Source: Clarias gariepinus (Eukaryota). From it: a stretch of 64,000 nt of DNA. Positions within the stretch are counted from its first letter, which is position 1; each line of letters begins with the position of its first letter. Of this stretch, positions 1 through 64,000 are shown in pieces. The notes under the pieces are model-generated. The model had not been told where the DNA came from and searched no databases. It saw nothing but the letters and a program-made list of their open reading frames with translations. The DNA lies in assembly GCF_024256425.1 (NCBI RefSeq), contig NC_071110.1:2316274-2380273 (forward strand). The letters run 5' to 3'. The position numbers and the translations under genes are program-made.

Positions 1-329
1 TAATCACAAGGTTTATAATAAAGTGCCTTGAAACCTTAAAAGTCAATACAATGACATTTTAAAAGTGCTCTTTTGCCTTCATTTTAGTGCTTTTCTTGAG
101 ACTGATTCTGTCTTTAATAATAGTTCCATTGAGGTGTATTTTATTTTTTAAAAAGGCGGGTAGCAGGGGGTGTAAGAAGGAAGTAACTTGGAGTTAAACA
201 TTAGGAGGTTAAGCTCTCCAACCATATAGGGATGTATGAGGTCCACCTTTTTTGCAAATAGGCTGTTTTTATAGAATAAAATCACTGTCAAAAATAATCA
301 TGCGTAAAAAATAAATAAATAATATAATT

Positions 330-661
330 CTGTTTTTTGTCCGAGTTTGATTCCAAAATCTACGTACTAGCGTACAGGTACGAGATTTTGTGGATGGGGT
401 GCATGCGCCTAATCGATTCCTTTTCCCTCTGATAGTAATGCCTGTGTGTGGCCTTGATGAGGTATATTTGATAGTGGTGTAACACACTACATTCGTGGGT
501 GTAATTTCTCAATTCGTCCGTGTAACAGAGGAGTTGTAAAAACGAGTTTTGTGTCTGTAAACGGTCATATATTTCGGAGTTGTACTGTAACAAACACAAA
601 ATCTCGTATCTGTAAGATTTCATGGCTGTAGATTTTGGAATCCAACTCGGACAAAACACAG
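330..661. mobile_element. Palindromic MITE (Angel-like non-autonomous DNA transposon), ~332 bp, with ~36 bp TIRs ctgttttttgtccgagtt(t/g)gattccaaaatctacg / its reverse complement. It lies in the last intron of finTRIM gene A.
   Basis: Terminal inverted repeats are read directly at 330-365 and 627-661. The internal arms are also mutually complementary (gtacgagattttgtg ... cacaaaatctcgtatc). A second copy at 9831-10175 has identical flanks. Confidence 0.75.
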
Positions 662-1043
662 AATTACACAGAAATCCTTTTTTTCGCACAATTATTTTTG
701 ACAGCGATTTTATTCCATAGTTTCACGTTAATTTTAAGATGAAGAGACAAACCAAAACAACATGCTCTGCATATACCAACTAGTGCAGCTGAATAACATT
801 AAATCATTTTTATTGTATAAAAGCACTAACATTTAAATTTTATTCTTTGCTTGCCAATTAGAGTAAATTAAAAAAGCCCATCGTGTTGGGGAGATGGGGG
901 GATTAGACCTGGCCAGTCTTGATTATTAATTATTGTTACAACCCCCTGTAATTAGGCCTATGGGGGTAATATTTCACAGGTATGGGTCATTTATAAACCA
1001 TTTGTGTTCTTGTTAAGACAATATCTTTCAACTTGTGCTATGT

Positions 1044-1082
<39 letters not shown>

Positions 1083-1636
1083 GCTTTTGTGCTTTTGAAT
1101 GTGTTTTATACGTACACTGCAGAAAATCTTCTCTTTTTGGTTTTGAGAGTACACCCGTCTGAACTGCAGCTGTGGAGACACAGAGACAAAATAAAGACTA
1201 AAAAATAAAATAAAACATTTAGAGCCTCAACCAAGATACTGACAAAAACTTTCCTATCACTGTGCAGCGTTATAAGATTATAAGAATCAGTATCTTTAAA
1301 ATAAACACAACACTTTAATGTGTTAATAACATAATGTGTCTTTTAAATTTCTGCTAGACTTAATGGGGAAAATGTAGGGTTGTGGCTGCTGTTGAGCTAA
1401 GATCAGTTTTTTACTCTTTACTGTTGGATTTTATTTTTTTACTTGACCTCATTTATATAGCATACTTATAAAATTCCTTTAATGATAGTAGAATTAATCT
1501 CAATTTGATGTAACTTCCCAGGTTAATATTCATATATGGTTGTTAAGGTAGTCTTATTTCTGCTGATTTCTCGACTTCTTATTTCTGCCTGTACGTGATG
1601 TCAAACATAAGATTTTAGCTTAACAGGTTCTCTTAC

Positions 1637-1760
1637 CACGTGGATTAATTTTGTTGAATTCTTCCTCAAAGATTTCTTCAATTCGTTTTCTCAGATCTGA
1701 AAGAGATTTCTGCACTCCATCAAATGAGAGATGTTGATTGACAGTAAAGCTGGGTGAGTC
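1637..1760 (-). CDS. finTRIM-like gene A, exon 4 (124 nt, phase 0 in, phase 1 out). It encodes DSPSFTVNQHLSFDGVQKSLSDLRKRIEEIFEEEFNKINPR(G/D).
   Basis: The acceptor is ..ctggatgtgag|GAC and the donor is CGTG|gtaaga. The reading frame is continuous with exon 3, whose donor is phase 0. The equivalent 124-nt exon is found in all four paralogs. Confidence 0.6.
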
Positions 1761-1984
1761 CTCACATCCAGGAGAAACACAGAGAGACGGGAAACTCTAC
1801 AGAGAGGAAACACATCATAGAGAAGGAGAAAAGTGTAGGAGAGGAACGAATGAATCTCAGACTGAATCAGACCAAAGACACACTTGTGATCTCAGACAGG
1901 AACATTTATTGTTGCTGTAATGAGATTTTAGGAGGAAACTTTGTGAGGAACAGCGCCCTCTGTAGATCAGACAGTGAGTGTTAC

Positions 1985-2218
1985 CTGGAGGAAGTGGACA
2001 TCATCTTCTGTTTGTGAAAGCTTCTTCATCTCAGTGACTCTCCTCTTAAGATCAGCAATCTCTTTCTCCAGTGGCTTCAGGAGTCGTTCAGCTCGACTCA
2101 GTTCAGCTTTCTCCTGAGCTCTGATCTTCTCTGTCACCTCCGAGCGCTTTTTCTCCATAAGGCTGATCAGCTCAGTAAAGATCTTCTCATTGTCATCTAC
2201 TGCTGCTCGTGCACGCAT
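1985..2218 (-). CDS. finTRIM-like gene A, exon 3 (234 nt, coiled-coil). It encodes MRARAAVDDNEKIFTELISLMEKKRSEVTEKIRAQEKAELSRAERLLKPLEKEIADLKRRVTEMKKLSQTEDDVHFLQ.
   Basis: The acceptor is tcctaacag|ATG and the donor is CTCCAG|gtaaca. The 234-nt size is typical of a TRIM coiled-coil exon. It matches the six-frame ORF at 1967-2218. Confidence 0.75.
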
Positions 2219-2224
2219 CTGTTA

Positions 2225-2260
<36 letters not shown>

Positions 2261-2361
2261 AGGGGGGGGGGGGGTACCTTTAAGTTTGATAACTTTCTTT
2301 TTCTTGGAAAAGAGGAGAAGAGAAAGTAGGATAGTGTTTTTAAGGAAATCTCTTTTCTTAC

Positions 2362-2457
2362 TTTAATTGAGTCAACAGACTGTTTCAGCTTCTGCATCCT
2401 TTCCATCTTCGTTTGTATCCTCTGCTGGAATTGCAATTGCATTTCCTCTAGCTCAGG
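2362..2457 (-). CDS. finTRIM-like gene A, exon 2 (96 nt). It encodes PELEEMQLQFQQRIQTKMERMQKLKQSVDSIK.
   Basis: The acceptor is tctcag|CCTGAG and the donor is ATTAAA|gtaaga. The exon is exactly 96 nt and phase 0 at both ends, which is the canonical 96-nt exon of B30.2 TRIM genes. Confidence 0.7.
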
Positions 2458-3389
2458 CTGAGATCAAATAAAATATTTTTAATTGTTCCTGTATCAAAAG
2501 CTCAGTGTGTCAATATTATTAGCATTTAAAAATCTTAAATAATTCTTTTGATTGTGTAACGCAGCTTTGTGACAATGACAGTTGTTAAAAGTGCTATACA
2601 AATAAATTTAAATTGAATTTAATTTAATAAAAAAAAAAGAAACTTATTCTACAAACTGTAGGTTAATAGTAAATTATGGTTGCAGGTTAAGGCATACTTT
2701 ATTAATTAATTAATTAATTAATTTGTTTATTTATTCATTTTAAACCTGATTCCTGTAACAATATGACTACTGATATAGTACATTACAGTACATTAAGGTA
2801 GCCCAGAAGTCTCCAAAATCCAATTACATTCATACAAAAAATCTTAGCGTTTACCTGCATGAATAGTGAAACAAATGATATTTGTATGAAAGACCACACA
2901 TAAAGCTGTGTTCTTTTTTTCCCTTCCTAATGAACTTATTTACTAGACATCTCCATCTTACGTTCCTTTATTACTGACAAAGGTTCGACATACTGTAACT
3001 CTCCCCTAACCACATCACATGTAAACCGTTATGCTCATACTGTACTATACATTTTCCTAACTGAAGTTTATAATATAAAGATGTCTAAAATAAAATGTAT
3101 TAGCGTAACAATTCAGAGTTTCTAAAAAATTTACATATTATAAACAAGCAACAAGCTTTAACACACTTTAGTGGTAAAACACTGTTACAATGTTGCTGGG
3201 CTTGGCTGTTTAAAGTGCACTGACAGGTCAGACCTGTTTCACACTTCTTTATAAAAAGCCCTGTGTGTTCTAATAAAATAATAAATAAAAGCCCTCCACA
3301 TTGAATGACTGAATAGAAATTATATTAGAACTCCTGTATTATTTGCATACAATTACTTAAATAAAAGTATAATGACAATAAGTTCTCAC

Positions 3390-3749
3390 CTGTTGTTTAC
3401 TTCTTTCTGCTTCAGCTAAAACTCTATCATGATCTTTATGTTCTCCCATCATACACATGTAACAGATGAAGCTTTGGTCAGTACGACAGTAGATGTCGAT
3501 CAGTTTGTTATGCTGAGAGCAGAATTTCTCTTGGAGCTCACAGGCTTCCATTAATTTGTGCCTCTTAAAGGCAGGAGACTGAAGATGAGGTTTAAGATGG
3601 TGTTCACAATAGGAGGTCTTACAGTCCTCACAGGACTTGACAGCTTTGCGTTTTCTCCCGGTGCAGGAATCACACTCCACATCTCCAGGTCCAGCGTAAC
3701 GATCATCAGGAGAAGCAGTGTGGTCATTAAAAAAACCATCCATTTCCAT
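3390..3749 (-). CDS. finTRIM-like gene A, exon 1. The ATG is at 3749 and the exon encodes B-box1 plus B-box2 only; there is no RING. The peptide begins MEMDGFFNDHTASPDDRYAGPGDVECDSCTGRKRKAV and ends SKQQ|gtgaga.
   Basis: The ORF at 3357-3749 carries B-box Cys/His spacing (CDSC..C..C.....C..H; C..H....C..D...IC..C....H..H). An in-frame TAG lies two codons upstream of the ATG, and the upstream 80 bp has no RING-like coding. The donor is CAACAG|gtgagaac. Confidence 0.75.
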
Positions 3750-3826
3750 GCACTAACACACCGAGAGTAAGAGAAAGAAAGCACACGAATGAGAGAGCTG
3801 GAAAGAGAAAGAGGAACTGTCAGGTA

Positions 3827-3838
3827 AGTTTCGTTTCC
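3827..3838 (-). promoter_or_regulatory. ISRE/IRF-E-like element (sense-strand GGAAACGAAACT) about 80 bp upstream of the gene A ATG. A second GAAAGAGAAAGAGGAA run lies at 3800-3815.
   Basis: Tandem GAAA half-sites can be read directly. The same class of motif sits at a similar distance upstream of all the other TRIM start codons in the window. Confidence 0.45.
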
Positions 3839-3889
3839 TTGAAGGAGCTTAGTTAATGTGGCTGGAAAATTATAGGAAGTGCAGGTGTG

Positions 3890-4200
3890 GCTAGTAGTTC
3901 AGGGATTGAAGAACTAACATATTCAAACATATGCAAATGTAGGCCTGAAAGGTTATTTACAGCTAAAAAGAGTAAAATATTGCCCCTATTAATTTATTAT
4001 TTTAATTTTAAGTAAAAAGGTAACGTTTGGAAACTACTAGGCTGAGAATTGGGCGTGGACACTAGTAGAGTGTAAGTGTTCAGCATGTGATGAGTAAGTT
4101 CAGGTGTACACGCGAAAGAGAGTGCTCCTGGTTTAAAAGTGTTTTCATATAATTATTTTACAGAAATAAATGTGTTGCCCAAGTACGAGCACAGTCTCAT
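3890..4200. repeat. Dispersed repeat of about 310 bp (gcaaatgtaggcctgaaaggttatttacag ... gtgttttcatataattattttacag). A second copy lies at 46470-46800.
   Basis: Near-identical blocks are read at both locations. Confidence 0.6.
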
Positions 4201-7099
4201 TCTTAAAAGTGTAACAAAAAGAAAAATACAGTTTAAAGTACTTATTTTTCATTAACACTATCAATTAATAACAAAAACTGAAGTTTCTTACCTGCTCCAA
4301 ATTTTTTGTTGACCACTTGACCAAACTGTTAGGCCTAGTCAATTCTTTTTATCTTTATTTGTTTGGTAAGTTTATATTTCTTCATAGATCTGCGAGCTGG
4401 GAGCCTGGAAACTAAAAGTCTCTTTCTGACACTTTGAGCTTGCAACAACTCCTTGAATTCCCCGCAGCTCTTTGTCCAATATCTTGCCAGTTTTTTTGCT
4501 TGAGTATGTTTGGGCATGTCAGGGAACTTGTTTGTTCTATGAATTAATTAAATCCTTAAAAAAATGCCAAAGAAATTTCCTGTTAGAACATTTTTCTCAT
4601 ATAAAATGTGGCATAATTTTACAGTTTTGGCCAACAATGTACATATTAATAAATTTATAAAGTGATGTCATTGCTGCATACCTTTTATCTTTGGTCATTT
4701 TTTTCTTTCCTTAATTTGTTTTAAACTAATTATAATTTAATTTAAACCAACACCTAATGGCTTTGAGTTTTTTTTTATTTTTTTTTATTCCATGTCCTCA
4801 GGACATTACCCACCTCTCCCCAATTAAGAGAGAAGATTAAACCCCTGCATCTTGGGGATGTGTATGTAGACTGGTTATATATAATTCTAAACGATTTCAC
4901 ACAAAACAGAAACATTAATTATGCCAGTAAAACTATACAGTACAGTTTATATTTACAGCTTATGAATGAACTGTGGTTTATTTTGTAGCAATTTGTAATA
5001 TAAAAGTGTTTGATACATTATGCCATGTGTTTAAAAAGGTTATACTTAAAATAATAAGTAAAGTACCTGTAACTCTAATAGCTCCATAAGCACAACACTT
5101 GAGTTCATCACATTCTCCTCTTCTGTACAGGGAAATGATCAGGGTCCTTAAAGTAATCAGACATGGGGCGCATTTAAAGCTAACTTAAGCTAACCTGTAT
5201 ATCCTACACCATCTTATACATGCATTTAAAATGTCACCATAAGATGCACATACAATTACAGGAGATGCTCTCAATCTTAATAACGTTAGTATTTAATATT
5301 ATCTTACAGGTCGCTCGCAGGCTCTCTGCTGGACCAGACTCCACATTGTCCAGTTCAGGTGATAAAGGTAGATGGTGTCGTGAGACACTGAATACTATTT
5401 ATTTTTATTATTATTTATCTTTTCGTATTCCTCACTTCAGTATCACACCATGTGTTGTGTATGGCTTGAGCCACACTCTGTTCAGCTCTTCAGCATTGCT
5501 TAATATTGCTGCATGGATACTTACGTAAATATCTACATTTTTATGTATAGTGTCCGATTGTCTTTAGACGGATGTTTTCCGTCTGCCTGAATTTTGAGCA
5601 AACACTGTACTTCAGCATACTGTAACTTCACAGAGATTCTTTAGCAGCCACATTTGTTTGGTTACGAAATCAAACAGTAATTGTGTCATTTCCTGTTTTG
5701 AGTATGAGTGTGTACACATGTCCCACCTACATTGCTTGGGAATGCATTAATCATTCAAGTGTGTTGTAGTGTAGTAATGTTTAAAGGGATGATTAACACA
5801 CTGTCCCCCCCACACACTGTGTACACTATCAGTTTAACATTCAACACTCTGTGCTCTGAGTTTGTCACCTCATCACTTTGTAAATGTGCAGTTTGGTGCA
5901 AATTCACTTTAACATACTGAACATTTACAAGTACACACTACACAATTGCACCTTAAGCATGATCCTATAAGAAACATGGACTAAAAACATCTCTGTATGT
6001 TTAATTTTATTAGGAATGTCAGTAGGTATGAATTTGTATGATTTGCTAATTAGACTCAACCCTATCTTCCTGCTTTTCCAAACATCTGGCTATATTTTAC
6101 CTACGTTTTCTAAGTTATATTAGGATTTTGGTCATAAACACTTTAATTAACTATGCCCTGTTGTTGCACAACGTCAAAGCAATAAATGTAGAAACTTTAT
6201 AGGTATTAGAAAATTTATTAAGAATAAAGCTCCTCACCAAGCATTTTAACTTTAATTCAATTTTGTAATACCTAATTACACAATGAACACTTAAAAAGTA
6301 TTGGTTGGGTATGTGTAATGGCTGATTTCTCTTTTAAAGCCTCAGCAAAGGTGGATAAAAACACAATACATCATAATGCATCAGGATGACTGACTTCACT
6401 TGATAATTTTTTTTAAATCATTAATTATACATGCAGTAACACATCCAAGGAATTTTCTAGATGTAATCTAGAAAACAAAAAAGATTCAACCACCATCAGT
6501 AGTACAGAAAGACACAGCATTTATGATTTATTATTTCTCAAGAAAAAGTATTTTTCCAAAGCCAAAACAGAATTTTAGAGACATTGTGCACATTTTCAAT
6601 CAGTATAAAAAATTAAATATGACATCTAATTTTTAATTTCAATATGCACTTTTATTTACATTTTATTTATACTAAGTATGATTAATGATGATGATGATGA
6701 TAAAAGAAAAACAGTCACTGTACTGCTGCTTCCAGTGAAGTCTGCATGTTTTTATTATACTGTACATTATACATTACAGTACTGTATGTTTTATATACAT
6801 TTTTATGCATCAAAACTTTTTGCAAAACAGTGACCACAGTGACGACTACACTGTGTGCACAACTGTTAGGCAAGTTGTATTTTTTATGATTGATCTAATT
6901 ATTACAACTACAGAATATTAATCAACCCAAAATATTAATAAACCTCAAACCTGAATATTTAAGGAAGTAAAAGTAATTTCTTAGGAGACTATTCATGTGT
7001 GGCAACTATTAGAATTACTATACAACTAAATGAATGAATAAAAATTTCCTATATCATGTTTATTTTTATATATAAAAAAAGTAAGAAAAATAAACAAAT

Positions 7100-7900
7100 A
7101 CCTAAAAATTTGCAAATAAACATATTTGGCATGGAAAAAAAATATTGACCAATATAGCCACCCTTCTTTTCAATAACAGTCATAAGCCTTCCATTAATGA
7201 AGTTTTTTATTTTTTTTTACTTGTTGTGCAGCAGCATCCACAGCCTCCCATTTATCAGAGAGGTGTACTGTTTATCCTCATCGTAAATCTCCCATTTTAA
7301 AAGGGCCCACAAGTTTTCAATAGGGTAAAGGTCAGGTGAGGAAGGGGGCCATGTCATTTTTCTTTTATCTTTAAGGCCTTTACTGGCTAGGCATGCAGTG
7401 AATTACTTTAATGCATGCGAGGGGGTATTTCTTGGCCCAGTCCTAATGTTACAACTTATGTGTCTTGTTCTGTGGTGGTCGGGTTTCAGCCTTCCTTACC
7501 TGGCCATGTCTCTGAGCACTGAACACTTCTGGGTACGATAGGTACGTTGCAGTTCTGGAATATGACAGCACTGGAGGATAATGGGTTCCTGGTAGCTTCA
7601 CTTTTAATTCTTCTCAAATCTTTCGCAGTTAATTTGTGTCTTTTTTTTCACAACATGTTACTTGCAACCCTGTTGACTATTTGCAACGTTTGATGATTTT
7701 GTGATCACACCCCAATATCTTAGCAATTTAAAGAGTGCTGCATCCCTCTTAAGACTTTTTACCTTTTTTTTTTTTTTTTACTTTTCAGAATCAATTAAAT
7801 CTCTTCTTTTGGTCCATTTTGCCTGAGGAAGCCAACACCCTCCCTCATTACAGATATACACATCATCTGATATGTTTAAATTTAATAAGCATTCGAGTTT
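7100..7900 (-). mobile_element. Degraded Tc1/mariner-like transposon remnant (transposase C-terminal end).
   Basis: The reverse-complement translation of 7140-7330 gives ..SPDLNPIENLWALLKWEIYDEDKQYTSL.., which is the characteristic C-terminal motif of Tc1 transposases. There is no intact ORF. Confidence 0.5.
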
Positions 7901-8439
7901 ACACAGATTGGAGTTAGAAAATATGCATAAAAATTATGATTTGGTCAAAATACTTACTTGCCTAATAATTGTGCATACATACGTTTTGACAGAATCACAA
8001 CAGAAACTACAAAACCACATTTACTTCTGCGTTAAAGTAAAGAAGTGAGACCCAGAACGTTATTTTACGCATGTCGTGATCAGTGATGTTCGATCAGTGG
8101 ATTAAGCATAACACGGCTATCCTTTAAGGCAATAATGAGAAGATTTTGATGGATACATGACACCACAGCAAACCCCCTATTGTTTTAGAGGTAAAAATCA
8201 GTGTGTGTTTTGTTTGAGTTTTGTTTTATGGATCTTTTTTAGGTGGAATAGCAAAAAAATGACTTGACATTTCATCTAAATAATGAAAAAGAAATTGCAA
8301 AGCATTACCTTTCATTCAAGACCAAGATTATTACTATATCTGAAGGGGTTTTAAAGTAAGAAGGTTTTTTCAACATGTTGTACAGTATTGGTATACAAAT
8401 TTTACTTTTGAGGTCTCCAATTGATGCTATAAAAAATAC

Positions 8440-8690
8440 TATTTTTATTTTCATTCATTCATTTTTAATACCGCTTATCCTGTACAGGGTTGCTGGGGGC
8501 ATGGCGCCTTTGAGCTGAGACAGGGTGCCAATCTATCACAGACACACAATCTCACACGTTCATTCACTCACTACATGTAGCTTGGGAACGCCAGTTAGTC
8601 TAGTCTGCATGTCTTTGGACTCCCCAAGCAGGGGCAGAACATGCAAACTCCATGCACACAGACCCCGAGGCAAGAAACAAAATATAAATT
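8440..8690. repeat. DANA-like SINE-related dispersed repeat (..ataccgcttatcctgtacagggttgctggggg ... catgtctttggac ... aacatgcaaactccatgcacacag..).
   Basis: The same element family recurs at 37730-37830, 49110-49380 and 54720-55060. Confidence 0.6.
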
Positions 8691-8790
8691 AAAATTTTTA
8701 TTTGTCACGTACACAGTCATACACAGTACGATATGCAGTGAAATTTTTCGACTGCCAGTGACCTTAAAATAAAAGCTTAAACATAAGAAA
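8690..8790 (-). mobile_element. Solo 3' terminal fragment of an L2-like LINE (..tttatttgtcacgtacacagtcatacacagtacgatatgcagtgaaat..).
   Basis: The same approximately 100 bp terminal sequence bounds the LINE copies at 22175 and 59320. Confidence 0.55.
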
Positions 8791-9113
8791 TAAATGAGTT
8801 ATGACCAATAAATCTGACCAAACCTGACTTTATGTACAGTAAAAGAAAAAAATCTATTGTATATATATTTTTATATGATCAGTTTAGAGGTGTATGAGTG
8901 AGACAGATATAAAATACTTCATTCTAGCTTCTGTTACTCTGTGTCAGTAATTCATACAATTATTATTTTAAATGAGACCATGATGATAAATAGTGCAAAG
9001 AATGTGGGAACTGTGCTCTTTTTACTTACTGGTTATACCATTTCTTTTTTTTTTTAAATTAAAAAGAAGTGACATTTAACAGGTTAAATCTAGGTTTAAG
9101 TCTTCTTCATTTA

Positions 9114-9682
9114 CATGGAAGATGAATCGTCACTATCTTCGACATTTAATTTTGGATCACATAAACTTATATTTGAGTAAAAATAACGTATCCTGAACCC
9201 AGCGTACAGAGGCTGAGTGAATGTGGTGTGGACACTGTGGAGGAGACTCATCGTGTCAGAGACGCTGTAGAAGGACAGAGTTCCTGCACTGTGATCCACA
9301 TACACTCCTATACTGAACAGTGATCCTTGTGAAACAGTGAGTTTTATTTCAGTGTTGTCATGCCAGAAAGATAGAGACTTAAGATAACACTGCAGATTCC
9401 AGGAATGACTGTTGCGTCCAAACACACACTCGTCACCCTCTCCTTTCCTGCTGATATTTTTATATGAGACTGATACGTCCACACCCATACCCTTATACTC
9501 TACCTCCCAGTAACAGCGTCCACACACACTCTCTCGACACAACACCTGAAGCGAGGAGTCAAACCTCTCTGGATGCTGACAGTATTGTTGTGCTTCCTTA
9601 ACCCGTGTCACTGCTCTGCTCCTCTCAGACAGAATGAGCTGGTCATGTGCTGTGTTGGGATCCAGAGTCAGATAACGAAAAT
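9114..9682 (-). CDS. finTRIM-like gene B, terminal B30.2 (PRY/SPRY) exon. It encodes (D)FRYLTLDPNTAHDQLILSERSRAVTRVKEAQQYCQHPERFDS...LDPNTAH...WEVEY...GVYVDHSAGTLSFY...PLYAGF... and the stop codon is at 9111-9113.
   Basis: The acceptor is cgctttag|ATTTTCG and is phase 1, completing the GAT (D) codon with the G from exon 4. The LDP, WEVE and the C-terminal AGTLSFY/PLYAGF motifs are typical of B30.2 domains. Confidence 0.8.
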
Positions 9683-9830
9683 CTAAAGCGATAAAATGTT
9701 CACAGGCTAGATATTAATCACAAGGTTTATAATAAAGTGCCTTGAAACCTTAAAAGTCACCACAATGACATTTTAAAGATGCTTCTTGGCCTTCATTTTA
9801 GTGCTTTTTTTAAAACTTTTCTTAAAAATT

Positions 9831-10175
9831 CTGTTTTTTGTCCGAGTTGGATTCCAAAATCTACGGCCACAAAAGCGTACAGGTACGAGATTTTGTGGAT
9901 GGGGTGCATGCGCCTAATCAATTCCTTTTCCCTCTGATAGTAATGCCTGTGCATGTGACCTTGATGAGGTATATTTGATAGTGGTGTAACACAGTACATT
10001 CGTGGGTGTAATTTTGTAATTCGTCCGTGTAACAGAGGAGTTGTACAGTACAAATGAGTTTTGTGTCTGTAAACGGTCGTATGTTTTAGAATTGTACTGT
10101 AACAAACACACAAAATCTCGTATCTGTAAGATTTCATGACTGTAGATTTTGGAATCCAACTCGGACAAAACACAG
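9831..10175. mobile_element. Second copy of the palindromic MITE (345 bp), in the last intron of gene B.
   Basis: The TIRs read ctgttttttgtccgagttggattccaaaatctacgg at 9831-9866 and ctgtagattttggaatccaactcggacaaaacacag at 10140-10175. Confidence 0.75.
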
Positions 10176-10551
10176 AATTACACAGAAATCCTTTTTTTCG
10201 CACAATTATTTTTGACAGCAATTTTATTTCATAGTTTCACATTAATTTTGAAGAGACAAACCAAAACAACATGCTCTGCATATACCAACTAGTGCAGCTG
10301 AATAACATTAAATCATTCTTATTGTATAAAAGCACTAACATTTAAATTTTATTCTTTGCTTGCCTATTAGAGTGAATCAAAAAAGCCAATCGTGTTGGGG
10401 AGATGGGGGGATTAGACCTGGCCAGTCTTGATTATTAATTATTGTTACAACCCCCTATAATTAGGCCTATGGGGGTAATATTTCACAGGTATGGGTCATT
10501 TATAAACCATTTGTGTTCTTGTTAAGACAATATCTTTCAACTGGTGCTATG

Positions 10552-10552
10552 T

Positions 10553-10611
<59 letters not shown>

Positions 10612-10612
10612 G
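10552..10612. repeat. (TG)n microsatellite. Similar tracts lie at 1041-1080, 2221-2262, 11763-11790, 35788-35822, 36425-36470, 37277-37312, 52432-52492, 54250-54305, 55413-55452 and 55538-55566.
   Basis: Direct reading. Confidence 0.95.
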
Positions 10613-11170
10613 CTTTTGTGCTTTTGTATGTGTTTTATACGTACACTGCAGAAAATCTTCTCTTTTTGGTTTTGAGAGTACACCCGTCTGAACTGCAGCT
10701 GTGGAGACACAGAGACAAAATGAAGACTGAAAAATAAAAGAAAACATTTAGAGCCTCAACCAAGATACTGACAAAAACTTTCCTATCACTGTGCAGCGTT
10801 ATAAGATTATAAGAATCAGTATCTTTAAAATAAACACAACACTTTAATGTGTTAATAACATATTGTGTCTTTTAAATTTCTGCTAGACTTAATGGGGAAA
10901 ATGTAGGGTTGTGGCTGCTGTTGAGCTAAGATCAGTTTTTTACTCTTTACTGTTGGATTTTATTTATTTTTTTTACTTGACCTCATTTATATAGCATATT
11001 TATAAAATTCCTTTAATGATAGTAAAATTAATCTCAATTTGATGTAACTTCCCAGGTTAATATTCATATATGGTTGTTAAGGTAGTCTTATTTCTGCTGA
11101 TTTCTCGACTTCTTATTTCTGCCTGTACGTGATGTCAAACACAAGATTTTAGCTTAACAGGTTCTCTTAC

Positions 11171-11294
11171 CACGTGGATTAATTTTGTTGAATTCCTCCT
11201 CAAAGATTTCTTCAATTCGTTTTTTCAGATCTGAGAGAGATTTTTGCACTCCATCAAATGTGAGATGTTGATTGACAGTGAAGCTGGGTGAGTC
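11171..11294 (-). CDS. finTRIM-like gene B, exon 4 (124 nt).
   Basis: It is homologous to gene A exon 4 and has the same splice junctions. Confidence 0.6.
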
Positions 11295-11518
11295 CTCACA
11301 TCCAGGAGAAACACAGAGAGACGGGAAACTCTACAGAGAGGAAACTCATCATAGAGAAGGAGAAAAGTGTAGGAGAGGAACGAATGAATCTCAGACTGAA
11401 TCAGACCAAAGACACACTTGTGATCTCAGACAGGAACATTTATTGTTGCTGTAATGAGCTTTTAGGAGGAAACTTTGTGAGGAACAGCGCCCTCTGTAGA
11501 TCAGACAGTGAGTGTTAC

Positions 11519-11752
11519 CTGGAGGAAGTGGACATGATCTTCTGTTTGTGAAAGCTTCTTTATCTCAGTGAGTCTTCTCTGAAGATCAGCAATCTCCTGC
11601 TCCAGTTGCTCCAGGAGTCGTTCAGCTCGACTCAGTTCAGCTTTCTCCTGAGCTCTGATCTTCTCCGTCACCTCCGAGCGCTTTTTCTCCATAGAGCTGA
11701 TCAGCTCAGTAAAGATCCTCTCATTGTCATCTACTGCTGCCTGTGCACGCAT
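11519..11752 (-). CDS. finTRIM-like gene B, exon 3 (234 nt, coiled-coil). It encodes MRAQAAVDDNERIFTELISSMEKKRSEVTEKIRAQEKAELSRAERLLEQLEQEIADLQRRLTEIKKLSQTEDHVHFLQ.
   Basis: It matches the six-frame ORF at 11501-11752, with an acceptor cag|ATG and a donor CAG|gtaaca. Confidence 0.75.
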
Positions 11753-11902
11753 CTGTTAGGACACACACACACACACACACACACATAGAGAGAGAGAGAA
11801 AGAGAGAAAGGGAGGGTCCTTTAAGCTTGATAACTTTCGTTTTCTTGGAAAAGAGGCGAAGAGAGAGGAGGAGAGTGTTTTTAAGGAAATCTCTTTTCTT
11901 AC

Positions 11903-11998
11903 TTTAATTGAGTCAACAGACTGTTTCAGCTTCTGCATCCTTTCAATCTTCGTTTGTATCCTCTGCTGGAATTGCAATTGCATTTCCTCTAGCTCAGG
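11903..11998 (-). CDS. finTRIM-like gene B, exon 2 (96 nt).
   Basis: It is homologous to gene A exon 2 and the reading frame is intact. Confidence 0.7.
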
Positions 11999-12895
11999 CT
12001 GAGATCAAATAAAATATTTTTAATTGTTCCTGTATCAATTGCTCAGTGTGTCAATATTATTAGCATTTAAAAATCTTAAATAATTCTTTTGATTGTGTAA
12101 CGCAGCTTTGTGACAATGACAGTTGTTAAAAGCGCTATACAAATAAATTTGAATTGAATAGAAAAAAAAACTTATTTCACAAATTGTAGGTTAATAATAA
12201 ATGATGATTGCAAGCTAAGGCATGCTTTATTTATTTATTCATTTTAAACCTGATTCCTGTAACAATACGACTACTGATATAGTATATTACAGTACATTAA
12301 GGTAGCCCAGAAGTTTCCACAATCCAATTACATGCATACATACACAAATCTTAGCATTTACCTGCATGAATAGTAAAACAAATGATATTTGTATGAAAGA
12401 TCACACGTGTTCTTCTTTTTTTCCCTTCCTAATGAACTTATTTACTACACATCTCCATCTTTCGTTCCTTTATTACTGACAAAGGTTCGGCATACTGTAA
12501 CTCTCCCCTAACCACATCACATGTAAATCGTTATGCTCATAGTGTACTATACATTTTCCTAATATAATAAAATAAATTGTTATGCGTAACAATTCAGAGT
12601 TTCTAATGAAAATCCACCTATTATAAACAAGCAACAAGCTTTAACACACTTCAAGTGGTGTTCACTTTAGTGGTAAAACACTGTTACAATGTTGCTGGAC
12701 TTGGCTGTGGCAGGTCAGACCTGCTTTACACTTCTTTATAAAAAGCCCTGTGTTCTAATAAAATAATAAATAAAAGCCCTCCACAACGAATGACTGAATA
12801 GAAATTATATTAGAACTCTAATATTGTTTTAATATAACTCTGCATTTTTTGCATACATTTACTTAAATAAAAGTACAATAACAATTAGTTCTTAC

Positions 12896-13270
12896 CTGTT
12901 TTTTACTTCTTTCTCCTTCAGCTACAACTGTATTATGGCCTTTATGTTCTTCTATCGCACATATAGGACAAATGAAGCTTCGGTCAGTACGACAGTAGAT
13001 CTCGATCAGTTTGTCATGCTTAGGACAGATCTTCTCTTGGAGCTCACAGGCTTTCATTTATTTGTGCTTCTTCAATTTAGGAGACTGATAGTGAGGTTTA
13101 AGATGATCTTTACAATAGGAGGTCTGACACACCAGGCAGGACTTAACCGCTTTGCGTTTTCTCCCGTTGCAGTAATCACACTCCACATCTCCAGGTCCAG
13201 TGTAACGATCAGCGAGAGAAGCAGTGTGGTCACCCAGACGCTGATTACTCGAAATACCAGCCATTTCCAT
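12896..13270 (-). pseudogene. finTRIM-like gene B, exon 1 (B-boxes only, no RING). An in-frame TAA at 13058-13060 changes KHK-L-MEA to KHK-stop. The gene is likely a pseudogene or a recently inactivated allele.
   Basis: The six-frame track splits this exon into ORFs at 13058-13270 and 12863-13057. Gene A has TTA (Leu) at the homologous codon. Confidence 0.65.
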
Positions 13271-13367
13271 GCACTAACACACCGAGAGTAAGAGAAAGAA
13301 ATAAAGTAAGAAAGAAAGAAAGCACACGAATGAGAGAGGTGGAAAGAGAAAGCGGAACTGTCAGGTA

Positions 13368-13379
13368 AGTTCCGTTTTC
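13368..13379 (-). promoter_or_regulatory. ISRE-like element (sense-strand GAAAACGGAACT) upstream of the gene B ATG. It is a weaker copy of the gene A motif.
   Basis: Direct reading. It has one mismatch to GAAANNGAAACT. Confidence 0.3.
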
Positions 13380-13439
13380 TTCAAGGTTTTTTGTTCTTCA
13401 GTAAAAAAAAAAAAAAAAAAAAAGGAGCAATGATTGCAT

Positions 13440-14202
13440 TATCCTGTTTATATACTCAGCAAAAAAAGAAACGTCCTCTGACTTTCAAATGTTTTTACTT
13501 TCAGTAAACTTAACGCGTAAATATTTGTATTAACACTAAAAGAGTCAACACCATAAGACATGTTTCACAATGTGTCCCTAAATGCCAGTCAGTATCTGGT
13601 GTGGCCACCAGCTGCTTGAAGTACTGCAGTGCATCTCCTCCTCATGGACTGCCTATTGCGGACAGTCTGAGCACTGATGGAGGGATTGTGTGTTCCTGGT
13701 GTGACTCGGGCAGTTGTTGTGGCCATCCTGTACCTGTCACGCAGGTGTGATATTCGGATGTACCCATCCTGTGCGGGTGTTGTTACACGTGGTTTTCCAC
13801 TGCGAGGACGATCAGCCGTCTTTCCTGTCTCCCAGTAGCGCTGTCTTAGGCGTCTCATGGTGCGGACATGGTGATTTATCGCCCTAGCTACATCAGCGGT
13901 CCTCATGCCTCCCTGCAGCATGCCTAATGCACGTTCACGCAGATGAGCAGGGACCCTGGGCATCTTTCTTTGGGTGTTTTTCACAGTCGGTAGACAAGTC
14001 TCTTTAGTGTCCTGCGTTTTTAAAACTGTGACTTTAAATGCCTACTTTCTGTAAGCTGTTAAGGTCTTAACGACCATTCCACAGGTGCATGCTAATTAAT
14101 AGATTATGGTTAATTGAACATGCATGGAAAACATTGTTTAAACGGTAAACAACTGTTTTAGCAACTTATCAAACATCGTATTTAACAAAATAATTACTAA
14201 TA
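13440..14202 (-). mobile_element. Tc1-like DNA transposon remnant. It is internally deleted and keeps the N-terminal part of the transposase ORF at 13589-13984. Its far end is separated from the rest by the BEL insertion.
   Basis: The ORF MPRVPAHLRERALGMLQGGMRTADVARAINHHVRTMRRLRQRYWETGKTADRPRSGKPRVTTPAQDGYI.. is a Tc1 helix-turn-helix N-terminal domain. TIR-like motif gacgtttcttt appears at 13458-13472 and in inverted orientation at 20922-20936. This block is absent from the paralogous position in copy A. Confidence 0.55.
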
Positions 14203-17200
14203 TATACTCTTTAACATGTTTAATGTCAAAGAAATGAACTTACAGCATTGCCTCTATGATGCCTCTTAGTGGATGCAATGGATTGTTGAGCACACTATGA
14301 CTATGTCATTGCCTTCACTCAGAACTGCGATTACACCGGAAGTGACTAAACAGGAAGTAACCAAACAGGAAGTGATGTCATCACATAAAAAATAATATGT
14401 TTACTAAATGAGGTAGATAAAGGAAAAGTCATTATAAACTTTATATTTCCACTTGAAAAAATGTACCAAAAAATTTAAAAGAAACTATTTACAAGTTAAA
14501 TTTCTTAAAGGACAAAACACTCCTTACCTGACCTATGTGAGGTCACTATAAACTTGACAGCGTGCTAAACCTAGTCTCTAGATCAGTCTTTGGGAAGAAG
14601 TAGAACGACTTCTGCAATTGGCCTTAGAAAGGTTTTGATATTGTCTTGGTCAGTTGTTGTGACCTCAACCTTTCTTACATGCCCGTCTTTCCAGGGTATA
14701 CGGCCGAGGTTCTGGCCATGGGCCAACAGTTGCGGGCTATCTGCTTGTCCCTAAGCAGAACTAGATCCCCCACTTGAAGGTTTCTGCGAGGTACTGTCCA
14801 CTTTTGTCTGTGTTGCAAGCAAGGTAAGTATTCACAGCTTCAGCGAGTCCAGAACTGGTTTGCAAGAGCTTGAACTTGTCTCCATTGCTTTGTGTACAGG
14901 TCTTTGTCCGAGAAGTCCCCGGGAGGAGGCAGAACTCCTGTCTTCTGTGTAAGGAGCACTGACTGTGAAAGTATGAATGTTTGTTCCGGATCTGCAGACA
15001 CAGGTAGGAGTGGTCGTGCATTTATAATAGCAGTCACTTTTGCCATTAGTGTGCAAAGGACTTCATGGGTTAAGCGAGTTTTCAGCTGCAGAAACATTGA
15101 ATCCAGGATTCTTCTGGCAATGCCGATCAGGCGCTCCCATGAGCCTCCCATGTGAGAACTGTGTGGTGGGTTGAATTCCCAGCTGCACTCTTGCTCACTG
15201 AGATACCTTTGCACTGTTTTGTCCATTCCAAGCTCCTTGCATGCTCCGATAAAATTGGTACCACAATCGGAACAAAGCCGTTTTGCAGAGCCTCTGAGTG
15301 CAAAGAAGTGCCTGAGAGCATTTATGCAACTTGACGTGTCCATAGACTCAATGATATCGATGTGCACAGCTCTTGAACTCATGCAGCACAACATAATGGC
15401 CCACTTCTTGCTCTCTGCCTGTCCTTCTCTGGTGCGTCGGCTTATGACTGACCAGGGACTGAATACATCGAGCCCTACATGTGTAAAGGGAGGGCAGACT
15501 TTGAGACGTTCAGATGGCAAGTCTGCCATGTTTTGTTCAAGCTTTCCACGCAGCTTGCAACAGGTTACGCATTTGTGTAGTACTAAATTAATTAGTGACT
15601 TCCCTCCCAAGATCCACAGTCCTGCTGCCTTGATTGCTCCTTCCGTCAGGTGACGGCCTTGATGTTTCACTTGCTCATGGTGATGTCGAGTGAGCAGTAG
15701 GGATACATGGCTATCTTTGGGAATAATTATTGTTTTTTTTTTTCCTAAGTTGTAACTTCAGAATACTTAAGTCTTCTTCCAACACAAATGAAATTGTCCT
15801 CCATGATCGGACTTAGTTTTCGCAAGCAGCTAGTTTTGGATACAGTTTGGTTAGCCTGGAGGGCTGACAGTTCTTTTGCAAATGCATCCTTTTGTGTTGC
15901 TTTAAGTATAACATTCCTTGCTTGGTCAAATTCGTCTGGAGTACAAGGTAAGTCACATCTGTGCCAACCTTTGCATTTGCTGTTTTGGTTTGTGTGGTTG
16001 AAGGATTTTGCCATGTGAACTAGAAATGCTACTCCTCTTACTAGGGAGGTGAAGGTAGAAAACCGTTGGAATCGGTTAGAGGTAAGCTCTGGTTCTTCAA
16101 GGTTAGTCGCACATGTTTGTATTTGTGGTCGGATTTCCAAGTCACTTTCAGGTTCAATTAGTTCAAATGTCTCTGTTATTTGTGTTCCTTCTGCAGATGG
16201 CTGAGGCAGGAATGAGGGGCCGGTGAACCAAGAAGTCTGAGCCAGATGGGATGCAGGTAAAGATCGCGACGCATGATCTGCAGGGTTTTCTTCTGTACGT
16301 ACGTAGTGCCACTGCTCACGTCTTAAAGACTGATGAATGCGTTGGACTCTATTGTGAACGTACACATAGAATCGTTTTGACACATTATAAATGTAGCCAA
16401 GCACTACTTTGCTGTCAGTAAAGAAATTTAAGTCACTTAACTCAAGATCTAACTCATCCTTAATGAGATCTGCCATCTCTACTGCTAAGACCGCAGCACA
16501 CAGCTCAAGCCGTGGGATTGTAGGTTCGGAGAGGGGTGCCAGTTTTGCCTTGCCCATAACAAATCCTACCTCAACCTGCACATCTTTCTGAGATGCTTTC
16601 AGATATGCTACTGCACCTATGGCCTTAGTTGATGCATCTGAGAATACACACAATTCTGTGTGCACCGCTTCAATTAGTGAGGTTGTTGTGTATGTACGTG
16701 GAACAAGAAGCTGTTCTAGGTTTTGGAGAGAATCTCTCCAGGCTTCCCATTTACTCAGTTTAGGGAGGAATGTGTCCCAATCTGACTGTTTAGAGGCAAG
16801 TTCTCTAAAAAGGGCTTTTCCCTGAATCGTGACAGGTGCCACCAGACCTAGAGGATCAAAAACACTGTTGACAGTGGAGAGGACTCCGCGACGGGTAAAT
16901 GACTTGGTAATGGTCGATGCAGAGTAAGTGAATGTGTCAATCGTGATCTCCCATAGCAGCCCTAAACTCCTTTGTGTGGGTGAAGTTTCTCCACTCAGAT
17001 CTAGGTCCTTAATTACTGGAGCACAATCTTCTAGCGGAAAAGCTTTTATGACTGTCTGAGAGTTCGAAGCAAACTTATGCAAACGGAGGTTTGACTCGGC
17101 TAGTGACGCCTGTGTACGCTGGAGCAGATCGATTGCTTCAGCTTCGGATGGAACGGATATCAAACCATCATCAACATAGAAACATCTTTCCACAAACTTG

Positions 17201-20200
17201 ACGGTATCAGCACCATACTCCTGTGCACCTTCTCTGATGGCTCTCCACAACCCATAAATGGCCACGGCGGGAGATGGCTGATTGCCAAAGACATGGACCT
17301 TCATTCAATACTCGATAATTTCCTTGTTGACGTCATTGACCTTGGCCATAGGAATCGAAAGAAGTTACGATGGTCATCACACACCAAGATACAATGGAAC
17401 ATCTGTTGAATGTCCGCTAGGATGGCAACCCTCTCTTTTCGAAATCTTAGCAGGACGCCAACAAGGGAGTTATTGAGGTTGGGACCTGTGAGGAGCACAT
17501 AATTGAGCGAGATGTCCGCGCAACGAGCACTGGAAATAAAGACCACCCTGATCTGCTTGGGTTTTTGAGGATGATAGACCCCAAATGTAGGAAGATACTG
17601 TTACATCCCTAGGGATGTATGCATATTAATATTTATTTGGGGTGTTGTTTTTTTCCCGCCCTTTGGGTGTGGCTGCTGGTTCCTTTGCTGTGTGCTCTTT
17701 TACTCTCTCTGCTTGCTTGGCAGTTAAATGCTCCCAGGTGATGCCAATCAGGGGGTGGCTACAGACGGTGCTGCTACAAAAGATCAGTGCACGCATTCCC
17801 GAGGAGAAGCTCATTTCTCCCCTGCTCCAGAATTGTGTTAGGGGGCCTGCTATCAGATAATTGTTGTTGTGGTGCAAGTATCAATGATTATAGATAATGG
17901 TTCAGTGAGTAGGTTGTATGTTTATTTTCTCTAGTTGGTGCAACCTACTTTAATATATATTTTCTTTGTTAGTGGTACTAAGAGGTATTGTAACTTTTTT
18001 TTTCTTTTTGTTATAGTTAAATGGGAAGACGTAGGGAGAGGGTGCCCTTTTATTTTGTTTAACCCATGTTTATCCCTGTTTTTCAGTTAGTAAGGGAGTG
18101 GACGAAAGCCTTTGTTGATTATTTCTTTTATTTTACTCGGTTAGGTTATTTAGTTATCCCCTTAAACAGCTAAAGTGTGTTTTGTTTGTTATGTTGGCCT
18201 TGACCCTCTCCTGAAATCATTTATTGCTCCAATGTTTTAGTACCTATAAATAAACCCTTGCTTAATTATCAAAAAGTGTTGTTGCATTTCTGGGGCAGTG
18301 GACTGAAGTGATCCTTCCACATTTTTTTTGTTAATTTCTTCCTTATAAGTTTAATTTCTTTTGTTACCCTCACTCCCACCCCTGGATCGAAGAATTCAGG
18401 TCTGGCTAATGAACTATTGCTCTGGTCGTATAGAATTACGTAGGCTTTGATGGCCATGTCTTTGGAACCTTCTGGGTACAGCTTTACAAGGCAGATTTTT
18501 GAGCATGAGCGGCCCCACTGACTTGGACCACAAACTTTTGTACAGCTTATATTGACTACAGCGTTATTAGAATTATCTTCTCTCTCCCCGCCATCCTCTT
18601 GTGATGGTGAAGGAGCCTTGACTGCTTGGGGTGATGGGCCAGGGTGCATGGCCACATCATGATAAATGCTTCCACATTCGGAGCATTCCACGGATTATGC
18701 ATTCCTTGGCGAGGTGAGAAATCGAAGAACAGCATTTGAAACATATTCCTTTCTCCTTGAGGAATGCCTTTCTGAAATCGAGAGGTTTGTTTCTAAATGT
18801 TCTGCATTTTTTTCAAGGGGTGCAGTTTATTGTGTAATGGACAGATTTTGTTAGGATCATCACCGGTTGCACATACATCTGTTTTGTGAACTGAGATGGA
18901 TTTGTTGGTTTGGAAACTCTTCACGATGGATCTGTCTGGTTTTGCAGTTGTAACACTGCTTTGATGCATAAAGCTTGGATCATTTCATTTTTTTGCTTCG
19001 TAGCACACAAAGTTACAGAAATCCTCAAAGGGAGGAAAGCGACCATAATTCCCTTCTTTGTAGCATGACCCAGAAGTCACCCACTTGTCCTGAAGTCCAT
19101 ATGGAAGCTTATCTATAATTGGTGCAATTCCACGTAAAGTGTCAAGGTATGACAGACCTGTGAGATAACCATCCTCTTTAGCTTCCTGGATTTTCATAAG
19201 CAAATCCCCCAGTTCACGTAATTGAATGTGGTCTTTAGCTGAAAACCTAGGAAAACTGTCCAATCGTTGATTCAGTGATCTTTCGATGATTTCTGGTGCA
19301 GCATAGCACTCATGTAGTCTTTCCCATGCTTTTTGTAGAGCCAGATTGGGATTATTGACATGCACTGAGCGGATCCGTTTCACTATTTCGCCAGATTACT
19401 TTCCCAGCCATTTCGTCATGAGGTCTAATTCCTGGGTTGCTGTGAGGTGAACTTTACGAGCTGCACTTGTGAATGAAGAATACCATGACCGATAATTTTC
19501 AGGCTTGTCATCAAATTGGTACAGTCCTGAATTAACAAGGTCTCGCCGAGCTAAATACTGTGCCAAAGGCTCTGCCTGTGGTGGCGTGCTATCTAGAGAA
19601 ATGTACTGAGCAGTGTAAGACTTGGCAGGTGTATTCATGATGGGGCTGGTCCTCCCAACTTCAGACTTAATCACACCTTCAGACAGATCAGAGAGGTATG
19701 TTGCAGGTAAGTGCATACTATCTGCTTTTTCAGACTTCGGCTTGTTTTTGGTAAACTGTGCGTTTTTAATGTCTTTCACAGCTGGACTCCACGTTATGAA
19801 GCTGTTATGTAAGTCGCCATGAAATGGAGGAGCAACGGGCAGAGCCGACAAGCGTGGAGAAGGAGAATGATTCTGAAGGTTGATTTAAGAATTGACATAT
19901 TCACTGGTACGTTCAATTTTAACTTTCTCTGATTCAGATCCTCCTCTTTCAACTGCGGCATGCATTGCTACTTCAGCATCTTCCAGCACTTGTGCCTCCA
20001 CAGCAGCTGCATCAGCTTCCCGTTGTAGTGTCAACACTTCTAACTCGGTGTCTATTCTTACTGTTTCCAGCTGATTTTGAGCTTCTCTTGTGGCCTTTTC
20101 CATTTTCAGTTTAGCCTCTTGGCTGGCATATGATGCTCCCACTTTGGCCGCTTCAGCTCTGGCCCGTGCAACTGGTCGTTGATCCGGATGACTTGCCACT

Positions 20201-20878
20201 TCTTGTGCTGCACACAGACGACTTGCTACTTGTGGCCATTTTAACCACTATTTCAATAAATAATGCCTTTTCACAATAATGTTCTCGTGCAGAGTGTTGA
20301 ACTCTGACTTAACACCAAGTTAAACCGTAGCCAATGAAGACAGAGTTGTGGTAACATCGATCATTTACTGTCACTCTTCATCATTAACATTTACAGTGAA
20401 AACTGTAATAAAACAATAGAGCAATATTCAGTGTCCGTGTCTTACATTGCATTACTATGCCTGTCTATAACAAACTACTGTTCTCCTTTAAATGGCAATT
20501 ACAATGGCTATTAGCATCACTGAAAGCTTGCACTCAACAGTAAATTACTAATATATACTCTTTAACATGTTTAATGTCAAAGAAATGAACTTACAGCATT
20601 GGCTCTATAATGCCTCTTAGTGGATGCAATGGATTGTTGAGCACACTATGACTATGTCATTGCCTTCACTCAGAACTGCGATTACACCGGAAGTGACTAA
20701 ACAGGAAGTAACCAAACAGGAAGTGATGTAATCATATAAAACGAATAATATGTTTACAAAATGAGGCAGATAAAGGAAAAGTCATTATAAACTTTACATT
20801 TCCACTTGAGAAAAATGTACCAAAAAATATTAAAAGAAACTATTTACAAGGTAAATTTCTTAAAGGACAAAACAGTAT
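14203..20878 (-). mobile_element. BEL/Pao-family LTR retrotransposon, about 6.7 kb, with LTRs at 14203-14525 and 20539-20878. The gag-pol region is broken into at least 7 ORFs by frameshifts. It is nested inside the Tc1-like remnant.
   Basis: Direct repeats of about 330 bp are read at both ends and are roughly 95-97% identical by eye. The ORFs give an integrase DDE core (14840-15670), RT with FYVDDGL plus RNase H (15745-17304), and gag-like coiled-coil and capsid segments (18269-20199). Confidence 0.85.
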
Positions 20879-22174
20879 AGTTATTTGGATTTTTACAACA
20901 TTATTGTTGAAATACACAGTCCTAAAAAAGGGACGTTTCTTTAATCCTTGAAAATGCCAAAGGGTCCCCGCAGCTCTTTGTCCAATATCTTGCCAGTTTT
21001 TTTGCTTGAGTATGTTTGGGCATGTCAGGGAACTTGTTTGTTCTATGAATTAATTAAATCTTTGAAAAATGCCAAAGGGTCATGCAGAAAATAATAATTT
21101 TAAGAGATTTCCTGTTAGAACATTTTTCTCATATAAAATGTGGTTCAATTTCACTGTTTTGGCCAACAATGTACATACTTTTAAATTTATAAAGTGATGT
21201 CATTGCTGCATACCTTTTATCTTTGGTCATTTTTTTTCTTTCCTTAATTTTTTTTTTAAACTAGGCACCTAATGGCTTTAAGTTTTTTTTTATTATTATT
21301 ATTTTATTCAATGTCCTCAGGACATTACCCACCCCAATTAAGAGAGAAGATTAAACCCCTGCATCTTGGGCATGTGTACGTAGACTGGTTATATATAATT
21401 CCTAATGATTTCACACAAAACAGAAAAATGAATTATGCCCATAAAACTATACAGTACAGAATATATTCACAGCAGTATGAATGAACTGTTGTTTATTTTG
21501 TAGCGATTTGTAACATGAAAGTAATTGATACATTATGCCATGTGTTCAGAAAGGTTATACTTAAAATAATGAGTAAAGTACTTGTAACTCTAATAGCTAC
21601 ATAAGCACAACACTTGAGTTCATCACATTCTCCTCTTCTGTACAGGGAAATGATCAGGGTCCTTAAAGTAAGCAGACATGGGACGCATTTGAAGCTAACT
21701 TAAGCTACAGTAACCTGCATATCCTATACCATCTTATACATGCATTTAAAATGTCACCATAAAATGCACATACAATTACAGGAGATGCTCTCAATCTTAA
21801 TAACGTTAGTATTTAATATTATCTTACCAGTCGCTCGCAGGCTCTCTGCTGGACCAGACTCCACGTTGTCCAGTTCAGGTGATAAAGGTAGATGGTGTCG
21901 TGGGACTCGATCACACTGGATGCTATTTATTTTTATTAAAATATTTATCTTTTCGTATTCCCCACTTCAGTATCACACCATATGTTGTGTGCAGCTTGAG
22001 CCGCACTTTGTTCAGCTCTTTGCTATTGTTTAATCAGCAAAATTACCATCATTGAGTTCTTTAGTTATAATAGAGACACCCTTGTTTCTATTGGTGTACA
22101 ATGTACTCACAATTCAACTTTTTTTACTCCGGATCTGAGCTGGCCGAGTGAGATCCTGAGGTAGAACAAAATTT

Positions 22175-24660
22175 TCAAATTCAAATTTTATTTGTCACAT
22201 ACAAAGTCATACACAGTATGATATGCAGTAAAATGCTTATACGACCGCCGGCGACCATAAAAAGAAAACAAAAAACTATATATAGGGAATAAATATCAAT
22301 AAAAGAAATAAAATACAAAGGAAAATAAATGTAACTAGTAAAATTAACAACTGTACAAATGATGGCATGTAAAAATATCACAAAAATTGAATTTTGGAAT
22401 ATGGGGGGGGAATATATATATAAAACTTTTTTTAAATGTTTTAAAGTGGCATTAAAATGTCTTAAAGTGTCAGAGTGGCAAAGTGTCATGTGCAATGGCA
22501 GGTAAACATGTATTGTATAAAGTGACATGTGCAATGGCTTCAGATATGTAAATATGTATTGCATGAATGTGTCCATGATTGTCCAGTCAGTGTCAATGTT
22601 TAAAAGACATTACTCCTGTGTGGTGTGATGTGATTGAGAGACCTTATCGCCTGCGGGAAGAAGCTCCTCCTCAGTCTCTCTGTGTTGGCCTTCAGGGAGC
22701 GGAATCGCTTCCCAGACCGCAACAGAGAAAACAGTCCATTGTTGGGATGGCTGAGGTCCTTCACAATCTTTCTGGCCTTGGTCCAGCACCACTTGCTGTA
22801 GATTAAGTGCAGGTCAGGGAGCTCGGTGCGGATGATGCGCTCAGCTGATCGCACCACCCTCTGTAGAGCTCGTCTGTCCTGCATGGTGCTGTTTCCAAAC
22901 CAGGTCGTAATGTTTCCCGTCAGGATGGTCTCTATGGTACAGGAGTAGAAATTCCTGAGCACCTTAGAGGGCAGTCTAAAGTCTCTCAAGCGTCTGAGGT
23001 GGTAGAGACGCTGCCGGGCTTTTTTTACCACGGTGTTGATGTGACAGGACCATGACAGGTCCTGCGTGATGTGAACACCGAGGTATCGGAAGCTGTCCAC
23101 TCTCTCCACTGGGCTTCTGTTGATGATGGGGGTCTGGTAGTTCCTCTCCTGCTTTGTACTAAAGTCCACTATCAGCTACTTTGTCTTGCTGACGTTCAGG
23201 AGGAGATTGTTCGTCTGGCACCAGTTCTCCAGGTTTCCAATCTCCTCTAGATAGGCCGACTGATCATTGTTGGTGATCAGGCCCACCACGACTGTAAGCA
23301 GCAAACTTGATGATGGCGGTGGAGTTGGTAGTGGCCACACAGTCGTGGGTGTACAAAGAGTACAGCAGGGGGCTCAGAACACAACCCTGAGGGGCTCCAG
23401 TGCTGAGAGTGAGTGAGGCTGAGACATGTCCGCCCATCCTTACTGCCTGTGGTCTGCCAGTCAGAAAATTGGAGATCCACTGACACATGGATGAGCTGAG
23501 TCCCAAGTGCTCCAGCTTGGTGGTGAGTGTGGAGGAAATTATGGTATTAAATGCAGAGCTGTAGTCGATGAAGAGCATTTTAACATAATTACCTTTCCTA
23601 GTGTCCAGGTAAGTAAGTGATGTGTAAAGGAGATGAGAGATTGCATCGTCTGTGGAACGGTTCTGGCGGTATGCAAACTGTAGTGGGTCGAGTGTGTCCG
23701 GTAGTGAAGAAATGATAGTCATTCAACGTCCTGACCAGGCGTTCAAAGCACTTCATCACTACTGAGGTGAGGGCTACAGGGCGATAGTCATTGAGAGAAG
23801 CAGGATGAGGTTTCTTTGGGACAGAAACAATGATGGACTCTTTGAACCATGTGGGGATCACTGACTAAGATAAAGAGATGTTAAATATCTCAGTGAACAC
23901 AGGTGCTAGCTGGTCTGCGCAGGCTCTGAGGATACGGCCTGAAATGCCGTCTGGTCCTGCTGCTTTCCTGGTGTTTACTCTCTTGAAGGCTCTTGAAAAA
24001 GTTGTGACTAGTTTCCTCCCGTAGCGCTGCTTCGCCTCTTTCACCGCCTTCCAGACGTTGTATGACGCAGCCTTGTATGGTTCCATGTCCCCCGACGCAA
24101 GTCCCGTGTTGTAGGCAGCGGTGCGAGATCTCAGAGCGTCGCAGATGGTTTTATCCACCCACGGCTTCTGGTTGGGAAACATTCTAATAGTCTTTTTCTC
24201 CACGGTATCATGCGCTAGTTTCCCAATGAATCCCACAACAGCTTCCGTAAACACGCTGACTTCATCATCGGAGCTGTTTCGGAACATGTCCCAGTCTGCG
24301 TCATCGAGTGCGTCCTGTAACGCGGCCACCGATTGGTCCGTCCAGCGCGCGACCCCGCTCTGAACCGTAACTTTCTGTTTCAGCCTTTGTTTGTATTTTG
24401 GCATGAGGAAGATGGCGGCGGGGTCGGATTTACCAAACGGAGGGCGAGATTGTGCCTTGTAGCCGTCCTTGACCGTTGTATAACAATGATCCAGTGTCCT
24501 TTCACCCCTGGTGGGGCAGATGATGTGTTGATAAAAGTTCTGCGCTGTGCGTTTGAGGTTGGCACTGTTAAAGTCCCCTGCCACAATAAGCGCAGCGTCC
24601 CAGTGTTGTGTTTGGTGCTGTGTGAGTGCCTCATGCAGCTCACATAAGGCAGTGTCCGTG
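22175..24660 (-). mobile_element. L2-like non-LTR retrotransposon, 5'-truncated. It includes the C-terminal part of the endonuclease, the RT and the 3' UTR.
   Basis: The ORFs show the endonuclease GDFN motif (23865-24584), RT motifs [34 protein letters not shown] and KFA (23264-23722), and the RT C-terminal RYLGVHITQDLSW..KKARQRLYHLRRL (22600-23169). Confidence 0.85.
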
Positions 24661-24699
24661 TCCGCTTGTGGTGGAATTCAAACGGCGCTGATTATAACC

Positions 24700-25570
24700 G
24701 ATGTAAATTTCCGAGGGAGATAAAAAGGACGGCACATGATCTCCTCCATTTTTCTGCCTGGCAGACCACAGGCAGTAAGGATGGGCGGACATGTCTCAGC
24801 CTCACTCACTCTCAGCACTGGAGCCCTCCAGGGTTGTGTTCTGAGCCCCCTGCTGTACTTTTTGTACACCCACGACTGCGTGGCCACTACCAACTCCACC
24901 GCCATCATCACGTTTGCTGACGACACTGTCGTGGTCGGCCTGATCACAAACAACGACGAGACGGCCTACCTGGAGGAGATTGGAAATCTCCTGCATGGTC
25001 CTGTCACATTAACACCGTGGTGAAAAAGGCCCGGCAGCGTCTCTACCACCTTAGACGCTTGAGAGACTTCAGACTGCCCTCTGAGGTGCTCAGGAATTTC
25101 TACTTCTGTACCATAGAGAGCATCCTGACGGGAAACTCTACAGAGGTAAGTGCGATCAGCTGTGCGCATCATCCGCTACAGCAAACGGTGCTTGACCAAG
25201 GCCAGGAAGATCGTGAAGGACCTTAGCCATCCCAACAATGGACTGTTCTCTTTGTCGCGGTCTGGGAAGCAATTCCGCTCCCTGAAGGACAACACAGAGG
25301 AGCTTCTTCCCGCAGGCGATAAGGTCTCTCAATCACACCACCACACAGGAGTAATATCTTTTTTTAAACAATGACATTAACTGGACAATCATGGACACAT
25401 TTATGCAATACATATTTATATATCTGACCATTGCACGTGACACTTTCTCAAGCCACTTTTCATGCATATTTGCACAGCCATTGCCACTTTATTTCTATAT
25501 TTTGTTATATTTTTATTATGCCCTTACTTGTACAGTTTATTTTACTAGTTAAATTTTCTTTCGTATTTCT
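24700..25570 (+). mobile_element. Second, near-identical L2-like fragment in the opposite orientation (mid-RT to 3' UTR, with an internal deletion of about 260 bp). It abuts the minus-strand copy head-to-head.
   Basis: The plus-strand ORFs at 24736-25374 encode the same RT peptides. 24760-24820 is the exact reverse complement of 23400-23460. Confidence 0.8.
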
Positions 25571-25899
25571 TTTTATTAAGTTGGCTTGAGAAAGCCAACT
25601 TACTGATATCCGACTTAAACTTATTATTATTATTCTGAGACTAAAATTATCAACTCTAACTCCTCCTAGAGCTTTAACTGTACAAACTCCAAGCTCAGCC
25701 CAGATCTTCAGACTGATCTGACCGGGTGTGCTATATCTTTTCTAACTGATCGGACTTACGGTTTTCCTAAAAATGACGTTTAAAACTGGGAAAAATCCCA
25801 TAGACTTACATTGACGGAATGTTCAAATGAGCCAGCTTTTTCAAATTCCAACTGTCAAAATCCCCAGAATCCTTTGAGACTCATTCAAACTTCCCTTCT

Positions 25900-27160
25900 A
25901 TATACTGTATTTCTAATCTATTCAAACTCATTCAAACTCATCTATCTATCTTAGAAACATGCTAGCAACTTTGCTAATCATGCTAGAAACATGCTAGCGC
26001 CTTTGCTATTCATGCTAGAAACATGCTAGCAACTTTGCTAATCATGCCAGAAACATGCTAGCAACTTTGCTAATCCTGTTAGAAACATGCTAGCAACTTG
26101 CTAATCAATCCAGAAACATGCTAGCAACCTGCTAATCATGCTAGAAACATGCTAGTAACTTTGCTAATCATGCTAGAAACATACTAGTAACTTGCTAATC
26201 ATGTTAGAAACATGCAAGCAACTTTGCTAATCATGCTAGAAACATGCTAGCGCCTTTGCTAATCATGCTAGAAACATTTTAGCAACTTTGCTAATCATGC
26301 TAGAAACATGCTAACAACTTGCTAATCATGCCAGAAACTTGCTAGCAACTTTGCTTATCCTGTTAGAAACATGATAGCAACTTGCTAATCATGCTAGAAA
26401 CATACTAGCGGCTTTGCTAATCATGCTAGAAACATGCTAGCGACTTGCTAACCATGCTAGAAACATGCTAACGACTTGCTAGTCATGCTAGAAACATGCT
26501 AGCGACTTGCTTATTATGCTAGAAACATGCTGGGAACATGCTAATCATGCTAGCGACTTTGCTAATCATGCTAGAAACATACTAGTGACTTTGCTAATCA
26601 CTAGTAGCATGATTAGCTAGAAACATGCTATCATGCTAGAAACATGCTAATGACTTTGCTAGTCATGCTATAAACATGCTAATCATGCTAGAAACATGCT
26701 AGCGACTTGCTAATTGTGCTAGAAACATGCTAGCAACTTTGCTAATCATGCTAGAAACATGCTAGAGACTTTGCTAGTCATGCTAGAAACATGTTAGCCA
26801 CTTGCTAATCATGCCAGAATCATGCTAGCCACTTGCTAATCATGCTAGAAACATGCTATCCACTTTGTTAATCATGCCAGAATCATGCTAGCCACTTGCT
26901 AATCATGCTAGAAACATGATAGCAACATGCTAGCAACGTCCCAATCATGCTAGCAACATGCTAGTAACTTACTACAAATTCTAGCACCATGCTAGTAACT
27001 TGCTAATCATGCTAGCAATATGGTAGTAACTTGCTAATCATGCCTGAAACATGCTAGCAACATGCTAGTAAATTGGTAGTCATGTTAACAACATGCTAGT
27101 AACTTGCTAATCATGCTAGAAAAAATTCTGGTAACTTGCTAATCATACTAGCAACATGTT
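25900..27160. repeat. Minisatellite with a roughly 31-bp unit (catgctagaaacatgctagcaactttgctaat) in about 40 tandem, slightly divergent copies.
   Basis: Direct reading of the periodicity. Confidence 0.95.
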
Positions 27161-27389
27161 AGTGACATTCATCAATGTGTGTAATGTGCGCTGCAGGTGC
27201 AAAACATTTTGTATTATTATCCAAGTTGTAGGCTAGTCAATATGGGTGGTATCTGACATTAAGGATCCGCAACTGTAACCACAAACTTCATAGTGAATGA
27301 ATCTATCTATCTACAGATGTGGCCATTAAGACTGCGCGTGTTTTCCCGCGGAATGCCTCAATTTAGCGCAAGGCGCGCTGCGACTTGCC

Positions 27390-30290
27390 GTAAGCAACAT
27401 TCGGGAATTTAAATAAATGTGTTGTGCTTCACTGAATATCCGCCAGATGGCGCATGGAAGGACTTTATTTAAACGCCGGACCAAGTACTGTACAACGAAG
27501 AATTGTGTATAATTACTTCGCCTAAAACAATATTGTTTCCAATGCTGAAGCAAACATGAATTTTATTTTGCTTTACAACAGATCTTTCATGATAAATGTG
27601 TATATGTGCTTCATATTTTTTTCATAATGATGAAATGAGATGCCCAAATTCGTGCTTTAAAATTCTTAATAAGTTTCTTATATATTTTTTGTAATGTTTT
27701 AACAGGGACAAAACAGTGAAAGACATGGCAATGTCTCGGTTTACATGGTGTTGAAATTAATTTAATTTCCTGATAATAGGCTATCTGATAGTCTTAACTG
27801 CGAATGTCCTGATTCGTGAATATGCCAACATATCTTATTTAAAACGTAAAAAATGTGTTGACATCATCAGAAAACATGAATGAACTATATATATTATATT
27901 ATTAAGTAAATATTATTTTATGAACACGAACTTCTTCTGGCTTTTTATAATAATCATCATATTTGCTGTTTGTGTCCAGCATTTAATAATTATTTCATAC
28001 ATTATTTAACCACGGCTGGAAATAATAGCTGGAATGTGATGTGATTGTGAATTCATGACTGAAATAAAGCAGTTTGTCTTTTGTAAAGTACTTTCACTTT
28101 ACAAAAGGCAGCGTTTTTTCAAAAGGTTGATAAACGCGTGTTGTACAGTATATACACCGCGACAGCGCGCGCAGTTACTCACTTCTCACCTTTTATGTAG
28201 GTCTGCTCGGACTAATTCATTTTAAACCCCTCAAAAATGCGTGTGTATACAGCTCAAAACCTCCATCAGTTAAAGATAGCATCTATTTAGAAAAAATGCC
28301 CAGTGATTTCGCAGCTTCAGAAAATCTCCCGGCGCTCTGCGCATAACACCGGGCCAACTCATGTCAGAAAGAATTTATAAACGGTTTCTAAACGTGGGCT
28401 ATTGTTTTTTTTACTTATAGTATTTGTTAATTTAATTTAAATGAGCTTTGGGCTCAGGACTTCGATTCGGCATCGTGATTCTCCCCTTTAATTTACTCCA
28501 TAGTTTTAATCAGCGCTCAGCCGCATGCATAAAGTTTTCCAGAGCGCACCGGCAGAATGATTATGAACTCGTCGGGAAAACAGCAAGCAGACTGACTCTG
28601 ACCATTTAAAAAAACGTTTGCGTTCATTTTCTGACGCGCTCAAGTTCACCAAAAACAATACAGAGCAGCGCAGCTTATTTGCTTTCAAACATTTATAAAA
28701 TCACGTTTTTTCGTTATTGTGAGTGCGCTTAAATAAAAGTTGAGTCTTATAAAGGCATGTAGTCTTATATAGTTTTATTATATAATTTTTGCACATTAAT
28801 CAGAGTCCTCATCTGTTACATTTTTAAGGACAATATTTTTTTTTCAGCCTGTCACGGCGTGCGCCCAAATCAATATCGCTCCTCGCTCACTAGTTAGGCG
28901 GCCTCCCCTTCAGATATGCGAAGAAGCGGGGCTGCGGAATTAGGCACGAATAGTGAAGAAAAGCTCTTCTTGCTAATATTCCCCGGCTTCCAATCCGCGC
29001 TATAAAATACTCGGGGTTTGTTGGTTTACAGTGGATTTTACTAGGCAGTGTGAGCGAGACGCGCGCACACAACGCGGAAGTGCGGCATGCAAACGGGGCA
29101 ATTGGAACGCGCCCCAGAGACTTCAAAGAAGAGCAAGCGCGAGCGGACGGAGGCAGGAGCTGCTGTCCGCGGATGGCCGTCGTACTCGTATTTTATAGCG
29201 CAGGGTGCAAACCCGGATCATTGGCATGGATGAGCTATGTCCAGCTCTGTACCAGCATGTCATGTGGGCATTATAAGACTAAAAAGTGGCAGCTGGCACG
29301 CCTAAAAATAGACGCAGGTTAATTTTTTTATAGTCTAAATTAAAATCCTCCTCTTTAGTGCCTCCTATTCCTATTAATCCTATTGTTCTTTTAGTGTCAC
29401 TGCGTATGCTTACAATGCCAGACAACATTTAAATGCAAATTATTCACTCTCCCCAAGTGTAAATCAGCTGTTCTCACCTATACATATTAACCTATACGTT
29501 CTCACCTAAAGTGTTTAGGTAAAATTCCACCTATACAAGTGTGACAAATATGCAAAGAAAAAAAATAGGAAGGGGCAAATACTTTTTCATGCCACTTCAC
29601 ATGTAGTCAGATTGTTCCACTGGGCTGAAACTGTAGCAAGTGGAGTTATAGCACTTTTCAAATCACACTAACTATACACTGATATGAATAACTTTGAATG
29701 ATAAATGCTACGTTAATATGATCTCGGGCTTGCTCCACATTATAAAAGCAAAGCGCGGAGATGGAGATCAGGGAAGTACGTGATGTGATGGAAAAGAGGC
29801 AGTGGCGGTTCTGCACTGAATTGCTCCGCGGGCGAGACTCCCTCCCGCCCCCCCGTCAGCGCCACTTCTAAGCAACCAAACCCCCTGTCTGAAGTCTGCT
29901 CGGTCTTGTTTTAAAACCCCCAATTCTGTGAATTTCCCCAGCAGCGAAACCGGTTTGATGACTTCACACCTGTTGTAAAGGTGAGATGGGGGATTACAGT
30001 AACTGTGGGTGCGCTTCACCTCGGAGCGCGCTGTCGCGTTGTATTCAATGAATAGACTAAAACAAAATCATGTTTGCTTCAGCATTGGAAACAATATTGT
30101 ATTAGGCTAACTTTATTAAAGATTATACACTTTTTTATTCTTTGTTCACACACGTGGGCATCTTTAAATTTTTGGATATTGATCCTTTCTCGATGCAGCG
30201 AATTTTCTGAGCAAATTAATAATAATTTCCATGAATGAAAAGGAGGAAGAAGAAAAGGTTACGCGAAAATAAGAAAAAGTTTTAGAGGTA
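27390..30290. other. CpG-rich block bounded by long imperfect inverted repeats. The left arm is about 27390-28260 and the right arm about 29880-30290. It may be a foldback-type element or a promoter-containing unit.
   Basis: 27475-27570 is the reverse complement of 30055-30160 with about 70 nt near-identical (catgtttgcttcagcattggaaacaatattgt). 28163-28215 is the reverse complement of 29960-30040 (cgcgacagcgcgc..cagttact..tctcaccttt). CpG density is far above the surrounding AT-rich DNA. Confidence 0.55.
28995..29207. promoter_or_regulatory. Mini-palindrome with two inward-facing GCGCTATAAAATAC TATA-box-like motifs, at 28995-29008 on the plus strand and 29188-29201 on the minus strand. They flank a 180-bp GC-rich core.
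   Basis: Direct reading. Each TATAAAATA also supplies a T4/A4 run that could act as a Pol III terminator for a transcript starting from the opposite motif. Confidence 0.35.
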
Positions 30291-31671
30291 AATGCTGTGA
30301 AATGCTTCAAATAAACAGATTCTGCCTATAACAGGTCAGGGACAGTGAGGCTGGACCCAGCAGCGCACCACATCCCACATCATAATACATGCTGATGATG
30401 ACCAACACGTCTCCCCTGATCTACCAGAGCCAAGTAAAAAGAATGGCAATCAAACAGAATAAAATTAGTAGCAGCATTAACTTGTGCTAGTTATTATGAT
30501 GGTGGTCAATATTCATTGAAATAATGTTTCTCAGCATTATTTCGTGGTAATATTGACTACCATAATAATTAAAGAATTAAATAAAAAATATTGTCTTTAT
30601 AGATTTATATGTTGTTTGTCTTGATGTTCTTTTTTTTGTTTGTTTCTTTGACCCAATATATGTTCAGTGAAATTTCAAATAACATGTTTAAATAGCATTG
30701 ATTTCTGTATTGTGTGATATTTTTATACTAGTAACTGGTGTTAAAAATGTATCTCTACATTAATGAGCCAATGTATTATGGTGTGGGCTGCTGTTGGCCA
30801 GGAAGTCCAGGGCCACTTTTTGGTCCCAGTTCGCCCCTGTAATAACGAATGGAGAAAGCGCAGTCAAAGCCCGGGGATTCTGTGTTCCGCGGGGGCCAGT
30901 CGTGAATAGCTGTCACTCAGTGACAGCCAATGAAATTGAAGCATTTTTGCCGCTTTCCACGTGGTGTGGCGTTGCTTAAATAATATCCGTATAATATCCG
31001 TATATCCTATAAAATCGTCCAGACTCTGGTTAGAATCCCGCTCTGGGTGAAAATGTAATAAATGTGAATCCTTTGTTTTACACTTTTTGCTTATGATAAT
31101 CATTAAATTATAGCAACTGTGTGGTGAGTGCTAATGTGTTTCATAGCTTAAGCAAAAAAAAAATTCAATTGCAAACATGCATTTAGTACTGAAGCATAAC
31201 TTGATAATGTAATGGCTATATATTTATTAACATAAATAGTGTTGGTACAACGAATTTTTCAGTTGTAAATTAAGTTGATCCAACTCAAGTAAATTTTAAT
31301 TTTAAGCCCTGGTCAACAGAATTCGGGGAAGGAAGGAAACATAAGACAAAGGGGATAAAACGGAGATTTTTATTTTATATTTAATAAAAACCATGTTTTA
31401 CACCAGCAGCAACTTACAAATGAGGTTTGAATTCGAAAAGATGTACAAAACATAAAACACAAATAAGTACTAATTATAGAGAAAAAATAAAAAATAAAAA
31501 CCAATCGAAATGTTTTGTACTTTATAACTGTACGTTATGACTTTGACCGTTAGATACGGTTGGTCAGGAAACTCCTCAAGTCAGATGCAGACAGGACACT
31601 GTTCATTTACAAACTGTTGTGAAAAAAACAGATTTAATTAAAATTCATGATATTTAAATTAGCAAATATAT

Positions 31672-31687
<16 letters not shown>

Positions 31688-31735
<48 letters not shown>
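31688..31735. repeat. (TA)n microsatellite preceded by poly-A. A similar (TA)n plus poly-T tract lies at 49397-49472.
   Basis: Direct reading. Confidence 0.95.
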
Positions 31736-31740
<5 letters not shown>

Positions 31741-32199
31741 CTTTGTTCCCATCACTTCACAACTCATGAGAACAGACCGAATTAACCACTGATTAAGCAC
31801 CGCATATAACCGTCGGTATTTTAATTGTGATTAAAAATAAAAAAAATAGCTTAAACCAAAATAACGTGACTAAACATTGCTAAACAGCAAGTGACATTTA
31901 TGTTCAGTATTTCGTTTCTATTTAGAAAGATGGGAATTAATTCCTGCTTACCTTTTCCACACGCCCGTCAAACGTTTGTCTTCCCAACAAACTGTTCTTT
32001 TCTCGCGATGTTTGCTTTGATATTTCCAGTTTTAATAGTGACAAGATCTCTTTGGTTTATCTCAACATAAATCGAATCTAATACATGTTAAGTTGTTGAA
32101 TTTCATGCAAATACAACAATTTATTCATGTTCATCTTGGAAACATGAAATTATGTACAAAACACATATTATATTTTGGTACATGTTACAGGTAGCCAAC

Positions 32200-32470
32200 T
32201 TCCTTTCTTTGAGTGTATAATCCAAAGGATTTTGCATGCACCCATTCGGATCTTCCTCATCCCCAAAGTCATTAATACACACCTTACAGTAACTGTAGTC
32301 AATGGATCTTTTAAGAGATTTAGACACACTGGACTCTCTTGATCTGTTAAAATACCTGCCTCTGCCATTTTGCAGGAGTCATACACTGGGGTGAGGGTAT
32401 GTGCGTGGGTTTGGAGATTGCCTAAGAGGTGGCCGAGTTTCGTTTTCTGGGAAAAGAGCTTCATATAGTT
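32200..32470 (-). pseudogene. Orphan, frameshifted remnant of a finTRIM exon 1. It keeps the 5' UTR, the ATG and part of the RING.
   Basis: The two overlapping ORFs read ..SPVCLNLLKDPLTTVT.. and ..SYCKVCINDFGDEEDP.., which match CPVCLDVLTEPVT / SYCKVCINGCWDQEDV of genes C and D. The nucleotide blocks cattaatacacaccttacagtaactgt and cctctgccatttt are shared with 39600-39790. No downstream exons are present. Confidence 0.65.
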
Positions 32471-33099
32471 CTTTTTATGGTTTTGTGTAAAGGTGTGGCT
32501 TTAAAGAGACAGATTTTTGTATTGTAAATCAGTTTCTGTGATATACCCATATAAAGTTAATTTGGCTTTATGCAAACTTGAATGCATTTACAGTATATAA
32601 TGTTAATGCATAAAAAAAATCCATTGATAGTGCTGACTAATTAAACCACAAAAACTGACATTAATTTCACAAAAAATATAAATGCATTTGAACCAAATAA
32701 AATTAAAACAAATGTACAAAGCAGCGGTCCATTCTTCATACGTCATTAACTCAGTTAGCTGGATTTGATTGTTGTGGATTTGTCCTGATCTTGGATTGTT
32801 TCGTTCTTCGATGCGCTTCTCGCATTTGCTGTCATATCAACATATCTGTAAGCTTAAACCCGCTTGGAAGCAGGTTTATTTAATGTGAACAGGATTTGGG
32901 CTCCGCTCCAACAATAATCAAAGGCATATGGCAGAACATAGGCTCTATGGCAAGACAGACAATTAAGGACATATACAAACAAACTAAGCAGGGAGCTAAA
33001 ACGGGACAAGACTAGAAACACAGTGGGACTAGAGACACTAAGACTCCAGAGACCGGGCTAAAGATGAGACTAGAGACACACGAAGAGACTATGGCTAGA

Positions 33100-33230
33100 G
33101 GCATGGCAGTTAGCTAAACATGATAATTAGCTAAACATAGCAACTAGCTCAACATGGCAATTAGCTAAACATGCACCTAGACAAACACGCACTTAGCCAA
33201 ACTTACCAACTAGCTAAACACACTGGGAAA
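33100..33230. repeat. Short minisatellite with a roughly 14-bp unit ttagctaaacatgn.
   Basis: Direct reading. The motif resembles the reverse complement of part of the 25900-27160 unit. Confidence 0.7.
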
Positions 33231-35217
33231 TAACAGGACACAACCAACAATACTTACATAAACATTAAACACACACCACACCTCACATGACCGAGTCAGC
33301 TCCACAAACATAGACGCACACTGAACATAAGACATAGCTAACACTACAGCCTTTTTATCTTAACAAAACAAAACAAAATGCCCACATAACGACAGTAATC
33401 TTTAAACAATGCTCAACCCAGTTTCCCAGACTAAACAGCTATTTATAGATGATCTAATGGTCTACCTTGGTTCAGGTGTGCACTCGCATCACCTGACCGA
33501 GGTGCCTTCTGGGAAACAAAAGAGTCTGCAAACAAAACTACAAAAAAATTAAAACAGTGACCTCTAGTGGTGGTCCCATTCTGACAGAAAACTACTGCAG
33601 CGGCAAATCACAGCTTTTGCTATTTCCAGTTATCATGGGCTGTGGATAGTTAATAGTAAATACTACATGCACAATATACTTAACATTATAGTAAATAATT
33701 ATACTTAAAATTATAGTAATTGAATTGCTTTAGTGAAAATGGCTAACGTTATTGGATGCAATGCTAAATAAGGTAATTTAACTCACTTTTTTCAGGATGG
33801 GTTTGCTAAAACATCCAACTTGCAAACTAAATATAAACATAAATAATCACAAAGTATATTAAAATTATATCCTCTTTTAATTTAATAGTTTAAATCCACT
33901 TTTTAATGTCGAGTTACATTAATGAAATCACAGCCGTGCGTCAGTTGTTTGTGGCCTGCTTCCCTTCTAACTGAAAATTCCTGCGGTTACTTTGGACAAT
34001 CAAAAAAGACCAGCAGCTACTTCGGCCAACCGGTGCTTTGTTGCTTTGCCTAATAGGTAACACAGCAACTGATCATTCATGAAACAGTAATTGTGGTCAG
34101 ATTTATGCAGAAGTGAATAATAAATTCCATTTTTTATTGATAGCTACAAGTGTTGACTGAATGTATTTATTATTTAATTAATAAATACATTCGAAAATGC
34201 TACGATAACATTTATTAAAAGGTTTTCAGAAGTATTTGGTTTTTGCAATATATGTTTTAGTTTTACATTTTATTTTCCAGTAGTTTTTTTTTAATTGCTA
34301 TTATAATTAATATTTAAGATAAATATTAGAAAATGTAAATGTTGCTTCATATTTTGATGTGGAAATCTATGTTTTGTTCATAGAGTGTATGCTATCTGCA
34401 CATGTAATACAAAGGGAGTAAACTAGCAGTGAAGGTTACTGTACCCTTGATGTAAGAACAATTATGTACCTTCAATTCAGTTGTACTTTAAAAGGTAAAA
34501 AAATGTATCTCCAGAGGTCTTTTGCGTGACATTTAGGGTAGATTTATCAAAAAGGTACAAAACTGTTTTTAGAGAAACATTATTTGCACAACTGTGTAAA
34601 TTTTTTTTCTTAGAGTGTATAAAAAAAGCACCACCTATACTTATACATGCAAAAAGGGTAAATAAAATAGATTTAAAATGTACTTTTGGATTAAATATTT
34701 AAAATAAAATTAAAAAATTAAAATTAAAAAATTAAAATAATAATATTTTGTCTATTATTGTCGGTACTTTTATTGATATAACACCACATTATAATTTGCC
34801 ACCAAGAATATGTAGAAAAAATTTCTCTGCTAAAAAAAATCTTATAATCAAGAATCTCACTTTTAATACTAAATACTAACATTATAAAAAAAAAACACAT
34901 TCTGTTATAGTTGGGTTTTTTGTGTGTGTGTCAGTTACTGTAAATGTAAATGGAATAATTTAACTTTTATTTTAATAGGACTCTTGGGTAATATAGCATA
35001 TTGTATTAGCTGTAAGCCTTAAAATGTAAAAATCTTATACACTTAGTAACAGACGTTTTAACATAGTTAAGTTTATTGTCTTCACTTTTAGCGGAAAGCA
35101 GAATCAATCACAAGACACATCAAGACATGCAATTTTCTGCTAAATAGTGAAATTCTCAAGTAAGCTTCTCAAAACAATAAAGTTTTTAATTTACTTAGCA
35201 ATTTTCCACAAATTCTA

Positions 35218-35744
35218 TTTTGGATCACATAACCTCATAGGGGAATCATAACTCCATATAGAGAACCCAGCGTACAGAGGCTGAGTGAATGTGGTGTGCA
35301 CTGTGTGGAGGAGGCTCATCGTGTCAGGGACGCTGTAGAAGGACAAAGTTCCTGCATTGTGATCTACATACACTCCTATTCTGGAGGACGCTGAACCTTG
35401 AAGCTCAGTTATAATGCTATTGTGCCGGAAACAAACAGAGGAAGAAGAACACTCCAGACTCCAAGATTGACTGTTGCGTCCAAACCTACACTCTTTGCCC
35501 TCTCCTTTCCTGCTGATCTCTTTATATGAGACTGATATTTCCACACCAAACCCGCTCCACTCCACCTCCCAGTAACAGCGTCCACGCATACTCTCCTTAC
35601 ACAAGACCTGAGGCCAGGAGTCAAATCTCTCTGGATGATCAGAGTATCCTTGCTGTTTCCTACTGAGAGTTACATCTCTGTTGTTTTTAAATATAAAGAG
35701 TTTGCAGTTTGCTGTGTTGGGATCCAGAGTCAGATAATTAAAAT
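35218..35744 (-). CDS. finTRIM-like gene C, terminal B30.2 exon. It encodes (D)FNYLTLDPNTANCKLFIFKNNRDVTLSRKQQGYSDHPERFDSWPQVLCKESMRGRCYWEVEW...GVYVDHNAGTLSFY..PLYAGF..CDPK and the stop codon is at 35215-35217.
   Basis: The acceptor is tttcag|ATTTTAA, phase 1. The frame is open from the acceptor to the stop. Confidence 0.8.
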
Positions 35745-35790
35745 CTGAAACAACAAAAGTGTCCTTAGGTTAAATATTAGTCACAGGATC

Positions 35791-35824
<34 letters not shown>

Positions 35825-36088
35825 TGCACCCACACTCTAGCAAATCTTCTCTACTTTTTGGTTTTGAGAGTGGAATCATCAGAACGGCTGCAACTGTGGA
35901 AATAATATGAAAATTATATAAACATAATGGTAATTATGTTTTCTTTTTTTTACCTAGACATGCTGCACTATCAATAAACACATTCCATATAGTTTATGTT
36001 CCTTAATCCTTAAGGCCACCAGCACCGATTGGTGCATAGGGCAATTAGAGTTCTCCATTGTAGAGGACATTTGCTGTTTCTGTAGTGA

Positions 36089-36300
36089 TTGTTTTTTTCC
36101 CGGGGCGGGTTGCTAGCCCTACGCCCAACCATTCTCCTTTCTCATCCAGTGCTTGGGAACCGGCACCGGCGGAGCTCTAGACCTCCAGCTGCGAGACGTT
36201 ACTGTACAGCCTCACCCGGGAACCGAACCAGCTATCTCCGGATGATAGGGCGAGCAGTTTACCACTGCACCACTAGGAGGCCCATAGTTTATGTTACGGG
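36089..36300 (-). repeat. tRNA-derived SINE. The tRNA-like head GGCCTCCTAGTGGTGCAGTGGTAAACTGCTCGCCCTATCATCCGGAGATAGCTGGTTCGGTTCCCGGG is on the minus strand. A related copy lies on the plus strand at 57961-58140.
   Basis: A-box and B-box-like motifs (TGGTGCAGTGG; GGTTCGGTTCC) are followed by unrelated sequence. It is a dispersed copy, not a bona fide tRNA gene. Confidence 0.6.
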
Positions 36301-36424
36301 TCGTGAAATTGCTGAAGGCTCGTAAATGCAGAACTACTCCCCAGTTTCTGTTGTTCTTCACCTTATCTTTTATTAACATTCCAGACCAGATGTAAACGCT
36401 CCTGCATCCTCCTTTTTGGTGCTT

Positions 36425-36463
<39 letters not shown>

Positions 36464-36691
36464 ATGTGTGTGCATATATATACTCCTGTCTCCCACAATA
36501 AACTTTGAACATCTCACTGAGCACTGACTTGTGTGTTTCATTGAGAGGTAACCTGGCCAGATGGGACAAGCAAAATACAGGCTGAGCACTTGAGTAGACA
36601 AAAGGGGGTCTACCAAAATGTAAGAAATCCTTACAGTGTGACTTTATGGAGTCTTGTTTTTGTGATGCAGAACAAATGTTTGTTTCTTTAC

Positions 36692-36815
36692 CTTGTGAAT
36701 GAATTTTGTTGAATTCCTCCACACAGATTTCCTCGACTCGTTTTCTCAGATCTGAGAGAGATTTCCTCACTCCATCAAATGAGAGATGTTGATTGACAGT
36801 GAAGCTGGGTGAGTC
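36692..36815 (-). CDS. finTRIM-like gene C, exon 4 (124 nt).
   Basis: The acceptor is gtgag|GAC and the donor is CAAG|gtaaag. The frame is continuous. Confidence 0.6.
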
Positions 36816-37039
36816 CTCACATCCAGGAGAAACACAGAGAGACGGGAAACTCTACAGAGATGAAACACATCATAGAGAAGGAGAAAAGTGTAGGAGAGGA
36901 ACGAATGAATCTCAGACTGAATCAGACCAAAGACACACTTGTGATCTCAGACAGGAACATTTATTGTTGCTGTAATGAGCTTTTAGGAGGAAACTTTGTG
37001 AGGAACAGCGCCCTCTGTAGATCAGACAGTGAGTGTTAC

Positions 37040-37273
37040 CTGGAGGAAGTGGATGTGATCGTGTGTGTGTGAAAGCTGCTCCAGCTCAGTGACTCTCCTC
37101 TTAAGATCAGCAATCTCCTGCTCCAGTTGCTCCAGGAGTCGTTCAGCTCGACTCAGTTCAGCTTTCTCCTGAGCTCTGATCAGCTCCGTCACCTCCGAGC
37201 GCTTTTTCTCCATGGAGCTGATCAGCTCAGTAAAGATCCTCTCATTGTCATCTACTGCTGCCTGTGAATGTAT
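37040..37273 (-). CDS. finTRIM-like gene C, exon 3 (234 nt). It encodes IHSQAAVDDNERIFTELISSMEKKRSEVTELIRAQEKAELSRAERLLEQLEQEIADLKRRVTELEQLSHTHDHIHFLQ.
   Basis: The acceptor is ctaacag|ATA and the donor is CAG|gtaaca. It overlaps the ORF at 37022-37213. Confidence 0.75.
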
Positions 37274-37458
37274 CTGTTAGGGCACACACACACACACACA
37301 CACACACACATGCAAAGAAACATTTAAGACTCAAAAAAAAAAAGAAGAGTGTTTGTGTTTAATAGTTGTTTTTTTTTAAAGAGCTTTCTTGGCATGATTT
37401 TAAAGTCACAGGAAAAGCAAGAAGAGGAGGGTGTTTTTCTATAAGTTGATTCTCTTAC

Positions 37459-37554
37459 CTTTATGAAGTCCATGGATCGTTTCAGGTCCTGAACACTTTC
37501 TCTTCTCTTCTTTATTCTCTGCTCAAATCCCCCTAGCTTTTTCTTCAGCTCTTT
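37459..37554 (-). CDS. finTRIM-like gene C, exon 2 (96 nt). It encodes KELKKKLGGFEQRIKKRRESVQDLKRSMDFIK.
   Basis: The acceptor is ttttag|AAAGAG and the donor is ATAAAG|gtaaga. The exon is exactly 96 nt with no stops. Confidence 0.7.
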
Positions 37555-39170
37555 CTAAAAGAAAATTAAATCATTTTAATTATTTCAGTATCAGAAAATC
37601 AGTTGGTCATTATTATCAGCCAATAAAAAAAGGGTTCACTCATGTTCTAGGTGACTTTAAATGTGAATACCTGTTAAAGTTTCACCTCTCTATGTGTACT
37701 GTGCAAAAGTCTTAAGCCATCATACACCGTACACAAGTACCCGACGGTAACCCACCAAACACGGGGAGAACATGCAAACTCCATGCACACGAAGACGGGA
37801 ATCGAATCTAGCCGGGAAAGCCACCCATCTATTCATATTAAATATAATTAAATAAATTTAGACTAAATAAAAAAAATGGGAACAAAGTTTCTACTGTGAC
37901 AGACTGCAAAGTGCCCACAGTATAAACAATATACAGTACAGTGGAACTTTTTCTTTTCTTATTTGAGTTTTTTACAGAAAATTTAAGGAAGTGTGTATGT
38001 GTGAGAAAAATGTGTCTGAATAATAATGAGATGAATAAATGAATGATAAATGAAATGTCTCTGATGAGCGAGCCAAGGGTGACGGCGACAGTGGCAAGGA
38101 AAAACTCCCTGAGATTGCAATAGGAAGAAACCGTGAGAGGAACCAGATTCAACAGGGAACCCATCCTCATCTGGGTGATAACAGATAGAAAGTAAAAATA
38201 AAACAAATTAACCTGCACTTTATCTTTAAAAATAAATGCTACAGAGCAGTGTTTCTGTGTAGAGCAGAGAGTGTGTATGTGTGTGTCGAGAGGAGGAGGG
38301 GTGTGTGTGTGTGTGTGAAGGGGCACGGTGTCTAATGATAAGCGAGAAAATAGATCTTTAATCTCTTTTGCTTTCTTTTTGCTTTACATGCGCACACACT
38401 TGTGTTATAATAAACAGTACACGCATGCTGTACACACACGCATACAAACACAAAACAAAATATGTTTTACACGCGCACATGTGGTCACAGGGTTATAGTA
38501 AACAGTAAACAGAGTGAGAGACACGCTCTAAGATCGAACAGAGGAGACGATTACCCACAATTCCGCAGCGCAAGAGAGAGAAAAACCGTTGGCTGTGTTG
38601 TGATCACGTGATGCTCGATGTCAAAACAAGAAGCGCATGCGTGATGCATGATACTCGGTACTCGTAAACGCAGACTTGTTCATTTTTCAAGTCAAAATTT
38701 AATAAAAATGGTGCAGAACATTCGCAAACCGTGTTACCCATAATGCGCGAGTCCACTGATTGTATATTGTAACTAGTTTTGGTTTTGTTTGAATGTGTTA
38801 TCTTGAAGAAATAACAACTTTTACATTACATTAAAATAGACCAGAATTATTCATTGTACTGAAACACAACATGAATTCAATTGCATTCAGACATAAAAAT
38901 CTTATCTTTTATCTACATGAGTTATGAAACAAATGATACTTGTAAGAAAGACCACACCCAAAGCTGAGTTCTTCCTTTTTACTCGCCAATGAACTTATCT
39001 AAAAATGAATCTCCATGTTCCTTTCTCTACCACACGACTGCTCTGACCTGTTTTATACTTTCTGACCAACAAACCTCTTCTAACAAAAATTCCCCTTACA
39101 GTGAGTGACTAAAAAAGGAACTACTATATTATTACTTACTTAAAAAAGTATAATGATTACAAGTTCTCAC

Positions 39171-39770
39171 CTCTTTTTCAGTTCTTTCTACTTTAGCTAA
39201 AACTGTATCATGATCTGTATGTCCATCCATTTTACACAAGTAACAGATGAAGCTTTGGTCAGTACAACAGTAGATGTCAATTAGTTTGTCGTGCTGAGAG
39301 CAGATCTTCTCTTGGAGATCTGCACAGGCTTCCACTAACTTGTGTTTCTTAAAGGCAGGAGACTGATAGTGAGGTTCAAGATGATCTTCACAATAAGAGG
39401 CCAGACACACCAGACAGGAATTAACAGCTTTGCGTTTTCTTCCAATGCAGGAATCACACTCCACATCTCCAGGTCCAGCGTAAGAGTAAGCAGGAGAAGG
39501 GGCTTGGACTTCAGTCTTCTTTAGTTTCACCACCACTTCAGCCAGAATGTTGTTCCTATGTAGAACAGGCCTTGGGGTAAAAGTCTCTCTACACTGAGGA
39601 CAGCTGTAGACACCCTTCACATCCTCCTGATCCCAGCAGCCATTAATACACACCTTACAGTAACTGTGACCACAGGAATTAGTCACTGGTTCTGTCAGGA
39701 CATCCAGACACACTGGACAGGTGAAGTGATCCACTGACAGCTTATCTACTAAAATATAGTCCTCTGCCAT
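39171..39770 (-). CDS. finTRIM-like gene C, exon 1. It encodes the C3HC4 RING plus B-box1 plus B-box2 and begins MAEDYILVDKLSVDHFTCPVCLDVLTEPVTNSCGHSYCKVCINGCWDQEDVKGVYSCPQCRETF...
   Basis: The 212-aa ORF at 39132-39770 carries canonical RING and B-box Cys/His patterns. The donor is ACTGAAAAAGAG|gtgagaac. Confidence 0.85.
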
Positions 39771-39832
39771 TTTTCTACACTACCACACTGAGAGAACGGT
39801 TCTGTGTTTGAAGGTAAACATAGAGATTGCTG

Positions 39833-39844
39833 AGTTTCGATTTC
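39833..39844 (-). promoter_or_regulatory. ISRE. The sense-strand GAAATCGAAACT is a perfect match to GAAANNGAAACT. It lies 63-74 nt upstream of the gene C ATG.
   Basis: Direct reading. The identical motif is at 57508-57519 upstream of gene D, and GAAAACGAAACT lies upstream of the orphan RING remnant at 32436-32447. Confidence 0.55.
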
Positions 39845-40502
39845 TTGTAAATCCACAGGAAGAAAATTTGTGGTTTTGTAATAAATAGATCTGACTAACT
39901 GAAAATATGTGGGAATTACCCTGTACCCTAAATAGCTTTTATTGATTTTAAAATTGATTGGTTTACAAATAATGCATATATGAATGTGTTTTTATATAAT
40001 CATTGCAATTTGTATGCCTAAAGAATAATTGAAAGCACACAATGATTATGACCATGGGCGTCGCTAGGCCATTTTTAGGGGGGGCTTTAGCCCCCATAAA
40101 ATTTTGTACTCAGCCACCCTTAAAATTCTCCATAAACTTCACACAAGTTGCTGATCGCCCATCGTCCCCTTTAAATTTTGTATGAAAGCAGCGGCAGACT
40201 TCGGCTCCTTCGGCTCCTCCCCGTCTTTCAGCGCGGCCTTTAATTCGCCAACACAGAGGGAGGATTAAGGCAAGGTGTGTGTCTGCATCAGTTCAGTCCT
40301 TTCTCATAAATACAGTTTACTAAATGTCCTGAGGGATTAATCAGTTAAATCCTTGCTATGTCACCCTCATCATACCAGCTGTTTCCTTTAGTGAAAATTA
40401 AGCTCTTAATACATCAGACTCTATGAACCTAAAGTCTACTTTATAAAACAATCATGCCGTTGCAAAACCTTATTTGGAAAACCTAACTGTCTATACAAAA
40501 CA

Positions 40503-43500
40503 TTACACAGTGCTTATGGCATTAACTACCATAGAGTTATGCACATAAATTAATAAAAATAGTGACAGACTATGGGGGGGTCGGCCCGGAGGTCGTGGTG
40601 CTGGGCGGTCCGGCCGTGTCAGGTGGAATTCTGTAATGAGCTCTCTGCTTAGCACATCACGGGCCGGGACCCAGCTGCGCTCCTCCGGTCCATACCCCTC
40701 CCAATCGACCAAGTATTGCAGGGCAACTCCTCTCCTCCAGGAGTCTAGAAGTCTTTTGACTCTGAACGCAGGGGCGCCCGCTATTTCCACAGCCCCGGGG
40801 AGCGAAGGCTCTGCGACGCCTCCGTCCAAGGGCCCCCGCACTACTGGCCTAAGAAGAGACACATGAAAGACAGGGTTAATACGCATATGAGCGGGGAGCT
40901 GTAACTTAAAAGAGACAGGGTTAATGCATGCTACAATGGGAAAGGGGCCGATGTATTTAGGGCAGAGTTTGCGACATGGGAGGTTGAGGGAAAGGTCCTT
41001 TGTCGAGAGCCACACTCGATCGCCTAACTGGAGCGGAGGACTTTCCCTTCGCCGTCTATCGGTGAATTTTTTAAAATGGCGAACTGCTTGGGAGATTTTA
41101 GTGTGCGCATCCTCCCATACTTTTTTCGCTCTTTTGAACCACTGATCCACCATGGGGATATGGGTGGAAGTGGCATCCCATGGACAGAGCGGTGGTTGGT
41201 GCCCCAGTACACATTGAAACGGCGTTAAGCCGGTCGAGGAGTGTTTCAGTGAGTTTTGTGCATATTCCGCCCAGAATAAGCAGTCTGCCCACTCATGTTG
41301 TCGACTACTACAATATGCCCGGAGGTACCTCCTGAGATCCTGACAGCTCTGCCTGTCCATTAGATTTGGGGTGATAACCCGACGTTAGGCTAACAGTTGT
41401 CCCCAACTTCTGGAAGAAAGCTTTACAGACTCTCGCGATGAATTGGGGACCACGATCTGAAACAATGTCCTCCGGAATACCGTAGTAGCGAAACACCGAA
41501 TCGAATAGGGTTTCTGCCACCTGGAGGGCGGTTGGAAGCGAGCTAAATGGGAGAAATCGGCATCCCTTAGAGAAGCGATCTACCACGACTAATATTGTAG
41601 TGTACCCTTTAGACACTGGCAGATCCGTTACAAAATCCACGGCGATGTGGGACCACGGCCTGTTCGGTGTGGGCAGGGGCATTAATTTTCCAACTGGCAA
41701 ACATCGAGGGGTTTTAGTTGTTGCGCAAACAGCACAAGACGAAACTACTGTTTTCACGGTTTCCCGCATGTTTGGCCACCAGAACTTTGGTTCTACAGTA
41801 GGAGATGGTATGTTCTCAAAACTCCGGGGTGTCCTGAAGAAAAGCTGGAATGTGCCTCTATCGTCACTCGTTCTCGAAGTACTCTCGAAGTTCTCGGACG
41901 TAGGTTCGGCCCTGTGGACAACCCCGCGCCACGGGTTGGGAACGCATCGCCTGGGTTATCTCCGAGTCGATATCCCACAGTACCGGAGCCACGACAAGTG
42001 ACGGAGGCAATATGGGTTCAGGATCCGAATTCAGATCCGGCGTCGGGAAACAGCGGGATAGCACATCCGCCTTTATATTTTTAGAACCGGGACGGTACGT
42101 GATGGTAAAATGGAAGCGCGTAAAAAACAGCGCCCATCGGGCTTGACGAGAGTTAAGTCTCTTTGCTTGTTGGAGGTACTCCAGATTCCTGTGATCTGTT
42201 AGTACCACGAATGGGTATTTAGCTCCCTCCAACCAATGCCTCCACTCCTCTAACGCCGCTTTGACTGCTAGCAGTTCGCGATTCCCGATATCATAATTGC
42301 GCTCGGCAGGTGTCAGTTTCCGTGAAAAAAAAGCACAGGGGTAGAGCTTTTCTGGGTGGCCGTGGCGCTGTGACAGCACTGCTCCCAACCCCACCTCCGA
42401 CGCATCGACCTTGACTAAAAAAGGCTTCTCGGGATCAGGCAGTTTTAGAATAGGCGCGGAGGTGAAACCTTGTTTTAGTCGCTGGAAAGCCGTACGTGCT
42501 TCCAGCGAAAACGCGCGTAGCCGTTGTGGTTTTCCCTTTAACAAACCGGTGAGCGGTGCTGCCATCATGCTGAAGCACCTAATAAAGCGCCTATAGAAAT
42601 TAGCAAACCCAAGAAAGCTCTGTAGTGCCTTTACTGACTTGGGTTCCGGCCATTGTTGCACCGCTGTTACCTTGGCTGCATCCATTTCGACCCCCTGTGG
42701 CCCATGTGATAGCCGAGGAATGCGATCTCACTCTTGTGAAATTTGCATTTTTCTGCTTTCACATAGAACCCGTCTTCCCGTAGTAGACGAAGGACGGCGG
42801 TTACATGACGGACGTGTTTAACATATGAGTATATGTTTAACATATGAGTATATTAGAATATCATCTAAATATACTATAACAAAACGGTTCAACATATGCC
42901 GAAACACGTCATTCATGAACCCCTGAAACACCGCAGGTGCATTTACCAGTCCATAAGCCATCACGTTATATTGGTAATGACCTGATGTAGTGCTAAACGC
43001 AGTCTTCCATTCATCACCCTTGCGAACACGAACGAGGTTATAGGCGCTGCGGAGGTTGAGTTTGGAAAATATGGACGCGCCGCGGAGCTGGTCGATAGCG
43101 GCCGGTACCAAGGGCAGAGGGTGCTTATATTTTACTGTGATTGCATTGAGCCCTCGATAATCAATACATGGACGTAGACCCCCGCCTTTTTTTTCGATAA
43201 AAAAGAAACCTGCCGACGCGGGTGACGTGGACCTGCTGATGAGCCCCTGACTGAGAGCCTCAGTCACGTATTCCTCCATGGCCCGAGTTTCTGCCGCGGA
43301 CAATGGATAAATGCGTGAGCAAGGCGGTGTTTTCCCCAGCAAGAGATCAATCGCGCAGTCCCACGGACGGTGAGAGGGAAGTCGTGCGGCTGCCCTAACG
43401 CTAAACACATCTTTAAACGAAGTGTACTCAGATGGCACTGTGGTAGATACCTGGGCGGTCGGGCTTTCAATAGTGGTGGTTTGGACCGTTAACGTGGACG

Positions 43501-44770
43501 GTGTACAGAATTTAGCGCATCTTGGGGCCCAGGAAATGATGCGTGAGCCTGCCCAATCAATATTGGGATTGTGAGAACTGAGCCACGGTAAACCCAGTAC
43601 GACGGCTTGGTCTAGCTGAGGAATCACAAAGAATTTTAATTCCTCCGCATGACCGGGAAATTTTAACCGGAGGGGCACGGAAAGGTTCAACAGGCGAATA
43701 CGCTAAGGTTTTGCCATCTAGAGCCTTAATTGCGATCGGATGCGGAAGCTTCGACACTGGAGCTTGCAGCGAGGAAAGGACAGCAGACGAGACGAAGTTT
43801 CCAGCCGACCCAGAATCTATTAGGGGAAACACAGAGACAGAACGATTATTATATGACAAGGTGGCCTGTAAACAAAAATTGTGGTGTGTGCGAGGTGGAG
43901 TGCGTGTAGTTACTTTAAGTAACGGACAGTTTCGGAGCTGATGTGTACCCCCCCACAGTATAAACATAACCCCGACGACAGCCTTCGGTGCCTCTCCTGG
44001 GCCGACAGGCGGGATGTGCCCACGTCCATGGGCTCCGGCGAGCTCTCCTCGCGCGGCTCGACGGGGGGTTTGCTGTCGACGCGGTTCGGACCCTCCGCTG
44101 GCTCCTTTCGCTGGATAAGGTCTGCGATGTCCGCGGAGGTGCTGGTCCAGCTTAATCGCCAGTTGGATGCTGTCATCTAGCGACAAACCCGCGTCCCTGC
44201 GTGCCAGCTCCAGCTGCAGGTCGGGGTGCAGTCCATCTCTGAACCTGGCAAGTAAGCTCTTGCTGCACCAGCCACTCTCCGCGGTGAGGATCTGAAATTT
44301 CACGGCGTAGTCCGCCACTGTAGATTGTCCTTGTTTCAGCCTCAGCAGTTGTTGTTCCCCCGTCCTTCCGTGGTCAGGATGGTAGAACACCGCGCGAAAC
44401 TCGTGGAGAAACTGGTGGTAACTGGACGTGGTGCTCCTGCCAGCGTTCCATACTGCGGTGGCCCAGTTCAGCTGTTGGATGACAAAACTGACCTTCTTTC
44501 CCTCTGAAAGATCAGGAAAGTCGGCCAGGTAGAGCTCGCAGGCTAGGAGGAATTTCTTGCACCCCTCGGGGTCTCCTGCGTATCTCTCCGGAGGGGCTGC
44601 CCGTGGTGGAGAGCGTGCGGACCGGCGTTGGGGCGTGGCCAGTGGTGAGGTTCTGAACGCCGCGCGCCAGGTCGTTGACTGACCTCGCCAGCACGTCGAT
44701 CTGTCGTTGCTGCCGTCGGACGTAATCGAGGTAGGGGGGTTCATCTTCAGGGAGGGGAGGTCTGTTCATC
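40503..44770 (-). mobile_element. Ty3/Gypsy chromovirus-like LTR retrotransposon internal region (gag-protease-RT-RNaseH-integrase-chromodomain). It is degraded by frameshifts, and no clear LTRs were identified.
   Basis: The ORFs give RT with YLDDILIYS (42818-43690), RNase H (41864-42685), an integrase DDE core (41308-41769) and a C-terminal chromodomain ..LVDWEGYGPEERSWVPARDV.. (40503-41360). A small tandem duplication gtttaacatatgagtata x2 at about 42810-42860 sits in the gap between the RT and RNase H ORFs. The element is CpG-rich compared with the host DNA. Confidence 0.85.
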
Positions 44771-46049
44771 TGTCATGTTTAAGGAGGAAGCGAATGCAAA
44801 TGCAGGGTTAGAAAAAATAACGAGGGTATTCTTTAATGAGTCCAAACAAAAAACACAGAACACAACAAAACTAAACACAATGAATGGGGGAAAAGCTTCC
44901 CCAGGCCGGGTCTGCAGGCAGGAAAATGAAGAGTACTTAGGTCACACCAAACAAACTGGATTTACAGCCTTGCGAGGAACTCAGCGCTGCCTCTTGGTCA
45001 GCCTTGAACTTGAACTTTTCTTCGTGAGAGAACAAAAAAAGGATCTTCCGCCTGCAGACTCCCTCAGTCCTGGGTCAACACAAAAGACACACAATGATTA
45101 GACACAGGGGATAAACAAGACATGGTACAACAGTGAACAGACGAGGGGCTACGGGTTCGACTGGAATAAATAGGGACACACACGGGGTAGACACAGGTGC
45201 AGGTAATCTAGGAATCAAGGAGGACATGTTACACACGCAGACACACTAGGGGGAGACAAAGCGACGGCTCAGTAGACAGGTGAGCCAGATCTTACTCCCC
45301 AGGACTGAGGAGGCTCAGATGTGACACAATGTTTGTCTATGTTAATGAATTTGAATAAATAGCCTAGTAGCTATGAACTTTTAAGGGGTTGAACAGAGAA
45401 CCTACTGTCTTATTTATGTAGCACTAAATTAATCTAGATAACATGATGATCAAAGTTTTAATATTTATATTTAACTGTAAATGTAAGGTTTTTCAGGTCA
45501 CATGAAATAAAAAAAATGTTCTATTCTTACCTGCTGCTCATTTGGAGACCTACTCCCATGTGACCTGAAAAAACCTTCCATCTCCAGTTTTCTGTTCAGT
45601 TCTACAGTTCAGTTCTCTGAAAGCGCAGCCTCTCAGGCACATTAACACTGGGTTCCCAACATTGATTAAAGTCATTGCATCAGAAGATATTTTTTACATT
45701 TTTTTTAATGTGTGCCAGTGTACAACAAAAAGCAGCAGTATTGTCAAAGAATCAACAGATAAATGTTTGGCATTATTGGCCCCCACACAGTTTATTCCAT
45801 TGTCCAGTCTCATGGGTGTGTTGTTTATATTGCTAATAAATGCAAGTTTAAAGTTATATGCTGTTGTCTGGTTACATTTTTCTGATTGTACATGTACATT
45901 GAAAAAGGTTAATACAGTAAACAGTGTGTGTGATCAAGAAGACTCATTTGAGTACTGATTCTGAACAAGCCAAATATGTGTTAAACATCTATGGGGGCTG
46001 AGCCCCCCTTAACTGAAAATCCTAGAAATGCCCCTGTAATCAGTCTCTG

Positions 46050-46050
46050 C

Positions 46051-46081
<31 letters not shown>

Positions 46082-46083
46082 TA
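46050..46083. repeat. (TTTA)n microsatellite.
   Basis: Direct reading. Confidence 0.9.
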
Positions 46084-49000
46084 TATTTTTTTTGTAACTT
46101 CTCAAAGTTCTCTACTAGATTCATCTTTGTGCTGTTATCTTTATGCTGGACCATGAACACACTTCAGTGCCATGAGCCTCCGGGGAATGTGTCACTTCAT
46201 GACATTTTCAAGGGCTTCATCTTGCATAAAAAAGTGTCTGCTGCTTTCATTAATTCATTCATCTGTCATGTAGATGTGGGGGAAAATGTTGCTTAAATGT
46301 AGATTTGTCGACCTGTTTCATGCTCTATATCATCACTTGGGTGGGGTGTTTAAAATAGTGAACTATGCACTCATTACTTATGTAGGCTGTTATCTGACAT
46401 GTACTTGATGATACCCATCACTGAACTCAACCTACACATTAAACATACTTTGGTAAGTAATCAAACATATGCAAATGTAGGCCTGAAAGGTTATTTACAG
46501 CTATAAAGAGTAAAATATTTCCCCTATTAATCCATTATTTAAATTTTTAAGTAAAAAGGTAGCGTTTGGAAATTACTGTAACATTGACCGGTAATACTGT
46601 GCATGTTTCTTTAAGAATGCTGTTCTTGTACAATCAGCTACTAGCGGAGGCTCCCTTATTGGTACACTAGGCTGAGAATTGGGCGTGGACACTAGTAGAG
46701 TGTAAGCGTTTAGCACGTGATGAGTGAGTTCAGGTGTAAACGCGAAAGAGAGTGCTCCTGGTTTAAAAGTGTTTTATATAATTATTTTACAGGTAAACTG
46801 ATGTTAATTAATCTGCAAGTAATGCACAACAGCATTATGTATCATGCAACTGTAGTTTGTACCATTTCCAAAATGTTGAACCTAGTGTTATTTAAGAGTG
46901 CTTGTGCCTAAATCGGCGCTTGTGCCTAAACAATGGCGCTGATAATCTGGGTTAAAGGTCATAATTTTGGCGGGTACAAAAATAAGAAACAAGTGCTTAA
47001 AATACCTCGGCTTAGTCATAAAAGTGGGTAAGGGGTCAATGATAATGAACTGAATTGATGTTTAAGTACATGAATCAGCTTCTAGTGCGTTTTCTTCACT
47101 TTAAAAAAAAAAAGCAAAATAAAATAGTACCAGCTGCAGCAGACAATCAAAAGTGGAAACTGACATCCAATAGTAATTGAAAAACTTGTGCGGAAATTTT
47201 CGCATTTCTTCATAAACCACAAAAAACCTTCCTTCCTTTAATCCGACGTTGTGCAGTCAGAGAGTGAACCCAGTAGCGGCGACGATTTTTTCTTTCCCTG
47301 CGTCGCCGTATTACGAGACTTTTTAAAACAAGAAGATTAATGTCTAATAGAGCAAAATAGTCCATATTAAAAGGAAGCACCTTAAATAAAACAACAAGGG
47401 CTTTCATATCCAGTTCCCGACACTGCGTCCACAGGTTAACACACAAACTACTATTTGGGCTGCAGGCTGGCGTTAGACAGAGACAAACGAACGCCAGTGT
47501 AGAAGTCAATTGAGCGCCACTACAAAACACAACATAAACGTCTAGGACGTCCAGAGCACGTTCGTTTATCCAAAAATTTAACGCCCGTGTGAACAAGGCC
47601 TTAGTCATTTAGTATCTTTCTTTCTATTAATAGGTCGTTCATGAACGATTCGTTGTTTTTGAATGAGTCTTTAACGTGAAGAAGAGTAGATAGAAGAACA
47701 AGTAGACTTGTGATTCATTCGTTTTCTACTGGGGGCACATGCGCAAAGCATCCCAAAACCTCTGTAGGTTATGTACAGTAGTTACCTTTGAGTCTTTGGT
47801 CCGAATCGTTCGTTCTTTTGTCACATTACTCTCATAGACTAGTGATGGGAAGTTTGAATCATTTTAGTGACTCGATTCTTTGAATCTCGTTCATCAAAAT
47901 GAACGAATCTTTTTTTGAGTCATTTAGTTAATTTTGTTCTTTTGATCAGAAATAAAATAAAACATTGCATTTTCAATAGAAAGACTCCCAATACGTCTAC
48001 ATACATTTCATATTTCCATTTTCCAACATTGATAACTGTATAAATCTGTCTCACTGCTCATTTTCAATAAACAGACCCCCAACACATCTACATTAGTAAT
48101 CAGCAATTAATGTAGGAACTTTAAAGGTATTAAAAAATTTATTTACTGCACTTCTAGAATAAAGCTCCTCACCAAGCATGCCACTATGAAATTATACATT
48201 TTAGGAATTTTCTTTATTTTAATTGAATTTTGTTATACCTTACACAATGAACACTTAAAAAGTATTGATTGGGTGTGTTTAATGACTGATGTCTCTTTTA
48301 AAGCCTCAGTAAAGGTTGATAAAAACACAATACATCATAATGCATCAGGATGACTGACTTCACTTGATAATTTTTTTTATTATTAATTATACACGCAGTG
48401 ACACTTATTTAAGGAATTTTCTAGATGTAATATACAAAACAAAAAAGATTCAACCACCATCAGTAGTACAGAAGACACAGCATTTATTATTTATATAATT
48501 TAAGAGACATTGTGCACATTTTTAAACAGTATAAAAATGAAATCTGACATCTAATTTAAAATTTTAATATGCACTTTTATTTACATTTTATTTATAATAA
48601 GTATGATTAATGATGATGATGATAAAAGAACAGTCACTGTAATGCTGTTTCTAGTAAAGTCTGCACTGCATGTTTTATTATACATTATACATTACAGCAT
48701 GTTTTATATACATTTTTATGCATCAAACCTTTCTGCAATACAGTGACCACAGGAACTACTAGACTGTGTGCACAATTGTTACCATTCGATTAGTGGATTA
48801 AGCATAACACGGCTATCCTTTAGGGCAATAATGAGAAGATGTTGATGGATACTTGACACCACAGCAAACCCCCTATTGTTTTAGAGGTAAAAATTAGCAT
48901 GTGTTTTGTTTGAGCTTTGTTTTATGGATCTCTTTTAGGTGGAACAGCAAAATGATTAGACATTTCATCTAAATAACGAAAAAGAAATTGCAAAGCATTA

Positions 49001-49395
49001 CCTTTTATTAAAGACCAGTATCATTACTATATTTGTTTTTCAACATGTTGTATTGGTAATCAAAGTTTCCTTTTGGGGTCTCCGGTTGGTACTCTAAAAA
49101 AAATACTATTTTTATTTTTATTCATTCATTTTTAATACCGCTTATCCTGTACAGTGTTGCAGGGGGCATTTGGGCATGAGACAAGGTGCCAATTTATCAC
49201 AGGACACACAATCTCACACGTTCATTCACTCACTACATGCAGCTTGGGAACGCCAGTTAGCCTAATCTGCATGTCTTTGGACTGTGGGAGGAAACCGGAG
49301 TACCCAAAGGTAACCCACCAATCATGGGAAGAACATGCAAACTCCATGCACACAGACCCCTAGGCAGGAAACAAACCTGACTTTTTTCTGTAAAA

Positions 49396-49466
<71 letters not shown>

Positions 49467-49704
49467 TATGACCAGTTCAGAGGTGTATGAGTGAGGCAGA
49501 AATAAAATCCTTAATTTTAGCCTCTGTTACTCTGTGTCAGTAATTCATACAATTATTATTTCAAATGAGACCATGATGATGAATGTAATGCAAAAAATGT
49601 GGGAACTGTGCTCTTTTTACTTTGGTTATACTATTACTGGATCAAAAAAAATTAAAGGGGTGAAATTTAACAGGTTAAATCTAAGTTTAAGTCATCTTCA
49701 TTTA

Positions 49705-50267
49705 CATAAAAGATGAATCGTCACTATCGTCGACATTTAATTCTGGATCACATAAATTTATATTTGAGTAAAAATAACATATCCTGAACCCAGCGTACAG
49801 AGGCTGAGTGAATGTGGTGTGGACACTGTGGAGTAGACTCATCGTGTCAGAGACGCTGTAAAAGCACAGAGTTCCTGCACTGTGATCCACATACACTCCT
49901 ATTCTGGATGGTGATGGACATTGGAGTTTTATTTCAGTGTTGTTGTGCCAGAAAGATACAGATGTACGATAACACTGCAGATTCCAGGAATGACTGTTGC
50001 CTCCAAACACACCCTCGTCACCCTCTCCTTTCCTCCTGATCTCTTTATATGAGACTGATACGTCCACACCCATACCCTTACACTCTACCTCCCAGTAACA
50101 GCGTCCACACACACTCTCTCGACACAACACCTGAGGCCAGGAGTCAAATCTCTCTGGATGCTGACTGTATTGATGTGCTTCCCTACTGCGTGTCACTGCT
50201 CTGCTCCTCTCAGACAGAATGAGCTGATCGTGTGCTGTGTTGGGATCCAGAGTCAGATAACGAAAAT
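49705..50267 (-). CDS. Intact B30.2 exon of the gene A/B subtype, beginning (D)FRYLTLDPNTAHDQLILSERSRAVTRSREAHQYSQHPERFDSWPQVLCRESVCGRCYWEVECKG. It is the probable true terminal exon of gene D, or a stand-alone spare exon. The stop codon is at 49702-49704.
   Basis: The acceptor is ttttcag|ATTTTCG, phase 1. The 3' flank (48100-49700) and the 5' flank (taatcacaag.. at 50291) are homologous to the flanks of the gene A/B B30.2 exon (6170-9110; 9716-9745). Confidence 0.6.
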
Positions 50268-52432
50268 CTGAAAAATTAAAATGTCCACAGGCTAGATATT
50301 AATCACAAGTTTATAATAAAGTGCCTTACAATTTATTCAAGTTTCTTAAAAGTCACTACATTCATCTGGATTACAAATTATAGATGTAATGCTCTTACAT
50401 TTTAATTTTTAACTTTTTCCATCAAAATGTATTATTTTTAAGCAAAACCTGAAAAATGCTGTTTGCATAAATATTCAAGTTTTTCAGCCTAGTACAGTAT
50501 ATATATATATTATTTGCAGCTTTAACAGCTTTAGATCTGCTGCGGTAAGATAGCATGATGGTTTTTTTACCACCACATTTTATTTTAGTGATGCTGATGT
50601 TTGTCACGTCTTTGGTTCTTTTTAAACAATTGTTCCTCGACTCGCTCACATTAGTATCTGTCATGTTTTTGCTCTGAGTTTTAAGGCATAGTCTTTTCTA
50701 GGTAGTGCTTGGGTGGTGTGGTGCAGCTTTAACTTCTTCACAGCTCACAGCACTTACTAAGATGCCCAGCCTCTTAGATTAAATTCAGTTTAATTCAATT
50801 CAATTTAATTTGTATGTATAGTGCTTTAAACAGTGATCTTTGTTGCAAAGCAACTTTACCGAAATGTGTATGAAATGTGAGAAAATGTGTATAAGTCAAA
50901 ATGATCAGATAGTCCCTGATGAGAAAGCTGAGGTTGATGGTGGCAAGGAAAAACTCTCTGAGATAGCAACAGTTTTGTGCAGTGGCTGTAAATACGGTTC
51001 ATCATGATACACTGCTTGTTTAGGCAAGTTTTGGCGCTGTGATTAGGTTTCCATCTTTCCGCACGTCGGTCCTCGCATAGCGGGGTTTGTAGGATGCCTT
51101 TCACACACACACACACACACATACACTAACTAACGGTTTGGGAATGACTGCTGTCTGGCTAACGGATTACATAAATTGTCTGAATAACGGATTACATTTT
51201 TTTTTAAATAACAAAAAAACTGAGTACTTAAATGGCGGACCTAAAGGGTTACTAGTTACATCAAAAAAGTAATTCAAGTACTCTAATGTGTTACTTTGTA
51301 ACGCGTTACACTCAACACTGGGTAGGACCCACTTATAAAGCAGGTCACACTTTAGAATTAATATTATCCTTAAAATTAATTATAGGAAATATAACCATGA
51401 ATCCACAGTCTGAAGCTATCTCAGATCATTTCTTGTCTCAATTAAAGTGTGTCACAGTAATAATGTTCGCACAGCACTGCACTACCACATTAAACGTACA
51501 AGCAGGCACTCCGGTAGGACTAACTATGACATTATAACTAAAAGGGAGAGCCAGAAGGAAACACAGACATGAGGGCTCCCTGAGATGTAAAGCAAACAAT
51601 CACCTCGCCGTCAGCAAACCTGAGTGATCAATGAGAGTGAGGAGGACAGCATCTAAACATACCAGTTCACCATAATACTCTACGTCCATGAGTCCCCCAG
51701 ATCTGCTCCTTTACCTATGGCAAATCTATTTATAAAAATGCTAGGCTAAATAAATAGGTTTTTAGCCCTGACTTAAACACTGAGACTGTGTCTGAGTCCC
51801 GAACACTATTTGGAAGACTATTCCATAACTTTGGGGTTTGGAAAAGAAAAAGCTCCGCCCCCAGCTGTAGTTTTCATAATATGCGGTACTGACAAGCAGC
51901 CTGCATCCTCTGATCGAAGTAGGCGTGGCGGATCGTAAGACACTAGCACTACTACCACTGGGTGCCAATGCAGTGTGGATAAGATAGGGATGATGTGCTC
52001 ATATCTTCTGGTTCTAGTGAGGACTCTCGCTGATGCATTCTGGACTAACTGAAGCTAGTTTATGCACCTAGTTAAATCAGCTGTAAGGCATTACAATAGT
52101 CCAACCTAGAGGTGATAAAAGGATAAGATAATTTTTTTCTGCATCGTTTAGTCACAATATATTTCTTATTTTGGCCATATTTCTGAGATCAGATAATGCT
52201 ATCCTGGTAATATTATCTACATGACCGTCAAATTACAGATTAGAATCTATAATCACACCGAGGTCTTATACTGTTGGACTTGATGGAACAGAAAAGCCAT
52301 CCAGAGTTACTGTGTAACCAAAAAGTGTAATTCAAAAAGTTATTCTTTGCTTGCCCGTTAGACCTAATCAGAAAAGTTTGTAATATAAATAAATCATTAT
52401 GATATGTTTTTTTTTTTTGGTGGTGGGGGTCA

Positions 52433-52495
<63 letters not shown>

Positions 52496-52773
52496 ATTTT
52501 ACACCTACACTTCAGAAAATCTTCTCTTTGTTTTGGTTCTGAGGGTAAACCCTTTTGAACTACTGCAGCTGTGGAGACACAAAGACAAAACTTAGACAAA
52601 TGTAATATGTTTAGAGCCCCATCAAAAATACTGACAGAAACTGTCCTATCAGCAAATCCAAAAATGTTAAAACATGTAAATAACTTTCACTTTCTGCAAG
52701 AATGAAAGTATCAAAAAGCAGGATTATAGCTGCTATAAATAGGTTAAATCTAAGTTAAAGTCATCTTCATCTA

Positions 52774-53290
52774 TATAGAAAATAAATCGTCACTATTGTC
52801 TACATTTAATTCTGGCTCACATGAATTTATAGTTGAGTAATAATAACACATCCTGAACCCAGCGTATAGAGGCTGAGTGAATGTGGTGTGGACACTGTGG
52901 AGGAGACTCATCGTGTCAGAAGGACAGAGTTCCTCCACATACACTCCTATTCTGGACGGTGATGGACCTTGGAGTTTTATTTCAGTGTTGTCAGGCCATA
53001 AACAAACAGAAGTAGGATAACACTGCAGATTCCAGGAATGACTGTTGCATCCAAACACACACTCGTCACTCTCTCCTTTCTTGCTGATCTCTTTATATGA
53101 GACTGATACGTCCACACCCATACCCTTACACTCTACCTCCCAGTAACAGCGTCCACACACACTCTCTCGACACAACACCTGAAGCTAATCTTTCTGGATG
53201 CTGACTGTATTGTTGTGCTTCCTTACCGCGTGTCACTGCTCCGCTCCTCTCAGACAGAATGAGCTGATCATGTGCTGTGTTGAAATCTGA
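52774..53290 (-). pseudogene. Degraded B30.2 pseudo-exon lying in what is otherwise the last intron of gene D. It has multiple deletions, including a 21-nt loss of RYLTLDP, a frameshifting deletion of about 8 nt near HPERFDS, and a loss of about 30 nt in the VDHSAGTLSFY region.
   Basis: It aligns with 49705-50267 with clear gaps. It is bracketed by the (TG)n-containing intron segment (52430-52600) and gene D exon 4. Confidence 0.6.
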
Positions 53291-53661
53291 AACAGAACCT
53301 GTAATAACTTTACTGTGATAACTTTAAACACATAACAAAATGTGTGTTTTTACTTTCTGCTAGACTTAATATATTAAAAAGCAGGATTATAGCTGCTGTC
53401 TAGATGAGTTCAGTTCATCATTCTTTACTTTTGGATTTCTTCTATTTAACTTGACATCCATTCTTTAGCATATTTACAACATTTATTTTGTGAGATTCAG
53501 TGAAATCAGTTTCTGGATTTGATGGTTTAAGGTTATGGATTTGATACAAAGTTAATATTCATCTATGATTGTTAATGTAGTCTTGTTCCTGCCTACGTTT
53601 TAAACCTGCTTCTTAATTTCTTCTTTAATTTGATTCCAAATAAATGTTTTTAGCACATTAC

Positions 53662-53785
53662 CGCATTTATTAATTTTGTTGAACTCCACCTCAAAGATTT
53701 CCTCAACTTGTGTTCTAAGATTTGAAAGAGATTGCTGCACTCCATCAAATGAGAATTTTTTATTGACGAAGAAGCGGTGTGAGTC
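53662..53785 (-). CDS. finTRIM-like gene D, exon 4 (124 nt).
   Basis: The acceptor gtgag|GAC is the only upstream AG here; the alternative acccag seen in the other copies is mutated to acaccg. The donor is TGCG|gtaatg. Confidence 0.6.
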
Positions 53786-54009
53786 CTCACATCCAGGAGA
53801 AACACAGAGAGACGGGAAACTCTACAGAGAGGAAACACATCATAGAGAAGGAGAAAAGTGTAGGAGAGGAACGAATGAATCTCAGACTGAATCAGACCAA
53901 AGACACACTTGTGATCTCAGACAGGAACATTTATTGTTGCTGTAATGAGCTTTTAGGAGGAAACTTTGTGAGGAACAGCGCCCTCTGTAGATCAGACAGT
54001 GAGTGTTAC

Positions 54010-54243
54010 CTGGAGGAAGTGGATGTGATCGTGTGTGTGTGAAAGCGGCTTCATCTCAGTGACTCTCCTCTTTAGATCAGCAATCTCCTGCTCCAGTTGC
54101 TTCAGGAGTCGTTCAGCTCGACTCAGTTTAGCTTTCTCCTGATCTCTGATCTTCTTTGTCACCTCCGAGCGCTTTTTCTCCATAAGGCTGATCAGCTCAG
54201 TAAAGATCCTCTCATTGTCATCTACTGCTGCCTGTGAATGCAT
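54010..54243 (-). CDS. finTRIM-like gene D, exon 3 (234 nt). It encodes MHSQAAVDDNERIFTELISLMEKKRSEVTKKIRDQEKAKLSRAERLLKQLEQEIADLKRRVTEMKPLSHTHDHIHFLQ.
   Basis: It corresponds to the ORF at 53992-54243 and has the same splice junctions as the other copies. Confidence 0.75.
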
Positions 54244-54251
54244 CTGTTAGG

Positions 54252-54310
<59 letters not shown>

Positions 54311-54457
54311 AAAATTAGAGACTCAAAATAATAAGATGGAAACAGTGAGATTGTTTAGGTTTAATAGGTTTTCAGACAAAAGCTTTGTTGGCATGATTTT
54401 AAAGTCACAGGAAAAGCAAGAAGAGCAGTGTGTTTTTCTATGAATTGATTCTCTTAC

Positions 54458-54553
54458 CTTTATGAAGTCCATGGATCGTTTCGGGTCCTGCACACTTTCT
54501 CTTTTCTTCTTTATCCTCCGCTCAAATTCCCTTTGCTTTTTCTCCAGCTCTTT
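54458..54553 (-). CDS. finTRIM-like gene D, exon 2 (96 nt). It encodes KELEKKQREFERRIKKKRESVQDPKRSMDFIK.
   Basis: It is homologous to gene C exon 2 and the frame is intact. Confidence 0.7.
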
Positions 54554-55411
54554 CTAAAAGTAAATAAAATAATTTTAATTATTTCAGTATCAGACTATCA
54601 ATATTATCAGCAAATAAAAAAAGGATCCACTCATGTTCTAGATGACTTTAAATGTGATTACCTGTTAAAGTTTCACCTAAAGCTCTCTACAGTATGTGTA
54701 CTGTGCAAAAGTCTTATGCCACCCATCTCACCCACTGACTCATCATCTATATCGCTTTATCCTGTATTCAGGGTTGCGGGGGGCCTGGAGTCTATCCCAG
54801 GAGATTTGGGGCACGAGGCGGGGTACAACCTGGACAGGGTGCCAATCCATCGCAGGGCACACACACCTACACACACACTCATTTACACACTATGGCCAAT
54901 TTTGAGATGGACAATTGGCCTAACCTACATGTCTTTAAACTTTGGGAGAAAACCGGAGGACCTGGAGGAAACCCACCAAGCACGGGGAGAACATGCAAAC
55001 TCCATGCACACAGAGACTGTAATCGAACCTAGCCGGGAAAGCCACCCATCTATTCATATTAAATGTAATTAAACAAATGTAGACTAAATTAAAGAAATGG
55101 GAACAAATTTTTTACTGTGACAGACTGCAAAGTGCCCACAGTATATACAATATACAGTGGAACCTTGGATTATGAACATAATTCGTTCCAGAAGCAGACT
55201 CGTATTTTAAAACACTTGTAAACCAAAGCAAATCCTCCATGCAAAATAATTGAAATCCAATTTATTCGTTCCACAGCCCAAAAAAATAAATACATAAAAA
55301 TAATAAATACAAAATATAAAGTAAAAATAAAACAAATTAACCTGCACGTTACCTTAAAAAAAAAGTACAAATAAATCCAGACAGATAAGTTTCCGTTTAT
55401 GTGCGCAGGTG

Positions 55412-55454
<43 letters not shown>

Positions 55455-56845
55455 GCTAATGCAAGAGGAGAAGGAGGAATCAGACCCTACCCTCTCCCTC
55501 TTCTTGTCTTACATAGTAACCCTTCTTCCTCTCTTCTTCCTCACACACACACACACACACACACATTAACGCAAGGACTTTTTTATCGGGAAAATTTACA
55601 AGGAACATCGCTAATGACACTCGCATGAGCACATACTAATGGAATCACTGCTGTAAAGTAAAAAACAAACAAACAAATTAACCTCGCACTTTACCTTTAA
55701 AAAGAATCGTGACAGAGCAGTGTTTCTGTGTAGAGCAGAGAGTGTGTATGTGTGTGTAAAGGGGCACGGTGTCCAATGACACGCAGACACACAAAGTGCA
55801 AGCTGATACAGAGAGAGAAAATAGATCTTTAGCTTTCTTTTGCTTTCTTTTACACACGTGTGGTATAAGTAAAAGTACACACACGATGTACACACGCGCA
55901 TACAAACACAAAACAAAATATGTTTTACACGCACACACGTGGTCACAGTGTTATAGTAAACAGTAAACAGAGTAAGAGACACGCTCTAAGACCGAGCAGG
56001 GGAGACGATTACCCACAATTCCTCAGCGCAAGAGAGAGAAAAACTGTTGGCTCTGTTGTGATCACGTGACGCTCGGCATCAAAACAAGAAGCGCATGCGT
56101 GATACATGATACTCAGTACTTGTAAATCAAGACTTGTTCGTTTTCCAAGTCAAAATTTATTAAAAATCTTTGCTCATCTTGCAGAACACTTGCAAACCAT
56201 GTTACTTACAATGCGTGAGTCCACTGTACATATATTGTAACTAGTTTTGGTTTTGTTTGAATGTGTTGTCTGGGGAAAATAACAATGTTACTACTTTTAT
56301 AATACATTACATTAAAATAGACCAGAATTATTCATTGTACTGAAACGCAACATGAATTCAATTGCATTCAGGTGAAAAATCTCTTCTCTTTTACCTACAT
56401 GAGTTACAAAACAAATGATATTTGTAAGAAAGACCACACCCAAAGCTGAGTTTTTATCTAAACATATCTAAAACTTATCTAAAAATGAATCTCCATGTTT
56501 CTTTCTCTACCACTCAGAAAGTTTCGACATGACTCAGCTTTGCACCAACCACATCAATCACAAACCGTTATGTTCATACTATACATTTTCCCAACTGTTT
56601 TTTAAGTTTAATTTACATGTATTAGAGCAACAATTCAGTTTCAAATGAAAAGGCAAATATTATACCCAAGCAGCACAGCAATAAAACTAATTAAAGTACA
56701 CTGACTGCTCTGACCTGTTTTATACTTTCTGACCAACAAACCTCTTCTAACAAAAATTCCCCTTACAGTGAGTGACTAAAAAAGGAACTACTATATTATT
56801 TGTATATACTTACTTTAAAAAAGTATAATGACTTTAAGTTCTCAC

Positions 56846-57445
56846 CTCTTTTTCAGTTCTTTCTACTTCTGCTAAAACTGTATCATGATCTTTATGTTTA
56901 TCCATTGTACATGAAAAGCAGATGAAGCTTTGGTCAGTACGACAGTAGATCTCAATCAGTTTGTCGTGCTGAGAGCAGATCTTCTCTTGGAGATCTGCAC
57001 AGGCTTCCACTAACTTGTGCTTCTTAAAGGCAGGAGACTGATAGTGAGGTTTAACATGATCTTCACAATAGGAGGCCAGACACACCAGACAGGACTTGAC
57101 GGCTTTGCGTTTTCTCCCGGTGCAGAAATCACACTCCACATCTCCAGGTCCAGCGTAGCAGTGAGCAGGAGAAGCAGGCTGGAGTTCAGTCTTTTTCAGT
57201 TTCTCCACCACTTCAGCCAGAATGTTGTTCCTATGTAGAACAGGCCTTGGGGTAAAAGTCTCTCTACACTGAGGACAGCTGTAGACACCCTTCACATCCT
57301 CCTGATCCCAGCAGCCATTAATACACACCTTACAGAAACTGTGACCACAGGAAATAGTCACTGGTTCTGTCAGGACATCCAGACACACTGGACAAATGAA
57401 GTGATCCACTGACAGCTTATCTACTAAAAGAGATCCCTCTGCCAT
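56846..57445 (-). CDS. finTRIM-like gene D, exon 1 (RING plus two B-boxes). It begins MAEGSLLVDKLSVDHFICPVCLDVLTEPVTISCGHSFCKVCINGCWDQEDVKGVYSCPQCRETF...
   Basis: The 203-aa ORF at 56834-57445 has the donor GAAAAAGAG|gtgagaac. The ISRE GAAATCGAAACT lies at 57508-57519 on the sense strand. Confidence 0.85.
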
Positions 57446-59319
57446 TTTTCTACACTACCACACTGAGAGAAAGAGTGTCTGTTTGAAGGTACACATAGAG
57501 ATTGCTGAGTTTCGATTTCTTCCACCGGAAGAAAATTTGTGGTTTAACTGACTAACTGAAAATATGTTTAAAAATATGTGGGGAATTACCCTGTACCCTG
57601 AGTAGAATCTTTTATTGATTTTAAAATGGATTAGTTTACAAATAATGCATATATAAATGTGTTTTTATATAATTGTTGCAATTTAAAATAATTTAGAGCA
57701 CACAATGATTATGACAATGATGCAGTTAGCAACACAGATTGTAATAAAAGCTTTTAAAAAATCTGACTCTAAGAAACTTTATAATGATGTAAGAGTTGTG
57801 AAGCAGTGCCATGAGGGGACAAATTAACAAAACTAAACTAAATGCAAAAAAAGGGAAAGAGCCGGATTAGACTTTTAAAGACTCATATGATATATAACCA
57901 GTTTCCTTCGTTAATTGACTTTTAAAACAAGAAAGTAACTTGAGGCATAAAAGCATTTAAGGATCTCCGAGTTGCTCAGTGGTAAAGTGCTCGCCCTATT
58001 ATCCAGAGATCTGTAACCTCTCGCAGCCGGAGGTCTAGAGAGAGCTAATGATGGATCAGAGGTACTACATGCTCCCATATTAATCACAGCTCTACAGACA
58101 ATTAGGGGCGTCTGTGAGCTCACGCAAGCAGAATGAACGGATAATGCTGTCCTCTGAGTGTGTTATGAAAACCCCTGGGGTTTAGTGGATGAGGCATAAT
58201 TGCAGAGGTTAAGATTTTGATAAACACAAACAAATAAAATAAAATAAAAAAAACAGCTGGACAAAGCAGAAGAAAACAGCACAAAACATAGAATAGCAAA
58301 CCTGGTAGAAAAACAGTCCAGTTATGTTACTATGACGCAGAAGCTCAGAAGCATGTATCGAGCAGAAAGGGGCATGTCCAAATAAAGTCTAGTTTCGAGG
58401 TGCATTTTGGGAAACAAAATCCAAAACGTAAACTATGCCTGCATTCCATTTTGAAGTGTACTTCATAGTGTGCTCCCTACTCACTGCTTCATTTGCAGGA
58501 AATGTCAGTAAAGGAAACTTCTCTCAACAAAACTCCACCATTCGGAACACCCTGCGAAGTCACTTTAGTTCTGTGCAGACGTGCAGACGCCACTTTCTCC
58601 ATGTGTCACCATGGTAACATAAGCACCTCGGATACCTGTTGCTGCTGCTCTGGAAATTTCACACTACAGACATTAAATGTTGTATATTTATTGAAAGAAA
58701 AACTGATACCATTATTAAACATACTATTGTATTAAACATACTACAACGTGTATACCTTGGGAATAAATTATTGATTAATAATAAAAATTTATTAAAGATG
58801 TACAAAGATTTTTTTTTCTCATAGATTACTTGTCCATATAACATTAAGGATTTTTTTTATTAATTTAAAATTTAAATTGTTTTGTCCTTTTAATATGATG
58901 TTGTCCTCTGTAATAATTATTTTTATTTGTATAGCACTTTTAACAATTGTCATTGTTGCAAAGCAGATTATGATAATACATATATAAATATCCTTTTTTG
59001 AGCTCCATTTTTTTTCACGCTCCATGACATATGGTACATTTTTCATTCCCTTTTCCGGTGAAGTGAAGACCTGGTGTTCACTTGTTCCCTACACCGTTCG
59101 CAGTTCTGTTTAAACTGAAAATTTTCACTTCTTGCAGTTTGATATCACACTTAACATGGCTAAACACCCTGTGAAGTATACTTCGCAGAGTACTTCAGGC
59201 TGATTGGAATGCACCTTAAGTCTCATGATGCAAGGTGCCCTCTAGGGGTCATTCCTGACACACAAACTGGGTTGGATTATTATGAAGAAATAAACAACTT
59301 TAATGCTTTGTCAAATTCA

Positions 59320-60530
59320 AATTTTATTTTTCACATACACAGTCATACACAGTACGATATGCAGTGAAATTCTTATATGATCGCCTGTGACCTTATAAAT
59401 AAAAGATTATTAATAGTAAATAAATGCGAATAAAAAAGAAATACAGTAGAAAATAAATTTAGCTAGGATAAGAATAATATATCTATAGAAGCCGAAAATA
59501 TACAATATAAGAAAAATATAAGAAAACTTTAAGAAAAGCTGTACAAATATGGAAAAATTTTAGTGTAAATAAAATAAAAATGACAGGGCGGTGGTCAAAT
59601 ATGCATGAAGGTGTCTTATTTAAAGTGACTTGTGTGCAATAAGAATAAAGAATAAGTAAATAGAAATATGTCAATGTGCAGGTGTGCAGTGTCCGTAAGT
59701 GTCCATGAATGTCCAGAACGAGTGCAAAGGGACAATGTCATAATTATGCATGTTAAAAATGGTTTTGTCCTGTGTGGTGTACTGATTGAGAGACCATATC
59801 GCCTGCGAGAAGAAGCTCCTCCTCAGTCTCTCTGTGTTTGTCTTCAGGGAGCGGAATTGCTTTTCTGACCACAACAGAGAGGACAGTCCATTGCTGGGGT
59901 GGTGGAGGTCCTTCACGATCTTCCTGGCCTTGGTCCAGCACCGTTTGCTGTAAATTGAAAGCAGGTCAGGGAACTCGGTGTGGATGATGCATTCAGCTGA
60001 TCGCACCACCCTTTGTAGAGCACATCTGTCTGAACTAGGTCATGATGTTTCCCGTCATGATGCTCTCTATGGTGCAGGAGTAGAAATTCCTGAGCACCCT
60101 GGAGGGCAGTCTGAAGTCTCTCAAGTGCCTGAGGTAGTAAAGACGCCGTTGGGCCTTTTCAGCACGGTGTTCAGTTGACAGGACCATGACAGGTCCTGCG
60201 TGAAGTAAACACAGAGGTATCTGAAGCTGTCCACTCTCTCCACTGGGCTCCTGTTGATAATGGGGGTCTGGTAGCTTCTCTCCTGCTTTGTACTAAAGTC
60301 TACCATCAGCTTCTTTGTCTTGTCATCCGTACTGCTTGTGGACTGCTAGTTAGGAAATTGAAGATCCACTGACACAGGGATGAGCTGAGTCCCAGGTGCT
60401 CCAGCTTGGTGAGTGTGGAGGGAATTATGGCATTAAATGCTGAGCTGTAGTCGACAAAGAGCATTTTGACATAATTACCCCTTCTAGTGTCCAATGCAAC
60501 CACGGGGGGCGCAATCCAGTGTCTTCTTGT
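59320..60530 (-). mobile_element. L2-like LINE 3' fragment (RT C-terminal part plus 3' UTR). It is a third copy of the family seen at 22175.
   Basis: The ORFs at 59671-60009, 60121-60306 and 60306-60503 read ..RYLCVYFTQDLSWSC.. and ..[11 protein letters not shown]... The same 3' terminal sequence is present at 59320-59400. Confidence 0.75.
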
Positions 60531-60539
60531 GCCAGTCCT

Positions 60540-63500
60540 AAGTCTGGATAAATGCAGAGGGTTGTGTCAGGAAGGGCATCCGACGTGAAACATTTGCCAA
60601 ATCAATGATGCGAATCAAGAATATAATTCCCATACCGGATCGGTCGTGGCCCGGGTTAACAACGACCGCCACTGGTGCTGTTGACCTACAGGCTGCTGGT
60701 GGAAATTGGGCTACTGTTGGTCGAAGAAGGAGAGGAGGAAGGCGTGTTCGTAAGCAGAGAGAGAAGAGGAAAGGCAAGAGTTTAGGAGTGATGGTAGGGA
60801 CTTTGAATGTTGGGACCATGACAGGGAAGGGAAGAGAGTTAGTTGATATGATGCAGAGAAGAAAGGTGGATATACTGTGTGTACAGGAGACCAGGTGGAA
60901 AGGTAGCAAGGCTAGAAGCTTAGGATCAGGGTTCAAATTGTTTTACCATGGTGTGGATAGGAAAAGAAATGGAGTAGGAGTTATCCTAAAAGAGGAGTTT
61001 GTAAGGAATGTTCTAGAGGTGAAGAGAGTATCAGATAGGGTGATGAGTCTGAAGCTGGAAATTGAAGGGATAATGTTCAATGTTGTTAGTGGTTATGCCC
61101 ACAGGTAGGATGTGAGTTAAAAGAGAAGGAGAAATTCTGGAGTGAGTTAGATGAAGTGATGCAGAGCATCCCCAGAGGTGAAAGAGTGGTGATTGGTGCA
61201 GACTTCAATGGACATGTTGGGGAAGGGAACAGAGGTGATGAAAATGTGATGGGCAGGTTTGGTCTTCAGGACAGAAATGCAGAAGGACAGATGGTGGTGG
61301 ACTTTGCAAAGAGGATGGAAATGGCAGTGGTAAATACTTTTTTCCAGAAGAGGCAGGAACATAGGGTGACATATAAGAGTGGAGGCAGAAGCACTCAGGT
61401 CGACTACATCTTGTGTCGACGTTGTAACCTGAAAGAGATCAGTGACTGCAAAGTGTTGGTAGGGGAGAGTGTAGCCAGACAACACAGAATGGTGGTGTGT
61501 AAAATAACCCTGGTGGTGAGGAAGGCAAAGAGGACAAAGGCAGAGCAGAGGACAAAGTGGTGGAAGCTGAGAAAGGAAGAATGTTGTGAAGTCTTTAGGG
61601 AGGAGTTGAGACAGGCTATGGATGGTCAGGAGGTGCTTTCAGTTGACTGGACAACTACAGCCAATGTGATCAGGGAGACAGGTAGGAGGGTACTTGGTGT
61701 ATCATCAGGTAAGGGGAAAGTGGACAAGGAGACTTGGTGGTGGAATGAGGAAGTCCAGGAGTGTATACAGGGAAAGAGGCTAGCTAAGAAGAAGTGGGAC
61801 TCTGAGAGGACTGAAGAGAGTAGACAGGAGTACAGGGAGATGCAGAGTAAGACGAAGGTAGAGGTGGCAAAGGCCAAACAAAGAGCATATGAGGACTTGT
61901 ATGCAGACAGTAAGGAGGGAGAGGGCGATCTGTACAGGTTGGCAAGGCAGAGAGATACAGATGGGAAGGATGTGCAGCAGGTTAGAGTGATTAAAGATAG
62001 AGATGGAAATGTACTGACAGATGCCAGAAGGGTGATGGGAAGATGGAAGGAGTACTTTAAGGAGTTGATGAATGAGGAAAACGAAAGAGAACAAAGAGTA
62101 GAAGAGGTGACTGTTGTCGAACAGGAAGTAGCAAATATTGGTAGAAGTGAGGTGAGAAGGGCGTTGAAGAGGATGAAGAGTGGAAAGGCTGTTGGTCCTG
62201 ATGACATACGTACCTGTGGAGGTATGGAAGTGCTTAGGAGAGGTGGCAGTAGAGTTTTTGACAAGTTTGTTTAACAAGATCTTGGAGAGTGAAAGGATTC
62301 CAGAGGAATGGAGGAGAAGTGTATTGGTGCCAATTTTTAAGAACAAGGGAGATGTGCAAAGCTGTGGCAATTATAGAGGTATAAAGCTAATGAGCCAGAC
62401 AATGAAGCTGTGGGAAAGAGTAGTGGAAGCTAGGTTAAGGGCAGAGGTAAGCATTTGTGAGCAGCAATATGGTTTTATGCCTAGAAAGAGTACATCAGAT
62501 GCAGTATTTGCTTTGAGGATGCTGGCGAAGAAGTACAGAGAAGGTAACACGGAGTTGCATTGTGTCTTTTTAGATTTAGAGAAAGCGTATGACAGGGTGC
62601 CAAGAGAGGAGCTGTGGTATTGTATGAGGAAGTCTGGAGTGGCAGAGAAGTATGTTAGAGTGGTGCAGGACATGTATGAGAGCTGTAAGACAGTGGTAAG
62701 ATGTGCTGTAGGTGTGACAGAAGAGTTTAAGATGGAGGTGGGTCTGCATCAAGGATCGGCTCTAAGCCCCTTTTTGTTTGCTCTGGTGATGGACAGGATG
62801 ACAGATGAGGTAAGACAGGAGTCCCCATGGACTAGGATGTTTGCAGATGACATTGTGCTCTGTAGCGAGAGCAGGGAACAGGTGGAGAAAAATTTGGAGA
62901 GGTGGAGGTATGCTCTGGAAAGCAAAGGAATGAAGGTTAGCCGCAGCAAGACGGAATACATGTGTGTAAATGAGAGGGACCCAGGAGGATCGGTGAGGCT
63001 ACAGGGAGCAGAGGTAAAGAAGGTGCAGGATTTTAAGTACTTAGGGTCAACGGTCCAGAGCAACGGAGAGTGTTCAAAGGAGGTGAAGAGGCGGGTACAG
63101 GCAGGTTGGAATGGGTGGAGAAAAGTGTCAGGTGTGTTGTGCGATAAAAGAGTATCAGCGAGAATGAAAGGAAAGGTGTACAGGACAGTGGTGAGACCAG
63201 CGATGCTCTACGGCTTAGAGACAGTGGCGTTGAAGAAAAGACAGGAGGCAGAGTTGGAGGTAGCAGAGCTGAAGATGTTGAGGTTCTCTTTGGGAGTGAC
63301 AAGGATGGATAGGATTAAGAATGAGTTTATCAGAGGGACAACCCACGTTAGATGTTTTGGAGATAAAGTCAGAGAGGCCAGATTGAGGTGGTTTGGACAT
63401 GTTCAGAGGAGAGATTGTGAATATATCGGTAGAAGGATGCTAAGGTTGGAACTGCCAGGCAGAAGGCCTAGAGGAAGACCAAAGAGGAGATTTATGGATG

Positions 63501-63620
63501 CAGTGAGAGAGGACATGAAGTTAGTTGGTGTGAGAGAAGAGGATGCAGAGGATAGGGTTAGATGGAGGCAGATGATTCGCTGTGGCGACCCCTGAAAGGG
63601 AACAGCCGAAAGACAAAGAA
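60540..63620 (+). mobile_element. Non-LTR retrotransposon (RTE/Rex3-like or I-like). The APE endonuclease plus RT are split into three overlapping ORFs by frameshifts.
   Basis: The endonuclease reads ..VDILCVQETRWKG.. (60605-61108) and ..GADFNGHVG.. (61156-62274). The RT reads ..YGFMPRKSTSDAVFALRMLAEKYRE..LHCVFLDLEKAYDRVPRE..FADDIVL.. (62180-63595). Confidence 0.85.
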
Positions 63621-63900
63621 GATATGCAGTATATATGCGCATTTATCCTCACCTATATGAGGATATATGCACATTTTTCCTCACCTATATGAGGATATAT
63701 GCGCATATATGAAGCCTATATGCAGTATATGTGCATATATATAATAATATATATGCTGCATATAGGCAAAATTGAGGCGCATTTATGTGCATATACAGGC
63801 CATATAGGTCTCCTGTATTGCTTTTTTATATCCACATATAAGCCCTATACAGTATGTACATACAAGATATGTCTCCTATATAGCTCATGGAAGGATCTGG
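63620..63900. repeat. Low-complexity tandem repeat (tatatgaggatatatgcacatttttcctcacc units and ATATGC-rich) immediately 3' of the LINE.
   Basis: Direct reading. Confidence 0.8.
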
Positions 63901-64000
63901 GCCCAGTTTCTCAATAACGCACACTATTCGCGCGCTAAGAAGACTTTTAAGATATATCTTACGTTAAGTGATAACTTTTCTAAGTGTATTTCTTGAACTG

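Follow-up and report, generated by a model that had tools for sequence, protein, structure and literature searches.

We found that a block of about 0.5 kb in catfish finTRIM genes is nearly frozen at the nucleotide level. It covers exon 3, all 188 nt of intron 3 and roughly the first 105 nt of exon 4. The reading we propose, to which we assign a probability of roughly 0.45, is that this block is under purifying selection as a nucleotide sequence, with conversion between paralogs on top, and that it acts in pre-mRNA processing. Expanded immune gene families normally serve as textbook examples of rapid change, and where their silent-site divergence is low, conversion is the routine explanation. 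In catfish, an intron and the synonymous sites of ~100 codons have stayed almost untouched for ~100 My in many paralogs, while the rest of the genes, including the virus-recognition domain, have evolved at normal or elevated rates. The freeze points to a strong nucleotide-level function inside a fast-diversifying antiviral TRIM family, and a short, concrete sequence is now available for direct testing.

The 64,000-nt stretch of Clarias gariepinus DNA that was analyzed, referred to in the following as the window, contains four finTRIM-type genes, A, B, C and D, all on the minus strand. Together with an extra B30.2 exon, they occupy 58 kb of that one strand. Exon 1 is not intact in genes A and B, and the group resembles finTRIM tandem clusters, in which paralogs are numerous and pseudogenes occur among them. 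The spliced gene C protein has the RING, two B-boxes, coiled coil and B30.2 (PRY/SPRY) domains of the finTRIM (ftr)/TRIM16-like family; it matched a RefSeq protein (P0005, TRIM16-like) and 8000 homologues with the Pfam domains zf-C3HC4, zf-B_box, TRIM_CC, PRY and SPRY. Its exons of 600, 96, 234, 160 and 60 bp (the last at 35835–35894), followed by a B30.2 exon of ~528 bp, fit the six-exon pattern published for ftr genes, with sizes of ~555–594, 96, 234, 154, 60 and ~545 bp (PMC2657112). In gene A, with splice sites read from the sequence, intron 3 lies at 1797–1984 (188 nt, GTAACA...CTCTGTAG), with 1–2 differences from its counterparts in B, C and D, between the 234-nt exon 3 (1985–2218), which encodes coiled coil, and the 160-nt exon 4 (1637–1796), whose in-frame translation begins SFPSLCVSPGCE. 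The corresponding intron 3, exon 4 and exon 3 are at 11331–11518, 11171–11330 and 11519–11752 in gene B, at 36852–37039, 36692–36851 and 37040–37273 in gene C, which is the gene matching P0005, and at 53822–54009, 53662–53821 and 54010–54243 in gene D, all on the minus strand.

These boundaries differ from those in the earlier note on this DNA, which placed the 3′ splice site of intron 3 at 1761 and gave exon 4 a length of 124 nt. The true acceptor, ctctctgtag|, is at 1797, 36 nt further in, and exon 4 is 160 nt long; a length of 124 nt fits no ftr exon in the published pattern. The 36 nt at 1761–1796 that had been counted as intron are the coding start of gene A exon 4, since the SFPSLCVSPGCE start of this exon is found in the RefSeq protein of gene C, a SF[PQ]SLCV-type sequence directly follows FLQ in almost all catfish homologues among the matches listed, and the exon sizes agree with the ftr pattern. 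The 1761-type acceptor, giving a 124-nt exon, was used in 0 of 120 annotated homologues. Plus-strand open reading frames across the intron are present and are by-products, as had been proposed.

A blastn search of the window with positions 1711–2000, the core of the block, returned 11245–11534 (4 mismatches in 290 nt), 36768–37053 (3 in 286) and 53736–54023 (11 in 288), and no fifth copy. The previously described tract of ~290 bp in four copies is thus real, with 96–99% identity. The intron 3 with true boundaries differs at 0–2 of 188 positions among five Clarias copies. It had also been claimed that the exons are more diverged than the intron, and this was borne out: over all window pairs, 15–25 of 234 nt differ in exon 3 and 6–28 of 160 nt in exon 4, the latter being 13–28 for every pair but A versus B. 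Paralog divergence was compared feature by feature; intron 3 has almost no polymorphic sites for run tests. Measured in this way against the flanking introns, intron 3 was the less diverged, clearly so between C and D, where intron 3 differs by 0.5%, intron 2 by 15.4% and intron 1 by 8.6% (Fisher p = 6.6e-26), and intron 4 is unalignable. The contrast between A and B was weaker (1.1% for intron 3 versus 4.9% pooled, p = 0.02) because intron 4 of this pair is also only ~1% diverged. The conserved unit is larger than first described, in that all of exon 3 belongs to it and not just its edge. In gene C the block runs from 36747 to 37249 on the minus strand, comprising codons 241–345 and intron 3, with a sliding-window pS of 0.000, and by equivalence it lies at about 1692–2194 in gene A.

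The block is conserved far beyond Clarias. The split of Clariidae is dated to ~98 Mya (bioRxiv 10.1101/2023.03.23.533919). Intron 3 is 93–98% identical (2–7% different) across Clariidae, Pangasiidae, Ictaluridae, Bagridae, Ariidae and Siluridae, corresponding to K values of 0.016–0.068 between families, and the module with its intron matches gene C at 93–97% identity in Pangasianodon, Ictalurus, Tachysurus, Neoarius and Silurus asotus. The longest perfect run, 210 nt, was found between another Clarias copy (L010) and Ictalurus; other family pairs gave runs of 105–160 nt, and the longest run invariant across all 7 copies was 45 nt. A strictly defined ultraconserved element has at least 200 bp at 100% identity between distant species, a length reached in the one pair with the 210-nt run. 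Conservation within the intron is highest at the donor plus 68 nt and at the acceptor plus 21 nt. For the same gene pairs between families, dS is 0.19–0.36 in exon 1 and 0.26–0.36 in exon 6. The neutral rate was calibrated on single-copy KATNAL1, which adjoins the Pangasianodon cluster: between Pangasianodon and Tachysurus its dS is 0.363, and its introns align only in patches. Other TRIM introns gave no alignment between species. Intron 3 and its neighbouring synonymous sites have thus diverged 6–30 times less than the silent sites of KATNAL1 and of other parts of these genes.

Within the coding part of the block, codons 241–345 (105 codons) have accumulated 27 nonsynonymous and 0 synonymous changes in five catfish families. 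The changed synonymous sites number 0 of 70 in the block versus 103 of 252 elsewhere in the coding sequence (Fisher p = 3.6e-14). A dN/dS above 1 in this region consequently reflects frozen synonymous sites and not necessarily positive selection, which calls for caution in evolutionary analyses. The synonymous sites are even more conserved than the intron sites (0/70 versus 16/188 changed), and the block ends inside exon 4, away from any splice site. Variable sites in exon 3 are distributed 11/9/4 over codon positions 1/2/3, and the intron has 17 of 188 in that copy set. An 87-codon antisense ORF across the intron was rejected on account of a 1-nt insertion in Pangasianodon and variable sites lacking 3-periodicity, and sense-strand dual coding was rejected since the other two frames are full of stops. 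Read as sequence, the block was shown to encode nothing readable on either strand beyond the TRIM frame. Exon 3 of genes A, B and D, and also of Silurus asotus, shows divergence (dS 0.06–0.13) that the intron does not; therefore, the constraints on exon and intron can be uncoupled. Taken together, these comparisons support purifying selection on the nucleotides, and not on the encoded protein alone, as what holds the block in essentially every family member. The functional intronic element suggested in the earlier note accordingly survives as purifying selection, given the cross-family conservation; its specific candidates do not, since Rfam yielded no family, the folds lack unusual stability and no ORF is kept.

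The alignments also show that conversion is adding homogenisation within each genome on top of selection. Intron 3 differs at 0–2 of 188 positions within Clarias and 1 of 189 within Pangasianodon, compared to 3–12 between families, making copies within a genome about 5-fold more alike than copies from different families, the pattern of concerted evolution. The two Pangasianodon copies have 5 private changes in common, though their exon 1 and exon 6 dS is ~0.2, and gene C and the L010 copy of Clarias (exon 1 dS 0.23, exon 6 dS 0.55) nevertheless fall within the 0–2 intron differences. The 5′ and 3′ halves of the genes have mosaic relationships. Recurrent conversion, the second suggestion of the earlier note, thus contributes and is insufficient alone, with between-family K far below dS. 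We consider it very improbable that the block reflects pure concerted evolution, in which a neutral intron is repeatedly overwritten by conversion tracts that chance to end near exon edges. The greater likeness within genomes, the changes common to both Pangasianodon copies, the patchy divergence of A versus B and the mosaic gene halves would all be expected, and conversion has been documented in fish NLR-B30.2/finTRIM families (bioRxiv 10.1101/027151). However, conversion homogenises copies within a genome and cannot slow divergence between species, and therefore conversion alone is not enough: neutral copies should diverge at ~0.2–0.36, whereas intron K is 0.02–0.07 against a dS of 0.19–0.36 in exons 1 and 6 and 0.36 in KATNAL1. 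In the electric eel, moreover, the genes are built alike and the intron has a homologue, yet there is no freeze. That unfrozen eel intron, together with very low silent divergence and a dN that is not below dS, as in a young sequence, would also suit a recent horizontal spread of the block among catfish lineages on a mobile element or virus, followed by copying into resident genes. Such a history is extremely improbable: exact-pattern scans for the intron core in IMG/VR viral contigs and JGI metagenome contigs gave no matches, the block edges lack mobile-element features, every species has private substitutions, and transfers among families on different continents, with family-wide replacement in each, would be needed.

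In the electric eel, the homologous intron is near neutral, with K of 0.18 between eel paralogs and 0.36–0.40 to catfish, and the constraint is therefore lineage-specific. Silurus meridionalis and piranha keep ~26 nt at the start of the intron and ~20 nt at its end, with a different middle part. In two Silurus asotus copies, 75 nt are deleted from the intron centre, and one of these deletions removes the 5′ arm of the inner helix described below.

As to how the block acts, a tentative model based on predicted folds, which we regard as possible but doubtful, is that it is a cis-acting pre-mRNA processing element setting how efficiently intron 3 is spliced out. The donor, CAG|GUAACA, deviates from the consensus at +5/+6, and its conservation reaches to piranha. 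In the predicted folds, the donor region (UCCAGG|UAACAC) would pair with the start of exon 4 (GUGUUUCUCCUGGA), and intron positions 19–32 (CUACAGAGGGCGC) with the acceptor region (..CCUCUCUGUAG|). In the inverted pair noticed earlier, the plus-strand ctacagag arm, at 1797–1804, is the complement of the true acceptor. The 5′ arm of the pair (1959–1966, minus strand; CUACAGAG in RNA) pairs with the acceptor CUCUGUAG at 1797–1804, extending to ~14 bp in the predicted folds. Together, the two helices would loop out the intron and mask both splice sites, as well as a further in-frame acceptor located 36 nt downstream. Because there is an in-frame stop 5 codons into the intron, a transcript left unspliced or ending within it would yield a RING/B-box/coiled-coil protein without the B30.2 domain. 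Selection would keep the signals in step across paralogs, since a short intron would be packed with signals common to dozens of them, and conversion from many intact copies would keep the core identical even in decaying copies (A, B and D).

The bridging helices are present in the MFE, centroid and RNAalifold consensus structures. The UCCAGG/CCUGGA helix is 100% paired, with three G–C to G–U changes in eel, and the bridging helices contain one compensatory change, C–G to A–U. Pairs changed on both sides numbered 5, compared to 1.5 in shuffles (3/500), with the covariation coming from two eel sequences and the structure from the same alignment. These observations weakly suggest that helices may bridge the splice sites of intron 3. 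The strong conservation next to donor and acceptor, and the intron ends kept in Silurus meridionalis and piranha, fit the processing model as well. Fold stability was no better than in shuffled sequence for the 278-nt region of intron plus flanks (z = +0.19), and folding of both strands, which the earlier note had proposed, gave no unusually stable fold in the intron (sense z −1.2, antisense z −2.5). Among 100-nt windows, z fell below −2.5 for one on the antisense strand over the central intron (−2.7) and for a palindrome hairpin in exon 3, which was rejected as a candidate because its second arm varies without compensation. Against the processing model, helices of ~30 bp leave the freeze of all 188 nt and of the synonymous sites of exon 3 (234 nt) unexplained, and a splicing element does not predict synonymous sites that are more conserved than intron sites. 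The deletions in the Silurus asotus introns, the uncoupled constraints on exon and intron and the near-neutral eel intron also speak against it, and intron 3 is neither retained nor the end point in any annotated isoform.

Several other functions would fit part of the evidence. Intron 3 contains a candidate poly(A) signal, read from the sequence: an AAUAAA hexamer at 1905–1910 on the minus strand, followed by CA and a GU-rich run. The spacing is canonical, with AAUAAA at intron positions 75–80, CA at ~98 and GUGUGUCUUUGGUCUG at 102–117. This layout, with the CA ~18 nt on from the hexamer, could together with the suboptimal donor and the stop form an intronic poly(A) switch, producing B30.2-less isoforms in competition with splicing. 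Both eel copies keep the AAUAAA and the GU-rich run, the stop 5 codons into the intron (..HFLQVTLTV*) is conserved in catfish and piranha, and truncated TRIM isoforms and diverse finTRIM 3′RACE products have been reported (PMC2657112). Still, between families the intron varies most around the hexamer, with 5 variable sites in 20 nt; the signal itself reads AGTAAA in Ictalurus and AAGAAA in Tachysurus and is deleted in the two Silurus asotus copies. None of 7 predicted short isoforms was found in a collection of 15 billion proteins, and a 41-aa query ending ..FLQVTLTV had as its sole match an ORF call on a metagenome fragment. We consider such a switch quite unlikely. The intron-hosted snoRNA or miRNA proposed in the earlier note found no support and is hardly credible. 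The intron does contain four CUGA motifs and one AUGAUGU, read from the sequence; however, the box order is wrong for a C/D snoRNA, there is no hairpin of pre-miRNA size or significant sense-strand hairpin, Rfam gave no match in the intron (whole window at gathering score; 1600–2250 at E ≤ 10), and conservation spans the whole intron and both exons and does not form a discrete ~80-nt unit.

A regulatory element acting at the DNA level, such as an intragenic enhancer, promoter or chromatin element common to all members, which would be UCE-like and overlap exons 3–4 by chance, is unlikely. It would agree with conservation that is roughly uniform over the intron and codon positions, the block end inside exon 4 and not at a splice site, the 210-nt run at 100% identity between families and the lack of an RNA structure signal. 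But enhancers are rarely kept at 97% over 500 bp, and synonymous sites that are more conserved than intron sites are left unexplained here as well. We know of no description of such conservation in multicopy immune genes. Homology-dependent regulation in trans, in which some copies give rise to small RNAs or to an antisense transcript acting on the whole set and many-to-many matching freezes the block, would account for the freeze of silent sites in a multicopy family and for the core being kept in decaying copies, and the better antisense fold (z −2.7 in the central 100-nt window, z −2.5 for the intron alone) is in line with it. It is nonetheless improbable: the four genes are all on one strand, with no obvious antisense promoter, and cytoplasmic small RNAs would not constrain an intron. 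A broader idea, to which we give only a small chance, is that a single homology-dependent system (such as small RNAs, antisense RNA or an RNA-binding complex) reads every paralog and thereby locks the ~0.5-kb catfish finTRIM module, an arrangement that would have arisen in the catfish ancestor and be absent from electric eel. If true, this would be a new form of co-regulation of an expanded innate-immune family, with a logic like the miRNA control of plant NLR families.

The reading of a selected block with paralog conversion on top has parallels in several known systems. Conversion and purifying selection act together in mammalian HSPA1A/HSPA1B (PMC5865164) and in zebrafish NLR-B30.2/finTRIM exons (bioRxiv 10.1101/027151). 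There, as in the catfish block, conversion homogenises paralogs and selection conserves them, and within-genome dS is low in fish immune families; those cases, however, concern coding exons with a low dS put down to conversion within species, whereas in catfish the intron and the silent sites are kept between families as well. Teleosts also have introns that rely on RNA structure bridging the splice sites, with complementary (AC)n and (GU)n repeats at the two intron ends as the defining feature of the class (Lin et al. 2016, PMC4691745). As in that class, the ends of intron 3 are predicted to pair and loop the intron out. Unlike it, intron 3 has no repeats and is predicted to pair through unique sequence, in a fold that is not unusually stable. 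The neighbouring intron 2 resembles the class in ending in (UG)n in place of a polypyrimidine tract; in gene A, the tract at 2227–2257 (minus strand) adjoins the exon 3 acceptor CCUAACAG|, and (UG)n is found there in 7 of 7 aligned copies from Clarias, Pangasianodon and Ictalurus, in 1 of 2 Silurus meridionalis copies and in both piranha copies. The repeat is at the 3′ end of intron 2 only, and in gene A this intron showed no (AC)n partner for it.

Introns more similar than exons are reportedly known from venom phospholipase A2 and MHC genes (work attributed to Nakashima et al. 1993/1995 and Bergstrom et al. 1998). The catfish block is like them in that the introns of paralogs or alleles are more alike than the exons and exon dN is not below dS, but their introns evolve at an ordinary neutral rate next to accelerated or old exons, whereas the catfish intron is itself 6–15 times slower than neutral between families. 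Synonymous constraint elements are said to have been found in coding exons across 29 mammals (Lin et al. 2011). Like these, the catfish block shows a sharp local collapse of the synonymous rate within an ORF, to a level significantly below the rest of the gene; it differs in being continuous with an equally conserved intron and in recurring in the paralogs examined. The ultraconserved elements that Bejerano et al. reportedly described in 2004 include some overlapping exons. These resemble the catfish block in that an exon and its adjoining intron are nearly identical irrespective of coding, over ~100 My. Classic ultraconserved elements are single-copy, belong to genes for development or RNA processing and keep their sequence from one vertebrate class to another, whereas the catfish block is multicopy, belongs to a fast-diversifying immune family and is restricted to catfishes. 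Judged by its sequence, the block may be seen as resembling an ultraconserved element, one present in many copies within a family of immune genes.

Four finTRIM-type genes lie in the window, all on the minus strand and with retroelements interspersed among them: a partial gene A (about 1-3800) and genes B (9111-13300), C (35215-39770) and D (52771-57445). Once spliced, gene C encodes a protein that matches RefSeq P0005, [quoted passage not shown], so the source is African catfish or a species very close to it; the exon sizes of 600/96/234/160/60/~528 bp match the organisation of zebrafish finTRIM (ftr) genes, 555-594/96/234/154/60/~545 (PMC2657112). The other three genes look degenerate, A and B being without an intact exon 1 and D having a deleted B30.2 exon; dS and dN alike are ~0.1 in their exons 3-4, yet intron 3 is still intact. 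The exon 1 ORF of gene A (within 3357-3749) starts inside the B-box region and lacks the RING, and gene B (12850-13300) is without any intact ORF for exon 1. The two have probably been truncated or become pseudogenes, though each retains an intact intron 3. The B30.2 exon of gene D has an internal deletion (regions 49702-50265, 52510-52569 and 52771-53178). In the RefSeq model of this gene, P0033, splicing continues downstream into an exon-5-like piece and an orphan B30.2 exon, the fifth of its kind. An isolated RING-like fragment at 32226-32368 on the minus strand (MAEAGILTDQES..PVCLNLLKDPLTT; ..YSYCKVCINDFGDEEDPNG) is apparently what remains of a fifth TRIM gene. Retroelement ORFs between or beside the TRIM genes (14840-19851, 22600-24584, 40503-44744 and 60605-63595) are of integrase/RT/gag-like, LINE-like RT, gypsy-like gag-pol and LINE endonuclease/RT types.

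A blastn search with the tract at 1711-2000 in gene A found three further copies in the window and no more, at 11245-11534 (98.6%), 36768-37053 (99.0%) and 53736-54023 (96.2%). The four near-identical copies described in the earlier note were thus confirmed once the boundaries had been corrected: the donor end of the intron, 1984, had been placed rightly, but the acceptor end had not. On the minus strand, the true acceptor reads ...tttcctctctgtag/AGTTTCCCGTCTCTC..., and in-frame translation from there gives SFPSLCVSPGCEDSPSF..., a sequence found in P0005; among 120 matches, nearly every catfish homologue has an SF[PQ]SLCV-type sequence after FLQ. Because the translation and the homologous proteins place the acceptor, intron 3 is 188 nt (A, 1797-1984; B, 11331-11518; C, 36852-37039; D, 53822-54009; all minus strand) and exon 4 is 160 nt. 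The plus-strand ctacagag that was earlier placed at the edge of the intron is in fact the true acceptor read on the complementary strand.

Among the four genes, intron 3 differs at 1-2 of 188 nt, exon 3 at 15-25 of 234 and exon 4 at 6-28 of 160 (13-28 in all pairs but A vs B). Between C and D, divergence is 0.5% in intron 3, compared to 15.4% in intron 2 and 8.6% in intron 1 (p=6.6e-26); intron 4 is not alignable. The contrast is weaker between A and B because they are a patchwork pair (1300-2800 vs 10830-12350), in which introns 4 and 3 and exon 2 are all diverged by ~1%, exon 3 by 6.4%, the 3' part of exon 4 by 5% and intron 2 by 12%.

Homologous loci were retrieved via proteins from the gene C homologue search and aligned end to end, intron included, with the 582-nt gene C module (exon 3, intron 3 and exon 4). 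Identity to this module was 96% for two copies from Pangasianodon hypophthalmus and for Ictalurus punctatus, 95.8% for Tachysurus fulvidraco, 97.1% for Neoarius graeffei, 93.2% for Silurus asotus and 97.2% for a second Clarias locus. Intron 3 differs between families at 3-12 of 188 nt (K 0.016-0.068), and the longest perfect run, in one between-family pair, is 210 nt. Elsewhere in the same gene pairs, dS is 0.19-0.36 in exon 1 and 0.26-0.36 in the B30.2 exon, and the other introns gave no alignment between species. As an independent clock, we compared single-copy KATNAL1, which lies beside the Pangasianodon cluster, with that of Tachysurus ichikawai: its first two exons have a dS of 0.363 (20/70) and a dN of 0.043, and its introns are alignable only in patches, at 72-87%. 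The clariid split has been dated to ~98 Mya (C. gariepinus genome preprint, bioRxiv 10.1101/2023.03.23.533919). Gene conversion homogenises copies within a genome without altering the between-species divergence rate of the family. The slowness between species is beyond its reach, which argues that intron 3 is under purifying selection, or something equivalent.

The frozen block is larger than intron 3, which forms its core. When codons were aligned across five families and scanned in 25-codon windows, the proportion of synonymous differences lay at 0.05-0.43 over most of the gene but was exactly 0 at codons 241-345, a stretch that begins close to the exon 3 start and ends 105 nt inside exon 4. 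Synonymous changes number 0 in the block and nonsynonymous ones 27 (S=70, N=245), against 103 and 247 elsewhere (Fisher p=3.6e-14). The nonsynonymous rate is down only about 2.3-fold, and dN/dS exceeds 1 because the synonymous sites are frozen. The amino-acid variants E/K, K/Q and S/L recur across paralogs of different species and look like old paralog variation rather than new substitutions. Exon 3 dS is also lowered against piranha (0.13 vs 0.43-0.50), electric eel (0.20 vs 0.47-0.59) and a cyprinid (0.26-0.31 vs 0.73-0.77).

The homologous intron 3 of Electrophorus voltai aligns from end to end, with an 11-nt insertion, but is not frozen: K to catfish is 0.36-0.40, and an eel paralog pair has K 0.18 in intron 3 and dS 0.26 in exon 1. 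In piranha, as in an ftr14-like pair from Silurus meridionalis, nothing of the intron can be recognised beyond its first ~26 nt (GTAACACNCACTGTCTGATCTACA) and last ~20 nt. The alignable, unfrozen eel intron and the recognisable ends in piranha show that the intron is older than the catfishes and the freeze is specific to them. No reading tested accounts for synonymous sites more frozen than the intron, nor for the unconstrained eel.

Two members at a Silurus asotus locus (L011 15474-15980 and 2050-2555) have different 75-nt deletions in mid-intron 3, one between direct repeats CTGTCTGA; the remaining sequence is still near-identical to the catfish consensus. In Pygocentrus nattereri, adjacent paralogs (L003 15289-15742 vs 20710-23398) have a near-identical exon 3 (dS 0, one nonsynonymous change), but their introns 3, of 76 nt and 2.3 kb, are unrelated; here the homogenised unit is the exon, not the intron.

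Gene conversion operates as well, alongside selection. Clarias copies differ by 0-2 nt in intron 3, and yet gene C and the copy at the second Clarias locus are separated by a dS of 0.23 for exon 1 and 0.55 for exon 6. Four substitutions and one insertion are common to both Pangasianodon copies and absent from every other family; the two differ from each other at one site, while dS in their exons 1 and 6 is ~0.2. The paralogs are mosaics: C and D are 92% identical in exon 1 and 74% in the B30.2 exons, B and D are 85% identical in the latter, and another Clarias protein, P0023, joins a different N-terminal half to a B30.2 domain that almost matches that of gene C, implying recombination between gene halves. 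In the simplest reading, selection would maintain the block in working copies, and conversion from many such copies would homogenise the core (intron and edges), even in decaying ones.

Our best guess is that the block is a splicing or processing control element acting on the pre-mRNA. The donor, CAG/GUAACA, is off consensus at +5/+6 and yet kept as far as piranha, and the best-conserved stretches are the donor with the next 68 nt and the acceptor with 21 nt. In the predicted MFE, centroid and RNAalifold consensus structures, base pairing joins the donor region to the beginning of exon 4, and the inverted pair reported earlier, extended to ~14 bp, links intron positions 19-32 to the acceptor. 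Eel sequences preserve the predicted pairs via G-U changes and one double change. Both-side changes affect five predicted pairs, against 1.5 in shuffles (3/500); since the eight sequences compared also served to derive the structure, this evidence is weak. Alternatively, the intron has a candidate poly(A) signal, AAUAAA with a CA about 18 nt downstream and then a GU-rich run, which, with an in-frame stop 5 codons into the intron, would yield a B30.2-less protein. However, no part of the intron is more variable than the hexamer region, which two Silurus asotus copies have lost by deletion, and no such intron-terminated isoform is annotated. No Rfam family matched, no miRNA-like hairpin was found, fold stability of the intron and flanks was not unusual (z +0.19), coding on either strand was not supported, and the block was not found in viral and metagenome collections.

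A (CA)n repeat on the plus strand, (UG)n in the pre-mRNA, lies at 2227-2257 (A), about 11760-11790 (B), 37280-37310 (C) and 54250-54300 (D). In all four genes it abuts the exon 3 acceptor, CCUAACAG/, in place of a normal polypyrimidine tract. Pangasianodon, Ictalurus, piranha and one of two Silurus meridionalis copies have the repeat too; the acceptor it marks may be a regulated one or one that depends on structure. Exon 3 of gene C (about 37170-37230; module 44-107) contains the perfect palindrome GAGCTGATCAGCTC and, as a near-repeat of it, GAGCTGATCAGAGCTC. They encode FTELIS and VTELIR and together form a hairpin (z -2.6 sense, -3.4 antisense), the second arm of which varies between copies without compensation.

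Of the two directions proposed in the earlier note, the functional element is supported, and conversion on its own is rejected by the between-family data, though it contributes. We found no description of such a block in the finTRIM literature searched. Exon-overlapping ultraconserved elements and synonymous constraint elements are known classes, and the catfish block combines features of both; unlike them, it is multicopy and lineage-restricted and belongs to an immune family. There is a further resemblance to concerted evolution under purifying selection, as in HSPA1A/B (PMC5865164) and fish NLR-B30.2 genes (bioRxiv 10.1101/027151), but the block differs from these in involving an intron and conservation between species.

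Follow-up and report, generated by a model that had tools for sequence, protein, structure and literature searches.

A RING-less TRIM gene of Clarias gariepinus, probably derived by an in-frame deletion within its first exon

The window, i.e. the whole analyzed stretch of 64,000 nt, belongs to Clarias gariepinus (African catfish) chromosome CM044214.1 (assembly GCA_024256435.1), and its positions 23057..1 share 99.996% identity with the fetched locus L001. It carries an array of TRIM25/TRIM16/finTRIM-like genes, and every TRIM gene within it lies on the minus strand. Four genes were distinguished: gene A is intact and RING-less, gene B is RING-less and contains a premature TAA codon, gene C is intact and has a RING, and gene D also has a RING. 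The ATG codons of genes C (39770) and D (57445) are located 36 kb and 54 kb from gene A, respectively. The segment 3749-3838 comprises the start codon of gene A and 90 nt upstream. Retroelements occupy the intergenic gaps of the array. A large gene on the opposite strand, encoding TROVE, NACHT and WD40 domains, lies beyond gene A, outside the window on its left side. The exons of the four genes are as follows.

3390..3749, minus strand: gene A exon 1; 25-aa leader MEMDGFFNDHTASPDDRYAGPGDVE, B-box1 and B-box2, without RING; donor GTGAGA; the CDS start is that of the annotated 477-aa product
2362..2457, minus strand: gene A exon 2; start of the coiled-coil; 100% identical to P0075 and P0121
1985..2218, minus strand: gene A exon 3; coiled-coil
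1637..1796, minus strand: gene A exon 4
1116..1169, minus strand: gene A exon 5
L001 23091-23620, just beyond the left window edge: gene A exon 6 (B30.2)
12896..13270, minus strand: gene B exon 1; same RING deletion and start context as gene A
9111..12001, minus strand: gene B exons 2-6 (11998-11903, 11752-11519, 11330-11171, 10698-10645, and B30.2 from ~9683 to 9111)
39171..39770, minus strand: gene C exon 1; RING, B-box1 and B-box2
down to 35215, minus strand: five other exons of gene C, apparently intact
56846..57445, minus strand: gene D exon 1; RING, B-box1 and B-box2
54553-54455, 54243-54010 and 53818-53669, minus strand: further exons of gene D
53298-52786, near 52540, and 50265-49702, minus strand: 3′ part of gene D; a decayed B30.2, an exon-5-like piece and an intact B30.2, respectively

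The start codon of gene A is placed at 3749-3747, and the open reading frame, beginning with MEMDGFF, leads straight into B-box1 and B-box2. Its product of 477 aa is encoded by six exons and consists of B-box1, B-box2, a coiled-coil and PRY/SPRY. Pfam assigned zf-B_box to residues 73-110 (E = 1e-9), TRIM_CC to 134-274 (E = 1.5e-49), PRY to 306-353 and SPRY to 357-463, while B-box1 resembles ANCHR-like_BBOX below the curated cut-off of that family (25.4 vs 27 bits). The zinc ligands of both B-boxes, as read from the alignment, are all conserved. No disabling mutation was found: the 477-codon frame is open and all five introns are of the canonical GT-AG type, with 10 intact splice sites and correct phases.

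The same 477-aa product is already present in public databases under accession numbers KAM9469295.1 (GenBank) and XP_053363751.1 (RefSeq; “tripartite motif-containing protein 16-like isoform X1”), which represent two assemblies. An exact look-up of this sequence returned the genome assembly only, with no contigs from sequencing-run assemblies. A second annotated form, isoform X2 (P0075; 359 aa, “MQ” followed by exon 2), is without the B-boxes as well as without the RING, and an exact-sequence look-up of it yielded no gene record. Its sequence fits an alternative first exon predicted within intron 1.

2855..2860, minus strand: end of the putative alternative first exon (ATGCAG/GT) in gene A intron 1, placed by a sequence-to-protein match

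Genes C and D match several RING families of Pfam, while no Pfam RING match was obtained for genes A and B. Two further searches of the window, tblastn with the C/D RING as a query and a six-frame search with a family RING HMM built from 82 RING-bearing homologues, each gave hits in gene C, gene D and a decayed relic (32368-32166) only. The 5.3 kb between the start of gene A and the 3′ end of gene B contained nothing RING-like by either method. In addition, a stop codon precedes the start of gene A in frame.

3753..3755, minus strand: in-frame TAG, the second codon upstream of the first ATG of gene A; the same sequence, TTAGTGCATGG, is found upstream of gene B

Of the components of class IV TRIM proteins, gene A thus has the B-boxes, the coiled-coil and PRY/SPRY, and the N-terminal C3HC4 RING is absent. 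With no RING match and no RING coding upstream, gene A counts among the “incomplete” TRIMs as this term is used in PMC2533329. The original prediction had described it as a RING-less gene starting with MEMDGFF ahead of B-box1, keeping the B-boxes, coiled-coil and B30.2, with an in-frame stop two codons before the ATG and no RING-like coding farther upstream, and had assigned a complete C3HC4 RING to genes C and D in the same orientation. All of this was borne out by the analyses above, with a 25-residue leader preceding B-box1, and the proposed search of exon 1 against annotated proteins led to the identical RefSeq product, named TRIM16-like.

The RING relic lies 19 kb upstream of gene B. It contains a frameshift, has lost most of its zinc ligands and resembles a different, P0060-like subfamily. 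It was considered as the missing exon of gene B or as the reciprocal product of a deletion, and both possibilities were rejected, since the relic has an ISRE and an ATG of its own, is frameshifted and resembles a different subfamily.

ISRE-type elements were identified upstream of all four genes.

3827..3838, minus strand: ISRE-like element of gene A, GGAAACGAAACT; one mismatch from GAAANNGAAACT; at a position homologous to the ISREs of genes C and D
13368..13379, minus strand: ISRE-like element of gene B, GAAAACGGAACT; single mismatch, in the second GAAA half-site
39833..39844, minus strand: perfect ISRE of gene C, GAAATCGAAACT; 63-74 nt upstream of the ATG
57508..57519, minus strand: perfect ISRE of gene D, GAAATCGAAACT; 63-74 nt upstream of the ATG

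The perfect consensus GAAANNGAAACT occurs three times in the 64-kb window (0.33 expected), each time on the minus strand, and the three copies are situated 57-79 nt upstream of the ATG codons of gene C, gene D and the RING relic. The A/B homology ends about 7 nt upstream of the ISRE-like element of gene A, at ~3845. Genes A and B also lose homology to each other near -100, which is the boundary of their duplication, and comparison of the A/B and C/D promoters beyond about -100 revealed nothing above shuffled controls. Transcription of gene A is probably driven by a promoter of its own, and this promoter may be interferon-responsive.

The 5′ regions of all four genes share the blocks TTACCT, ACAG and CTTTCTCT in addition to the ISRE-type element. 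In a local pairwise alignment, the 35 nt up to and including the start codon could be aligned between A/B and D without gaps (28/35 matches; CTCTTACTCTCGGTGTGTTAGTGCATGGAAATGGC vs CTCTTTCTCTCAGTGTGGTAGTGTAGAAAAATGGC). The alignment of the 5′UTR and ATG scored 33-35, compared with a mean of 16.5 (sd 2.3, maximum 27) for 500 shuffles. The codon aligned with the start codon of C and D is the second ATG of the MEM start. The first ATG of genes A and B is a new in-frame one, two codons upstream of the ancestral initiator.

3741..3743, minus strand: second ATG of the MEM start of gene A; corresponds to the initiator of C and D; of the two ATGs, the one in the better Kozak context (A at -3, G at +4)

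Downstream of the initiator, the A and B leaders retain “..DH” of the ancestral MAEGSLLVDKLSVDH and resume at “(T)ASP..RYAGPGDVEC”, which corresponds to “ASPA..YAGPGDVEC” of genes C and D. On this alignment, the RING was lost by an in-frame deletion of ~75 codons within exon 1, extending roughly from F16 to P90 in the numbering of gene D. The deletion took the entire C3HC4 RING together with the linker to B-box1, and spared ~95 bp of proximal promoter with the ISRE-like element, the 5′UTR, the ancestral start codon and the first ~15 codons. Because the ancestral initiator, proximal 5′UTR and ISRE-like element persist in A and B, the RING was excised from within exon 1 rather than stranded in a separate exon.

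A tandem duplication gave rise to A and B, whose introns are ~95% identical; the duplicated unit starts ~96 nt before the ATG and reaches as far as the end of the B30.2 exon. Both share the deletion, which therefore predates their duplication. The ancestor was a RING-bearing gene of the TRIM25/TRIM16/finTRIM type, and the deletion arose in the Clarias lineage, independently of the old TRIM16 lineage; gene B gained its nonsense codon between the B-boxes afterwards, gene A remaining an intact six-exon gene. We hold this structural and evolutionary part of the explanation, i.e. a deletion within the exon, shared by A and B, with gene A intact, with high confidence.

Gene B starts with MEMAGIS at an ATG at 13270, in the same start context as gene A. 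It was originally predicted to be RING-less with both B-boxes, the coiled-coil and B30.2. The start context and the RING deletion agree with that description, but a stop codon separates the two B-boxes.

13058..13060, minus strand: premature TAA at codon 71 of gene B (KHK*MKAC), between B-box1 and B-box2; TTA in genes A, C and D

The codon following this TAA is the ATG at which the public models KAM9469658.1 (412 aa) and XP_053362956.1 (425 aa) start. Gene B thus carries a disabling mutation, although an open reading frame of 425 aa persists downstream. Given the stop at 13060-13058 and the public models that begin after it, gene B does not encode an intact protein with two B-boxes, and it is at best a gene for a B-box2, coiled-coil and B30.2 protein, or a pseudogene. 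We read its stop codon as a recent event.

The state of gene B raises the possibility that loss of the RING abolished function altogether, and that A and B are both becoming pseudogenes, A being open by chance. Besides the TAA at codon 71, several observations agree with such decay. A comparison of A with B gave a Ka/Ks of 0.75 over the whole coding sequence, with 0.76 in exon 1, 0.46 in the coiled-coil exons and 0.89 in B30.2, and the ratio is about 0.7 on both lineages, equally for A and B. When the outgroups gene C, gene D and the spare B30.2 exon were used to polarize substitutions, no difference was detected between gene A (12 synonymous and 32 non-synonymous) and gene B (11 and 32), so these counts do not set gene A apart as more constrained than its stop-bearing duplicate. 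In a simulation, 6-15% of neutral copies were still open after the observed change. Moreover, the ISRE-like elements of A and B have one mismatch each, that of B in a core half-site.

The distribution of indels argues against decay. Since the duplication, the A/B exons have acquired three indels (15 nt, 6 nt and 1 nt, the last of these in the final codons, where it merely trims the C-terminal tail) and the introns 21, of which 16 are frame-shifting in size. Frameshifting indels in exons are strongly depleted in both copies (8.9 expected, one observed at the extreme C-terminus; P = 0.0014), a contrast that is partly expected because microsatellites in the introns inflate the intron count. The low number of exon frameshifts suggests that the reading frame was kept under selection after the loss of the RING, although the overall evidence for selection, as read from these sequence comparisons, is mixed. 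The 10 splice sites and the B-box zinc ligands of gene A are all intact, and a high Ka/Ks is usual in this family, in which B30.2 is under diversifying selection (PMC2657112). Furthermore, RING-less relatives are annotated in tandem arrays of several other catfishes, an argument for such copies being tolerated or useful. Taken with the points in its favor, decay of both copies is possible but unlikely.

Divergence between A and B is unevenly distributed: it amounts to 15.6% in exon 1 and 10.4% in exon 6, compared with 5.2% in the 5′ flank, 6.4% in intron 1, 4.6% in intron 5 and 0-4% in the middle of the gene (Fisher’s exact test for all exons vs all introns, P = 6e-8). The B-box exon has diverged two to three times faster than the flanking non-coding DNA. 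Since the synonymous sites of exon 1 are raised as well (Ks = 0.22), diversifying selection alone would not account for the excess in exons 1 and 6; the prime candidate is gene conversion limited to exons, with other paralogues as donors.

RING-less TRIM16 and TRIM14 are thought to act as RING-independent binders or regulators. By analogy, the product of gene A probably dimerizes via its coiled-coil and probably binds targets via the fast-evolving B30.2, while lacking a RING itself. Such a protein would be a RING-independent binder or regulator, and it could vie with RING-bearing paralogues for targets or form joint assemblies with them. We propose this functional part, a RING-independent dimeric binder or regulator, tentatively. 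The suggestion that gene A acts as a decoy or dominant-negative partner of its neighbors is plausible and represents an old hypothesis for RING-less TRIMs. Exon 2, in which the coiled-coil starts, is strongly diverged between A/B and C/D, so heterodimerization of gene A with C and D is not a given.

The absence of E3 ligase activity is likewise an assumption, because human TRIM16, which has the same architecture, is reported to ubiquitinate itself by means of the B-boxes (PMC3357404). Following this precedent, gene A might encode an autonomous E3 ligase with two B-boxes that fold in a RING-like manner, rather than a decoy. Its zinc ligands are all kept, and the B-box exon diverges fastest (15.6% vs 5-6% in flanking non-coding DNA), which could reflect a new selective regime. 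However, gene A is not a TRIM16 orthologue, and the finTRIMs studied so far are RING-dependent (review PMC13030082). We give this explanation a slender chance.

Hardly credible is a RING that reaches gene A from an unrecognized exon farther upstream, or through trans- or alternative splicing, which would make the mature protein a normal RBCC TRIM: there is an acceptor-like ctctttccAG upstream of the gene, 48 nt from the ATG and not about 60 nt as first estimated, and a degenerate RING 19 kb upstream of gene B, but the in-frame TAG follows that site (AG at 3799-3798), which is not conserved in gene B, where the counterpart reads ccac, with AC in place of AG; the 5.3 kb up to the end of gene B are free of RING coding, the relic is frameshifted, P0060-like and largely stripped of zinc ligands, with its own ISRE and ATG, the RefSeq and GenBank models of gene A are both RING-less, and a deletion within the exon beside a retained ancestral ATG and 5′UTR, together with the TAG, makes an upstream RING exon very unlikely.

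The relationships of genes A and B were analyzed with a neighbor-joining tree of 108 sequences, covering B-box1 through coiled-coil exon 3, computed without bootstrap and without zebrafish ftr sequences. In this tree A and B are sisters, and their nearest relative is the RING-bearing Clarias paralogue P0035, followed by genes C and D. Gene A is thus not orthologous to TRIM16: A and B nest by RING-bearing Clarias paralogues and keep the 5′UTR and ATG of these genes. The name “TRIM16-like” reflects the architecture of gene A, not its orthology.

In catfishes, characins and knifefishes, too, many of the close homologues have RING-less annotations. A large part of these models are isoforms beginning at an internal Met (MLAEVVEKLKK...), while others have short, distinct leaders joined directly to B-box1. 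The possibility that the RING-less “TRIM16-like” homologues form one old clade including A and B was rejected, as they are scattered through the tree and many are isoform-X2 models with internal Met starts. Because of this scatter, the loss or skipping of the RING is recurrent and not the property of one old lineage.

Individual cases differ in their structure. In the RING-less copy of Neoarius, “MAE/LQAASPAH...” is encoded in one exon, and the preceding 6 kb contain no RING. The RING-less “MMNTEPQNASS...” model of Silurus meridionalis is in tandem with a second RING-less model and a RING-bearing gene of 569 aa. In Hemibagrus, a RING exon is present 5.3 kb upstream of the RING-less model and may belong to the neighboring gene. 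The RING-less copies of Clarias, Neoarius and Silurus have different breakpoints and all reside in tandem TRIM arrays, with a RING-bearing copy adjacent in Clarias and Silurus. One could speculate that deletion of the RING within the exon is a recurrent, selected route to RING-less partners in catfish TRIM arrays, with the proximal interferon-responsive element kept, although we regard this as quite improbable. If true, it would imply a convergent regulatory or decoy layer in the antiviral TRIM clusters of fishes.

Taken as a whole, a RING deleted within exon 1 of a shared ancestor of A and B, and an intact gene A whose product acts as a dimeric binder or regulator without a RING, is an explanation that we consider fairly probable.

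RING-less TRIMs are a textbook exception within the family, represented by TRIM14, TRIM16, TRIM29 and TRIM44. Gene A is an ordinary, already annotated member of this well-known class and adds little alone. The modest added value lies in the mechanism, i.e. a clean deletion of the RING within the exon, with the ISRE-like promoter segment and the start codon kept, and also in a loss that is older than the tandem duplication and is paralleled by similar independent losses in other catfishes.

The array as a whole resembles the finTRIM (ftr) genes, which are virus- and interferon-induced, fast-evolving and arranged in tandem, with frequent pseudogenes and truncated copies (van der Aa et al. 2009, PMC2657112). 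It is likewise composed of fish-specific tandem TRIM25/TRIM16-related genes with the RING and both B-boxes in one first exon and a fast-evolving B30.2 in the last of six exons, and the ISREs of genes C and D fit induction by virus or interferon. The nearest homologues in Silurus are named finTRIM family members 14, 16 and 67. The family-defining first exon is complete in genes C and D, whereas in A and B the internal deletion has left it without the RING segment. The founding finTRIM survey was seeded with RING and B-box first exons and reported just three truncated ones (PMC2657112), and our literature search on RING-less finTRIMs or catfish finTRIMs retrieved no dedicated study.

The best whole-protein structure match of gene A is human TRIM25 (4cfg, E = 3e-51), and many close catfish homologues are named TRIM25-like. 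TRIM25 is an E3 ubiquitin/ISG15 ligase whose function depends on the RING that gene A does not have; fish TRIM25 requires the RING for antiviral activity, and the studied finTRIMs act through it (PMC13030082).

In architecture, gene A is closest to the mammalian RING-less class IV proteins TRIM16 and TRIM16L, which also consist of B-box1, B-box2, a coiled-coil and PRY/SPRY, and whose PRY/SPRY structures are among the best PDB matches to gene A (E about 1e-30). [quoted passage not shown] However, TRIM16 is an ancient gene (PMC2657112), whereas the loss of the RING in A and B is recent and lineage-specific, as these genes nest among RING-bearing Clarias paralogues and keep the ancestral start codon and 5′UTR. 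Sardiello et al. (2008) suggested that RING-less TRIMs may exert control over orthodox TRIMs through hetero-interaction, or that their B-boxes may serve as RING-like modules (PMC2533329), and TRIM16 was reported to do both (PMC3357404). Their hypothesis was made for six human genes and is the same idea as the decoy or partner role proposed for gene A. If gene A is expressed and modulates its RING-bearing neighbors, such genes would provide natural dominant-negative or RING-independent variants for dissecting finTRIM function in aquaculture species.

Only three perfect GAAANNGAAACT motifs were found in the 64-kb window, where 0.33 would be expected, and all three are located 57-79 nt upstream of the start codon of a TRIM RING exon. 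This motif looks like a conserved interferon-response element (ISRE) of the TRIM family promoter. One of the copies belongs to the orphan 5′ end of a further TRIM gene.

39833-39844, minus strand, perfect ISRE motif
57508-57519, minus strand, perfect ISRE motif
32436-32447, minus strand, perfect ISRE motif, within the orphan TRIM 5′ end
32166-32447, minus strand, orphan TRIM 5′ end (ISRE, ATG and RING remnant)

In the orphan segment the ISRE (32447-32436) is followed by an ATG (32368) and then by a RING remnant, which is frameshifted, has lost most of its cysteines and reads MAEAGILTDQE..SPVCLNLLKDP..YCKVCINDFWDEED. The closest likeness of this 5′ end is to the TRIM subfamily of homologue P0060. 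Neither a B-box nor later exons were present downstream of the remnant.

Decayed coding sequence was also distinguished in the 3′ region of the RING-bearing gene D.

49702-53298, minus strand, three exon-like pieces in series

The first piece is a decayed B30.2 pseudo-exon (53298-52786), in which the reading frame is shifted and an internal stretch has been deleted. It is followed on the same strand by an exon-5-like piece (about 52560-52510) and then by an intact B30.2 exon of the A/B type (50265-49702).

The RING-less tandem duplicates A and B differ by about 5% in their adjacent 5′ flanks and introns, but by 15.6% in the B-box exon (3390-3749 versus 12896-13270) and 10.4% in the B30.2 exon, i.e. 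two to three times as much. Divergence is raised at synonymous sites too, with exon 1 reaching Ks = 0.22. Possible sources of this excess are gene conversion limited to exons and an unusual selective regime. Within intron 1 of gene A, the sequence ATGCAG followed by GT (2855-2860, minus strand) agrees with the “MQ” start of the annotated isoform X2 (XP_053363752.1, 359 aa), a predicted product that would contain neither the RING nor either B-box.

Mobile elements have left traces both within and between the genes.

270-719, MITE-like element of about 450 bp in gene A intron 5, with nested terminal inverted repeats
13.6-14.0 kb, Tc1-like HTH fragment
14.8-19.9 kb, BEL/Pao LTR retrotransposon
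22.6-24.6 kb, LINE remnant
40.5-44.7 kb, Ty3/gypsy chromovirus
60.6-63.6 kb, plus strand, LINE with endonuclease and reverse transcriptase

The inverted repeats of the MITE-like element span 42 nt (88%), 39 nt (95%) and 20 nt (95%). Since a matching stretch lies inside the duplicated unit, in gene B intron 5 (about 9793-10221), the insertion probably predates the A/B duplication. A repeat of about 1.05 kb occurs upstream of gene A (4459-5504) and of gene B (20965-22034); its two copies share 87.7% identity and probably represent a dispersed transposable element outside the duplication unit. Transposable elements occupy the intergenic space (13589-24584, 40503-44744 and 60605-63595), and the strong GC skew seen towards the window's right end is explained by the plus-strand LINE.

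Beyond gene A, the TRIM array may be bounded on this side by the next gene, located left of the window on locus L002.

L002 19344-24312, strand opposite to gene A, gene encoding a 2729-aa product

The encoded protein contains TROVE, NACHT and WD40 domains, and in this respect resembles telomerase-associated protein 1.

Follow-up and report, generated by a model that had tools for sequence, protein, structure and literature searches.

A CpG-retaining non-coding block in a catfish finTRIM cluster is probably framed by a dead, non-autonomous hAT element

Non-autonomous hAT elements, such as maize Ds, have only their ends in common with their autonomous partners (PMC3260210). In the Buster type, an autonomous hAT has a length of 2.5-3.0 kb and requires a few hundred bp of subterminal sequence, and the left and right ends of AnBuster are 32.7% identical; long inverted repeats are not found at canonical hAT ends (PMC12637253), which normally have terminal repeats of only 10-20 bp. 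DUF4371 is a domain of hAT transposases (PMC3985635). Foldback and other long-inverted-repeat elements have long imperfect inverted arms around a non-coding middle; in Foldback elements the arms consist of tandem subrepeats and the middle domain is small or absent. Some mobile elements have a CpG-rich non-coding 5' region, and those of the LINE-1 type are normally methylated and decaying. Non-methylated islands in zebrafish have a high observed/expected (o/e) ratio of CpG at background GC (PMC3583005). However, island predictions from CpG ratios are mostly false positives in cold-blooded vertebrates, and UCSC-type predictions have a precision of about 0.52 in zebrafish (PMC5161304).

The block described here is part of a 64-kb stretch of Clarias gariepinus DNA (the window) and lies between immune TRIM genes, in the TE-rich spacer DNA of a finTRIM cluster. 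Its surroundings are dense in transposable elements: Pao/BEL, LINEs and an LTR element that is called Ty3/Gypsy-like from the order of its pol ORFs, RVT_1 alone being checked. LINE fragments ~3 kb to the left of the block are, like its arms, arranged head-to-head. The minisatellite on the left and the LINE have only (ATCT)3 in common with the block and no terminal repeats, and a tie to either was rejected. From the hAT terminus to the end of the right arm, the block measures 2.93 kb (Table 1). We conclude, with a probability of roughly 0.6, that it is transposon-derived non-coding DNA framed by a hAT-superfamily element that is dead and non-autonomous. The first-pass annotation had described a CpG island with inverted arms, a central palindrome and no coding capacity. 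Most of that description is real, including the arms, the central pair of 14-mers and the lack of coding sequence; the term CpG island was too strong.

Table 1. Parts of the block, in window coordinates.
Feature	Position	Strand	Remarks
hAT-like 5' terminus (CAGATGTGGCC...) and subterminal region	27314..27573	+	homology to L008 16999-17224
AT-rich block, about 571 bp, 27% GC	27574..28144		splits left arm, missing from right arm
Left arm, inner part	28145..28233	+	carries ATACACCGCGACAGCGCGC (28152-28170)
Left-side unique interior, CpG-retaining	28234..28961		CpG o/e 1.0-1.7; not homologous to right interior
Central small inverted repeat	28962..29236		two inward GCGCTATAAAATAC 14-mers round a 177-bp spacer
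Right-side CpG-poor interior	29237..29536		CpG o/e 0.34, TG+CA o/e 1.20 for 29237-29605
Tc1-like transposon 3' terminal fragment	29537..29605	+	match to L012 7808-7871 (H. guttatus)
Right-side unique interior, 54-55% GC	29606..29893		no homologue found
Right inverted arm	29894..30245	-	inverted copy of 27395-27573 + 28145-28233; core 30059-30110, block 30026-30044

The evidence for a hAT origin begins at the left edge. Positions 27312-27537 are homologous to a segment (L008) of a finTRIM cluster in Hemibagrus wyckioides (CM032610.1), with 74% identity over 211 aligned columns, a local alignment score of 144 (shuffles 36 +/- 6) and a BLAST match of 147 bp at 70.7% (E 2e-12). The homology starts at the identical base in both species, (T)ACAGATGTGGC, and the flanks are unrelated: in the window it comes after (ATCT)3, and in L008 after a gag-like ORF, truncated, that belongs to an LTR retroelement. 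A shared start base between unrelated flanks is the behavior of a mobile-element terminus. In L008 the terminus is followed by a leader of about 700 bp and then by frameshifted ORFs, apparently remnants of a hAT transposase, which match the Pfam families zf-C2H2_12 (E 7e-11, above the cut-off) and DUF4371 (E 4.6e-4, below it). The hAT identity of these ORFs draws on those two matches, one on each side of the threshold, and on the motifs DESTDV, TDGAPAM, HCIIHQ and LLLHNSVRW, which we take to be typical of hAT. The left terminus of the element reads CAGATGTGGC, and its first bases, CAGAT, fit what we take to be the hAT consensus, (C/T)A(A/G)NG, at 4 of 5 positions. The homology identifies position 27314, the left boundary, as the 5' terminus of a hAT-type element and the ~220 bp that come next as the 5' subterminal region of the hAT family. 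The partner element in L008 looks Buster/Charlie-like.

In several respects the block resembles a deleted or rearranged element of the Ds kind. It has its 5' terminus, beginning with CAG, and its subterminal region in common with a transposase-bearing copy, its non-coding interior is unrelated to the autonomous element, and it is about 2.9 kb in size. Only some 225 bp are homologous to the hAT copy. Apart from the Tc1-like fragment, the 1.75-kb interior gave no homologue; the 64-kb window holds no second copy, and the 272 kb of catfish DNA that were sampled yielded L008 as the only homologue. Unlike a complete hAT element, the block has neither a recognizable right terminus nor an 8-bp target-site duplication, and its ends form an inverted repeat of about 270 bp at 79% identity. 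Long inverted repeats are not a feature of canonical hAT ends, and this arm pair therefore calls for a further step in which the 5' end was duplicated in inverted orientation.

The long imperfect inverted arms reported by the first-pass annotation are there. Their core pairs 27517-27569 with 30059-30110 (53 bp, 92%), and an inner block pairs 28152-28170 with 30026-30044 (19 nt, 95%). The symmetry axes of these two pairs, 28813.5 and 29098, differ by 285 bp, and the left side therefore has 570 bp of extra DNA. When the AT-rich block at 27574-28144 is removed, the arms align: 27395-27573 joined to 28145-28230, against the reverse complement of 29945-30245, gives a global score of 188 (shuffles 80 +/- 8) and 79% identity (187/237) with 92 gap columns, so that about 265-300 bp are paired at 79%, with gaps. 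An outward reach to 27390 and 30290 had also been proposed; a marginal extension to about 27398/30237 (p ~0.02) is seen, with no pairing beyond and no sharp ends. The segment 27395-27573, which includes the core, is both hAT subterminal region and outer and middle left arm. The right arm, 29894-30245, is identified by alignment as an inverted copy of the hAT subterminal region. Since it is homologous, in inverted orientation, to the left subterminal sequence, both edges of the block come from one transposon end.

The arms share only a 9-mer splice donor, AGGTGAGAA, with the exon-1 donors of the finTRIM genes, and an origin as TRIM exon/intron remnants was rejected. A Foldback-type element had been among the earlier candidates. 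A transposon origin is favored by the hAT 5' end and the Tc1-like 3' end, but the Foldback type is not: TRF found no tandem subrepeats in the arms, the unique middle is 1.75 kb long, and one arm is a hAT end. The Tc1-like fragment matches the H. guttatus sequence at 81% over 64 bp (E 2e-7), where the matched segment follows the C-terminus of a Tc1-type transposase and ends ...CACCACTGTA. The AT-rich block, which contains a hairpin with a 16-bp stem (28074-28111), may be a small nested element, with TA flanks and a weak terminal inverted repeat.

As the first-pass annotation stated, the block has no recognizable gene. Rfam gave no match at gathering scores and otherwise noise at E>2.7 (searched to E<=5), scans for tRNA and tmRNA found none, and neither the six frames of the block nor the plus-strand frames of 30300-35200 contain a Pfam domain. 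No transposase was found within the block. All stop-free segments of 35 aa or more (42, including the central ORF) lacked a homologue among 5.8 billion proteins, and a search of 1.84 billion representatives with the longest (121 aa) was also negative. Viral contigs, scanned twice, gave no DNA homologue, and the sole metagenome match, L001, is a 22-mer shared by chance with a bacterial contig. Consensus motifs for ISRE, NF-kB, NRF1, E2F and CTCF are absent from the block or not enriched. Two other motifs are in excess, weakly after multiple testing: the STAT-like TTCNNNGAA, with 5 sites where about 1 is expected, and the 13-mer GCCTAAAACAATA (<=2 mismatches), which occurs 9 times in the window, 5 of them within the block.

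At the center, the two facing repeats noticed earlier are exact copies of GCGCTATAAAATAC, at 28997-29010 (+) and 29188-29201 (-), and they are the only matches in the window at <=2 mismatches. Weaker pairing reaches 28962/29236 (score 45 vs 31 +/- 5). Each 14-mer has a CCAAT box upstream, and the spacer between them is CpG-rich, with 56% GC. No stable RNA or DNA structure was found in the spacer (z = -1.6, +0.35 and -0.41), the energies being those of shuffles on both strands, and a structured small RNA there was rejected. By eye there is no motif like a proximal sequence element (PSE). A Pol III type-3 gene or an Rfam ncRNA gene was rejected, with no covariance-model match and an unstructured spacer. 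A plus-strand transcript would meet a T4 run 6 nt past its predicted start in the spacer. Most simply, this TATA/CCAAT inverted repeat would be a putative internal promoter-like sequence of the element.

The first-pass annotation also set the block apart from the host DNA by composition. Its CpG o/e does stand out (1.02 vs 0.54 for the window), but its GC content is that of the window (39.2% vs 39.6%), and the o/e of GpC is likewise inflated (1.49). The patch-robust ratio CpG/GpC is 0.68 in the block, 0.51 in the window and 0.44 in the median 400-bp window; young retroelements in the window, at 0.85-1.15, are above the block. Positions 29250-29700 are CpG-poor, with 4 CpG and a CpG/GpC of 0.21. 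By the classic definition of a CpG island (Gardiner-Garden and Frommer: >=200 bp, GC >=50%, CpG o/e >=0.6), about 28900-29300 and 29700-30000 qualify, whereas the block as a whole does not (GC 39%). What distinguishes the block is an excess of alternating-GC motifs. In 4.6% of the window's length it holds 27 of the 102 occurrences of GCGC, 20 of the 62 of CGCG and 5 of the 8 of GCGCGC, but only 3 of the 110 of GGCC. Six GC-alternating 6-mers (GCGCGC, CGCGCG, CGCGCT, AGCGCG, ACGCGC and GCGCGT) together have half of their window occurrences (19/38) in the block, a density of 6.5/kb vs 2.2/kb in the Gypsy-like LTR retroelement at 40.5-45 kb. The top island-predicting 6-mers of zebrafish (PMC5161304, Table 2) include five of the six, GCGCGT being counted via its reverse complement ACGCGC, the form listed there.

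TG+CA is not in excess in the block (o/e 0.95-1.16, and 0.95 for 28145-29236; window 1.23). In comparisons that involve few CpGs, CpG is kept about as often as other dinucleotides, both between the 79%-identical arms (5/12 vs 135/299) and between the species (6/21 vs 105/295). The Hemibagrus leader has a CpG o/e of 0.95 and a TG+CA o/e of 1.10, whereas the adjoining transposase ORFs have 0.17 and 1.44. Because the leader keeps its CpGs and the adjacent ORFs have lost them, CpG retention goes with this transposon sequence. We infer that the richness in CpG and GCGC is a trait of the non-coding 5' leader of the hAT family and not that of a host gene promoter. In contrast to leaders of the LINE-1 type, the hAT leader has retained its CpGs even though the copy is old and its ORF decayed.

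With a high CpG o/e at background GC and island-predictive k-mers, the block has the composition of a fish-type non-methylated island. It could be an orphan promoter or regulatory island, perhaps recruited from a transposon, an idea that is compatible with the transposon origin and that we consider somewhat unlikely. The block would then be unmethylated in the germline, and putative non-coding transcription from both TATA boxes would give transcripts with a ~135-nt 5' overlap, each running ~1 kb to the mirrored donor AAG|GTGAGA in the arm ahead. The intergenic position, the TATA and CCAAT motifs, the island-like center and the retained CpGs here and in Hemibagrus are consistent with this. So are the donors at 28192-28184 (minus strand, inner left arm) and 29978-29986 (right arm), the only two in the block with 8/9 consensus positions; measured from the TATA that faces each donor, the downstream distances are 984 and 1007 nt. 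However, these two are one homologous site counted twice, the TATA boxes converge, and neither side has a gene, exon, conserved ORF or Rfam family. CpG/GpC is only 0.68-0.80, below 1, in sequence that is transposon-derived, and the poor record of CpG-ratio predictions in cold-blooded vertebrates also argues against an island. A bolder version is unlikely: the 5' leader of the hAT family might be a self-protecting, transposon-borne non-methylated island in two catfish lineages, and its derivative in the window (2 kb) might act as an orphan, mirror-symmetric pair of putative non-coding transcription units, with two inward TATA promoters, inside the finTRIM cluster.

The block might also never have been mobile. 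Template switching or fold-back repair in the fast-rearranging TRIM cluster could have copied ~300 bp of a resident hAT end, inverted, to a place 1.75 kb away, with unrelated resident DNA as the interior. Several observations agree with such a local rearrangement. Nothing in the right arm corresponds to the terminal 84 bp (27314-27397), the terminus (CAGATGTGGCCATTAAG, <=3 mismatches) has no inverted copy in the window, and a scan for terminal inverted repeats and target-site duplications around the block found no termini and recovered only the internal core. The expected duplication, TCTATCTA, is present only at 25941 and 27302/27306, all left of the element, in a test that cannot succeed without the right end. 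The interiors, 28231-28961 and 29237-29944, do not outscore shuffles when aligned over their full length or quarter by quarter, in either inverted or direct orientation, which also rules out a perfect whole-block palindrome. One stretch of 33 bp runs opposite to the arms, and the head-to-head LINE fragments to the left fit as well. The symmetry of the block argues the other way. The axis of the 14-mer pair (29099.0) coincides with that of the arm block (29098.0) to within 1 bp, which would be unexpected for randomly placed arms, although the innermost arm blocks are off that axis by 10-14 bp. There is also no positive sign of a repair event, and we regard this origin as quite unlikely. That read-through of both arms gives a fold-back duplex and, from it, endo-siRNAs or piRNAs, as the first-pass annotation had suggested, is highly improbable and without positive support: the arms are complementary and include a perfect stretch of 33 bp (27527-27559 with 30068-30100), but this is the longest such pairing between arms that are 79% identical, with many indels, and 2.3 kb apart.

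We therefore return to the dead hAT-derived element, whose history may have been as follows. The unit would formerly have had two ends that could be bound by a hAT transposase supplied in trans, and it would have moved by cut-and-paste. The AT-rich insert splits the left arm, and the interior also holds the Tc1-like 3' end. The element would now be immobile because neither its right terminus nor a target-site duplication survives in recognizable form.

The apparent orphan CpG island with its palindrome is thus largely explained by a decayed hAT-derived element and nested repeat debris. The block is an ordinary kind of sequence, but its CpGs have been kept unusually well. The part worth keeping is the differential decay of CpG: the leader retains CpG and GCGC motifs over about 26% divergence, whereas the coding region decays. 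If germline methylation data bear this out, it would be a fish-genome example of a DNA-transposon end that acts as a non-methylated island. Such ends, if so, might supply new promoters in the neighborhood of fast-evolving immune genes.

The left edge of the block (27314-30245) is the 5' end of a hAT transposon. Comparison DNA sampled around catfish finTRIM genes (272 kb) yielded two informative matches. The segment 27312-27537 is homologous to positions 16999-17224 of a Hemibagrus wyckioides locus (L008, chromosome CM032610.1), with 74% identity (E = 2e-12) and a local alignment score of 144 versus 36 +/- 6 for shuffled sequences. The homology starts at the identical nucleotide in both species, (T)ACAGATGTGGC. 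Directly upstream lies (ATCT)3 in the window and, in L008, an LTR-retroelement gag-like ORF that is cut off there, interrupted by the element (16999-18740; CM032610.1 ~1,702,886-1,704,627). Because this sharp edge is common to both species and the flanks are unrelated, the boundary resembles a transposon terminus. Downstream of the terminus, L008 has a non-coding leader of ~700 bp, after which come frameshifted ORFs truncated at their 3' ends. These ORFs contain the motifs DESTDV, TDGAPAM, HCIIHQ and LLLHNSVRW, which are typical of hAT transposases. Their Pfam hits are zf-C2H2_12 (E = 7e-11) and, short of the threshold, DUF4371 (E = 4.6e-4), a domain of hAT transposases (PMC3985635). No transposase of this kind is encoded in the window.

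The inverted arms described in the first-pass annotation are real. Positions 27517-27569 pair with 30059-30110 (92% over 53 bp), and 28152-28170 pair with 30026-30044 (95%). On the right the pairs adjoin each other, but on the left they are separated by 582 bp, indicating that the left arm holds ~571 bp of extra DNA. Once this DNA is left out, an end-to-end alignment can be made between 27395-28230 and reverse-complemented 29945-30245 (score 188 versus 80 +/- 8 for shuffles; 79% identity, 92 gap columns). The subterminal part of the hAT 5' end is present a second time, inverted, as the right arm. The block itself is non-coding and holds other repeat debris.

We infer that the block derives from a hAT element and is non-autonomous. 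The transposase of the family, acting in trans, would have bound both ends of the block and moved it. The right arm would have arisen when the 5' end was duplicated in inverted orientation, either as the derivative formed or afterwards. Such a duplication best explains the right arm because hAT ends do not normally form long inverted repeats; the left and right ends of AnBuster, for example, are 32.7% identical (PMC12637253). The block can be likened to Ds elements, which have only their ends in common with the autonomous Ac (PMC3260210), and it is the same size as autonomous Buster-type hATs (2.5-3.0 kb; PMC12637253). Neither a right terminus nor an 8-bp target duplication was found, which counts against a simple insertion. 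In a rival reading to the non-autonomous derivative, a resident hAT end was copied in inverted orientation by a purely local event.

The window is teleost DNA with a finTRIM-type gene cluster on the minus strand. The best protein matches of these genes are all from catfish (Tachysurus, Hemibagrus, Pangasianodon and Ameiurus; 76-80% identity), and exon identity to Tachysurus and Hemibagrus loci at the DNA level is 81-95%. These matches point to a siluriform-like fish as the source of the window. The block sits within a 22-kb, TE-filled spacer between two TRIM genes that also contains a Pao/BEL LTR element, a minisatellite of 1.2 kb and a pair of LINE fragments in head-to-head orientation. Elsewhere in the window, the LTR retroelement upstream of a finTRIM exon is not CpG-depleted and thus looks young, and an AT-rich patch and its adjoining repeat may be a young DNA transposon.

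Features of the window, with coordinates
Feature	Coordinates	Strand	Description
RING/B-box exons	3357-3749, 39132-39770, 56834-57445	minus	finTRIM-type genes
B30.2/SPRY exons	9111-9611, 35215-35604, 49702-50196, 52771-53178	minus	finTRIM-type genes
Orphan finTRIM exon-1 pseudogene	32200-32400	minus	2 kb right of block; degenerate, frameshifted RING-exon remnant, reads MAEAGILTDQESPVCLNLLKDPLT... / ...YCKVCINDFGDEEDPNG
AT-rich extra DNA in left arm	27574-28144		~571 bp
Minisatellite	25952-27163		31-32-bp unit TAGAAACATGCTAGCAACTTGCTAATCATGC, ~38 copies, ~80% identity
(ATCT)3	25941-25952, 27301-27312		either side of minisatellite; right-hand copy adjoins hAT terminus
L2-like LINE fragments (two)	22519-25446		22519-23059 vs 25446-24990, 78%; 23231-23474 vs 24989-24744, 91%; 3' end of one, ...GACAAATAAAATTTGAATTTGAA
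Third L2-like LINE copy	59308-60493
Pao/BEL LTR retrotransposon	14192-20874	minus	Peptidase_A17 and integrase domains; 332-bp LTRs (14192-14519, 20543-20874), 96% identical
LTR retroelement, judged Ty3/Gypsy type by order of pol ORFs	40503-44744		long, intact-looking gag and pol ORFs; directly upstream of a finTRIM exon 1; CpG/GpC 0.94
Near-palindrome	30493-30569		78 bp, 77% self-complementary; arms 30493-30513 / 30549-30569, 90%; looks like a small MITE-like hairpin
AT-rich patch	47000-48000		no CpG depletion, CpG/GpC 1.15
132-aa ORF	47210-47608	minus	basic RRRRERKNRRRYWVH motif, no Pfam match
Repeat adjoining AT-rich patch	46458-46792		repeats 3920-4163 at 92-95%

The block had also been described as a CpG-rich island, and this holds only in part. 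With a GC content of 39%, its CpG o/e is 1.02, versus 0.54 for the window, but its CpG/GpC ratio is only 0.68 and one part (29250-29700) is CpG-poor. Much of the apparent CpG excess reflects patchy G+C, since GpC o/e is 1.49. The CpG/GpC ratio is above the window median (0.44) and below that of nearby young retroelements (0.85-1.15). What distinguishes the block is a surplus of alternating-GC words (GCGC, CGCG, GCGCGC), not general G+C. In L008, an old, broken copy, the leader (16999-17700) has a CpG o/e of 0.95 and a TG+CA o/e of 1.10, and the adjacent transposase ORFs have values of 0.17 and 1.44, the classic signature of methylation-driven decay. CpG retention accompanies this TE sequence. 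CpGs are kept about as often as other dinucleotides both between the arms (5/12 versus 135/299) and between the window and Hemibagrus (6/21 versus 105/295), although counts are small.

Non-methylated islands in zebrafish have high CpG o/e at background GC (Long et al., PMC3583005), a composition that the block matches. The 6-mers enriched in the block belong to the top-ranked predictors of zebrafish islands tabulated by Huska and Vingron (PMC5161304, Table 2); the block has 19 of their 38 occurrences in the window, a small count, and they are three times as dense as in the CpG-rich, Gypsy-like LTR retroelement at 40.5-45 kb. Predicting islands from CpG ratios gives mostly false positives in cold-blooded vertebrates (PMC5161304), and we consider it unlikely that the block is a functional non-methylated island. 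Germline hypomethylation of this TE-derived sequence is a plausible addition to the hAT origin, not the main explanation.

At the centre, the facing pair of TATA-containing 14-mers is exact and occurs nowhere else in the window. Its symmetry axis (29099.0) agrees with that of the inner arm block (29098.0) to within 1 bp, and the innermost arm blocks are displaced by 10-14 bp. A decayed perfect palindrome is ruled out, because the two ~825-bp interiors show no homology in either orientation and a 33-bp piece (28201-28233 / 29894-29925) is in direct orientation, flipped relative to the arms. The near-equal lengths of the interiors between arm block and 14-mers (28171-28996, 826 nt; 29202-30025, 824 nt) may be coincidence. 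Positions 29537-29596 share 81% identity with a Tc1-like 3' terminal repeat from H. guttatus (L012), where the repeat comes after a transposase C-terminus and ends ...CACCACTGTA. The fragment in the block accounts for the CpG-poor right interior, at least part of which is a foreign insertion. Each of the two inward-facing TATA boxes has a CCAAT box upstream, and the sole strong donor-like sites in the block (AAG|GTGAGA) lie 984 and 1007 nt downstream. They are the two homologous copies of a single arm site, and beyond both there is no exon, ORF or RNA family; the block has no coding or known RNA signal, as the first-pass annotation had proposed.

The structure is real and for the most part ordinary: the block is probably a new, unclassified hAT-derived element, non-autonomous and holding nested repeats. 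It leaves one modestly interesting and testable oddity, the CpG-retaining leader.

What the first reader, a model, noticed from the sequence alone, without database searches (positions are those of the whole stretch)
39824..39844. Conserved ISRE/IRF motif 60-90 bp upstream of every TRIM start codon, including the orphan remnant
On the sense strand, GAAATCGAAACT is at 39833-39844 (gene C) and 57508-57519 (gene D). GAAAACGAAACT is at 32436-32447 (RING remnant). GGAAACGAAACT plus GAAAGAGAAAGAGGAA is at 3800-3838 (gene A). GAAAACGGAACT is at 13368-13379 (gene B). GAAANNGAAACT is the canonical interferon-stimulated response element. Its retention in every copy predicts interferon- or virus-inducible expression of the whole array, consistent with the antiviral role reported for fish finTRIMs. 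If the AT-rich TATATAAAA box about 220 bp upstream is the real promoter, the motif lies inside the 5' UTR.
Basis: partly seen in the sequence, partly recalled or inferred. Interest (0 to 1): 0.6.

Follow-up and report, generated by a model that had tools for sequence, protein, structure and literature searches.

The report
Interferon-response element upstream of finTRIM genes
A 12-base interferon/IRF response element sits just upstream of every copy of a fish antiviral TRIM (finTRIM) gene in this window and is conserved at that position across distant fish groups. It is a real regulatory motif, but of a kind already described for this gene family.

Summary
GAAANNGAAACT occurs exactly three times in 64 kb (0.33 expected). 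All three are on the minus (sense) strand, 74-79 nt upstream of a TRIM exon-1 ATG: genes C and D and the RING remnant R. One-mismatch versions lie 89 nt (A) and 109 nt (B) upstream of the other two starts.

The genes are finTRIM-type, and the closest relatives are catfish TRIM25-like/finTRIM proteins.

I fetched 19 finTRIM exon-1 copies from other fish: catfishes, a characiform, conger eel, a salmonid-like contig, percomorph contigs and a mormyrid. Thirteen carry the motif (at most one mismatch) 40-66 nt upstream of the ATG, against 2.7% of random windows. In a cross-species alignment the motif is the best-conserved 12-nt block upstream of the gene, ahead of the start-codon context.

The most likely reading is an ISGF3/IRF-binding ISRE in a proximal promoter cassette that is copied together with exon 1. 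Published work already shows ISRE-containing, virus/IRF-responsive promoters for zebrafish ftr42, and IFN induction of many finTRIMs. This is therefore a new member of a known kind.

Caveats:
- B and R are pseudogenes.
- The TSS is unmapped.
- The TATATAAAA box is specific to C and D.
- There are no expression data for this species.

The parts
39833..39844 (-). ISRE of gene C (GAAATCGAAACT), 74 nt upstream of the ATG at 39770
   Evidence: Exact consensus match. Aligned with the motif of all other copies.
57508..57519 (-). ISRE of gene D (GAAATCGAAACT), 74 nt upstream of the ATG at 57445
   Evidence: Exact match; sequence read.
32436..32453 (-). ISRE of the RING remnant R (GAAAACGAAACT, 32436-32447) with an overlapping GAS-like TTCCCAGAA (32445-32453), 79 nt upstream of the relic ATG at 32368
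   Evidence: The 12-mer is identical to the form found in Conger, Pangasianodon, Ameiurus and Acnodon.
3827..3838 (-). ISRE of gene A (GGAAACGAAACT, one mismatch), 89 nt upstream of the first ATG at 3749
   Evidence: Same variant as the salmonid-like L008.
3800..3818 (+). Second, inverted ISRE/IRF-E-like element of gene A (GGAAAGAGAAAGAGGAACT), 8 nt from the first
   Evidence: Part of an insertion specific to A and B relative to C, D and R.
13368..13379 (-). Weakened ISRE of pseudogene B (GAAAACGGAACT, with G in the second GAAA core), 109 nt upstream of the ATG at 13270
13341..13359 (+). Inverted ISRE-like partner of B (GGAAAGAGAAAGCGGAACT)
39156..39770 (-). Gene C exon 1 (RING plus two B-boxes), intact. 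Its B30.2 exon at about 35215-35742 is also intact.
56837..57445 (-). Gene D exon 1 (RING plus two B-boxes), intact
3390..3749 (-). Gene A exon 1: RING-less, two B-boxes, open reading frame intact. Its B30.2 exon lies beyond the window edge.
12896..13270 (-). Gene B exon 1: RING-less, with an in-frame stop (pseudogene-like)
32226..32368 (-). RING remnant R (frameshifted, no downstream exons found)
39786..39792 (-). Candidate initiator (CTCAGTG; the A of CAGT is at 39789, 19 nt upstream of the ATG). The equivalent A in D is at 57464.
   Evidence: Inference only. A YYCAGT block about 20 nt upstream of the ATG recurs in most copies. The trout RACE/EST-validated primer starts at the corresponding G in L008.

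Best explanation
The 12-mer is the interferon-stimulated response element (ISRE/IRF-E) of a short proximal promoter cassette that travels with exon 1 whenever a finTRIM gene is duplicated.

Proposed mechanism: after virus sensing, IRF3/IRF7 can bind the tandem GAAA half-sites. After interferon signalling through JAK/STAT, ISGF3 (STAT1-STAT2-IRF9) can bind them too. Binding drives transcription that starts a few tens of bases downstream, most likely at an initiator-like CAGT about 20 nt before the ATG. That would put the element at roughly -30 to -55 from the TSS.

The intact genes A, C and D are therefore expected to be silent or low at rest and induced by virus, poly(I:C) or type I interferon. 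B and R carry the element only as a relic of descent. Many copies outside the window, and A and R inside it, also have a TTCNNNGAA (GAS-like) site overlapping the 5' GAA, or an inverted second ISRE. This suggests a composite STAT/IRF site.

Shown here: presence, strand, position, excess over chance, cross-species conservation, and finTRIM identity of the genes. Inferred: factor binding, inducibility and TSS position.
For: - Consensus matches far above chance, all sense-oriented upstream of the five exon-1 starts.
- A matrix built from foreign copies only recovers the five sites among the top 8 scores of the window.
- 13 of 19 foreign finTRIM exon-1 copies have the motif (at most one mismatch) 40-66 nt upstream of the ATG, against 2.7% of random windows from the same loci.
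- The taxa span Conger (Elopomorpha), four catfish genera, Acnodon (Characiformes), a salmonid-like contig that matches the trout finTRIM primer, and a percomorph contig whose protein is 88-89% identical to grouper and sea bass proteins.
- In the 12-lineage alignment the ISRE window has mean pairwise identity 0.885. The ATG/Kozak window scores 0.81 and the median window 0.35.
- The exact composite TTCNNNGAAANNGAAACT occurs 7 times in all fetched loci, each time just upstream of a finTRIM ATG.
- Gene identity: RING, B-box and PRY/SPRY domains; best hits are named finTRIM or 'fish virus induced TRIM'.
- Literature: the ftr42 promoter with ISREs responds to SVCV, poly(I:C) and IRF3/7 (PMC10973201); more than 20 zebrafish ftr genes are induced by IFNphi1 (10.1101/693333); trout finTRIMs are induced by VHSV and poly(I:C) (PMC2657112).
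Against: - There are no expression, binding or TSS data for this species, which is not in the protein collection.
- Two of the five copies sit on dead genes, so presence alone does not prove current function.
- B has a core-position substitution.
- Six of 19 foreign copies have a degenerate motif, so the element is not obligatory for the family. Basal zebrafish ftr82-84 are not IFN-induced.
- A CT-rich tract followed by CAG between the motif and the ATG looks like a 3' splice site in some catfish copies. The motif could therefore be intronic or in the 5' UTR rather than upstream of the TSS.
- The sequence cannot separate ISGF3 binding from IRF1/3/7/8 binding.
Confidence: 0.8

Rival explanations
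1. The element binds IRF-family factors but serves basal or cell-type-specific expression rather than interferon induction. For example, IRF1/2/8 with PU.1 or another ETS factor in leukocytes.
For: The core GAAANNGAAA is shared by all IRF sites. A and L008 read GGAAACGAAA, which fits the ETS-IRF composite GGAANNGAAA. ETS-like CAGGAAGT or CCGGAAG motifs lie next to the ISRE in catfishes, Brienomyrus, L008, C and D. Part of the virus response of zebrafish ftr genes is independent of the IFN receptor.
Against: The full 3' extension GAAACT, typical of ISGF3-type ISREs (established knowledge), is the best-conserved part. The family is experimentally IFN- and virus-inducible. The two roles are not mutually exclusive.
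Confidence: 0.08
2. The motifs are non-functional relics. They are similar only because the copies are recent duplicates, and they have no regulatory role in this species.
For: A~B and C~D are about 89% identical over kilobases, including the upstream region. B and R are pseudogenes that still carry the motif.
Against: Between the three lineages A/B, R and C/D the flanks are barely alignable while the 12-mer is kept. The same motif at the same place in fish groups separated since early teleost evolution cannot be explained by recent duplication.
Confidence: 0.06
3. The conserved block acts at the RNA or splicing level. It would be the branch-point region and polypyrimidine tract of an intron that ends just before the ATG, with a non-coding exon 1 and the real promoter further upstream.
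For: Several copies show (CT)n followed by CAG 4-22 nt before the ATG. The bases after the motif (ACTGAT, ACTTAT, ACTTAC) resemble branch-point consensus yUnAy.
Against: Vertebrate branch points are only weakly constrained, and they would not hold a 12-mer that equals the ISRE consensus. The CAG is lost in A and B (CGG), and the tract is absent or short in several copies. Further promoter-like blocks (a CACCC box and an ETS-like site) are conserved just upstream. The published zebrafish ftr gene structure has the RBB-coding exon as the first exon (PMC2657112). Even an intronic ISRE could still act as an enhancer.
Confidence: 0.04
4. Chance occurrence of an A-rich motif in an AT-rich genome.
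For: The window is 32-50% GC, and other one-mismatch hits exist.
Against: None of 100 shuffles reaches the observed counts. All five sites are sense-oriented within 110 nt of the five exon-1 starts. Foreign copies carry it in 13 of 19 cases against 2.7% background.
Confidence: 0.01

Closest known systems
ISRE-containing promoters of cyprinid finTRIM genes (zebrafish ftr42; crucian carp ftrca1)
   Same: Same gene family. Putative ISREs lie in the 5' flank, and the ftr42 promoter reporter is activated by SVCV, poly(I:C), IRF3 and IRF7 (PMC10973201).
   Different: Different species and paralogues; finTRIMs have no one-to-one orthologues between fish groups. The positions of the ftr42 ISREs relative to the ATG could not be compared because the supplement is not held. 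No functional test exists for the copies in this window.
Canonical mammalian ISRE, (A/G)NGAAANNGAAACT, of ISG15, IFIT2/ISG54 and IFI6, bound by ISGF3 (established knowledge)
   Same: Identical core consensus, including the GAAACT 3' half. Proximal location upstream of an antiviral gene.
   Different: The element here lies only 40-110 nt from the ATG and probably within about 55 nt of the TSS, or even in the leader. That is closer than the roughly -100 position I recall for the classic examples. Binding factors are untested.
Interferon-inducible primate TRIM6/34/5/22 cluster
   Same: A tandem array of B30.2 TRIM genes under diversifying selection, all type I IFN-inducible (PMC3597737 abstract).
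   Different: An independent expansion in a different TRIM subgroup. In that cluster the regulatory regions are reported to have been reshaped by endogenous retroviral insertions. Here the cassette is part of the gene duplication unit, and transposons flank it rather than supply it.
Composite or overlapping GAS/ISRE elements, as described for guanylate-binding protein promoters (recalled from memory, not checked here)
   Same: TTCNNNGAA overlaps the 5' GAA of the ISRE in R, in A (offset by one base) and in 10 foreign copies.
   Different: Absent from C and D (TTA or a different spacing). It could simply be the remnant of an inverted second ISRE (AGTTTCATTTC), as seen in the percomorph and catfish copies.

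Membership tests
ISRE / IRF-E cis-element | Sequence matches GAAANNGAAACT (two GAAA half-sites, 2-nt spacer, CT extension) | tested here: met
   Exact in R, C and D; one mismatch in A and B.
ISRE / IRF-E cis-element | Lies in the proximal promoter of the regulated gene, within about 200 bp of the TSS | tested here: inconclusive
   It lies 74-109 nt upstream of the ATG on the sense strand, but the TSS is unmapped. The candidate initiator about 20 nt before the ATG is inference.
ISRE / IRF-E cis-element | Evolutionary constraint on the motif relative to its flanks | tested here: met
   It is the best-conserved 12-column window (0.885 against a median of 0.35) across 12 lineages. 13 of 19 foreign copies carry it, against 2.7% background.
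ISRE / IRF-E cis-element | Bound by ISGF3 and/or IRF proteins | not testable with these tools
   Needs EMSA, ChIP or CUT&RUN.
ISRE / IRF-E cis-element | Confers interferon or virus inducibility on the linked gene | not testable with these tools
   Only homologues have data: the ftr42 reporter, zebrafish ftr RNA-seq and trout qPCR.
finTRIM (ftr) genes | RING + two B-boxes + coiled coil + B30.2, with the RBB in one first coding exon and the B30.2 in one last exon | tested here: met
   Met for C and, with a caveat, D; this matches the published ftr exon plan. A and B lack the RING. D's nearest B30.2 exon is frameshifted.
finTRIM (ftr) genes | Fish-specific TRIM25/TRIM16-like clade; closest relatives are annotated finTRIMs | tested here: met
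   Top hits are 76-79% identical catfish TRIM25-like proteins, plus Silurus 'finTRIM family member 16/67/14' and salmonid 'Fish virus induced TRIM protein'. No phylogenetic tree was built.
finTRIM (ftr) genes | Tandem arrays with pseudogenes and lineage-specific duplication | tested here: met
   Five exon-1 copies on one strand in 57 kb, two recent duplicate pairs, two pseudogenes and a spare B30.2 exon.
GAS element (STAT dimer site) | TTCNNNGAA palindrome | tested here: inconclusive
   Present overlapping the ISRE in R and A and in many foreign copies, but absent in C, D and B. It may be a by-product of an inverted ISRE half-site.

The most novel reading that the evidence does not exclude
The element is one part of an ancestral, position-locked promoter cassette: a CACCC box, an ETS-like site or inverted ISRE half, a GAS-overlapping ISRE, a short leader and the ATG. 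This cassette has been copied together with exon 1 since before the split of eels, otophysans, salmonids and percomorphs.

On this reading, every new finTRIM duplicate is born interferon-inducible, and the motif decays only when a copy dies or changes role. IFN inducibility of the diversifying finTRIMs would then be ancestral. It would not have been acquired repeatedly by recent insertion of motifs, as has been considered for lineage-specific ISGs.
Probability: 0.5. Interest if true: 0.4.

Novelty: new member of a known kind. Interest (0 to 1): 0.25.

Why it matters
The finding gives a concrete, testable cis-element for predicting which members of a large, fast-evolving antiviral gene family are interferon-inducible in a species without expression data. 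Intact ISRE plus intact ORF: A, C and D. Decayed: B and R.

The cross-species result suggests a simple genome-wide classifier of finTRIM paralogues: is an ISRE present 40-110 nt before the ATG? It also offers a mechanism, promoter hitch-hiking with exon 1, for how whole lineage-specific expansions stay under interferon control.

It does not change current understanding. ISREs in finTRIM promoters and IFN induction of the family are already published.

Tried and rejected
- Species identification by exact protein look-up: the window's exon-1 products are not in the 15-billion-protein collection.
- Gene look-ups for RefSeq isoform proteins of Anguilla, Oncorhynchus and Ictalurus returned nothing, so cyprinids and true salmonid genome loci could not be sampled. 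All 12 look-ups are used.
- Looking for transcript contigs to map the 5' end: the two short ENA contigs (L007, L008) are genomic, since the intron follows exon 1. They do not show the TSS.
- The ftr42 supplement with the promoter figure is not held. The founding finTRIM paper does not discuss promoters or UTRs; only its primer table was useful.
- TATATAAAA as the shared core promoter: rejected. It is found only upstream of C and D and is not aligned in A, B, R or other species.
- Origin of the motif from a transposon: rejected for this window. The self-comparison shows the motif region repeated only as part of the TRIM units. Transposons flank the cassette rather than contain it: a Tc1-like ORF at 13589-13984 and an LTR element at 40.5-44.7 kb.
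- Other high-scoring matrix hits: 11830-11847 lies in intron 2 of gene B; 54122-54139 falls inside a tblastn-aligned, probably coding, stretch of the coiled-coil region; 2630-2647 is a poly-A stretch I did not examine. I counted none of them as promoter elements.
- The bacterial promoter/terminator scanner was not used, because it does not apply to a vertebrate genome.

Full report
OBSERVATION

The pattern GAAANNGAAACT occurs exactly three times in the 64-kb window. All three are on the minus strand, at 32436-32447, 39833-39844 and 57508-57519. Dinucleotide-preserving shuffles give a mean of 0.33 and never reach 3. Allowing one mismatch gives 22 hits against 8.4 expected. These include 3827-3838 (GGAAACGAAACT) and 13368-13379 (GAAAACGGAACT), each with an inverted ISRE-like partner 8 nt away on the plus strand.

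WHAT THE GENES ARE

All TRIM units lie on the minus strand.
- Exon-1 open reading frames at 39132-39770 (C) and 56834-57445 (D) encode a RING and two B-boxes. Downstream ORFs encode PRY/SPRY.
- The best database relatives are catfish TRIM25-like proteins at 76-79% identity. They include entries named 'finTRIM family member' and 'Fish virus induced TRIM protein'.
- The exon layout matches the published ftr plan: an RBB first exon, coiled-coil exons, and a single B30.2 exon.
- The exact proteins are not in the 15-billion-sequence collection. The species is unidentified but looks otophysan.

Status of each copy:
- A (exon 1 to 3749) is RING-less but has an open reading frame.
- B (exon 1 to 13270) is RING-less and has an in-frame stop.
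- R (32226-32368) is a frameshifted RING remnant.
- C is intact.
- D has an intact exon 1, a frameshifted nearest B30.2 exon, and an intact B30.2 exon further downstream at 49702-50265.

A~B and C~D are recent duplicates at about 89% identity. The window therefore offers three independent lineages rather than five.

IS THE MOTIF MORE THAN SHARED DESCENT?

Between the three lineages the upstream regions barely align, apart from the 12-mer and about 25 nt before the ATG.

I then collected finTRIM exon-1 copies without reference to the motif. Thirteen came from genome records: Tachysurus, Pangasianodon (2), Ameiurus, Silurus, Acnodon (3), Brienomyrus, Conger (2), and two ENA contigs. Six more came from fish DNA in metagenome assemblies, found by protein similarity.

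Thirteen of the 19 carry the motif with at most one mismatch, sense-oriented, 40-66 nt upstream of the ATG. Only 2.7% of random windows of the same size from the same loci do.

The taxa are broad:
- Conger is an elopomorph.
- L008 matches the trout finTRIM universal primer around the ATG.
- The L011 protein is 88-89% identical to grouper, sea bass and black bass proteins, so it is percomorph.

In an 18-sequence alignment, the only invariant or near-invariant columns upstream of the Kozak/ATG block lie inside the motif. With one sequence per lineage, the motif is the best-conserved 12-column window: 0.885 mean pairwise identity, against 0.81 for the ATG context and a median of 0.35.

A weight matrix built only from foreign copies ranks the five window sites among the top eight of all positions on both strands. 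Of the other three, 11830-11847 is intronic in gene B. The site at 54122-54139 falls inside a tblastn-aligned, probably coding, coiled-coil stretch. The poly-A stretch at 2630-2647 was not examined.

Chance and recent duplication are therefore excluded as full explanations.

ANATOMY AROUND THE MOTIF

Many copies have TTCNNNGAA overlapping the first GAA of the ISRE. The exact composite TTCNNNGAAANNGAAACT occurs 7 times in the fetched loci, always just before a finTRIM ATG, and once in the window, at R. A has it offset by one base.

In percomorph and catfish copies this TTC belongs to an inverted ISRE half (AGTTTCATTTC or AGTTCATTTC) placed head to head with the forward ISRE. A and B instead have an inverted ISRE-like element downstream of the forward one.

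Further upstream, a GAACCAGGAAGT block and a CCAC(A/G)CC box recur in catfishes, Brienomyrus, L008, Conger, A and R. C and D have an inverted ETS-like CCACAGGAAG or CCACCGGAAG next to the ISRE. These short motifs were not tested statistically.

WHERE IS THE TSS?

This is unresolved.

A YYCAGT block, which is initiator-like, lies about 20 nt before the ATG in most copies. The trout 3'RACE primer, designed on a region confirmed by ESTs and 5'RACE, begins at the matching G in L008. At least that part of the leader is therefore transcribed and colinear with the ATG. If transcription starts there, the ISRE lies about 30-55 nt upstream of the TSS.

Alternatively, the CT-rich tract plus CAG seen in several catfish copies resembles a 3' splice site, which would make the motif intronic. 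I rate this unlikely, and it would not preclude enhancer function.

MECHANISM

The best-supported explanation is an ISGF3/IRF-binding ISRE that makes the linked finTRIM gene inducible by virus and type I interferon.

The supporting literature covers homologues only:
- The zebrafish ftr42 5' flank carries two putative ISREs. Its reporter responds to SVCV, poly(I:C), IRF3 and IRF7 (PMC10973201).
- More than 20 zebrafish ftr genes are induced by IFNphi1, while the basal ftr82-84 are not (10.1101/693333; PMC5445110).
- Trout finTRIMs rise more than 10-fold after VHSV or poly(I:C) (PMC2657112).

Binding and induction in this species are inferred, not shown. B (core substitution plus stop codon) and R are best read as decaying relics. 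Six of 19 foreign copies have also lost the motif, which fits a family where not all members are ISGs.

COMPARISON AND NOVELTY

The element is a member of the ISRE class by sequence and conservation. Membership by function is untested. It is the same kind of element already reported for cyprinid finTRIM promoters and for mammalian ISGs, so the finding is a new member of a known kind.

The one modestly new point is the position-locked conservation of the ISRE, often with an overlapping GAS-like site, from eels to percomorphs. It implies that interferon control is ancestral for the diversifying finTRIMs and is inherited by promoter hitch-hiking with exon 1. I did not find this stated in the papers I could search, but the library is incomplete.

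VERDICT

Novelty and interest are low (0.25).

Noticed in passing
window 3357-3749 and 12896-13270 (minus strand): Genes A and B have an exon 1 that keeps the promoter cassette, the ATG and both B-boxes but lacks the whole RING-coding part (tblastn matches query residues 92-203 only). A is an open frame. B has an in-frame stop. A RING-less finTRIM would lack E3 ligase activity.
   Followed up: partly
window 3800-3838 and 13341-13379: In A and B the forward ISRE and an inverted ISRE/IRF-E-like element (GGAAAGAGAAAG[A/C]GGAACT on the plus strand) form an imperfect palindrome with an 8-nt spacer. Read on the plus strand, the spacer region is CAGGTAAGT, a perfect 5' splice-donor consensus. The segment is an insertion relative to C, D and R.
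   Followed up: partly
window 32445-32453; L003 9936-9953; L005 9942-9959 and 22442-22459; L009 1119-1136 and 9929-9946; L011 and L016 555-572: A GAS-like TTCNNNGAA overlaps the first GAA of the ISRE. The exact 18-nt composite is found only in front of finTRIM start codons in all fetched loci.
   Followed up: partly
window 11833-11850 and 2292-2309 (minus strand): A second composite-looking site lies inside the short intron 2 of the A/B-type genes: TTCCAAGAAAACGAAAGT in B and TTCCAAGAAAAAGAAAGT in A. It is not in the block shared with C and D. It could be chance or an intronic enhancer.
   Followed up: partly
window 39853-39862 (+) and 57522-57531 (+); foreign loci just 5' of the ISRE: ETS-like cores sit next to the ISRE: CCACAGGAAG in C, CCACCGGAAG in D, and GAACCAGGAAGT in catfishes, Brienomyrus and L008. 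A CCAC(A/G)CC box lies further upstream (A 3882-3890, R about 32493-32499). Not tested against chance.
   Followed up: no
window 13380-13984: Homology between A and B stops about 7 nt upstream of the ISRE (3845/13386). In B the upstream sequence is replaced by a poly-T run and a Tc1/mariner-like transposase ORF (13589-13984), so B has lost everything 5' of the ISRE.
   Followed up: partly
window 40503-44744; 14840-19851; 22600-24584; 60605-63595: Retroelement ORFs fill the spaces between TRIM units. An LTR element with gag-pol-integrase and chromodomain-like ORFs begins about 270 nt upstream of gene C's ATG. A second pol-bearing element lies at 14.8-19.9 kb. LINE-type reverse transcriptases lie at 22.6-24.6 kb (minus strand) and 60.6-63.6 kb (plus strand).
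   Followed up: no
window 52738-53282 and 49669-50327: Gene D's nearest B30.2 exon has a frameshift and a short deletion. A second, intact B30.2 exon lies 3 kb further downstream. It is 90% identical to B's B30.2 region together with its flanks. It may be the exon actually used by D, or it may be an orphan.
   Followed up: partly
window 1628-2255, 11162-11785, 36684-37310: The coiled-coil exon region is 93-94% identical between the A/B-type genes and gene C, while their exon 1 B-box parts are only about 80-83% identical. This suggests gene conversion between otherwise diverged paralogues.
   Followed up: no
window 25952-27122: A minisatellite with a unit of about 32 nt (TAGAAACATGCTAGCAACTTGCTAATCATGC), about 31 copies at about 80% identity.
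   Followed up: no

What the first reader, a model, noticed from the sequence alone, without database searches (positions are those of the whole stretch)
49705..53290. Spare and shuffled B30.2 exons: gene D has a decayed B30.2 pseudo-exon plus an intact B30.2 exon of the other subfamily further downstream
Downstream of gene D exon 4 (53662) lies a B30.2 exon full of in-frame and frameshifting deletions (52774-53290). About 2.5 kb further on lies an intact B30.2 exon (49705-50267). Its coding sequence and both flanks are of the gene A/B type: its 3' flank matches 6170-9110, and taatcacaag at 50291 matches 9716 and position 1. Genes C and D otherwise share exon 1-2 sequences that are very different from A and B. 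Gene D therefore appears to be a chimera, with a C/D-type N-terminal half and an A/B-type substrate-recognition domain, created by a partial segmental duplication. The degraded copy remains as an intronic relic. Because the B30.2 domain is the pathogen-recognition module, this shows specificity-domain shuffling in action.
Basis: partly seen in the sequence, partly recalled or inferred. Interest (0 to 1): 0.65.

Follow-up and report, generated by a model that had tools for sequence, protein, structure and literature searches.

The report
Spare B30.2 exon copy in catfish finTRIM
An African-catfish antiviral-type finTRIM gene carries a broken extra copy of its own target-recognition (B30.2) exon inside an intron, upstream of an overlooked small exon and the working B30.2 exon. 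This is an ordinary product of duplication and gene conversion in an immune gene cluster, with one small twist: the public annotation reads 60 bases of the broken copy as a new coding exon.

Summary
Both B30.2 exons are real, on the minus strand. The intact one is 50267-49702. The decayed one is 53286-52771, with three frameshifting deletions.

The window is Clarias gariepinus. It holds four tandem finTRIM genes.

Gene D is therefore a canonical six-exon, 571-aa finTRIM, and the decayed copy sits inside intron 4. That copy is flanked by 50-nt direct repeats of D-specific intron-4 sequence (a 663-bp unit).

The decayed copy is not of a different subfamily. It forms an unresolved trio with the D and B exons (K2P 0.08-0.10) and lies 0.32 from C. 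It is therefore not a displaced original C/D-type exon.

RefSeq XP_053362957.1 equals my six-exon model plus the first 60 nt of the decayed copy, read as an in-frame cassette exon.

Mosaicism is real but general:
- D and B share a sharply bounded tract of about 92% identity (exon 6 plus 2.2 kb of 3' flank).
- Gene C's B30.2 is 99% identical to that of another paralogue whose N-terminus differs.
- The direction of transfer for D cannot be resolved.

This is a new instance of a known process. Interest is low to moderate.

The parts
56846..57445 (-). Gene D exon 1 (RING and B-boxes; 600 nt, phase 0).
   Evidence: ORF and tblastn. Donor GAG|GTGAGA. Pfam RING and B-box.
54458..54553 (-). Gene D exon 2 (96 nt, coiled coil). 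The C/D-specific sequence type.
   Evidence: In one search D-C identity is 0.906 and D-A/B is 0.667; all 28 informative sites support AB|CD.
54010..54243 (-). Gene D exon 3 (234 nt, coiled coil).
53662..53821 (-). Gene D exon 4 (160 nt). Ends in phase 1; donor GCG|GTAATG.
53348..53397 (-). Upstream copy of a 50-nt direct repeat of intron-4 sequence, on the 5' side of the decayed B30.2 copy.
   Evidence: the repeat finder reports 2 copies at 86% identity with spacing 663. The alignment to A/B intron 4 shows that both copies share D-specific bases.
52771..53286 (-). Decayed B30.2 pseudo-exon. It lacks the first 21 nt of the exon and carries 8-, 10- and 11-nt deletions. Read-through from exon 4 stops after 53 codons.
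   Evidence: Alignment A2. Read-through translation. Only a PRY fragment is detected by Pfam, with no SPRY. K2P is 0.081 to D exon 6, 0.104 to B and 0.323 to C.
53227..53286 (-). The first 60 nt of the pseudo-exon, annotated by RefSeq as an in-frame cassette exon encoding DFNTAHDQLILSERSGAVTR. Acceptor tttcag|ATTTCA, donor CACGCG|GTAAGG.
   Evidence: The seven-exon CDS including this piece translates exactly to XP_053362957.1, 591 aa. The GTAAGG donor is specific to the pseudo-exon; the intact exon has GTAGGG and B has TTAAGG.
52735..52770 (-). About 36 nt of B30.2-exon 3' flank carried along with the pseudo-exon. The duplication junction lies at about 52735.
   Evidence: Alignment A2. Coordinates.
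52685..52734 (-). Downstream copy of the 50-nt intron-4 direct repeat. From here intron 4 continues into exon 5.
52509..52568 (-). Acceptor ctccacag|CTGCAG, donor GAAGT|GTAGGT.
   Evidence: tblastn, sequence and the complete ORF. Homologous to exon 5 of A (1116-1169), B (10645-10698) and C (35834-35893). The 60-nt size matches the published finTRIM structure (PMC2657112).
50268..52508 (-). Intron 5 of gene D (2.2 kb). It begins with a (CA)n tract, is mostly unalignable to B's intron of about 960 nt, and is probably expanded by repeat insertions.
   Evidence: No finTRIM exon 1-4 homology was found here by tblastn.
49702..50267 (-). Gene D exon 6: intact PRY/SPRY (B30.2) exon including the stop codon. 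Its C-terminal extension ELNVDDSDDSSFM is shared with B.
   Evidence: Pfam PRY and SPRY. 100% match to XP_053362957.1.
48102..50340 (-). Tract shared by D and B at 90-96% identity: about 70 nt of intron 5, exon 6 and 1.6 kb of D's 3' flank (2.2 kb in all). The 5' boundary is sharp.
   Evidence: Sliding identity, K2P by partition and BLAST.

Best explanation
The window is part of a tandem finTRIM (ftr, 'TRIM16/25-like') array of the African catfish Clarias gariepinus.

Gene D is a canonical six-exon RING-B-box-coiled-coil-PRY/SPRY gene. Its functional 3' end is exon 5 (52568-52509) plus the intact B30.2 exon (50267-49702).

The decayed B30.2 is a secondary partial duplicate of the same B30.2 type. 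It lies inside intron 4 as a 663-bp unit made of intron-4 repeat, pseudo-exon, and about 36 nt of 3' flank, followed by the intron-4 repeat again.

The most likely origin (inferred) has two steps:
1. A tandem duplication, or an equivalent unequal crossover between close paralogues, copied the segment from intron 4 to just past exon 6.
2. A later deletion removed exon 5 and intron 5 from the upstream copy, and small frameshifting deletions followed.

The upstream copy cannot encode a B30.2 domain. It keeps an AG acceptor and has a GTAAGG donor 60 nt in, so RefSeq models its first 60 nt as an in-frame cassette exon adding 20 residues to the linker. Whether that exon is actually spliced in is not shown.

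The discordant similarity of D's front and back halves reflects patchwork gene conversion and unequal crossing-over across the whole array. It is not a single event that replaced D's recognition domain.
For: Shown:
- A complete 571-aa ORF with GT-AG introns and exon sizes 600/96/234/160/60/566. These match the published finTRIM structure of 555-594/96/234/154/60/~545 (PMC2657112).
- Pfam finds RING, B-box, TRIM_CC, PRY and SPRY.
- XP_053362957.1 is identical to the six-exon model plus the 60-nt piece.
- D is colinear with B from 57182 to 48102. Relative to A/B, the pseudo-exon is an insertion between 53332 and 52651: 681 nt in D against 67 nt in B.
- 50-nt direct repeats at 53397-53348 and 52734-52685 share D-specific bases against A/B.
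- D exon 6, the pseudo-exon and B exon 6 form an unresolved trio (informative sites 6:6:7), all about 0.3 from C.
- Mosaicism is array-wide.
- Other catfish gene models also carry two tandem B30.2 copies: P0130 and P0151.
Against: - The 45 nt immediately upstream of the pseudo-exon match neither intron 4 nor intron 5 significantly. The 5' junction, and so the two-step duplication-then-deletion history, is inferred and not demonstrated.
- No transcript data were available. Use of the 60-nt exon rests on a single automated RefSeq model. The skipping isoform (571 aa) is not in the protein collection.
- The direction of the D-B exon 6 exchange could not be polarised.
Confidence: 0.78

Rival explanations
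1. Gene D originally ended in a C/D-type B30.2 exon. A partial segmental duplication then delivered an A/B-type B30.2 exon downstream, and the original exon decayed in place.
For: - D's exons 1-2 group with C and its exons 5-6 group with A/B.
- D and B share a tract of about 92% identity covering exon 6 and the 3' flank.
Against: - The decayed exon is B/D-type: K2P 0.08-0.10, against 0.32 to C.
- It lies upstream of exon 5, within intron-4 sequence colinear with A/B.
- No exon 5 precedes it.
- It is bracketed by D-specific direct repeats.
- D's introns 4 and 5 are as far from A/B (K2P about 0.35) as its intron 1. There is therefore no switch to 'A/B-type' at exon 4.
Confidence: 0.06
2. The pseudo-exon arrived in one step. 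A B30.2 exon fragment from D itself or from an A/B-like paralogue was copied into a staggered break in intron 4 by template switching or synthesis-dependent repair, which generated the 50-nt flanking duplication. No intermediate carrying a second exon 5 ever existed.
For: - The unit is compact at 663 bp, and its boundaries fall almost exactly at the exon edges.
- In the 5' part of the exon, the pseudo-exon shares derived sites with B rather than D. Sites grouping the pseudo-exon with B lie only at alignment columns up to 393, and sites grouping D with B lie only from column 380 on.
- No trace of exon 5 or intron 5 is found upstream of the pseudo-exon.
Against: - A 50-66-nt flanking duplication is long for break repair.
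- The 3' junction, exon flank joined to intron 4, is exactly what a simple tandem duplication produces.
- Tandem full-length B30.2 duplicates occur in other catfish gene models.
Confidence: 0.2
3. Gene D is not the recipient. The tract of exon 6 plus 3' flank moved from D to B, so B is the chimera. Gene C is a separate chimera, with a D-like 5' half joined to a P0253-like 3' half. D itself is vertically inherited throughout.
For: - D versus A/B non-coding divergence is roughly uniform from intron 1 to intron 5, at K2P 0.27-0.44.
- In the second half of the B30.2, gene A is only 68% identical to its sister B, while B is 83% identical to D.
- C's B30.2 is 174/176 identical to P0253's, although their exons 1-2 differ strongly.
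Against: - The D-B high-identity tract starts 70 nt upstream of exon 6. Yet in the first 62 residues B equals A (98%) and not D (89%). A single D-to-B transfer of the whole tract therefore does not fit, and several short conversion tracts are needed.
- A's exon 6 is known only as protein.
Confidence: 0.35

Closest known systems
B30.2 exon shuffling between zebrafish group A finTRIMs and group 1 NLRs (van der Aa et al. 2009, PMC2657112)
   Same: The B30.2 domain is encoded by one exon, and that exon has a different history from the rest of the gene. The gene family (finTRIM) and its six-exon layout are the same.
   Different: Here the exchange is between neighbouring finTRIM paralogues and not between families. 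A decayed duplicate also remains in the intron.
Domain-specific gene conversion of B30.2 exons in zebrafish NLR-B30.2 genes (Howe et al. 2016, PMC4852459)
   Same: The recognition exon and the N-terminal exons give different trees. Short conversion tracts within the B30.2 exon create mosaics.
   Different: The gene family differs. Here there are only four local genes plus a few chromosome-wide paralogues, and no population or family-wide dS analysis was done.
TRIM5-CypA fusions in owl monkey and macaques, and the zebrafish finTRIM with a cyclophilin A domain (Boudinot et al. 2011, PMC3137616)
   Same: A new sequence inserted in or after a late intron of a TRIM gene alters what is spliced onto the RBCC scaffold.
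   Different: Those cases are retrotransposed foreign domains that replace B30.2. Here the insert is a same-type B30.2 fragment, it is not a retrocopy, and it cannot replace the domain.
Exonization of pseudo-exons, in which cryptic splice sites turn intronic sequence into cassette exons (general knowledge)
   Same: The sequence is intronic, has an AG acceptor and a GTAAGG donor, is a multiple of three in length, and is included in an annotated mRNA.
   Different: The source is a decayed duplicate of the gene's own terminal coding exon and not a transposable element. Inclusion is only predicted.

Membership tests
finTRIM (ftr) genes of teleosts | RING, B-box, coiled-coil and PRY/SPRY (B30.2) architecture. 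| tested here: met
   Pfam on XP_053362957.1 finds zf-C3HC4_4, zf-B_box, TRIM_CC, PRY and SPRY, all above their cut-offs.
finTRIM (ftr) genes of teleosts | Conserved six-exon layout: RBB exon of 555-594 nt, then 96, 234, about 154 and 60 nt, and a B30.2 exon of about 545 nt (PMC2657112). | tested here: met
   Gene D is 600/96/234/160/60/566 nt with GT-AG introns and one open frame.
finTRIM (ftr) genes of teleosts | Closest relatives are proteins named finTRIM or fish virus induced TRIM, and the genes lie in same-strand tandem clusters. | tested here: met
   Hits include 'finTRIM family member 14/16/67' and 'Fish virus induced TRIM protein'. Four same-strand copies lie in the window.
finTRIM (ftr) genes of teleosts | Induction by virus or interferon. 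| not testable with these tools
   No expression data were available.
Processed (retrotransposed) pseudogene | Spliced cDNA structure, a poly(A) tail and short target-site duplications. | tested here: not met
   The copy covers a single exon plus about 36 nt of genomic flank. It has no poly(A) tail, and the flanking repeat is 50 nt of intron 4.
Tandem segmental duplication or unequal crossover product | A junction joining sequence downstream of the unit to sequence at its start, with flanking direct repeats that are each other's closest relatives. | tested here: met
   B30.2 3' flank is joined to an intron-4 repeat at about 52735. The repeats are 86% identical and share D-specific bases. The 5' side is unresolved.
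Gene-conversion or recombination mosaic | Discordant partition phylogenies and sharp identity boundaries. | tested here: met
   Site patterns by partition. A sharp boundary at about 50340. A/B/D switches within exon 6. Gene C compared with P0253.
Exonized cassette exon | Functional splice sites, preserved reading frame, and presence in transcripts. | tested here: inconclusive
   AG and GTAAGG are present, and the 60 nt is in frame and included in a RefSeq model. No transcript evidence was accessible.

The most novel reading that the evidence does not exclude
The intronic B30.2 relic is not inert. It is retained as a nearby donor of sequence patches for gene conversion into the functional B30.2 exon, as pseudo-V genes are in chicken immunoglobulin loci. 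At the same time it supplies a 60-nt alternative exon that places a second copy of the first PRY strand in the linker.
Probability: 0.07. Interest if true: 0.65.

Novelty: new member of a known kind. Interest (0 to 1): 0.3.

Why it matters
The locus is a clear, well-resolved snapshot of how recognition exons of an innate-immune TRIM cluster are duplicated, exchanged and discarded. It holds a within-gene partial duplicate with both junction regions visible, a sharply bounded exchanged tract, and a neighbouring gene whose B30.2 is nearly identical to that of a distant paralogue. It also corrects the gene anatomy (exon 5). Finally, it flags a RefSeq model that may contain either an exonized pseudo-exon fragment or an annotation artefact, and this can be checked directly with existing catfish RNA-seq data. 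It does not reveal a new mechanism.

Tried and rejected
- Retrocopy origin of the pseudo-exon: rejected. There is no poly(A) tail, genomic flank is retained, and the flanking repeat is 50 nt long.
- Separate hidden gene between 50300 and 52770: rejected. tblastn with exons 1-4 finds nothing there, only exon 5.
- Assembly artefact: rejected. The two copies differ by 8% and by unique indels.
- Polarising the chimera with other catfish proteins: failed. Both B30.2 types are only 64-78% identical to any outgroup, and no orthologues are evident.
- Resolving whether the pseudo-exon is sister to D or to B: failed. Informative sites split 6:6:7, with a hint of a switch along the exon.
- Origin of the 45 nt just upstream of the pseudo-exon: no significant match to intron 4 or intron 5 of any paralogue.
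- The look-up of encoding contigs for XP_053362957.1: not on record, so no flanking genome could be fetched.
- Rfam scan of the whole window: no hits, so the ultra-conserved intron 3 is not a known RNA.
- The first protein search, with exon 1 alone, returned only proteins shorter than 350 aa and missed the identical RefSeq protein. A full-length query was needed.
Full report
**What the window is.** ORF listing and tblastn show four same-strand (minus) finTRIM-type genes.
- Gene D has exon 1 at 57445-56846.
- Gene C has exon 1 at 39770-39171 and its B30.2 exon at 35744-35212.
- Gene B has a RING-less exon 1 with an in-frame TAA and its B30.2 exon at 9682-9111.
- Gene A has a RING-less exon 1 at 3749-3390. 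Its B30.2 exon lies off the left edge of the window.

Retroelement ORFs lie between the genes. A full-length protein search identified the organism. XP_053362957.1 and XP_053362955.1 of Clarias gariepinus correspond to genes D and C. P0245 and P0242 correspond to genes A and B.

**Check of the observation.** Both B30.2 exons exist. The intact one is 50267-49702 and encodes PRY plus SPRY. The decayed one is 53286-52771. Compared with the intact exon it lacks 21 nt at its start and carries 8-, 10- and 11-nt deletions. Reading in from exon 4 gives a stop after 53 codons. Pfam recognises only a PRY fragment in it.

The flank matches to gene B and the TAATCACAAG triplet are real. The motif occurs three times against 0.3 expected.

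Two parts of the description are wrong.
- The stretch between the two copies is not empty. A canonical 60-nt exon 5 lies at 52568-52509, with good splice sites and the correct phase.
- The two copies are not of different subfamilies.

**Anatomy of gene D.** With exon 5 included, exons of 600/96/234/160/60/566 nt give one open 571-aa frame with GT-AG introns. This is the published finTRIM layout (PMC2657112). The decayed copy is therefore inside intron 4.

Relative to genes A and B, D carries an extra stretch of about 610 nt between 53332 and 52651. This stretch is bounded by 50-nt direct repeats at 53397-53348 and 52734-52685, which are 86% identical with a spacing of 663 nt. Both repeat copies carry bases that differ from the A/B homologue, so the duplication happened within the D lineage.

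On the 3' side, the pseudo-exon keeps about 36 nt of exon-6 flank and then joins the intron-4 repeat. This is the junction expected of a tandem duplication running from intron 4 to just past exon 6. On the 5' side, the repeat continues for about 16 nt of intron-4-like sequence. The last 45 nt before the pseudo-exon match nothing significantly. The loss of exon 5 and intron 5 from the upstream copy is therefore inferred and not demonstrated.

**Relationship of the B30.2 copies.** D exon 6, the pseudo-exon and B exon 6 are 0.08-0.10 apart (K2P). Informative sites split 6:6:7. All three are 0.29-0.32 from C. The pseudo-exon cannot be the remnant of a C-type original.

Sites grouping the pseudo-exon with B lie only in the 5' two-thirds of the exon. 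Sites grouping D with B lie only in the 3' part. This hints at patchwork conversion within the exon.

**The RefSeq twist.** XP_053362957.1 (591 aa) is identical to my six-exon model except for 20 extra residues, DFNTAHDQLILSERSGAVTR, between exons 4 and 5. These residues are encoded by 53286-53227, the first 60 nt of the pseudo-exon. The acceptor is tttcag|A and the donor is CACGCG|GTAAGG. The seven-exon CDS reproduces the RefSeq protein exactly.

The GTAAGG donor is specific to the pseudo-exon. The intact exon has GTAGGG at the same place and B has TTAAGG. By count of matches to the consensus, this donor is as good as the gene's other donors (my count). The 571-aa skipping isoform is not in the protein collection. 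Whether the exon is used in vivo is unknown.

**Is gene D a chimera?** Partition trees do conflict. In exon 1, intron 1 and exon 2, AB|CD sites number 15, 56 and 28, against at most 3 for the alternatives. In exons 5 and 6, D is closer to A/B (0.86-0.93) than to C (0.71-0.79). The pattern is nevertheless a general mosaic.
1. D is colinear with A/B along its whole length. Non-coding divergence is similar in intron 1, intron 4 and the 3' part of intron 5, at K2P 0.27-0.44.
2. Only exon 6 plus 2.2 kb of 3' flank is unusually close between D and B, at 0.90-0.96 identity. This tract starts sharply about 70 nt upstream of the exon.
3. Gene A's B30.2 is known from P0245. Its first 62 residues are 98% identical to B, but in the second half it is 68% identical to B and 75% to D.
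4. Gene C's exon 3-4 region is 93-96% identical to A/B. Its intron 4 is unrelated to the others. Its B30.2 is 174/176 identical to that of another paralogue (P0253), whose exons 1 and 2 are only 68% and 41% identical to C.

Gene C is thus the clearest domain-swap product. For D, the direction of exchange cannot be determined from this window. Outgroup proteins did not help.

**Comparison with what is known.** Single-exon B30.2 shuffling in finTRIMs is established (PMC2657112). So are domain-specific B30.2 gene conversion in fish NLRs (PMC4852459) and domain replacement in TRIM genes (PMC3137616). Gene models with two tandem B30.2 copies also occur in Pangasius djambal (P0130) and Silurus meridionalis (P0151). 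This locus is a new, well-resolved instance of a known process. The possible exonization of a fragment of the gene's own decayed terminal exon is a minor novelty that needs transcript data.

**Verdict.**
The intronic relic, the distal functional exon and the mosaic ancestry hold up. The claims of a different subfamily, of a displaced original exon and of no intervening exon are wrong, and naming D as the chimera is not established.
- Interest is about 0.3.

Noticed in passing
window 53822-54009 (gene D intron 3); the same intron at 36852-37039 (C), 11331-11518 (B) and 1797-1984 (A): Intron 3 (188 nt) has only 3 variable sites among the four paralogues, giving 98.9-99.5% identity. The flanking exons 3 and 4 have 34 and 35 variable sites. 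The intron contains AATAAA at 53935. Reading through its donor gives the tail VTLTV followed by a stop. Exactly that tail ends annotated proteins of about 315 aa in several catfishes, with VTHTV and VINTV in Silurus and a gymnotiform. This suggests a conserved intronic-polyadenylation isoform without B30.2, or a very recent conversion tract. Rfam finds nothing here.
   Followed up: partly
window 35212-35744 (gene C exon 6) and 35834-35893 (exon 5): Gene C's B30.2 is 174/176 identical to that of another C. gariepinus finTRIM on the same chromosome (P0253). That paralogue's exons 1 and 2 are only 68% and 41% identical to C, whereas C's exons 1-2 are 88% and 78% identical to gene D. This is the cleanest domain-swap signal in the window.
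   Followed up: partly
window 3390-3749 (A exon 1) and 12896-13270 (B exon 1): Genes A and B are 5'-truncated copies without the RING. Homology to D starts at D 57182. B also has an in-frame TAA in exon 1, yet exons 2-6 of both genes remain open. They are annotated as shorter proteins of 359 and 412 aa.
   Followed up: partly
proteins P0130 (Pangasius djambal, 699 aa) and P0151 (Silurus meridionalis, 721 aa): These gene models contain two nearly identical tandem B30.2 copies after exon 4. In P0130 the first copy follows exon 4 directly, without exon 5, as in gene D. Tandem B30.2-exon duplication may be recurrent, or old, in catfish finTRIMs. Alternatively these models may be annotation fusions.
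   Followed up: no
window 49702-49740 and 9111-9150: The B/D-type B30.2 has a 12-13-residue acidic C-terminal extension (ELNVDDSDDSSFM or KLNVEDSDDSSSM). At that point C-type and A end in CDPK or CDLK followed by a stop. At the homologous position C has TAG and D has TTA.
   Followed up: no
window 40503-44744: Ty3/Gypsy-like retroelement ORFs (gag-like, RT, RNase H, integrase SH3 and chromodomain) lie between genes D and C. Pao/BEL-type peptidase and integrase ORFs lie at 14840-17304. A LINE-type RT lies at 62180-63595.
   Followed up: partly
window 25952-27160: A 1.2-kb minisatellite with a 31-32-nt unit (TAGAAACATGCTAGCAACTTGCTAATCATGC), about 31 copies at about 80% identity.
   Followed up: no
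window 32226-32332: An isolated, degenerate RING-finger fragment on the minus strand (PVCLNLLKDPLTT...YSYCKVCINDFG), with no other finTRIM exons nearby. It resembles the unusual N-terminus of P0253.
   Followed up: no
window 54244-54300, 11753-11775, 2219-2240, 52430-52500, 10543-10608: (GT/CA)n microsatellites sit immediately upstream of exon 3 in genes A, B and D, and immediately downstream of exon 5 in B and D. They may act as recombination-prone sequence at the partition boundaries.
   Followed up: no
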